Under the pieces are notes generated by a model that worked only from the letters and a program-made list of their open reading frames with translations, searched no databases and was not told the DNA's origin. DNA of 48,494 nucleotides, filler included, from Streblomastix strix (taxonomy: Eukaryota), in assembly GCA_008636045.1 (NCBI GenBank). It is 2 parts of 2 records of this genome, joined end to end, with 100 filler letters (N's around TTAATTAATTAA, not from the genome) between each part and the next. Parts side by side here need not be neighbours in the genome. Positions count along the whole stretch, not along the records: positions 1 to 24,222 come from SNRW01000243.1; 1 more part is not named here. One strand, written 5' to 3'. This document shows, in pieces, positions 1 to 48,494 of this stretch; the first letter of the stretch is position 1; every line of letters begins with the position of its first letter. Made by a program: the position numbers and the translations under genes.

Positions 1-4789
<4,789 letters not shown>

Positions 4790-5660
4790 TCTGAATTCAA
4801 CTATAATACAAATAAATATTAAAAGGTAATATAGATTATATATCAGTTTACGGGTATTGGTTGAAAAATGTATTTTATAAGATGTTAAAAAATAGATCAT
4901 TAAAATTCATCTATAAAAATAATTAAAAAATGTATTTTATGTAAAATTATAATTAAAATTGTCGTAAAATAGTATGACTAATACACCATGTAGATAATTA
5001 ATTATGTAGATATCCCTATTACTTGCGATTTTATTGAATTATCATTTGTAATTTTCCTTGTTCAATTTCAGAGGTATGAAGTGGGTTAACATATAAATTT
5101 ATTTTTAAATATGCCAGAAAATATAAATTACTATAAATTTTTCCATGTGATTTTATTATTGCAAATATAGCACGCGCGATAAATATTTAGAAGCATTTCT
5201 ATTCGGAAAATGAATTAATAATATAATAATAGTAATAAATGGATTGTAAAGTAAAATCATTTACTAATTTATGGCAACAATACCTTCTTAAATCTCAGAG
5301 TACCAAGATATTTACAATTGAATTATCAAATCCAATTTGCTAGTATTGATCAAACATTTAGCAATATATTAGCAAGTATGAATTTTGGTAGAATCTAGGT
5401 GCAAGTGTTTCTCTCAAGGCATTCTTCATATATAAACAGTTACCAGATGATTTAGAATAAACCTCTGCAAACAACGAAATAACCTATTAAATATGCAATA
5501 AAATAATCTTCCTAAATAAAAAAAAAATCATTTTAGATTAATTTATTATTAAAGAAGTGATTATTTAACAAAAGTTACTATGAGAATATGATGCAAATTA
5601 ATGGAATTGAATATAAAACTATTCCCTTAGTAATGAAACTCTTTTATTTATTGCTTTTTT

Positions 5661-6561
5661 TCAAATTTTTAAGAATGAAAAGCAAGATTATTCAGCATTG
5701 ATTGTCGTTTTTTCCACCTTCTTGTTTATCTGATTTTTCCATGTACTAACTAACTGATTGAGGGACTTATTCATGTAAAGTGTCATTAATTTATAGAATT
5801 TATTTTACCAAGCTGAATAACAATACATGTAATTCAATAATAATCATTAAAAGTAATACATACGTTAGAAAAACTTTATCAACATCTTAATCTGTCTTAG
5901 CAGATATTTCTAAGAATGGAATTCCAAGGGAATCAGCAAGTTGCTGAGTTAATGAAAGGTATATTTTAAAAAGAACAATAAAAATAAATTATAACTATTG
6001 ATTCACACTTTTCCTTAATTATAATCAACCAATCTCTTATTTACGAGGTCACTCTTATTGCCAACTAGCAGTCGACAAACACCAGTTATAGCATTTATGT
6101 CAATCTCACGGAACCACATTTGAACATTGTTGAATGAATCACGGTTTGTGACATCATACACGATGATAATTCCATTTGTGCCACGATAGTACGAGTTAAT
6201 AACACTACGAAAGCGATCTTAGCCTCCGACATCCCACTGCACAAGAAATAAAAAAAGTAATGTGTAATCTAAGCTTAGAAAAACGAACCATTTGAAGTTT
6301 TATGATTTTACTGCCTAACCTTATTATACGAATTTTCTGTAATAACAAGATATAATAATACAATAATATCATATTAATCTTCATACGAAGTCAACTACAA
6401 CTGTTTATATATATGTGTCAGAGTATGTATTGTCCTTTAAAAAAAAAACAATAGAAATAAGATTAACGTAATTCAACACACACCGCAAATTTCAAAAGGA
6501 TGCAGGACTTTCCAACCATAGAATCGCCAACTAAGAGGAGTTTAAATGTTTGATCCTTCAT
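5661..6561 (-). CDS. Rab-family small GTPase (Rab1-like, divergent), 6 exons
   Basis: MKDQTFKLLLVGDSMVGKS, YIQTVVVDF, WDVGGQDRFRSVINSYYRG, VGNKSD and EISAK, separated by GT-AG introns. The last-exon frame is ambiguous: the stop is at 5661 (...SCFSFLKI) or 5692 (...DNQC). Confidence 0.9.
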
Positions 6562-7664
6562 TTATTGATATTGTATAAATATAATATAAAAATGAAGTAG
6601 ATATGTAAATCATACAAATTCTTGACTCATTGTATTGCCTCGCCAAACTTATAGAAGACTATTTCAAAGATTATTAAAAGAAATAAAACAAAATATCAAC
6701 AAAATAAAGAGTAGATATTTAATTTGGATGTGTGAATGAGTGAGTTGAAACTATATTGGTGATTGAACAAACTTTTTTAAGCAAAAAATTATATATGTGT
6801 GTGTATTGAAATATGAAAAGTTAAAAGTTAAAAGTAAAAGATAATTGAATAAGTTTAAAAAGCAAATAAGATTATGAATTGAAATTTGATGGAATATGGA
6901 TTATTTGTTGTATATTTTGAAGTTTAATTAAGTAATGATAGTGCTACTTTAATAAAAAGAACTTAATATTAATAAAAATGAATTAAAAATATTTGTTTAA
7001 TATATTATAAAGAGAGTATGCAATAAAATATTGTTTAATATCAATGGCAGAATGATTTATCGGAAATATTTCAAATGAGCTAAATGAAGTTTATATATAC
7101 ATATGTAACAGCTTAAATTTATATCAGTAAGAATATAATGTTTGTCTAGTATATATTTAAATTGTTTTATAATTTATTTCTTGCATGAAATTAGGTTTTA
7201 ATGATAATTTTTTATTAGATGCAAATTGAGCTGAAATTGAGTTAAAAAGTGAATTATTTTAATTTAATTGCAATTATATATTAAGTAAATTCAAATAATT
7301 ATGTTTTTTTTGTAAAAATTTAATTTCGTTACAATTTTAAATTTCTCACATAAATTAAGAAAAATGTATACTTTATATTATCGCAGCATTAAATTAGGCC
7401 TGAGCAAAAGTGGCAAGGTGGCAAGGCAATTTTTAGCTTGCCGGTCAGTAAAAAATTTCGTTTGCCAGTGTAATAAAAATTATCATTTATCTTGCTTAAA
7501 TTGAATGTAATTGATAATAATTAGTTTATTATTAATATTAAAGTTATATTTATAATTGAAACTAAAGTTTTAATAAATTTAAATATAAATAAATGAAATA
7601 ATACAAACGATAAAGTATAATATAATATTGTTTATATTAAAAAAAACATTAAAACTTTTGCATT

Positions 7665-8108
7665 AGTAGTTAAGGATTTGGGAAACCTGTACTAATGAGA
7701 GTTAATATATATGTTCAAATTAAGGCGACCCAACATGGTCACAGGGTATAAAATTCAAAACACTTAAATTATGATGGAAAATTGCTCTTTTAAATAGCTT
7801 TTTTCACCTATTTCGCAATTCGCGTTTCTATTCGAAATATAATAAGTATATTTTTCTACTGTTTTTACATTTTTTCACTAATAATACACTAACTATCAGA
7901 ACGAAATGAGAAAATTAAATAAAACAATTACTTATCTGAATTACTGGACAGTGCTAACCAAGAAATGAACCTGTTTAGTTTATCCCCGCTATTTTCCATC
8001 ATAATTTAAGTGTTTTGAATTTTATACCCTGTGACCATGTTGGGTCGCCTTAATTTGAACATATATCTTAACTCTCATTAGTACAGGTTTCCCAAATCCT
8101 TAACTACT
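7665..8108. repeat. Inverted repeat pair: 118-bp arms (7665-7782 and 7991-8108, 1 mismatch), 208-bp spacer, Polinton-type AGTAGT...ACTACT termini
   Basis: The arms are direct reverse-complement matches. No matching target-site duplication is present (left flank tgcatt, right flank tgggta). Confidence 0.92.
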
Positions 8109-8294
8109 TGGGTATAATAACTCTTTTAATTCTGACTATGAATGGCTAATATAAACATTATCCCAGAATCTCTATCTGTTCATAAATCGACAAATGTAAT
8201 AATAAGAGGTGCAATATTGCTTTTTTATATCCCCACGAGTAATCTAAAGAAATAATCTTTTTTTATCTTACGTATAAAATGGTATTAACTAAAA

Positions 8295-11200
8295 ATGAGC
8301 TGCTAAATTTATTACGAATTATATCACCCCAACTATAAGAAAAAAAAGACTTGTAAATAATTAAAACAGCAGCTAAAGCGTGTACATGATAAAAACGACT
8401 TTCCCGCAAAAGGATCACGAAATAACTATAATGTCCTCAGATAATTTATGATTGAGTTAGACGCTAGATTAGATAACTAATTCTATGTACGATAACCCCC
8501 AACAACTAAAAAGGAGAACTTTAACGAAATACAATAATAATTAGAGTAGCAATTACAATATATATTTTAACCGCAATTACAAGAAATTAAATAACAGATA
8601 GAGTCAACAAAAGAACGTAAACTACTTAATATAATAAACGAAGGAGTACTATTATTAGTTCAACCTCACGATCTAGATTATTTCACTAAAATTCTCCTTG
8701 ATGCCAAATCTAATTTCTAAGATCAAAATCACATCTAACGCAATCCAATAACCGCAGCTCACTATAACAATAATATAACTAGCGTATTAGATATCTATAA
8801 TTTCATTGATCAAATCCACATTAACATGGCTCATAACATCTATAAATTAGCAATTGATTTTGGCTTTATATACGAGCGAACAGATAGAGATAAGAATAAT
8901 GATATAAAATTAACTTACGGTTATATTATCCCCCGTGAATCAATGACCGAAAGAAGAGCTCCATTATTAATAAGATCTCAACAAGATATTGAGCTGCACA
9001 AGGATTATATGTAATCAATTATAATATCTGTTTAGGAAAAGATCCTAATCGATACAAAAGTGAAATATATAGCTATATATTCTATCTGCGCAATAACATA
9101 TCTACTTCCAATCAGTGGAAAGCCTATTCCAAGTTTAAAAATTCACCTTAGCAAAAAACGCTAATGTCTCAGATATATCAATTCACCCTATCCCAACACT
9201 TGCGTACTAGAAGCAATAGCACGTCATTAGCTAAAAGATACTAAGGAGAAAAGATATAGTGATAGTTAGGTTCTTCATTAAATGAAAGAAATTGGCAACT
9301 TATTTTACAATGATTTCAACCCTAAGACATTTGAGGGATTCAATTACGCAACAGATATATAAAAAATCCATTAACATCTAAAACTATCAGTTAATCTCTT
9401 TTCATACGAGTAGGATGATAAGTCTTTTCATTATTTCTTATTCTAATCTTTTCCAATTGAAAGAGATGATGAACTTAATTTGTTACTTATCTAATCAGAG
9501 GAGCTAAATGGTATAAATATTCATACATTACTAGTGACCGATAAATAACGTCTAACTGGCTTATTATTCTGCCCCCGTTGTAAAAATCATTGTTTTAAAT
9601 AAGATTAACATACTAAAGAGAGAATGGAGAAACATATTAAGAAATGTAAGGGGAAAAAAGTGAAATAAGTCCTACTTGATGATTAGCAAAGACCATTTAT
9701 CCCCCACATTATGTAAAATAAGACTTATCGGTATTTACTTACTAATGGTAGATAAAACGAATTTAAACCAACGTAATATTTTATTACTTATGATTTCGAA
9801 ACATACGAACATAAAGTTGATACAAAATTTGGGAAAGAAAGTAAAGTAATAAGCTAACTCATACCACTAAGTGTAGCATCAACCATACATTCATCCAAAG
9901 GTATTAAATCTATATACTATGATATTAGGTAAAAAAATTTCATTAATCAATGGATAAAATAACTATTTGCTGAAGCAGTTTAAATAATGAAAGATAAAAA
10001 TTATACTGATGAAAATATATCTTATTCAATTGAAGTTCCAATCATTGGATATAACTCTGCTAAATTTGATATGATGTTATTGTTTCCATATATGTAATCG
10101 AACTAATGGAAAATAACTAATTATATAGGGTCACCACAAATGTGTAAGTAACTAATTGTAGCTCATAATAATATGAGTATAAAGCTAAAATTTCTAGACG
10201 CTTTCTTATATGTTGCGCCACCAATGACTCTGGGTTAATTCGTAACGAATTTTTCAGATCAATAATAATCAAAGGGGCTATTCCCATACGATCTAATGGG
10301 GGATGATTATGATGAGCAATTAAGTAAATCAGCACCTTTTAAATAAACAGATTTCAATAACACGTTGAAAAATACTAGTATATCTGATTAGAAATACTAA
10401 TTATATCTCTAAGATTATTAATAATTTAATAACAGACGGGATTATCTAAGATATTATAATATACTAGATACTTAGATTATGATTGCTCCAATACAAATGT
10501 TAATTAACCTGTTCTTCGAATACAAGGTTGATATGTTATAACATATGTCAATTGCTAGTTGCGCTAACCCTATAAAATATTCAATAGCATATAGCGATTT
10601 CGAGCTAGATGGAAATTATTGCTATCAAACATTTAATCCACCATTTTATCTTACCCCCTAATTTTGGACCACTAAAGTGTTGAGCTATAAATAATAAGAT
10701 CAAACTGCGAAGAGAGATATTGCTAATATTGTAAGTAATAACGATTATTAATATTTTCCAAAGTTAATGAAAAATTTTTGTTACATTAGTCACGAGCAAT
10801 TTATGTTTAAAAATAGAACTAGATTAGATCGCATTGATAATTCATAGCCACATACTAAGAATAATGTTAGATAGTGCTGCTTATATTGTAACTTAACGAA
10901 AGGAAATAGAAATGAGTAAGAGATAGAATTACTTATTCAATTAAGAAAATTCTGAAGTAAGTATAATTTACCTTCAACAATTAATAATTAGCAAGTGTAT
11001 CAAACACTGAGACAAGGCATCACAGGAGGCCTATCAAATGTAATGAATCGGATAAATATTCGTGGTCAAACTAAAATTAAAAAGTTATTTTATTATGATA
11101 GCAAAATGAAAGTAATCGAAACGGATAATGTAGTCACTAATATAATAGGATTAGATTTTAATTCAATGTATCCAAGTGTTATGAGCAGTTTGTATAATGA

Positions 11201-12506
11201 ACTATGCCCATACACTTAAGGTAAAATGTATATGCCAAGAACAGTAAAAGAAGTAATTAATTTAACAAATGATCTATAAAAATAACGAAGTATAAATATA
11301 ATCGAGTCACCAACTAGATTTACAGCCGCAGGATAAATATTCGTTGCAACAATTAAGGGGCATATTGAAGATATTAATGAATGTATTAATTTCCCTCATA
11401 TTTTGAGAAATTTAACATATGTAGCTGATGAGCTGACAATTGGTAGTTATAACTATAATTTTATGAAAGATAATGGGATGAAAGTAGAGAAGGAAGAAAG
11501 AAAGCTAACACAGCAATTATCTACGCACGATCAATTCATGTCATTCTCCAGTTATTATTTATGGTTTTTAATTGACACATGTCATTTTGTAATTGATGAT
11601 ATAAGTTAGCTCATTCTTTTTACCAAACATGATAAGTTTAATGGATTTGTTAACACTTTTATGAACAGGAGAGTGTAAGCTATTGAATCTAATAATTAAG
11701 GGTTAAGTTAATTCTGTAAAATAGTTATGAATGCCAGCTATGGAAGTGACGGAATGAATACCGAGAAATTTAGTAATATCAAATTAAAGTCAAAGGCTGA
11801 TACATTTATATCTCATTTGACAGATAATTTTATGAGCGAAAGATAGTTGAATGAAAACCTTTATGCTGTGTAATTAAACACAGATAAATGTAAATGTATG
11901 ACTCCACTATAAGAAGCATATTTTACGCTAGATAACGCTAAGTATTGGTATCTTAATTTTATATATAATTTCCTGTATAAATGTTTGGATAGAAATAGGT
12001 TTCATTTTATTGAAGGTGATACGGATTCGATGTACTTTGCAGTAGCAGGGGATATTAATTAATCAATTAACCAAGGGTTTACTCATATCATTACCGATTT
12101 GTAATTTTACGATGATAACTATAAGTATTATTTTCCTACAACTAACAACTTAAAAGAATAGAAGAAATTATTAGGACTATCAATAGAAAAGTAAGGTGAT
12201 ATAATGATAGCTGTCTCGCCTAAGAATTATTATATTAACACTGTAGCTGATGAAATCATTAAATTGAAAGAGGTTAATCAGAAGTAGAATATTATTACTA
12301 AGTAAAATATAATTGATTGTATCGGTGGAAATATAATGAAATGTGAAAATATGCGACTAGGATAAAAAGATGGGGTTATGTCGAAATTAGCACAAACAAA
12401 AAATGCTCTAACAGGCGTACGCACTAAAGGTATTATTTTGCCTAATAGTTAATTATCAGCACCGTTTATTTATTAATTATCTGCGAGTGATTATGTAGAT
12501 GTTTGA
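8295..12506 (+). pseudogene. Protein-primed family B DNA polymerase (~1400 codons) with one in-frame TGA at 10953-10955
   Basis: One frame with TAA/TAG=Q: ExoI YDFET, ExoII GYNSAKFD, KGLFPY, ExoIII YNILD, motif A DFNSMYPS, motif B KIVMNASYG, motif C EGDTDS, PKNY. The start is uncertain (an alternative ATG at 8279 would need a frameshift). Confidence 0.93.
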
Positions 12507-12757
12507 ATTATCCCAAATTGGGAATTATGTAGATCTTTAATCAACTATAAATGATTCCCCTGAATGAAACTATGATTTACGAGCTTGAGTAATTAGGAAT
12601 TAATTGGAAAGAGCTAATTAAAAGGATATTCGACATAGCTATAAAATATGCCTGTGAAAATTAGATATGTAATTGAAAAGGTGTTCATATTCTAAAAATA
12701 AGTAAAAGGGTTATTTTTTCCCCTAGCATTTTTTATATTTTTTTATAAACTACATAA

Positions 12758-13078
12758 ATGTAAAGTAATCATGAGCATTGTCTATATAATAACTATTCAC
12801 TTAATTATAATGTAATAGGAAATTTAAGTTATGATAGAGGAGATCTATTAACTTATTGTGGTAAATAATTTCTAATATTAACCACATATTAATATGAAGA
12901 GTTCAAAAAGACATATAATGATATTATGGAAACAAGTGAAAAATAACGTATTGAGTTCAATGATAAGAGACTAAGGAGAATGATTTAATAGAACAAATAA
13001 TGTTTCGATGAATGTATATTTTAAATAGAAGAATCAAAATTTAAATGGTCACCTCTTCACAAATATTATATAGATTGA
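12758..13078 (+). CDS. Element hypothetical protein (106 aa)
   Basis: ATG-to-TGA open frame under the variant code (MQSNHEHCLY...KYYID); no recognised motif. Confidence 0.55.
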
Positions 13079-13330
13079 CGGTTATTATTTTTGTTATAAT
13101 AAATTGATTCTGTAATTTTTGGTGGCGCAATACTCTTTTTTCAAATTTTTGTTATAATTTTCGACCTCCATAATTAAGACACTCGACTTTTTCAAAAATA
13201 AGGAAATAATTAATGTGTTTCTTATTTTTTGGGTAAATTAAACCATCTTCACGACTTTTTCAAAAACAAGAGGTGTAATTAACCTTTTTTGAATTAATGT
13301 GTAAATTAACGATGGAAAAATAACTACATT

Positions 13331-15289
13331 TCATCCTGCAGCAATCATACTACTACCAATCTCACCAATAACCTCCAAATTTAGCTCTTATGGCTCCGGG
13401 TTATCATCAAACATGATTCTAATGACCGTATCACACAGGAAATGAAACATGGGGGTTAAACCTACTTACCAACTAATTGGATAGCTTCTTGTACCCATAA
13501 ACCCCGCTAGTATGTTTTAATTTTCAGGGTGAATAGTATCATCATTAATTTTGTAATTATCAACTATACCTGTGATTATTTATGTGTTTAATATAGTTTA
13601 TATATCTGTTCTCGCACCAACTCTAGTACTATTATAACCTCTCATAAAAGAATCATCAGTAGCCAATTTCCATGCCAACATATATTTATTAGGATAGTAT
13701 GTTTTGACCGCTTTAGAACCAATAAATAGTGTAGTACGATAGAACACATTATCTATGTTATTTATATCCCCATCATTTTTCCCATACCAATATTTCTTAT
13801 CGTTTATGTTGACGTTTTCGAAGGTGAGTGAATGATACAAATCGCTAGATGGCGATATAATATCTTAATCAACAAAACACTAAAACATTGAGCCATTTGT
13901 AGCTTGAGTATGTGCTTCGTAAGGGAAAGGAACAACGTGTCGCTAATCAACTATTAAGTCTATGTTGTGGAATAACATGGGAAAGAACCATGTGGGATAC
14001 TAGAGCATAGCAAACGTCATGAACATAGCTTTGATATTAGAAAATGACATTATACTTTATATTTATCCGCTGGATGGCTCAAAATTGTTCATGGTGTAAT
14101 TTGATGATTGTGATTTAAGAACTTGGGTAGGGAAATGTATTATTTTCTAAGCCCTAATCATATCGATAATTGCCTATTCATTTTCCATGGTAAAGCAAAG
14201 ATTATGGATCGATAAATATTCTGAGTAAGCGTTATCCAATTATTATATACTATTTTTAGGGTCAGTGGAATCATCAGCCAAATCTCTACAATTAATCATA
14301 CGTACAGAGTATTATCTATATTGAATACCTTCTTCGTTTGTCTTTAGTATAATTATATCAGGCATCTCCGGTGGAATCATTGTGTAGGCAAAGTGTGAAT
14401 CAAATATAGGGATTGTTTTATTTAACCATAATATTTTTAAATCTTATAGGAAATCAGTCATCCACAGTTATAGATATAAACTGGCATAATTTCTAGTGAG
14501 TGCAGGAAATTCGTTAAATATTGGGTTTAGTTAATTGAGATCCATTACTCCACTAAAAGTAATGGGGTCAGGTATTTTATAAAAGTAATCATTAGTACTG
14601 GAATTAAGTTTACTACATGGTATATCAATAAATACTCCACAATGACGTTTCCCCTATGTTATACTTTCAAGTGGTGAGACACTAACGGAATTATTAACTG
14701 TGAGGTCAGATAAAGAATTAGAGCAGATGATAGCTTATTCGCGAGCGTAAATGGAAGTTTCCCATAATTTTGTATTTTATTTACATATAACAACTTATTA
14801 GAAAGGTCCACAAGCTGTTGCGTATCCCAACCAAAATTTGAGTGTTTCAGTATTATCATATCTTTATACATCTTATTTTATAGTTCTTTCTGCAGGCAAT
14901 GGTGCAGCTGCTGTCTTTATCCCATTAAAATTAGTTAATTACCAAGCAAATTCAATATCAGTATTTCCTCCTTTAGTTGTGTTGATAGAATTTAGCTGGA
15001 CACCCAAAGTGTTAGCGGGTATAGTAATTGTCCAGTTAACCTAACATGTTTAAACACAGCAACAGGTGGCTGAGCCTCTAGCGCCAAGTGGAGCTCGAGT
15101 CTATCTCGTACCACTAGAAAACAATATATTAATAGGTTAGTCTTCGAATTGTTATTTTGATAGATGGAATGATAATGGTTCGATAGTAAGTGTCCGCATA
15201 ACTTCATTAAGAGCAGATTATGAAGAGACATAATCCGAATGTGACGCTTTCGATAGCCTAGCAAGATAATCTTGTGCTCCAAAACTCAT
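13331..15289 (-). CDS. Probable major capsid protein (double jelly-roll), 652 aa, intact
   Basis: Uninterrupted ORF MSFGAQDYLARL...FLCDTVIRIMFDD...MIAAG with beta-rich composition. LKFWLGYATACGPFQQ resembles the FxGxKxxxxxxxQ segment of Polinton-like capsids. Size and context with pPolB and ATPase fit. Confidence 0.72.
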
Positions 15290-15322
15290 TTTAATAAACG
15301 AAATAACTTTTTAAATTAATAA

Positions 15323-15526
15323 ATGGGATTCTGGTCATCATTAAAGAACTTCGGTTCAAAAGTATTACATAGAGTTACATCTGCCGTTAAATGGGTTGCG
15401 CCTGTATTACATAAAGTTATGGGTGCTGTAAGCGGTCCAATTGATGCAATAAATCCAACAGCAGGTATGATTGCGAGAGGAGTTGGTGGTGCTGCAGGTA
15501 TGGCGAATAAGTTTTTAAATCGATGA
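15323..15526 (+). CDS. Small Gly/Ala-rich amphipathic protein resembling the adenovirus protein VI membrane-lytic helix
   Basis: MGFWSSLKNFGSKVLHRVTSAVKWVAP...; divergent from the MCP gene with a 33-bp gap; MGxxxS N-myristoylation consensus. Confidence 0.75.
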   Translation: MGFWSSLKNFGSKVLHRVTSAVKWVAPVLHKVMGAVSGPIDAINPTAGMIARGVGGAAGMANKFLNR

Positions 15527-15664
15527 CATTGAATTAATGATATTGAATTAATGATACTGGGTGTCAGCTCATTTTTAAAAGAGTTTAGGTGACAATTAAC
15601 CTTTTTTTAGAATTAGCGAAAAATAAGTAATCACATCAATTTGAGACATTATTTTTGCTCATAA

Positions 15665-15856
15665 ATGATCAGCACCAAGAATTTTGGCTCTAAAATATTA
15701 AGTGGTGTAAAATAAGCTACGGGTTATGTGCCAAATTTACTTAATAAAATTCTATCCTCAACATAAATGAGAAGTGATGCTGTTATTATAAAGCCGACAC
15801 ATATATAACCAAAACCAATAGATTACATACATCATTCTAAAAATATGATATAGTGA
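15665..15856 (+). CDS. Small paralogue of the upstream amphipathic protein (63 aa)
   Basis: MISTKNFGSKILSGVKQATGYVPNLLNKIL shares KNFGSK(V/I)L and helix register with ORF 15323. Confidence 0.55.
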
Positions 15857-15899
15857 TGATCATTAATAATTAGTTAGATATTATTTTTATTTATTGTAA

Positions 15900-16343
15900 A
15901 TGGAATCACTAATAATATAATTGAAGTAATTAATTAAACAATTATCCAAAAATAATATACAGGAAGATATGATATAATAAATAATATAGTAATTGAAAGA
16001 GTTATTATAACCTGTAACTCCTCAATTAATTAATCCGTTAATGTAAGAGTTAAAGAGAATAAAATAATAATTCGATATCTAATAAACTAAATTGTAATTT
16101 TTTAATAAGTAAGCAGAGTAAGAGCAATACTTTAATAAAATTTATACTGAAAATAATCATACACATACTGATTAATATAACCAGTATAAATAGCTAAATA
16201 TTGCTTAAGCTCAGTAAATCAACAAACTGAAATAGTATATATTAACTGAGTCATAAGATGAAGAAAAATAGATTTATAATACATTTGTTGCTGAGGATGA
16301 TAACAAACTATTCTGTAATTATTATATATTGACATTAATTTGA
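15900..16343 (+). CDS. Element hypothetical coiled-coil protein (147 aa)
   Basis: Open frame MESLIIQLKQLIKQL...; Q/L/I-rich heptad-like pattern. Confidence 0.6.
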
Positions 16344-16522
16344 AGTGGTTATTTTTACCAAATAATTTTGTCTGTTAGCCTTTTTTCACTATTATGACGT
16401 ATCAATTTTTTCGTAGATATACCCGCTACGATCGTAGCAGGCTAATTTTAACATGAAAATTCAAGGGTCAAAAATAACGATGTTAATCTACCCCGAACAA
16501 ATTTGGGCGGGCCATTTTTTCA

Positions 16523-17056
16523 TCAATATGCGTCATAATAGTTATATAATTATTAAGGAACACATTATTCACTTTTTTCCTCTTCCTCTTCTTCTTACTC
16601 TTACTCTATTTATTTAGGTTGCTATTTAGGCTTAGGTTATTTTAACGCTTTCAATTTATTTTTATATTTCTCATTTTATTTAACCATTTCAGCGTGTTAT
16701 TATTTTATGTATTTATTTTCAGTTCGCAAAGATATTAGCTCTTCAAAATCAAGTTGCGGATTAACGTATTTGATTTATGGTTTGTTTTATACTTTTCTTT
16801 TAACTTATATAGCAGGCTTCGGTTATTCTTCTTCAATAGCTATGGAATTATCACTTTCGGAGTCAGATTCAAACATTTTAGCTGGCTATTTCTTGTGTTA
16901 ATTTTATCCCCTAGCCTCCATCATTAGCTTATTTTACTAAGCTTGTGTCACTATTTTAAGTCCTCGTTTTCCATTTTCGAAACACTTGATTTGTTTATTA
17001 TCTCGAATAAAATATCCCCCATCAAAGTACTCAGTATTAGTATCATTTTCCATCAT
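16523..17056 (-). CDS. Element hypothetical charged/coiled-coil protein (177 aa)
   Basis: Open frame MMENDTNTEYFDGGYFIRD...YNYYDAY. The upstream in-frame taaATA may be a mutated start. Confidence 0.6.
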
Positions 17057-17115
17057 AAATTTTAACGCTTATGACTTATCTATTTAATAATATAAAAATT
17101 TCTGTTTTAATTAAA

Positions 17116-17922
17116 ATGATACGTGGAGTATAACGTAATTAATTGAGACTATCTAAAAGTAAGAAATAAATGAAAGAACTAACAGATGTAGCTAGCCAAT
17201 AGAGATTATAGTATGTGGATAATTTAATTGCGAAAGCTCTAGCTAATGAAACCATTCAATCAAGAAGTGTCTAATCGAATGAATCAGCTGAGCCAATTAT
17301 ATCACCAAGAAAATAACAACGATCATTTAACGAGATTTAGTAATCAGAATAAATAACATCATTTCACTAACAAAGATCATTCAATAAAAATAAGTACACT
17401 GATGCTGATAGAACAACTGCTTAAGTTACACCCCAAGAAGTATTGGATAAATTATCATAGCCATCAATCGAAATATAACCTTAACCAATTATCATACCAC
17501 AAACTATTCCAACTAATGTCACAGATAATCATTTGAACGCTTATTTATCCCATCCAAATTTAGAAGTAATGAAGTTCGTTGTTGATTGTATTTGGAGAAC
17601 AGTTACCCATAGGAATAGGGGTGATGACTTTATATTATCCTCTGATAATTTCATTAAATTTTGGTCTATAGTTACCTAAGAAAAAGAAGATGATATAAAA
17701 ATAGTGTTAGAGGAAAGTATAATTGCAACACACTCTTGCTTAAGTAAATAATATAAGAAGAAGGAAATAGTAAGAGATATAGATGTTCTGATAAAAGATG
17801 TTTCGATTAATACGTAGGATAATGTACTCTGGAATAGTGTAGAGAAATTATATAGAATTAATAAAGATCTTGTTAGACTATCTGATGTACCAGCAATTGA
17901 TATTGACCCTAACGAGTTTTGA
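17116..17922 (+). CDS. Element hypothetical protein (268 aa)
   Basis: Open frame MIRGVQRNQLRLSK...IDPNEF; low-complexity N-half and globular-looking C-half. Confidence 0.65.
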
Positions 17923-18157
17923 TGAGTTAATAATATCCGAATTAAAAAAAAGATAAATAGTCACCAAAAAAATAAGTAACACATTAATTTATTATTTCCT
18001 CATGTTTTAAAATTACAGAATTGATTTTATCGTTATTTTTGGTGGTGGTGAAATCTACCGATACCTAATAAATAAATTAACGGGCTTATTTTAGACCCTG
18101 ACATATTAATTGATCTATATCTGTTAATCTGATTATTATTTTTTGCCATCAATATAA

Positions 18158-19186
18158 ATGGACGATTTAGAATTACCAACCGAAGAATAAATGTAAACAA
18201 TGAAAGAGGAGATAAATAAAATGGTATAAGAAGAAATTAAGTAAAAAGAATTTGATTAATTACAAGATAAATTATCCCCACATATCGAGCATATTGTCCT
18301 TAAGTTTTTAACATATTTTAGTTAATATTTTCGAGCTAAAGAATATAAATTTGATCCCAGTGGGCTAGTAACAATAAATACTTAATAAGAAATTGTGGGT
18401 ACAAAAATATTCGATAAATTTTCGATAAAAGATGGCACTGCAAATTAACTACTATTAGCTAACGGAGATACTGCTGATGTAGACGATTTTTTACCTAAAT
18501 GATATCCTCACGCTATGGGTCAAATGATTATCGAGCCAAATGATGATATACGTAATTAAGGGCTTAGGTTAATGAAAAATAAAGCGAACTGGGATAGCTT
18601 TGTATTATCAGGGTGTAACATTGATCCGTAAGATAGAGATGGAGTATGTAAAATGGGATCAACTTTATTATAATTTAGGATATAAAAATAAGAAGATGAA
18701 GCCTATGATTATAAGTGGCTAGTTATCGATTTCGTTTGTACTTCATTAAAATTCAATAATTAGCTAATAGCTCCATTACCAATTCCCCCTATAGAAAATG
18801 CTATCAAATAGACAATAGCTTACGGTATGTATGAGACATTAGTTTGGGGCTCATTTACAACATATAATGGAAGGGCTTATATATCATTATAAATAACACA
18901 TAATAACACTAACACACAGACTTAATCTACATATACTTTATTCTCTGTTTTTAAAGATGAAGCTAAACCTTAATTTACAGGGACACCTTTTAATATACCT
19001 TTGAATGCCGTAATGTTTGCGTAAAAAGTAATAGGCTATCCGATATGTTGGAATGGTGCTATTCCAATAGACTATTGTATTGATGTGGATGGACATGTTA
19101 GAATTAATACTATGTGTTAGTTAGTTTTATCTGAAAATTTTTGTGTTTAGGTATGTGATTCTTATGCCCTACATAGTTAATCATGA
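18158..19186 (+). pseudogene. Fibre/spike-like protein with in-frame TGA at 18500-18502
   Basis: LVTINTQQEIVGTKIF...DGTANQLLLANG resembles phage tail-fibre shaft motifs and is followed by a beta-rich C-terminal domain. The same frame continues on both sides of the TGA. Confidence 0.6.
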
Positions 19187-19211
19187 GTAAATTGAACCAT
19201 ATAAAATAACT

Positions 19212-19352
19212 TCATGAGTAAATTGAGTTTCTTACTTCATCACTGATCTTTTCGCTATCAATTGAAATCTATTATAGTGTTAACACACAACTTAATAAAT
19301 GACTGCTAGCTATAATCATTAAAGATATACTGCTAATTATTTCCCAGATCAT
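19212..19352 (-). CDS. Small hydrophobic ORF (46 aa), possible membrane peptide
   Basis: MIWEIISSISLMIIASSHLLSCVLTL...; its leader and first codons are a 33-bp exact match to those of ORF 15665. Confidence 0.4.
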
Positions 19353-19580
19353 TTATGAGCAAAAATAATGTCTCAAATTTAATGTAATAAGTTGATGGAT
19401 AGAAAAAGGATACATTAATTTACACGCTATTCAAAAATATAAAAAGGCAGATTGTCACCAAAAAAATAAGAAACATATTAGTAATATATATTTTTCCTCA
19501 TGTTTTATTTTTGTGTGGTGTCCTTTTTGGGTCTGACCCCTAAATCAGCTGATTCCATTAATTTAACTCAATCAATTCTA

Positions 19581-20588
19581 TCATTTTAATATATCGAAAT
19601 TATTAAGTGATTTATTTATTATGATAAATTCATATTTCTATAGACTGCTATATATAATTATAAATTCCTGTTCGTTTAATCCGGTGATATTGTTTTCTTC
19701 GTATATTTATTTCAAATCTTACTCTGCTATATTAGCGCCAACAGCTATCACATGGCATAATACTCTCGCTGACTTAAACAGATACTGAGGTCGTTAAGCG
19801 CAGAAGAATATAGTATTTTTACTATGTCTACTGTCACTATCTAAGTGAGTAATCGACTTAGCTAATTCACTAGTATATCTTTATATATCAGTATTTGACC
19901 CGATATCATCGAATATTATTAACGTAGAAAGTAATGATGAGCTAGCTAATATAAGAATTTTTTTGAACTCTTGTTCACCCAGCTTCTCTATTATTTTTAG
20001 CTTCTTGGAATATTATACACCTTTAATAATAGATGGAATATCAAATCGCATTAGTGCACTAGGCTAACTATATTCGTTTAATATTTTGATACATTCGGAT
20101 TAGAAAATATCAGATAGCCTATGTCGGTATTATTTATCTGTTTCGTCTCTTTATTATTTATTACCTACAAATATTGATTCCTTCATCCGAGTAATATAAT
20201 CTGAGTCATATTTAATATCTCTCTCTTTTAATTTCCAATAATTATATACTTCTTTAACCTTATATTTAATCTCATCAAATAAAGGAAGAAATGATTACGC
20301 CTCTGTGTAAGTTATATTAATTAATTTTATATCTTTATTGTTTAAATTAATAGCCATTGTTTCGTCCAGTCCGAAGTTTGAGAAGTATAATATATATGGG
20401 TGAATGTATCGCTAATATAACACAATTAATTTAACCATTAATGTAGTTTTACCACTTCCAACTGATCCAACGATATAATAATTGGCGTTTATAAGAAAGA
20501 TAGAATGAGGAGCTAATGGTCTTATCATATACTCCTCTAATAGCGATTGATCATCGAATGATACTTAATTAATTTATTATAGAGTCAT
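19581..20588 (-). CDS. A32/FtsK-HerA-type genome packaging ATPase (335 aa), intact
   Basis: Walker A GSVGSGKTT, Walker B LIIFDD and the SRHSKNTIFFCAQ (Arg-finger/Gln) motif, all in one frame. Confidence 0.88.
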
Positions 20589-20604
20589 TTAATTCTCGTT
20601 AAAT

Positions 20605-21009
20605 ATGAATGTTATTAGTGTAATATAGATAATTTTAAATTACTTATTTTACGGGATTAATTTTATTGTATCAATTATCTCAGTTAGCGTACCTATCGAA
20701 TATATTAATCTTATCAAATAATTATGGGGTTATCGAGATATAATATTGGTTCCTATTAATATATTTGTTTATATAATTTAATTTTGCTATCGTAGAAAGA
20801 AGATGAAGAGTGCTATTGATAATAATAATGATAATAATAATGATAAAAATAATAGTAGATCAGTTATTAATAATAATAAATCAGCTATATAATAATATAC
20901 TGTTGATTAATTAGAAGAGCTAATCAAATAGACAATTCAGGATAATGATATTGGACTAGCGAAATAATATCGATACTAGCTATATCTTCTGTTGTTGAAT
21001 TAAAATTGA
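20605..21009 (+). pseudogene. Putative membrane protein, apparently frameshifted near 20750-20760
   Basis: Hydrophobic N-terminus (VISVIQIILNYLFYGINFIVSIISVSV). A different frame continues YICYIIQFCYRRKKMK...LLLLNQN to TGA. Confidence 0.4.
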
Positions 21010-21080
21010 GAGTGTATAAATTATGAAAAAGTTTTTTCGCACCCCCTCTTTTTTTTTCTATTTTTTTATCTGGCTAATAA

Positions 21081-21647
21081 ATGTAATAATTTGTATCTCT
21101 ATAAGATATTTCAACTCATGAAATATCAATATAACAACCATGGACTATTAGACGAATAGCTGATGGTGCCATTAATAAAATTTATACTGAAAAAAGTGGA
21201 TATTAGTAAGTCAGTATAAATGGAAAGACTATGGGTCTTCATAGGCTAGTAGCTATTTAATTTATACCTACAGATGATTATACTAAATAGGTTGATCATA
21301 TCAATCATAATAGATCTGATAACTCACTTATCAATCTGAGATGGTTGTCACGAAGAGATAACTGTCTGAATAGAACAAAACCCAAACGATAACATATAAC
21401 ATATACATATCTAGATATATTACCTTCTGATTTTATTGAACAAAGTTAATACGGAAAACACTAATTTGAAGGATTATATTTCTCTCCTAGTGAAGATATG
21501 TTCTATATGTCAAATGGTATAAAATATAAAGAGCTACATGTTAATGAGAAGCTAAATGGTGCTTTGTTTGTTTATGCCCCAGATGTGAGGGGAAAAGGTC
21601 ATTAGATTCATTACATAGGGGCTAAGAAAATTATGAATATAAAATGA
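21081..21647 (+). CDS. HNH endonuclease (phage I-HmuI/HNH_3-like), 188 aa, intact
   Basis: SGYQQVSI...LHRLVAIQFI...VDHINHNRSDNSLINLRW..RRDN. Confidence 0.9.
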
Positions 21648-21811
21648 TCTTCGCTAATCTGTGATCATTATTTTTAGATATGAAAATTTGATACATTATT
21701 TTTGCTTGCGAATTAACCCATAGGTTTGATCTCTTCGCTAATCCGTGACATTATTTTTATTGACCATAGGTTTGATCACCTGAAAGTATGCCACATTATT
21801 TTTGCATATAA

Positions 21812-23240
21812 ATGACCGCTCAAAGTATGTAAATATTATCTTCGTCCTAGGAATAAGAATTTGTCTAATGGAAAACAACTATTCCATAAGGCTATAATTA
21901 GTTCTAAGTTAATAGTATATATAATGTCCCACTAAACCTATGTTATTATTTGAACAAGAATTACATAAAAATTAAAACAGACATAAAGTCAACAGATACT
22001 AAGAAAATAATGATATAAGAAGAAATATAAAGTGGTTTTAAATTTACCCCCATTAACTAACTCCCACCAATAAGAATTAAATTGAACACACATGTCAACA
22101 ATAATTATGTAGATAACGAAACACATTAATCCTATAAATTTATGCCCCTAAAATACGTACTTAAAAATAGTGATATAAATAGTTTCACTGATAGCCAAGA
22201 ATAATACTTTCATTAATTCGATACAACTAACGGTGGACCAATTAGCTTTAATTAATCAGACAATGAACATACACAAAAGTTAGGTTGTTATTACACACTG
22301 TCATAAAATAAAGGTGTTGATATATGTTCCGCTGCTATAAATTATATAAATTTGAGATTAGATTGTACTCTTTATCATTACTGGATATAAGATACTTAGT
22401 TGGCAATTGCTTATCGAATGATGGGGCTAATTAAAATATATTGTCCTACAACAGATAATTATATAACTTCTGTTTAACCATTAACGTCGAGTATAAAAAT
22501 TAGCTAAAACACTGGTACATAAATTGCTTTAATAAATAATGAGCTAGTTACTACGGAATAATAGCCTATTAATGTACAGAGTTAAACCATGTAATTAACA
22601 ATCAATTAAATCAACACATATCCTGTGAGGATACTATTTTCTTTGCCTGCCCTGTCATTAGCAGAATGGTAATATATTTATACATCATGTTAGAGAATAT
22701 CAGACCTTGGCTAATTTATCCCATAAATCCTAGAAGAATTTTACGAAAAATAATATGGTGTTTCAAGTAAGGTATTATAAATAGAGCTGTCAAATAACCT
22801 GTATATCTAACTCACAAACGCTAGCGATCTATATGTAGGATCATTATTAGACAATCATATTAAATAAATGACCTTAGAAACATTGTATTATAAAATTAAA
22901 TATAACAGTGATGATTAATATTAAAATTTACCAATATTTTCACCCTTCATCGGTAATTTCATGGAGTTTCCACAAATGTTAATTGTAGTAGTAAGCAATT
23001 AATTAATAAAGGGGTATTTCACTATAAGTATAAGATAACGCTGCTTTTAGCAACGTAGTATTTAAATAGAATTTGATTGGTGCGCCAGTGATATGGGGGT
23101 AGAATATGTTATCTAATTCAAATATTATAGGTATGAATAAAGAAGTAATATTTAAACTATACGATAATATAGGTAGATAAGTTCCAGTATAATATATGGA
23201 TAGATATAATAATTTGTTGCTGGAAATATAGTATTAGTGA
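21812..23240 (+). pseudogene. Probable minor capsid (penton) protein, frameshift near 23025
   Basis: Long beta-rich ORF. The C-terminal IFKLYDNIGRQVP...LLLEI, typical of penton-like single jelly-roll ends, lies in a different frame from the upstream portion. Confidence 0.6.
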
Positions 23241-24222
23241 ACATTGATAAATTTACGGAGCTAACATATTTTTCAAATTTGGAAAAAATATCAGTGAATT
23301 AATTATAATTAATGGGTCCCCCAAAAATAACACATTATTTTTTTATTTAACTCATTTATTATTTAACTATTCCATTAATTTAGGCGTTGCCTACTAACTA
23401 TCTTCTTTCGCTATCTCAATTATCTCTTTCAATTAATCCATTCGCAATCTCCTGTTAAATTATCTCAATAAGAATCTCAGTTCTATTTCCGGTTCGGATT
23501 TCGTAGCTTATGATACTAAAAGTTATAAAAATTAGCTGTAGATCATATATTCTTATACGCTTATTGTAATCATTTTAAGAATAATAAATATGTCGAGTAA
23601 AAGTAAAACTAAAAGTAAAAGTAAAAAATCTTGGTCATCATCTGATAGTTCGAGCACTAATACCGAGTAAAGATAATAAATAAGTTTTGTTAATAAATTA
23701 CCATAATTAGCAGGAGGAAAATATAATTATACTACCAAAGGAATGAGATAAGGGAGAAAATTGCGAAATATATATATGAAACATAAAGAGAACATAACAA
23801 TACCTCCTTAATTGAGAGGTGATGACGCTTATAATTAATTGAGAAATTAATTTATGGCATTAGATCCTAAATTAACCATAACTAATGAATGTCTTAGAGT
23901 ATTCAAAAAATCAGTTAATCAGTCGGATTATAAATAAGCTAATAAATTATTATATGGTCCTGATTGGTAAAAAATAACTAACGATTAACATTTAATGAAA
24001 AAAATAGTTGCACATGATGATATATAATAGCTATTGGAGGATTAATAGGAGCAAATGGCACTAATGAAAATAGAAGTAGAGTAGAATTTTAATAGATTAG
24101 TGAACATTGATAAATTTACGGAGCTAACATATTTTTCAAATTTGGAAAAAATATCAGTGAATTAATTATAATTAATGGGTCCCCCAAAAATAACACATTA
24201 TTTTTTTATTTAACTCATTTAT
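23233..24222 (+). repeat. 127-bp exact direct repeat (23233-23359 and 24096-24222)
   Basis: Identical sequence attagtgaacattg...ctcatttat; the second copy abuts the contig end. Confidence 0.9.
23590..24222 (+). CDS. Basic Ser/Lys-rich element protein (possible core protein), truncated
   Basis: MSSKSKTKSKSKKSWSSS...LAGGKYNY...; the frame runs into the duplicated segment and the gap with no TGA. Confidence 0.55.
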
Positions 24223-24322
24223 NNNNNNNNNNNNNNNNNNNNNNNNNNNNNNNNNNNNNNNNNNNNTTAATTAATTAANNNNNNNNNNNNNNNNNNNNNN
24301 NNNNNNNNNNNNNNNNNNNNNN
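24223..24322. other. Artificial contig-joining spacer (N44 TTAATTAATTAA N44)
   Basis: Symmetric N runs around an all-frame TAA stop linker, exactly 100 nt. Confidence 0.92.
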
Positions 24323-24760
24323 CCATGTCATTATCATCCTAATTGCAAGAATCTAGCATGTCCACTTATTCATGCACCTCCTTGTAAGAATGATAAAGCA
24401 TGCACAAATCCTTAATGCATTTACGCTCATTACACCAACTTAAATTCACGTCCACTTTGTCCATTTAGAACACGGTGTACTAAAACAAACTGTACTTACA
24501 GACATTTACAACCAAATTAAAAGAACCCTTATTAGTCAGGTAGATCATTATATTTCTCAGATGAAGCTATTAATTCAATGGCAAATTCAAAGAAAGATTC
24601 AACTTCCACTGTTACTCAACAAGAACCAGAGCAACAATCAATTACATAAGATTCTTTTTCAAATGAGAAATAATAAGTATCAGACAAAGTTGAAACTTGT
24701 CAAACCAATGTTGAAAACACAGATCAATAATCACTTCAATTATAAAGCGAAAATAATTGA
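24323..24760 (+). CDS. 3' part of a tandem CCCH zinc-finger protein (Nab2/ZC3H14-type)
   Basis: Three C-x5-C-x4-C-x3-H fingers (CHYHPNCKNLACPLIH, CKNDKACTNPQCIYAH, CPFRTRCTKTNCTYRH); ends in TGA. Confidence 0.75.
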
Positions 24761-25121
24761 GTAGAAACCAAAATATTATTATTTATTTATGATTAATATA
24801 TCTTGATATTGTTATAAAAAACCAATTTTTGATTTTATATTTCATTTAAACAAAGCTGAATTAGTATTAAGTTGATGTTTTCTAAAATGCCAATAAATCT
24901 GAAGTGGAAGTGTAATTGTATTTAATTATTATTATAATATTTCTACGCATTAACATATAAACCAGTAACACCATAATTGTTTACTATTGATACTAAATCG
25001 GCTCTGAAATGACTCCACAAAAACTTCATTTTCTTCATCGATTTTCTCTATTATTTATTCATTATATTTCCATTATTTTTATTTTCATTATTCTTTAAAT
25101 GTAAATCAGAATCTTATTTAT

Positions 25122-26232
25122 ATGATTTTTGTATTGATAATTGTTCAAAGTGCCCTAGGACTTTCAGAGATAGCTAGAATTGTTAATGAGAAGAAAACAA
25201 CATGGACAGCCAGAGATTATAGTAAAGATATAATTGATGATTCAATCATACAGAAACAACAACTAGATTCGTTTCAATAATTTTTTGATATGAAAGCGGT
25301 ACCTGCTCCATTAAACAACAACTTGCCCGAGTCATTTGATGCCCGTGAAAAGTGGCAAAATTTATATGGAATCAAAAAATAGGGTAAATGCTCATCATGT
25401 TGGGCTCACGCTGCTGCAGAGGTTGCAGAAAACAGATTGGCAATTAATGGATGTCCAAAAGGTAGACTATCTCCTTAAGATCTGATAAGCTGCGATTTAA
25501 ATGATAATGGATGTACTTTTGGGTATACTTTGATATATATTTTGACAATTCTTCTTTTTATTAATATATGAATATTGTATACTTTGTTAGTTTGCCATAT
25601 GTCGTATGGCCGCATGTATTGTAATATGGTATAGCAACTGAAGAGTGCATACCATATGTTTCAAATGAAAGTAGAATTCCACTTTGTCCAACAAAATGTG
25701 CTAATGGAAGTGATATTGTCAGATACAAACCTGAGAGAATCAGTTATTTATTAGCTAAGGATATGCAACAAGAAATTTTAGACAATGGTCATGTAGATAC
25801 TGCTATTATTACTTATGAAGATTTTTCGCATTATGAAAAGGGAATCTATTAACATACTTATGGGTTTAAAATTTATTTCTAATACTTTATTGCTTATACT
25901 TAATAATTGTTTTATAGTGGACCTGTGTATGCTCATGCAATCGTAGCTATTGGCTGGGGAGTTGAAGTACATAATAAAGAATAATATTTAAATTATTGAT
26001 AATATTAATCTCTATATTCTTTATACTAAATTATTAATAGAATGGAATCCCGTATTGGTTGATCCAGAACAGCTATGGAGAAGAATGGGGAGAAAAAGTT
26101 TGTTCCATTTTTTATAGTTCATATTATTTTTAAATTTGTATGCAGGGCTACTTTAAAATCCTACGTGGGAGCAATGAATGCGGAGTTGAAACATTACCTT
26201 TTGTTGGGTATTTTAACTGTAATAAATTATGA
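25122..26232 (+). CDS. Cathepsin B-like papain-family cysteine protease, multi-exon
   Basis: Signal peptide, LPESFDAREKW, QGKCSSCWA, LSPQDLISCD, HAIVAIGWG, YWLIQNSYGEEWGE, GYFKILRGSNECGVE. Confidence 0.93.
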
Positions 26233-26430
26233 AAACATAGATGAAAGATTTTGTTCAAATGATAGTATAAACTAACTTATTTGAAGAATGATTCATTTCA
26301 ATTGTCAATATATTTAAAATAAATAATTTTTTTAACATTTTAAATATTAAATCTTCATTCATTTCAATTTAAAGTGTGGAGCGATTCAAATCGGTCAGGA
26401 ATTCGGGAAGTTGATAATTTTGATTCCACT

Positions 26431-29400
26431 ATGTCATTAACGCTTCATAGTATTTTCTGCGAAAAACGAGCGCCAATTACAATTGTATGCGACAAGAAAA
26501 TTGAATATTTTTGCAAACTCATTGAATATTTTTATTTTAGGCTTAGCTCCTATAATAATGGCTTGATGCACCAAATACGTCAATCTTCAACAATAATATA
26601 GCTGAAAAGCTTGCTGAGCACCTTCAAAAAGTTGCAACAATTTTTTTTCAAAATTTGTGCTTAATTTCACCATTTCCCGTGTTTAATTTTTTATCTTTTT
26701 CGAAGAGTACTTAAGCATTTAACTACGCATTTTCCACAATATTGATTAAAATATACTAAATATTGTTATAAGAAGCGCGATACGAAGAAGTTCTTATGTC
26801 TGCTGCTACCCATGAAAGCGTCTTGAATGCATGGATTACTGCAGAACGCAACACAAGGGCTGGATTTATTCCACTTCTCAGAGAAATACTTAACACATGC
26901 ATACTTTTTTTTGATTGCAAGACAATTAGAAACCAAATGATGAATTATTTCCCACACTTACTGCTTCTAACTATTTCTGATTCTAAGCCAATTAATATTC
27001 GCATTCAAGCTGCATCAATAGTCATAAAGGCCCTTAATTTATCATCTGACACATACTCAATTCACATTCCAATAGGAGGGATAGAAATTATTCAATAAAT
27101 GTTCAATTAATTGCACACACTTGGAGACTATAGATTGCAGTAAAATGTTGTTAAAATTGGTTTTCTTACAGCTGTTACATAGTAATTACCCGGAACTGAT
27201 ATTGCAGCTTAACTTAGATCATAACTAATAAACATGACAGGTTTTAAAAATACATTTTACTCATATTTTTTTTTGTACTAACTTTCTCTAATATTTCAGG
27301 AGATAGATCAACAGCTGATGTATTTGCCCTGATGCAAAATGAATCTATATCTAAAGATGCCTTGAATGTATGCAATTCAATTAATACTCACACCAATCTT
27401 GATATATCTAAGAAGTATGATAAATATTATTTAAAAATATGAAAAATTCATAATTAAGAAAATAAAAATAAAAATAAATATTCAAATATATATATATATA
27501 TATATATATACTTTTATACTTTTATAATTTTTTATTTTTTGAATTGTTGTAACAAATTTCATGTAGCATCTTCCTTATCCGAGGCATTGTAAGTTTTCCT
27601 AGAAGATCATTCTGCAATGCTGATGTTACTTTTTGCAAACATTCGATCTCTTTCTCATTTCCAACTAGAAGAGATGCATTGCAATATGGTTGTACAGTTG
27701 AACGAGAGAATATATTGAGGTTTCAACTAATTATAACTATAGATTTAATTTTTAATACTTTTTTATTTAAAATTCTGATTATGACAGAGTTTCTTCTAAA
27801 GAAGATGGATTACGAATTAGAATCTATCTTCGAATAATTCCTACAGAAGTTAGAAAATTATTTACTGGTATTAATTTTAGCATAAAATTTGAATTAGAAA
27901 GAATGAAAATTTTACTTCATTTTTTCCTTTTATCAATTATAGGAAATATTGCTACTACCAATAGTGATTAATCATAACATTCATAGGATGGAACTCCAGA
28001 ATGTATTGAAGTTGAACTCTAAAGAAGAGACGATTTTATTCTTATTGAGAATCGATTATTTGCAATATGGAAAGAAATGAAAGATGTTATTATTGAAACT
28101 ATTAAGAAGAAAGGGAAAGAGAAAATAAAAGAAATTTATGAAAAATAAGAAGAATAATAATTTGGAATGAAATAAGAATAAAAAATTATGAATATTGATG
28201 AAAACGAAGAAAAAATGATGGGATTTGGATTAAAAAAGAAAATGATAAAAGATTGTTAATAAGAAATTGAGAATAAAGAAGAAACGAATAATTATGAACC
28301 TAACAACAAATTTAGAAAATTCAAAAATAATTAAAGAAAACTTAAAACTTAAAATGAATTTAGCAGTCCTGATTAAGTAAACAATGAAAATTTAAGTTAA
28401 TCAGATAAATCAGATAATGAAAATGATAATTCTGAATAAAATTAATAATTCAAAGAAAATGAATAAGAAATAGATAAATGTGAAGAACTTTCAACTCAAG
28501 CATTATTAAATTCATAATATCCAGATAATCATAGTTAATTCTTCTCAAATACATAAATATCAAATGACTATTTAAACAATTATGATAAAAATCGATAGAT
28601 GAATGTAACAGGATAAATACAATTCGCACATCCTTAATAAATCTCATCAAATAAAATTATCTAAACTGATCTGAAATAGAAATCATAAAAAGATTAATAT
28701 AAAACAAGCCATTCGTAATAAGAAGCCTAACAACAATTAATTCACAACTCAAAACAAATAAAAATATCAGTTGTATCATCTATGGGAATTGAGAGAGCAG
28801 AAACTGTTGCAAAAGAAGGAATAATTGAAGAATTAATAGAGGATAATGATTAATAAAATGAGAAAGGAAATAAATAAGAAATGGGAATGAATAATGATAT
28901 TGAATAAAATTAAGGATAAGAGAAAGAAAATGAAGATAATTTAAGATATTAACATAATGTTTAATTTAATCTTCTTAGTGATAAATTGAAATTTAATACA
29001 AATATCTCATAAGAAGAATAAATTAACTAACATTTTAAAAAAGAAAAATAAAACGATTCTTCTTCTCATTCATTCATTTCAAATCCATAGAATCAATAAT
29101 ATTAATATTAAAATATAGAAATTCCTTCTTAATAAATTCCTTCTCAATTAAATCCTTCTAAATATAATAATTAGAAATAATTAGAAACAATGAAATAAAA
29201 TGACAAAAATGATAAAATAAGATAAATTAATAAAGAAAACGAAGAAGAAAACGAAGAAAATAACGAAAAGTAAATAAATGAAATTATTAATAATTAACAA
29301 AATAAACCATTTATCTTTTCATCCAATTTTTCTAATCTACTTCCTGTTATTACAGAATAAAAAGATTTTAAGATTAATATTTCTGAAGAAAACAATAAAC

Positions 29401-31700
29401 CCAAAAGAAAATTAACAAGATAAAAATAAATATCATCAACTCTTGCAATGTTTAGTCCTAAATCAAATGATATTATAATGAATTAAGATAAATAAATGAA
29501 AAATCAGAACTAAAAACATCGATAAGAATCGAATGATCATTAAAAATAAGAATATATAAAAATAGATGAAGATGATAAAGACGACGACGACGATGAAGAA
29601 TAAGAATAAGAATAAGATTAAAGTTCAAATGATGCTAATAAAATGTAAATAACTACTCCATTGAGACCTTTACGACCAATGCTATTAAGAAAAGTTAAAT
29701 AGAAGACAAATGATAAGAAAGAAGAATTAAATATAAAAATTGAAGAAAATAATAATAATGAAAATTAATAAGAAAATGATTAAATTAATAATAAATAAAA
29801 AGAAGAAGAAGAATTTGAGAAACGAATGGAATAAAGATATAATAATGAAATAATAATAGGAAGAGGAAGAGGAAGAGGAAAAGGAAGAGGTAATGGAAGA
29901 GGAAGAGGAAGAAGAATTGGAAGAAAAAAAGGAGTTGAAAACAATGTAAATAAAAAGGAAAAAGATTCTTTAAAAGAAAGAAGAGCTGTAAGATAATCGA
30001 TTAGAACTCGTGGAATGGATTAATTAAAAGAATAAAATAATTTTGAAAGTGAAAGTGAAAGTGAAAGTGAAAATGAAAATGAAAAAGATTCTAATAAAGA
30101 GAAAGAAATGAAATCAAACCAAAAAATAAACTAAATTCAACAACTATCAAACTAACCAAAACAAATATAATCACATCAATCACTCACAAAAACATAAGAG
30201 AAAATTAGAGCAGCATTAATAAATGCCAATGAAACACGATAAACAACTATATTAACACTTCCAGCTACAACATTAAGAAGGTATGAAATATATTTATTAA
30301 ATAGAAAATACGAAAATTATTTACTATTTTATTTAAAATCTTTTTTATTTCTATTCATCATCATTATTATTATTATTATTATGATTATGATTATGATTAT
30401 GATTATGATTAGATTGGAATTGGGTCATATTGAAGGTGGACCTGCATCATTACGAAAGTTAAATCCAATTACAATCATTCCAGAAAAAGATGATATTGCG
30501 TTGAATAATGAAGCAAAATAATAATAATTTAGAAATAATGCTAAACATCTTGAAAATGAAACTAATCAAAAAAGAAATAATATATTAATTAAAAGAAAAT
30601 AAGAATATGAAGAAGACGAATAAGATAATAATGATGAATTAATTAGATCAAGTATTGCAGTACTTGATATGAAGGAATAATAATAGAACAATGAATCTAA
30701 ATCAGATATTAAATAATTTGAAAATGAATTTATAAGTAAAGAAAATGGAATTGGATAAGAATTTGGAATTAATATTTAGAAATAAAATAAAATAAATAAA
30801 ATTGAAGATAATATTGCAGAATAGAAAAAAAGAAAAAGTAGAAAAGAAAGCGATGAAGAAAATGGAGATAATGTACAAATCACAGGAGTAAAAATTAAAA
30901 AAACAAGAGAATAATTGAATAAAGAAGATGATAATAAAGAAGATTAATAATCAATCAAATGTGATTTTATTCCTAATAAACGAAGGAGATTGACAGAGGA
31001 TGAAGATATTAATAAAGAAGAATCAAAAGATGCTGATATGAAAAGATAAAATAATTAATTAATGAAAGATATAGATGTAGATGTAGATGTAGATGTAGAT
31101 ATAGATGTAGTAGTAGATGCAGATGCATAATTTGGTTAATATGAAACTGAAACTCATTCAAACTAGCGAATATCAAACATCCTTCAAATTGCAGGATAAT
31201 TCCCTTCAGCACAAATTCGAAAAGTCGCCAAATAAGAGATTCACAATGCACTTATTGAATTCAATAATCTGAATTAATTAGGAATTACAAGAGAAAATAA
31301 ATCTTAATAAGATAATTATAATCATTTCACAAATAAAGGATTGAATTAAAGAAATGGAAATCTCAAATTGAACGAAGAAAAGGAGAATATGAATATTGTT
31401 GAGAGTGAAGTACTCCAAGGTGTTACATTAGATCTTCGTCGAGCAGTGATGCATATGCTTGATAAAGTTACACTCATTGTTGATGAAGCTGCTGAACAAA
31501 TTTAATCAGAAAAGAATAAGATCAATATGACAGGTTTGCCTTTTTCTTTTTATTAAATTTCTAATTATCTTATCATTTTCATAATTTTAAATTCTCTTTA
31601 TTATATTAGTGAAGAAAATTCTGGAAACAATCCATTAGATACAGAAAGAAGAGTGAATAATGAAACGATGAGAGTTTCTAATAACATAAATTGCAGATGA
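26431..31700 (+). CDS. Large hypothetical protein (helical N-terminal domain, long low-complexity middle, short C-terminal helix), multi-exon
   Basis: Long TGA-free frames with GT-AG introns and E/K/N/Q-rich and GRGRG tracts. Exon boundaries are approximate. Confidence 0.65.
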
Positions 31701-32390
31701 TATTTCTCATTTTGATAGAAAGATATTTATTTATATACATGAAAATAAAAAACAAGCACTTACAATATTTATATGTTGATTCATCACCAGTATAATTAAA
31801 ATTAATTATTCCTAAAAGAAAACAAAATATTTTTTTTAAATACATTTTTCAATCACAAAGAGTTTACAAATTAGGTTAGTAAAATTTCAGTATTAAATAT
31901 TGATTAATTTTATTATGTAATAAGTATTATTTTCATCTAACTCATAAACGATGAACCTATTATTTAACTACATATAAATTACAATTTAAACACGAACAAT
32001 AAATTTATATTATATATTAATGATTTTTTTCATAATGTCGATATATATTATAATTAATATTTGAAAATTTTCACATATAAAAACTATACATTTGCTTAAA
32101 ACAAAGAATTTATTTTTGATTTTAGCTTTTTGATTTTCACAGCATAAAAGTTTTATTATTTAACAACAATGAACTCCAAATAATAACATTTATTTTTTTC
32201 GGGTATTATCTAATATTTGAAAGAATATACCCTAGGGATGGGCATAACGAATGCTGTTTATAAATTCATTTAAAAAAACCAATTTTTTCTCATTTTCAAA
32301 ATTTATTTTATCTTTTTAAATGATTATCTTTCATTTTAATAACATTTAGTTAACTTATTTTTGATTTATATTGAAATTTATACTATTAGA

Positions 32391-35300
32391 ATGACGCAAC
32401 CTTTAAAAGTGATTGAAGATACAAGTTCCTTTGAAACTATTCGTCAGAAAAGGCCTAGAGAAAATGCTGAAGACCCCACACCAATCAAAAGACCTCGTCT
32501 TGGTGATATGCCTTAGATATTAGGCTTCTTGACCAGCAACACCAATCAACATGATACACCCTCACCTGAATAATATCCAAACCCACCAGTAAGTGCAACT
32601 GCAAAACCAAAAGCCCAGTCTGTGTCACCAGCAGACGATAGCCCTGAACTAAAAGATAAATCTAAACAAAATGGACTTATTATTCCTAATCAAAATATTA
32701 ATATTCAACCGATCAATAACTTCTTCACAACCAATAAAATTAATAATCAATTACAAATAAATCCATCTATACATATTAATACATAAAATTCTTTATTTTC
32801 AAACACATCAACACTTCAGAAAGAGCCTTAACAAGATTTACCACACACTATACCACAATAAAGCATCTTTTCATTTTTTCCTGCACTTCCCAAACCCAAA
32901 TAATAAACATAACTTTCATTGATTCCATAATAATAATAATAAAATTAATAATAAACATAATAAACATAATCTCCATTTACAACATTGCCATATAATTAAG
33001 GATAAAATTAATTGAATAATATAAATAATAATTAAACTAAACCCAATCTTAATTTATCTCAATTATTTTCTCCATCAAAATCTTTCTTTTAATCCAATTC
33101 ATTAGTTAACCAAACATCAACACTTCAAAATAAGAATACACAATCTAAAGTAGATATTAACATATAGAAACCTACTCAAAATGTTAATCCATTTGCTTCT
33201 TCCTAATTTTAAAACAATAAAACGTCTTCTTCTTCTTCTTTAATTTAATCTTCTTCATTTTCATCACTTCACAATTCAAATCTTTCATCTACATTACCAT
33301 CATTGAAAACATCATTAATATAATAATAATAATAATAATAATAAAAGTAATAATAATAAATATAACAATTTCCTTCATTTGAACAATAATCTGATCTGAA
33401 TTAATCTCCATAATCATCTACTACTTCTAATTAATAGAATAAACTATAATATTCATCTCCATCTTCATCAGTATCAACTCCAATATCCAAATATACTCCT
33501 CATTAACACATATTCTCTCCTTATCCTGTATAAACTCTTAATTCTCCATATTCAATATAATCTAATTCATTATTACCTGAATAATCTAATTCATTATTAT
33601 CTGAATAATCTAATTCATATCCTACAAATGCTTAATCTCCAGCTGATCTTCATTTAAATACACAATAATAATTATAAGATCCATTTGATGATTCATTTGA
33701 GGACATCAATAATGATAAAAAGGAAAAGAATTAATTGGTCAATAAATAAAATGAATTAGATAATAATAACAGCAACATCAATATTAAAGAAAAGAATGAA
33801 GATATTGAACTTAATAGTAATTAATAAGATAAAGTCAATGAAAATAATGAACAAAATGAATTAAATGACATATTTGCATTTGAATTCACTGAATAAAATG
33901 ATGATATACCCAATAAGCAAGAAGATTAATCTAATAAATCTAAATAAGGGAAAGGAATAAAGAAATCAGCATCGCAATCATCATTTAATTAGTAATAAGG
34001 ATCTTCATTGGCATAAACAAGAGAAAGAAGAACAATCAAACATCCAACAAGATTCTAAGGAATTGATTTTGATATAATAAAGAATTAAGATCCAGTTAAA
34101 AAGGATAAATAAGAATAATTAATAATTGGAAGAGGAATAATTGGAAGAGGAAGAGGAAGAGGAATTAGAGGAAGAGGAAGAGGTTTGAGAGGGAAGAATA
34201 ATTAATTAGTTACAAATGTAACTTCAAATGATATTGAGAATGATAATGATAATGGGAATGACAATAGTAATAATAATATATAAGATGTAGATAATAATAA
34301 TAAAGAAGATAAAGATAGTAATGAACATATTGGAGATATAAAAGAAAGTAATATTGAATAAATGAATACAATTGACAATAATTAATAATTAATTAAAGAG
34401 AATGAGAAGAATAATGAACAATAAGATTAAGATGGATAATCATAAACATAGAAAGTGACTTTATTTGATCAAAATGAGAAATAAAACTTAAATAACAAAA
34501 TATAGAAGAGAAGATTAATAAAGAAATAACTTTCAGATGAAGATGAAGATGAAGATGAAGATGAAGTTGGTAATATTCATTAAAATATTCATTCTATTTC
34601 TCCACTTATATTCTCTCCTTAATCAAGATCAATATCTCCTACAAATAAATTAAATAAAGATAAAGATAATCATTAATAATAATAATAATAATAATAAATA
34701 TAACAATCTAATTCAAATACTAACACAAACATACCTTCAAGATCTTCACTATAAATTGCTGGTTTTGATGAAGAAACCATTTAAATGCTTCTTCAATTTG
34801 CAGATCCAGAAGAATTAGAATAATAAAGACAAATAGAATTAGAAATAGAGAATCAAATCGAGTCTGACAGAATAATGGCATAAAAGATGGAGAAAGAAGG
34901 AAATGAAGACTAAAATGATGGAATTAATGGAATTGGAGGAAATGAAGGCAGAATTGGATTAATAAGAGGAAGAGGAAGAGGAAGAGGATTGGTTAGACCA
35001 AAAGCAAAAGCTAAGGTTGAATTATTAAAATATTAAAATATTATTAAAATATTATTAAATTATTATTTATTATATATATTATTAATATTAAACTCAGACC
35101 AAAGCAAAAGCAAAAGCCAAAACAAAAATCATTTCAATTCATCCAATACAAATAGAACATAATTAATAAACTAATAGTTTGATAATATAAGATAATCAAG
35201 TTAATCAAGATAATGAAGTACTATTATAAACCAATATAAATGATCAATTAACAAATCATAATGAAAATGAGGGAATAATGGAGAAAGATATTCATAATGG

Positions 35301-37086
35301 GGAAATTGATGAATAATTGATATCAAAACCAAACATCAATATAATGCCATAAATTGATCTTGATAATGATGATGAATAAAGTATGATAATTGATAATAAT
35401 TGAGATTTATTCTAATTATTTATTATTTTTCTATTTTAATATTTCATTTATTTTATTTGTTTAATAATTGTAATAATATTATAAATAGCTGAAAATGAAT
35501 TATTACAAAGAAAGAATGAAAAAGAAGAAACAAAATAAAGAAAGAATAGAAAATAAGGAAGAAATAGATTAATAATTGATGATAGTGATTCTGATTCTGA
35601 TATACTAGTAATGGGCAAGTAAGATACTAGTAGTGATGATGATGATGAATTTAGATTGGATAATAAGAATAAATTAGGAAACAATATTGATGATGATGAT
35701 GATGAAGATGATTTAAATGATCTCATATTTAATAATAATAAGAATAATAAAGAAAGGAAAAGAATAACTAAAGAAAAGAAAGATAAAGATGAAAAGTTTG
35801 TTTATTTATGAATTTCTTTTTTATTTTAATTATTATTATTATTATATAATATTTTTTATTCTCTATTTACTTATTCCTTTCTTATTAATATTATTACAAA
35901 CATATACCAGAGATGATATATTTTCACTGCTCAATACTTCAAAATCAATAAATAATGATTTGAAATTAAATAAAACAACTACAATTGCTAGAGGAAGAGG
36001 AAGAGGAAGAGGAAGAGGAATATCAGCACTTACTGGAAGGAGTATAAGTTTGTGTTTATTATTTATATTCATTTATTATTTTTTATTTATTCTTATTTAT
36101 TTATTCTTATTTCTATATATATTCTTCAGCTGGGTGGGGTGCATCTTATTTTGGTATGTAAGATAATGATAGAAGTAGTGATGATGATAAAAGTAATGAT
36201 GATAAAGCACATTAATATAATATATTTGATTTGATTGGAAGAGGAATATCAGATGATGAAGAAGATGATGATTATAGTGATGATGAAGATGGAAATATAT
36301 TTAATAGAATAGGGAAGAATAAGAAAGGAAGAAACAAGGAAATGTTGAAAGATAAACAAAAAACAACAGGAAAACCAATTTTAAAGAAAGATACACTTAA
36401 TATTCCAAACTTAAATACAGTTCAGAGCAACAGTATATAATTATTGATTAAATTAATTATATTTTAGATTTATATTTATTATTCTTTTTATCTGTATATT
36501 ATCCTATGAACAGCAACACCAATGGCTCTAACATTTAATGATAATTATAAATAATCTTTGATTGATCAATAAAAGGAGAAGAAAAAGGAAAGGTTGAATA
36601 AATAGTTTATATTAATATTAATATTAATATTTATTTATTTCTATTTTTATACTAATTTGATTATTAATAATAATTAGAGAGAAATTAACATTAGAATAGA
36701 AATTGATTAATGAAAGAAAAGAAAAAGCAGAAATTGAAAGAAAGAAGAAAGAACAGAAATTGGAAAAAGATAAATAAAAAGAAATAGAAAATGAATTGAA
36801 TAGTAAATAAGATATTGAAAGATAGAATGCGTTACAATAAGATATAGAAGATCAATTACAATAATCAAAATAATAATAATAATAACAACAAATTAAAACA
36901 GCTAAATAAATCAAACAAGAATAGAAGGAAGAGAAGAAGAAAGCAAATTAATTAGAATAATAAAGAATCAGAAGAGAATTAGATGAAATTAGAGAAAGAG
37001 ATAGGAAGAAGAATGAATAATATAATAATAATAATAATAATAACAATAACAATAATAATAATAACAATAACAATAATAACAATAAC

Positions 37087-37118
<32 letters not shown>

Positions 37119-37250
37119 TAATAGAGACTTAAATTAATTCATAGATGTATTCCAGAATCATAATTAGTAACCATAAATATAAGGGCATCAAATGACTGAT
37201 GAAGAAATAGAAGCAGAAGAAGAAGCAGAATTATAAAGAGCGATATAGTA

Positions 37251-37335
<85 letters not shown>

Positions 37336-38826
37336 TTATACTTTTATTTATTATTTATTATAATATCATATATAAAAATTAAAATATTGAAATTATTTCT
37401 GATATTTTCTTTATTATTTATTTGAATCAGATTATCACTAGAATTATCAGAAAAAGTAAACAATGACTCTATTATTAATAATGAAGATAATAAGAGAAAG
37501 AAGAGGAAGAAGAAAAAGAAAGGAGGATTATTTGATGCTCCATATATATTTGGATAAGATGATAGTAATGATTCTGAATCAGATTCTAATATTAATTATG
37601 AATATAATAGATAATAAGATTAGGATGATGATATAATTAATAATAAGAATAATGATAGAGTTTGTCTTAAATGTATGAAACTTAAGAGGAAACCTGGATA
37701 GAATCCATATTATAACAATTCAACTCCATAATAATAAAATTCTATTTATTGTACTTGTGATTAACATCAGGAGAATAAGTAAGATAAACAAATTCCAAAT
37801 CCACAGGTTCAACAAAATACAACACCAGGAAACATTTATAATCGACCTCCTCAAATTAATAATAATCCAATTGTGAGATAGTCTTTTTCAATTGGGATAT
37901 AAAATCCATTGAATTAAAATATAAATAGATTACCTGAAATTCCACCTCCTCCAAAAGTTTAACCATAATCTAAACCAAAGCCAAAGAAATAAGTAAAGCC
38001 AAAATAAGCAGTTCATTAAATTACTAATTTCTTTGGTGTCAATAATGTTAATAATACTGTCCAAGCACCTTTGCTGAACAGGTTAATACAATATCAGAAT
38101 GTTTAACATTAACATTTACAACAATAGTAATAGTAAGTATAATAAATTTAAACAGTTTAGCATCAACAATAATAGATATAAGCACATTAGTAACAACATT
38201 AATAATAAACAGTTATATAATAACATCAACAGCTACAACAACAACAATAATAATAATAATAAAATTAAAATTAAAACGGAATATTTGGGGGTATGTTTAA
38301 TGGCTGGCAAAGAATGTTTCCTTGGAATAACAATAATAACAATAATAATGCAAATATCAACCCAAATAATAATGCATCTTTAAATGCTAATTCTAATGCA
38401 CCTTTAAATGCTAATGCCAATACAAACACAAATTCAAATAGAACTATACCAGTTTGATAATTTATTATTATGTCAATTCTATCTCATTACTTTTTAATTA
38501 TTTATTTCTTTTGTTATAATTCTTTTCAGTAAAAAGAAGAGGATGTTGGAGGAATGACTGATATTGAATTAGCCAAAATAAAGTCTGGGAAGGTTACATT
38601 AAAGCACATTCAAAAAGATGATAAGGAAGATTTTGAGAGTGTTTTTGGAGAGTGTCCTATCTGCTTCGTCGAGATATCTGTGGGAAATATGTGCACCAAA
38701 CTCACTATTTGTGGCCATAGCTTCCACACAGAATGCATCAAGGCCTGGCTGGTCAAGAAGCGTTCGTGCCCCAAATGCAGAGCGATTATTGATATAAGCT
38801 CCAGCGCGACACAAGCACCCAAATGA
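32391..38826 (+). CDS. Large RING-H2 E3 ubiquitin ligase with UIM, SIM-like motifs, RG repeats and polyQ
   Basis: C-terminal CPIC...CGHSFHTECIKAWLVKKRSCPKCR; UIM EEEAELQRAIQ/LSLE split by an intron; N-terminal NLS-like KRPR. A single gene is assumed. Confidence 0.75.
37022..37117 (+). repeat. (TAA/CAA)n coding trinucleotide tract (polyQ or polyN depending on frame)
   Basis: Mixed taa/caa run inside an exon. Confidence 0.8.
37253..37332. repeat. (AT)40 intronic microsatellite
   Basis: Perfect dinucleotide run just after a GTATG donor; a shorter (AT)n run lies at ~27486-27510. Confidence 0.95.
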
Positions 38827-39207
38827 ATGTTTCTGTATAAATATAGGGAAATACTAACTAGAATTTTACTATTATATAGATTGATTTATTCTGCTAACTT
38901 ATGAACAGCTATTAAAAATATAAAATGAGCTGCTGGGAGACTGTAGCAAACAAATATTTTTCAAAATGTAAAATATTTTATTAATTATATTGATATGCAT
39001 CTTTTTCTTTGAATAACTACTTTAATTACAAACTCACAATGTTAAGCGCCTATTTTTCATAAATCGCTGCTCAGCTCATCATCGCTTATTTATTATCCAT
39101 CCATTGTACAAATTTCACCTAATTTTATTGTTTTTCATTTATTTAAACTAATACAACCCCCTATTTTTTTAGTATTTTAGACAACCTACCCAGTGAATAA
39201 AACTGAC

Positions 39208-41242
39208 ATGGAAGATTCTCAACAAATGACATTAGACTACCTTGGTTTGCATTTTTCAGCTCGATTCATACTTTATTTGCATTTTATTATACTTATTTAA
39301 ACAATAGAGCAGATTCTTGATCTGTTTCTAGAACAAAAGAGACTGTCTGTTTAATAAACACTCTCAATCCTAAAGCAGGGCACTGGAGTGTTTTAGCAGC
39401 TAAAAAACGTGATTGATGTAGATTCTGGGCCAAATTAGTAGATAATAATTGTGGTATTACATTGATCAATGTATTTTTGAGTAATATACTTCTTTCTTTC
39501 AGGGTGATACACACGGGCAATTCTATGATGTTGTTAATCTCATTGATATGTATGGTCCTCCATCAGAGAACCAAATTTATCTTTTTAATGGAGATGTTGT
39601 TGATAGAGGTTCACACGGAGTTGAAGTATGACTTAATTTTTATTTTATTTTATTTTATTTTTTAAGTATCTTTTAAGAATATGTTATTTCTAATTGGTCT
39701 CAAACTTGTATTTCCAAATTATATTCATATCTTAAGAGGAAATCATGAAAGTGAGAGGTGCACTTAAGTATATGGATTTCGCTTTGAAGTATTTGACAAA
39801 TATAAAGACAGTGTAGATAGTGAAGAAGAAGTGTATCATGAAAATGAATAAATTAAAGAAAATAAAAGTAACATTAAAATCCCATTTGAAAAAGAAAGTG
39901 ATATTAAAATTGATAAGGAATGTAATGATGAAAGTTAAGATAAGAATGTTATTGATTTAATGGAAATAAAGACCCAGGATGATGATAATGTTCTTCTTTC
40001 TTAATCTAATAAAGATTAGAATAAAGTTAATGCTAAATAACCATATAGTGAGTATGACTATTTATACATTTATTTATTATTATTCTTTTCTATTAATTAA
40101 TTAATTATCCTTACATTCAAGAATGAAAACAGGTTAACTTGTTTATTCAGCATTCCTATAATTATTTAATTCACTTCCAATAGGTGCTATTGTGAATAAA
40201 GAAATATTTGTAACTGTATGAATGAATTTATTTACTTAATTTAAGAATACGCAATTTTGGGGATATTGATGAAAGATTGAGGAAATATCTGGATATATTT
40301 TCTATTTATTATTATTTATAATTATTTTAATATCATATGCAAAGCATGGAGGTCTATTTGATCGTTATGGAGTTACTATTGATGATATTCAGAAGATTAA
40401 CAGGTATATAATTAAGATTGGGAGTTTATTATTGAATTATTTTATTTAATTTTGATTAATTTCGATTATTATATTTATTCGTATAAGATTCTGTGATCCT
40501 GGATAAGAAGGTGGTGAGAATTTAATGGGTTAAATGATGGTATTCAAAATTACCTAAGAATAATATAATATTATTTATTTATTATTAATATAATTCTTGA
40601 TTCAATTTTATATTCAATTATATTTGTTATCAATAGTGGGCAGATCCCTCTGAATTCACTTCATTTCATCCTTCAATAAGATCATATGGATGTTTATTTG
40701 GAGAAGATGTTACTGATGTATTATTATTTATTATACATTTTACATGAAATTATTTTGCGCTTATTTATTTTACGTTGTATTTTTTTTTCATTTTGTAATT
40801 ATTTTTATGGCAGGACTTTCTTATTAATAATAATTTAAAATTGGTTGTTAGATCACATGAACAAAAGAAGAATGGATTTCAAATTCATCACAGTGGGAAA
40901 TTGGTTTGTATTATTTATCATCAATTTATTATAATATATATTATAATGAATTTATGATAAATTTGATTATTTTCTCTTCTTATTATCTTATTTCTGAAGA
41001 TAACAATATTCTCTGCGCCTTCATATTGCCTCGATACCAACTTAGGTGCTGTGCTACTTGTTACTAAAGATGAAAGTTAAGATGAAACTGAATCATAAGA
41101 TGAAAAGGAGAAATAAATGAAGTAAAAACAGCAATAGAAGGACATTCAATAGAATAATAAGATAAAGAGCCATATAAAATTCAGATAGTTTAGGGGTGTT
41201 TCTTTTCCTTAATGTAAATGTTATTTTAGTGGAGAAACATGA
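39208..41242 (+). CDS. PPP-family Ser/Thr phosphatase (PP5/PP7-like catalytic domain), multi-exon; 5' end uncertain
   Basis: [46 protein letters not shown]. Confidence 0.9.
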
Positions 41243-41699
41243 CAACTACTCTATATCTTTTGCAACATTTATTTTTTGAATTTATATGAAAATAAAAAAC
41301 TATTTATTAACAAATTTCTTTTTATTGTAATTGTATTTTTATTATGTTGTAATGATGATAAATAAGAACTATTTTCCTTGATTCAACAATTGCAATGTAG
41401 ATTCATCATCTTATTAAGTAATAAAAATGAATTTTAAATCAACAAAATAGTATTTTTTGAGTTAAAATTTATAAAACTTTGAACAGAAAAAATAATTTCA
41501 ATTTTAACGTATGTTTAATTTCATATATTTTATTGCAAATTAAAGATTGTTTTATAGTGATCAATCTTTCTACATTCAACACCATCAAATTATAGATTAA
41601 TTGTGCAGATTATTCTAGAAAGTTTAATTCAAATATTCATGATTTTATTATATTATTATACATTAAGCAAAATAATTTAGAAATGCAGTATTAAATACG

Positions 41700-42117
41700 T
41701 CAATAGAATGAAGGTCGAGTAAAAAAGTTAATTTTTCGTCGAATAACACCTACTATATCATATTCAGATATAAACTTACTTAATTTTTCATCATTTTGAT
41801 TTTCTTTCTCAGATCTTTCATTATTAGTTTTGTTCTTTTCTATGACTAAAAAAGGTTTAACAAGATTTTCAATTTTCCCGGTTAGTATGTTGTTCTCAAT
41901 CTTTAATGAAACTTCATTATCCTACATTAGAAATGATTTATTATAATTGATAAGAAATAAAAGTGCAATAGACCAAAAATGAAAGCTGACCAATCTCTAT
42001 GCTTTCTTCCGACTTATCAGCACAAACTTCAATAACGCCCTGTATGTCTATAGCAATCCATTCACGTTCAGCTCCAATTTAAACAAAGAATGACGATGTT
42101 TACGGGCGAGCTAACAT
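41700..42117 (-). CDS. CTF8: Chromosome transmission fidelity protein 8 (Ctf18-RFC subunit), 2 exons
   Basis: EWIAIDIQGVIE...IGQL, LTGKIENLVKPFLVIEK and YDIVGVIRRKINFFTRP match the Ctf8 family pattern. Confidence 0.8.
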
Positions 42118-42887
42118 ATAACTTATTAAAAATAAGAAAAATAAGAAAAAGAGAAAATAAAAAATAAAATGATGTTTATTTCTTAATTAAGAACAAATTC
42201 ATTTATAGAATATATAAGAATTACAAATTAAATGAATAATTATATATTAATGTCAAAATAACATCAAAAAATTGTTTCTTAGTGAGAATTTGATAATTTT
42301 AAAAAATAAAATTATTATGTTAAAAAGAAGACAGGTAAGAATAAATAAAATATGAAAGTTTAAAAATTAAATTGTGCGATAAATTTAATTGTAATTAATG
42401 AGCAAATTGCAAAAATAGTGTATTTATCGTGTCGAGATATGGCACTGAAGTTGTGTTATTGATTTCTAGTCAATTAATTAGCATAAAGTATTTATTTTAT
42501 AAGAAATTGAAATATTTTATCCGTTCTAATATTATTTCAAGATATTATAACAAGAGGAAATATCATTGTAGAGAAAAACGCTTAGCAACTTTATCTGGCC
42601 ATTATTCAAAAATTAATTATGATTTTAAGATATAATGTAAAATTAAATATATTATTTTCATAAATATAAATAAATTATTTTATAACAAAATGTAAAAACA
42701 TAACACTTTACCTCACAAAATTGAAGTTTAAAATTCAGGAAATTAAAACATGAAAATATATTTATTTTTTCATTAACAATAATGTTTCTTTTATAAATTT
42801 TATTTTAATTATATTTTTATTATTTTATTAATTTATATGCATTCATTTTACCCTGTACTCTGTTATCACTTTTTTTTATTTTAGAAA

Positions 42888-45834
42888 ATGAACAGCGCTC
42901 TAGCGGTGAATGACAAAATTATTTCAAAAATATCTAGTACAAGTCCATCCAATATTATTGTAGTATAAAGTCTACCAAATTAGAAAAAGAAAGAATAATT
43001 TAAACCTTAGAGAATTGAATAAACAAATATCATGAAGAATAGGCCTCATTCTGCTCAAGTACTGAACTCTAAGGCAAATATTGATAATAATAAATGATCA
43101 TATTTTTCATCTATGATCGAGATTAACTAGGAATTTGTATAAATATAATTATTATTTCTTATTATTTTTGAGTTTTTTTTTGGTTTTTATTTAAAAAATA
43201 TTAGATCAACAGGTTAAGAGATATTGATGATATTGATCTTCTTCAATTATCTAACAATTAGAAGAAATAATATTTGGGTAATGCAGAATCATGCTAAGAT
43301 ATTCTAGATAATAACAAAGTTTATTTTATAACTTTAGTTTTATTTTAAAAGTTTTATTTTATTATTAGAAACTAACTTTCAAACAAGAGAGATTTGAATT
43401 TGGTAAGATCAAACCAGCCGTAATTTAATTAAGTTTGTTATTTTGTTTAATATTAAATAATTTAATATAAAATGCCATTATTTAGGTGACAACTAATGTT
43501 CTGTATAAAATAATGAAGAAAATAAATTATATTTAAGCCCAAAATAACAAAGATAACTTTCTTAGAATGAGATAGACAAGTTTTTTTATAATTCTTTCAT
43601 TAATTTATCCAAAATTTCCTATATTCAACTTTTTAGATTAACTGCAATTAAAATGATCTAAAAATAAAAAGGATATATAAATAAAAAAAAAATTAGTAGA
43701 AAGGGAATGGAAAATGGGATATTGAGTTATATTTATTTAGTAATTAATTGTTTTTTCATTTGAATTATAATAATTATTTGTTTTATTAACCATATTATAT
43801 AATATTAAGGTGGTGCATTCTTATCTCCTTGTCCTGAAATGGATCCATCAAATGCATAAGTTGAGTTATTAAAAGTTGCTAAATAAGTGGAAGAGAATAA
43901 AAGAAAAGAAAGAAATGAAAGTATGAAATAAGTTAGAGGATGGATAATAGATAAATAAAACATAAGAAAATATTACTTTAAAATTACTATTAAATTTTAT
44001 TTATTTATTATTAATTTATTATATTATACAATATCAAGAACTTTCCTTTTTCTAAAGGAGTACTTTACCTTTACCAAATTATTATTTATAAAACTTAATG
44101 AAAAAGAATCAACAACAAATATCTCAACCATTTTAAGCCGGAGATTTAATTTAACCATCCAATGTCATTAATTAGTCTTAATTCAATTTAAATATTAAGA
44201 AGAGAAAAGGTATTAAATGAATAACTCAGAAAGATCTATTGAAATTATTATAGAAAATTATTACAACGAATTTAATAATTTATTAATAGTGATAAATAAT
44301 TCATATTTTATTCTATTATTTATATTAATATTCAGGCCAAGCAAGTATAGAAGATATTAAAGCTGTATAGTAAGAAGAGTTAAGGTTAGAAAATGTAAGA
44401 ATTAAATGGGAGTGTAATTTATTATTATTTTCTTTATTTCTTCAATTTATCAATATTTACAACTAATAACAAATTCATTTTTCATTTTCCACAGATTACG
44501 TCTTCGACATCTACATATACCCAAAGAACGTGAAGTCAATATAGTAACAGGAAAATTGAACACATCTTATTAATATAATATATAATCTCCTCCTACAATT
44601 AATACAGAAATAACTCAAGTATAATAGAAAGAAGAATAGTAATAACAATATTTATAATAGAAACCCTAGATAATTAATTATTTTTCACGTTAACATCATT
44701 AAAATAACTAATAATAACTAGATCATTACCAAAATAAATAATAAATTTAAACTTTGTATAATCCTATATCTTAATAAAATAATAATATTCATTTAAGTCC
44801 AACAATCGATTTTAATATTTAATCTTCTCCTCCATTACACTCTTAAGAAATTAATATGGATAGTTTCCCTGATCCAGGTTTAGAAGATATGAATAATATT
44901 TAGACAAATTCTAATGATAATATATTATTTAATTTTAATATTAATAATAATGAAAATAAATAATATTAAAATGACTTGAAAGAAAATAAATTATAAAATA
45001 ATCTTGATTAATAATTTACTCAATAAGGAAATCAATAATAAAAGAATAAATAAGGAAATCAATAATACTCATAATAGCCAAGAATAATGCATCCAAATTT
45101 CAGACCACAAACAGCATCATCATATTTTAATACTTCACCTCATTTAGTTAAGAATCCATAATAATTAATAAATGCTCCAAAGGATACAAAAGATTTAAAT
45201 TAATCATCATCAATTTCTCATTCTTCATCTTAATTATAGCAAAATAATGAATAAAATACAAAAATTAACATTTAAACACTTAATCGATCGCAAAGACCAT
45301 AATCTGCTTCAGCCATTCAATAATTCACTCAATAATTCATTCTTCCTAAAGACTAATAGAATCAATAAAAGTTTGTTATGAAATATATTTGTTGTTGGAA
45401 TTTGAAATATTAAAAATATTGACATTTTATTATTTACAATTGTTGATTTTTTTATATTTCCTAATCTTAGTGAGTTTGGGTCAAAACAAAGATCATGTAG
45501 AAGACATTTTTTCCATTATGAAGGATTTGGAGGTAAAGATAGAAGTGCTTCCATTGATGATCCAATGCAAACTAAAATAGGACTAAAATAATGGTAAGAT
45601 GGAAAAGGAAGAACAAATGAATTTCTATAAAAGACTGTGATTATTAATGGAAAGGAATTTAATAATCTTGCTACAAACTATAATTCTAATGGGAGCATGC
45701 GATATCCCCCTAATATTATGATTTCTCCAGAAATAAAGCACCTCCCATCACTTATATCTGCTTATGAAGACAAAATTGCCACCAACACTCAATCTTCCTA
45801 TTTTAACGTTCAAAAACCATCACCAATCATATGA
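42888..45834 (+). CDS. Hypothetical Q-rich multi-exon protein with RPxSA/RPxTA motifs
   Basis: Many GT-AG-bounded exons; RPHSA, RPQTA and RPQSA motifs. An in-frame TGA at 43095 makes the 5' model uncertain. Confidence 0.5.
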
Positions 45835-45962
45835 GCTCAATTGAAATATGGACGTGCTAATGACAAATAAAAATTGTTTATACTTTAGTATTTATTAATA
45901 TAATCATATGAAGCTCATCAACCAAATTACTGTGTTATCTCAAGAGTTATCTTGAGATTGTA

Positions 45963-46849
45963 TCATACTTTAATCTTCTCTCTCTCGAGATACCATCCTG
46001 GTCCATTCTTGAGTTCTGCTAGCTTCAAATACTATTGTTGTGATGTGCTTGCAGATTTCTATTATCTTGCATTTAAACGAAACTTCTTCTTTGTTTCAAT
46101 TTCCTTCCTGAGCATTTCAACTTCCTCAGCAAGTTGTTCAATCTTCTCCAACGACTCCGGCCTCTGCAGCAATCGTTCCTCTGATCATTAATAATGTTGA
46201 AATATGAATATAAAATAGTGCGATAATACCATTTTTAAGCTTCTCCAGATCAGATCGCAACTGCTACACTTTCTTACACGAAGGTTGATTCCAATAAAAC
46301 TCTGCATACGTAGCTCCTGCATTATTTAAATGATCACTATTTTCTAAAAGCATCTTTCTAACAATTTGTAGGAAAAATAACCATTAGATTATAATATGAT
46401 ACCCAATATTCTTTAAAAAAATTTAAAAATACATTGATTATGAACTTTCAAAGTGCTTCCGCTCAACCTACTCACGTTTCAACTAGATTTCGTTTTTAAT
46501 TTGGCTTTCAATTATATATTCTCGAGCCAATTAATCCTCCTGAATACGAGCCTCAGCCTCCTTCACGGAAAAAACCCGATTTTGTTCGATAATATTTTTT
46601 TCCAGTTACGCGCGCCTCTCTTGCACTTAAGTAGATAATAGTTGTAAATTTAAGCTTACTGAAAGTATTATTCCATCATACATCCATTCAGTTCTGATAC
46701 AAAAGCATCCAGCCTGACTTCTGCGGCAAGAATTTTGTTGCTCTCGTTTCTGTGTCTGTGCTCTTATTCCTGAGTGAATATATAATAATCTGCAACTAAA
46801 ATACGCAAATATTTCACACGCTCAATTTTGCAAGTAAAGCTTCTGCCAT
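45963..46849 (-). CDS. Hypothetical coiled-coil protein, multi-exon
   Basis: MAEALLAKLS...EQLAEEVEMLRKEIETKKK...WYLEREKIKV followed by TGA. Confidence 0.6.
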
Positions 46850-46938
46850 TACTCTTTTCAACCCATAAAATTATTTGATGCTAAAAAGTGAGTTGAATTC
46901 ATTTACAGATAACAAAAAATGAAGTGAGTTGTAATGTA

Positions 46939-47951
46939 TCATGACTTGATTCCACAAACATAACCACGACCAACATCTACATAGCTGCGTTCTACGACTT
47001 ATCGCCCTTCTCTGAGAAAAATATTATCTATCTTGATAAAAAATTGTTACAAACCTTCTGGTTTTGTCTATAAGACGTGCAGCTGTTTCTTAATTGAAGC
47101 CGTTTTCAACCAGGATCTTCATGAGTGTATCGTCTGGCACACCACGAAGAACACTAGCACGTAATAAATATGAAAAAATCCAATAAAAATAAAACTAACT
47201 TTGTATTTATCCATTCAAGCCATTCATCTGGTATTCGTGTCATCATTGATTCATACAAGTCCAGAAATGAAACCTTAATTATAAATAAATAAAATATTCT
47301 AATAATCTAAATAATTCTTTAGAGTTAATCATACAAATCCATCACCATTAGAATCGAGAGCCATAAATTCATCTGTATATTCCTTTATAGCTTCATCACT
47401 AACTCCTTCTTCTTTCAATACAGTATATATGCCATCTCTTTTATATTTATAAGGTATCATAATATCAAAATAGAATGATTATATACCTCGTAATGACACC
47501 TCGATGCAGTTTGGAGACATCAAACTTTTTGAATTGTGCTAGTACATTCAATTCACACACTTCTTCACTTCTCCTCATAGCAACAAACTTTAAATTTATA
47601 AGAATAGGATTTAAAAATAAATAAAACTCAATAAAATACCTCTTTGAAATTAATTACACCATCTCTATCTAAATCAACTCGTTTGATTATTTCTTTAATC
47701 TTTTACTGAGTTTGATTAAAATAATTAATAGGAAATAATTATTTTGTTATTGTAAGATAAAATGAACAATAAACATTAGAAGGATACAACTGCACTGACT
47801 TCATCACTGTTTTAATTTCGTCAAAGTCAATGACGCCATCATTTTTCTACGTAATAAAAATATAATTAATGTTCAAAGAAATTAATGAATAAAATACCAC
47901 ATCAAATTTCTTAAAAATACGTGCTATTGCTTCTTCACTCTCTTGACTCAT
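46939..47951 (-). CDS. Calmodulin-like EF-hand protein with a C-terminal extension, ~8 exons
   Basis: EF loops DVKNDGVIDFDE, DLDRDGVINFKE, degenerate DVSKLHRGVIT and DSNGDGFVSFLD. Confidence 0.85.
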
Positions 47952-48367
47952 TAAACTTTTTATAAAATATAAAGAAATTAATAAATAAGAAATTATTTAA
48001 GGAAAATTCTGCTTTTTTATTATTATTTGCAATCTGCTTCAATAATTCTGTAAATTTATTGTTTTATAATTTGATTACATGCATTTAGATATGTAAATAA
48101 TTTTCTGCTTAAAAATTCATCATTAAAAATATTTTATTAGCTTACATTGGTGCAGAAAATAAATTTTAAGTTAACTCGTTCAATGTGGAGTTGCTAAAAT
48201 ACAAAGTATTTGATTAAACATAGACAAATATATTTAAACATACGGTTATAATAAAGACTTAATTAAGTATCTATTAACAAAGATTTGAAATAAATAAATT
48301 TTTAATCAACTTTAATACGATATTTTATTTGATAATAATTTGATAATTAAAGAGTATATTTAAATTG

Positions 48368-48494
48368 TCACTTCTTTTCCTACTTCTTCAAAGTAGATAA
48401 CTCAATAGCTATTTGGGCTGCAAGTTTAGCATTGTTTTACACCAGTTCGATGTTTGAACACAATGATTGACCTTCAGTTAATTCAGAAACTCTA
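48368..48494 (-). CDS. C-terminus of a pseudouridine-5'-phosphate glycosidase (PsuG/IndA family), partial
   Basis: RVSELTEGQSLCSNIELVQNNAKLAAQIAIEL matches the family's C-terminal helices. Confidence 0.75.

Follow-up and report, generated by a model that had tools for sequence, protein, structure and literature searches.

Does a ~16.5 kb block in the genome of Streblomastix strix, whose genes open only when TAA and TAG are read as Gln, represent an endogenous virus, and does this code restrict its lineage to such hosts? The block lies at 7665-24222 of the window, the whole 48,494-nt stretch of DNA that was analysed (positions 1 to 24,222 are SNRW01000243.1). We consider it very probable that the block is a damaged copy, truncated on its right, from a many-copy Polinton-like family, likely integrated in S. 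strix, a protist of the termite gut, and written in the host's TAA/TAG=Gln code.

Gene block and genetic code

Translation with table 6 detected stop-to-stop frames of 937, 667, 656, 516 and 451 aa in 7665-24222, and at least four frames of at least 450 aa were obtained in 0/200 order-2 Markov simulations; the block proposed in the preliminary description is real. Together, 16 assigned ORFs account for 85% of its length. Under table 1 no ORF of at least 100 aa is found inside the block, confirming that the standard-code ORF track misses its genes. Across the entire window only two table 1 ATG ORFs reach that length, and neither lies in the block; the longest open stretch inside the six large genes is 31-91 codons.

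The flanking host genes are likewise hidden under table 1, so the code is that of the host and not a viral feature. TAA/TAG account for 319/394 Gln codons of the element (~81%) and for 127/152 in the flanking host kinase (84%). The Gln codon use of the element matches the host kinase level, in agreement with the earlier view of a virus adapted to the code of its anaerobic protist host. At 8592, 33,218/33,920 of the depth in X1 shows a TAA>CAA difference, and 19/32 coding differences checked were synonymous. Close sisters have Gln at 65% in TAA/TAG columns and 68% in CAA/CAG columns, a partly circular comparison. Against the standard-code relative L002, Gln was found at only 5/44 TAA/TAG columns (background 3.7%), tied with Glu and Lys and exceeded by Asn (6), which we count against the best explanation. 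The window contains no tRNA and no Rfam family; without a tRNA, the element would depend on host translation.

Replication and packaging genes

Read with table 6, the block encodes pPolB carrying an inserted endonuclease VII, an ATPase of A32 type, an HNH gene, a 652-aa capsid candidate, penton-like and fibre-like genes and ~9 ORFs without assigned function. The first four of these uphold the gene list proposed earlier; the penton-like and fibre-like genes are candidates.

The pPolB gene (8142..12506, plus strand) matched DNA_pol_B_2 (PF03175, E 2.4e-7, above cut-off), and all six exonuclease/polymerase motifs were located. Its endonuclease VII-like insert matched phrog_1035 (endonuclease VII, E 1.9e-10) and phrog_1907 (E 1.3e-9). 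An in-frame TGA at 10953-10955 splits the gene, separating the insert from the polymerase domain.

The 335-aa A32/FtsK-type packaging ATPase (19581..20588, minus strand) is uninterrupted and carries Walker A/B motifs. The window copy did not match the Pox_A32 profile; the 4/4 sister ATPases tested, at 55-60% identity, did so above cut-off. Its homologues are all S. strix proteins (27/27), the L001 and L002 counterparts are 28% identical, and the ATPase profile had no match in PDB sequences. The free-standing HNH endonuclease (188 aa, 21081..21647, plus strand) matched PF13392 (HNH_3, E 1.8e-10) and phrog_59 (E 1.8e-21).

No family above cut-off was found for the plus-strand ORFs of 49 aa (12527-12676), 106 aa (12758-13078) and 68 aa (20803..21009), and no Pfam or PHROG family for those of 147 aa (15900-16343, plus), 177 aa (16523-17056, minus) and 283 aa (17071-17922, plus). 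Two further table 6 frames are an ORF of ~70 aa (23352-23570, minus) and one of at least 169 aa from 23590 (plus), which continues into a 127-nt repeat at the contig end. No integrase (including RVE) or recombinase was detected among the ORFs of the block, which lacks the right end of the element, and no RVE integrase among 14 ORFs of the incomplete L002 sequence. Nor was any protease, Ulp1/adenain included, detected among the ORFs of the right-truncated block, several of which have no assignment, or Ulp1/adenain among the 14 ORFs of L002.

Capsid module

The uninterrupted 652-aa major capsid protein candidate (13331..15289, minus strand), a predicted double jelly roll, has 188 homologues; all 120 listed are S. 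strix proteins, 23 of these 120 measure 620-699 aa, and several sister capsids sit on 23-33 kb contigs. The model of the window protein itself (pLDDT 44.5) is suggestive: the first 18 Foldseek rows shown were all double-jelly-roll capsids, none at E <=0.001, VIA gave Z <=5.5 with a phage baseplate ranked top, and PDB sequences and PDB profiles yielded no match. The relative L002 is more informative. Its homologue, detected by tblastn at E 1e-57, matched capsid clusters at TM 0.48-0.61 (TM >=0.50 in 6/7 structure rows), including Sputnik-MCP and Capsid_N clusters, and scored 0.96-0.98 by features; all its aligned parts fell below the Atlas bar for family naming. The jelly-roll fold expected earlier is thus supported indirectly, through L002, and the 652-aa protein is probably a double-jelly-roll major capsid protein.

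Adjoining the capsid gene is a Gln-free, cationic amphipathic peptide of 67 aa (15323..15526, plus strand; charge +7, hydrophobic moment 0.43), which L001 and L002 also have next to their capsid genes, at 37-39% identity (E 5e-9 to 9e-9). The peptide had no Pfam match, and the best Pfam signal of the L001/L002 homologues was Cecropin (E 0.03). We predict a candidate membrane-lytic entry protein. It presumably resembles the lytic helix of adenovirus protein VI, with no Pfam match linking the two. The start of a nearby 63-aa ORF (15665..15856, plus strand) resembles the peptide by eye, and this ORF is possibly a degenerate copy.

The fibre-like gene (18158..19186, plus strand) is broken by an in-frame TGA at 18500-18502, and the sister gene model P0134 joins both halves in one frame. 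It showed a weak repeat-motif match to a fibre-like ORF of L002 (E 0.047). The minor capsid (penton) candidate (21788..23240, plus strand, ~480 codons) has three homologues, all from S. strix, and matched a 701-aa L002 ORF at E 3e-6. A frameshift lies between 22999 and 23046, where the sister P0121 maps in two frames. Its fold search gave no match, with an unusable model (pLDDT 31); for the L002 homologue, PF21507 V18-19 was present in 10% of the rank-12 cluster, a lead only. A second 652-aa frame (21788-23746) was rejected as a full-length gene, being the penton candidate read past the frameshift.

A defective copy of a many-copy family

Three genes are broken, pPolB and the fibre-like gene by in-frame stops and the penton candidate by a frameshift, and the right end is lost at the contig break; this copy is therefore defective. 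Its defectiveness is an addition to the preliminary description. The many sister copies place the element in a many-copy family, and the homologues support S. strix, or a near-identical oxymonad, as the host.

The high copy number, the broken fibre and penton candidates and the lack of virion evidence would also fit a self-synthesizing transposon that has stopped forming particles from its capsid-like genes. We regard this as quite improbable: capsid, ATPase and peptide are uninterrupted here, the module is conserved in standard-code relatives, 5/9 differences checked in the capsid gene were synonymous, and a transposon needs an integrase, of which none was seen.

Ends and integration

The block opens with a 444-bp unit (7665..8108), likely the left terminus plus an inverted duplicate, whose 121-nt inverted arms (7665-7785 and 7988-8108) are 98% identical. 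The unit starts with AGTAGT and stops with ACTACT, a Maverick-type end motif; (AGT)2 ends were described in vertebrate Mavericks (PMC8097293). No 6-bp target duplication flanks the unit. Allowing up to 3 mismatches, no further copy of the AGTAGT arm was found in the window, from which the right end of the element is absent. On the right, the block stops where the contig ends, and an N44-12nt-N44 spacer follows. The 127-nt repeat located there (24096..24222) is an exact copy of 23233-23359 and likely an assembly-graph overlap; it was rejected as a terminal repeat, being direct, internal and placed at the contig end.

A host Rab gene lies 1.1 kb left of the block, with N-free sequence between them and a step in GC content from 0.244 to 0.285. 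X2, from a separate study, covers 30/30 bins. No bridging piece was found at the left junction among those listed. In support of the earlier term endogenous, the assembly runs unbroken from the Rab gene on the left into the block, and on this observation the block is likely integrated in the host genome; no bridging read was seen, and the right flank is unjoined.

Several of these features would also be accounted for if a linear virus existing outside the chromosomes, or a mosaic of sister copies, had been joined to host DNA through an amplification or assembly chimera. An inverted duplicate with a short spacer may be typical of amplification chimeras, as the 127-nt overlap may be of graph overlaps; contig depths in X1 sum to 797-26,216 across the block versus 5-22 across 4300-6959; and both an integrase and a junction-bridging piece are missing. 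We consider such an origin unlikely, since the three inactivating breaks and the many short sister capsids fit decaying genomic copies, and several sister capsids reside on contigs of 23-33 kb. Other contigs of sample S1 repeat the same 7.8-8.2 kb arrangement (X3 joints, loose ends), which suggests that the inverted unit is possibly common to the family.

Standard-code relatives and host restriction

The metagenome relatives L001-L003 are ~28% identical and use the standard code, which among distant environmental capsids is known for these three only. These relatives keep the capsid, the adjacent amphipathic peptide and the ATPase, and L002 also has a penton candidate. Scans of viral contigs, and the initial metagenome scan, contained no relative. 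Since the same structural module occurs in these relatives under the standard code, the proposed restriction of the lineage to hosts reading TAR as Gln was not supported at the lineage level: judged from these genomes, the wider lineage is not code-restricted and only this branch is code-locked. The tree was built by a quick method, with long branches meeting and no outgroup, so no direction of change can be read from it.

For the integrated Polinton-like family we propose the following working. Intact sisters would have a linear genome of ~17-20 kb, copied by pPolB from the AGTAGT ends. Packaging by the A32 ATPase would fill a double-jelly-roll capsid bearing penton and fibre, and the amphipathic peptide would breach the host membrane on entry. 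Once the element is resident, CAA/CAG codons would drift to TAA/TAG up to the host level, and this drift would lock the branch to hosts with the TAA/TAG=Gln code. The present copy would be unable to replicate alone, and an integrase may be encoded in the lost right end or be supplied by other elements. The observed part of this explanation comprises gene content, code use, the three breaks, the many sisters and the standard-code relatives.

Relation to published viruses and significance

Endogenous viruses of S. strix in table 6 were already reported and read as a long-term association (PMC10120064), so the headline is known and no surprise to specialists. In that paper, the 820 S. strix MCP hits fall in one cluster, MMPC_40 ('Metamonada group'), common to S. 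strix and Trichomonas vaginalis Maverick-Polintons and built at 25% identity over 30% length. We found no description of the present capsid family in the literature searched, which left out most subscription papers.

The present capsid may represent a second subfamily, only distantly related to the first. We tentatively suggest, at close to an even chance, a second uncatalogued S. strix capsid lineage that is the recoded branch of an unclassified Polinton-like group with standard-code members. In that reading, the group has a capsid of 600-700 aa with a lytic amphipathic peptide next to it and a divergent A32 ATPase, possibly without its own integrase or protease. It is also quite possible, though we doubt it, that the capsid family is part of MMPC_40 and nothing is new. 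The single published cluster argues for this, as do the Atlas top matches of the L002 capsid homologue, which are Parabasalia and Preaxostyla clusters, and the motif pattern that the S. strix and Trichomonas MCPs in Table S3 (PMC10120064) share, by eye, with this capsid. The printed S. strix MCP has 562 aa against 652 aa here, however, and looks only distantly alike; in the consulted part of the PMC10120064 supplement, 0/6 locus tags and 0/6 tag prefixes of the capsid matches were found. DUF4106, a model whose presence in the profile library is unconfirmed, gave no match in 51 + 10 family members, and the nearest full-length capsid kin beyond S. strix are environmental proteins at 21-29% identity.

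Should the capsid family fall outside the published cluster, the 10.8% of the S. strix genome given as viral in Table S4 (PMC10120064) would be an underestimate. The standard-code relatives are genomes that could place the Metamonada elements left ungrouped in bioRxiv 10.64898/2026.06.19.733378, and with genomes in both codes virus recoding can be put to the test. A second lineage, if true, would offer matched standard-code and recoded genomes for studying how a DNA virus crosses a code barrier and becomes host-locked. The conserved peptide beside the capsid gene may be a concrete entry-mechanism candidate.

Comparison with known systems

The element shares with the S. strix 'Metamonada group' viruses (PMC10120064) the likely host, table 6 use, the reading as a long-term association and, by eye, the capsid motif pattern; it differs in capsid length from the one printed example and in having environmental proteins as closest outside kin of the capsid. 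In the adintoviruses (PMC8502044), too, the virion module includes a small peptide active on membranes, there resembling cupiennin, with no Pfam match linking it to the peptide here; they are animal-tropic and carry rve and adenain, whereas all named homologues of the present element are from an oxymonad and its code is TAA/TAG = Gln. As in the Polinton-like viruses described in bioRxiv 10.64898/2026.06.19.733378, we find a core of a predicted MCP, a minor capsid candidate and an A32 ATPase, a protist host and many, probably integrated, copies, but pPolB is kept by the family here. Maverick-Polintons (Polintoviricetes) differ in that no RVE integrase or Ulp1/adenain was found in the 16.5 kb here, where the right end is missing, and no capsid sequence similarity was detected; they are alike in pPolB with an inserted endonuclease, the packaging ATPase, predicted major and minor capsid proteins and, at the left end, the (AGT)2 end motif. 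Taken together, the Polinton-like core first proposed for this locus holds for pPolB, for the A32 ATPase through its sisters and for the double-jelly-roll capsid through L002, with the minor capsid protein as a candidate.

Results

Translated with table 6 (TAA/TAG as Gln), the block at 7665-24222 had long frames throughout, the five longest being 937, 667, 656, 516 and 451 aa; four or more frames of 450 aa arose in 0/200 Markov simulations, so these frames are longer than chance. Under table 1, only two ATG ORFs of at least 100 aa were detected in all 48.5 kb, both beyond the block, and the proposal that the standard code hides the element was borne out. The 16 ORFs assigned here account for 85% of the block (GC 0.285 vs 0.244 and 0.248 in the flanks), and TGA is the terminator of every complete ORF listed there, entries trimmed before their stop aside.

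The flanking host genes (kinase, Rab-type GTPase with introns and papain-family protease) also require table 6, and the code therefore belongs to the host. TAA/TAG account for 319 of the 394 Gln codons of the element, a tally that takes in about 75 out-of-frame penton codons, and for 127 of the 152 in the flanking kinase gene.

The host Ser/Thr kinase (1-4137, minus strand) is a single long frame of at least 1,379 aa with low-complexity inserts. The Rab-type gene (5940-6561, minus strand; Ras PF00071, E 1.5e-22, one exon) lies 1.1 kb left of the element, and the intron-containing protease gene (Peptidase_C1, E 3.3e-17) is at 25122-26200 (plus strand). Two very long low-complexity host frames with GRGRG repeats (27903-35216, plus strand; 1,265 and 1,147 aa) matched no Pfam family.

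The predicted replication and packaging genes were recovered. pPolB (8142-12506) matched PF03175 above cut-off and carries an endonuclease VII-like insert and one in-frame TGA at 10953. The ATPase (19581-20588, minus strand) has Walker A and B motifs, with Pox_A32 passed by 4/4 of its sisters tested, and the HNH assignment (21081-21647, plus strand) was clear. The penton candidate (21788-23240, plus strand) is frameshifted between 22999 and 23046, as the S. strix sister gene model P0121 maps in two frames. The fibre-like gene (18158-19186, plus strand) contains an in-frame TGA at 18500, while a sister gene model has both halves in a single frame; its repeat presumably resembles phage tail-fibre repeats. 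A 67-aa peptide without Gln adjoins the capsid gene (charge +7; hydrophobic moment of residues 2-19, 0.43 vs 0.37 at the 95th percentile for the capsid protein), and we take it to resemble adenovirus protein VI. Family searches of the block ORFs, the right end of the element being missing, detected no integrase, recombinase or protease.

Intergenic motifs recur inside the element (15638-15670/19347-19379, 17947-18009/19441-19507 and 13189-13234/17963-18012), one pair being a 33-nt exact inverted copy; they are candidate promoter or terminator signals.

The capsid candidate (652 aa, 13331-15289, minus strand) gave a poor model from 51 sequences (pLDDT 44.5). Foldseek returned no match to it at E 0.001 or better; the top 18 PDB rows listed were all double-jelly-roll capsids (best E 0.025), the BFVD matches were headed by adenovirus hexon (E 1.1e-3) and pithovirus MCP, and VIA gave Z ≤5.5. 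The homologue in metagenome locus L002 matches the window capsid at tblastn E 1e-57, and has feature scores of 0.96-0.98 against clusters including Sputnik MCP and Capsid_N; in 7/7 structure rows it reached TM 0.48-0.61 across 381-490 residues, all these scores lying below the family-naming bar of the service. The predicted double-jelly-roll fold is thus backed indirectly, better through this homologue than by the capsid's own model. Fold searches of the penton candidate model and its L002 homologue did not establish a penton fold.

A profile search with the capsid family detected 211 proteins (150 listed). Nine long distant relatives aligned at 21-29% identity, and two of them led to three metagenome loci. 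L001 and L002 encode the capsid, adjoining peptide and ATPase, L002 also a penton homologue; all seven of their genes checked terminate in TAA and lack internal TAA/TAG. L003 has a partial capsid gene, open under table 1. No pPolB was found in these three partial loci. Comparison with standard-code L002, an independent test of the code assignment, gave a weak result, Q standing at 5/44 TAA/TAG columns vs a 3.7% background. A quick tree without a root (27 rows) grouped the window capsid with 14 from S. strix in one clade (support 100), separate from every environmental row. The standard code is ancestral, and for this reason, not from a tree root, recoding is placed on the S. strix branch. The preliminary description restricted the lineage to hosts reading TAR as Gln: the element does share its host's code, but with L001 and L002 in the standard code the wider lineage is not so restricted.

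Within L002, tandem repeats of 106-121 nt occupy 64-363 at the left contig end, and 5380-7293 holds three neighbouring ORFs, each about 200-220 aa long, whose ends are alike and which matched no family.

The capsid had 188 homologues; all 120 among the matches listed were from S. strix (the closest at 90%), only 23 of them 620-699 aa long. The ATPase (27/27) and penton candidate (3/3) matches were likewise S. strix. Contig depth in data set X1, summed at 90% likeness, was 5-22 over 4300-6959 vs 797-26,216 across the block. The sums cannot be read as copy numbers, and the window itself may come from X1. Data set X2, from a different study, covers 30/30 bins. Of 40 differences listed (1,163 further), 32 fell inside ORFs checked, 19 of those synonymous under table 6, including TAA>CAA at 8592. 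An X1 contig (depth 19) links 13290 back to 8130, and in sister model P0037 parts of the capsid, HNH and pPolB genes are joined together: copies are rearranged or gene order varies.

The left end begins AGTAGT, and an inverted 121-nt copy closes with ACTACT at 8108; no target duplication flanks this inverted-repeat unit. An AGTAGT-type end motif is reported for vertebrate Mavericks (PMC8097293). From the Rab gene start (6561) into the block the sequence is free of N, and no piece bridging the left junction was among the matches listed. The right end is the contig end, where 127 nt repeat an internal segment and are followed by a 100-nt spacer (24223-24322; N44, 12-nt palindrome, N44) that looks like an artificial contig linker; adjacency of DNA past 24322 is therefore not shown, and the sequences flanking the spacer may have no relation to each other.

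A short GC-richer stretch (7397-7500) immediately to the left of the element is found repeatedly, with moderate depth (54.8 at 7491), and is possibly the terminus of another DNA transposon.

Discussion

The block is very probably a genuine, if defective, member of a Polinton-like family present in many copies, and uses its host's code. Such an element would work like a Polinton; with neither integrase nor protease seen, membership of Polintoviricetes is unproven.

The main claim, an endogenous virus in the reassigned code of S. strix, is already published. PMC10120064 states that the EVEs of S. strix are written in the code table of their host, infers a long association and gives 820 MCP hits in a single cluster common to T. 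vaginalis; the locus tags of our capsid matches were not found in its supplement as far as into Table S5. Oxymonads are among the TAR = Gln lineages (PMC5304391), Metamonada have many pPolB2 copies (PMC10748475), and a 2026 preprint leaves Metamonada elements ungrouped (bioRxiv 10.64898/2026.06.19.733378). In PMC11161782, polintons are defined by pPolB, RVE, vUlp1, ATPase and capsids, and endonucleases inserted in pPolB are noted; PMC8502044 describes cupiennin-like membrane-active genes in adintoviruses.

The part worth following is a possible second capsid family, together with the standard-code relatives. The S. strix MCP printed in PMC10120064 (562 aa), compared over its first 400 aa, shares by eye a motif pattern with the window capsid, yet looks distant from it.
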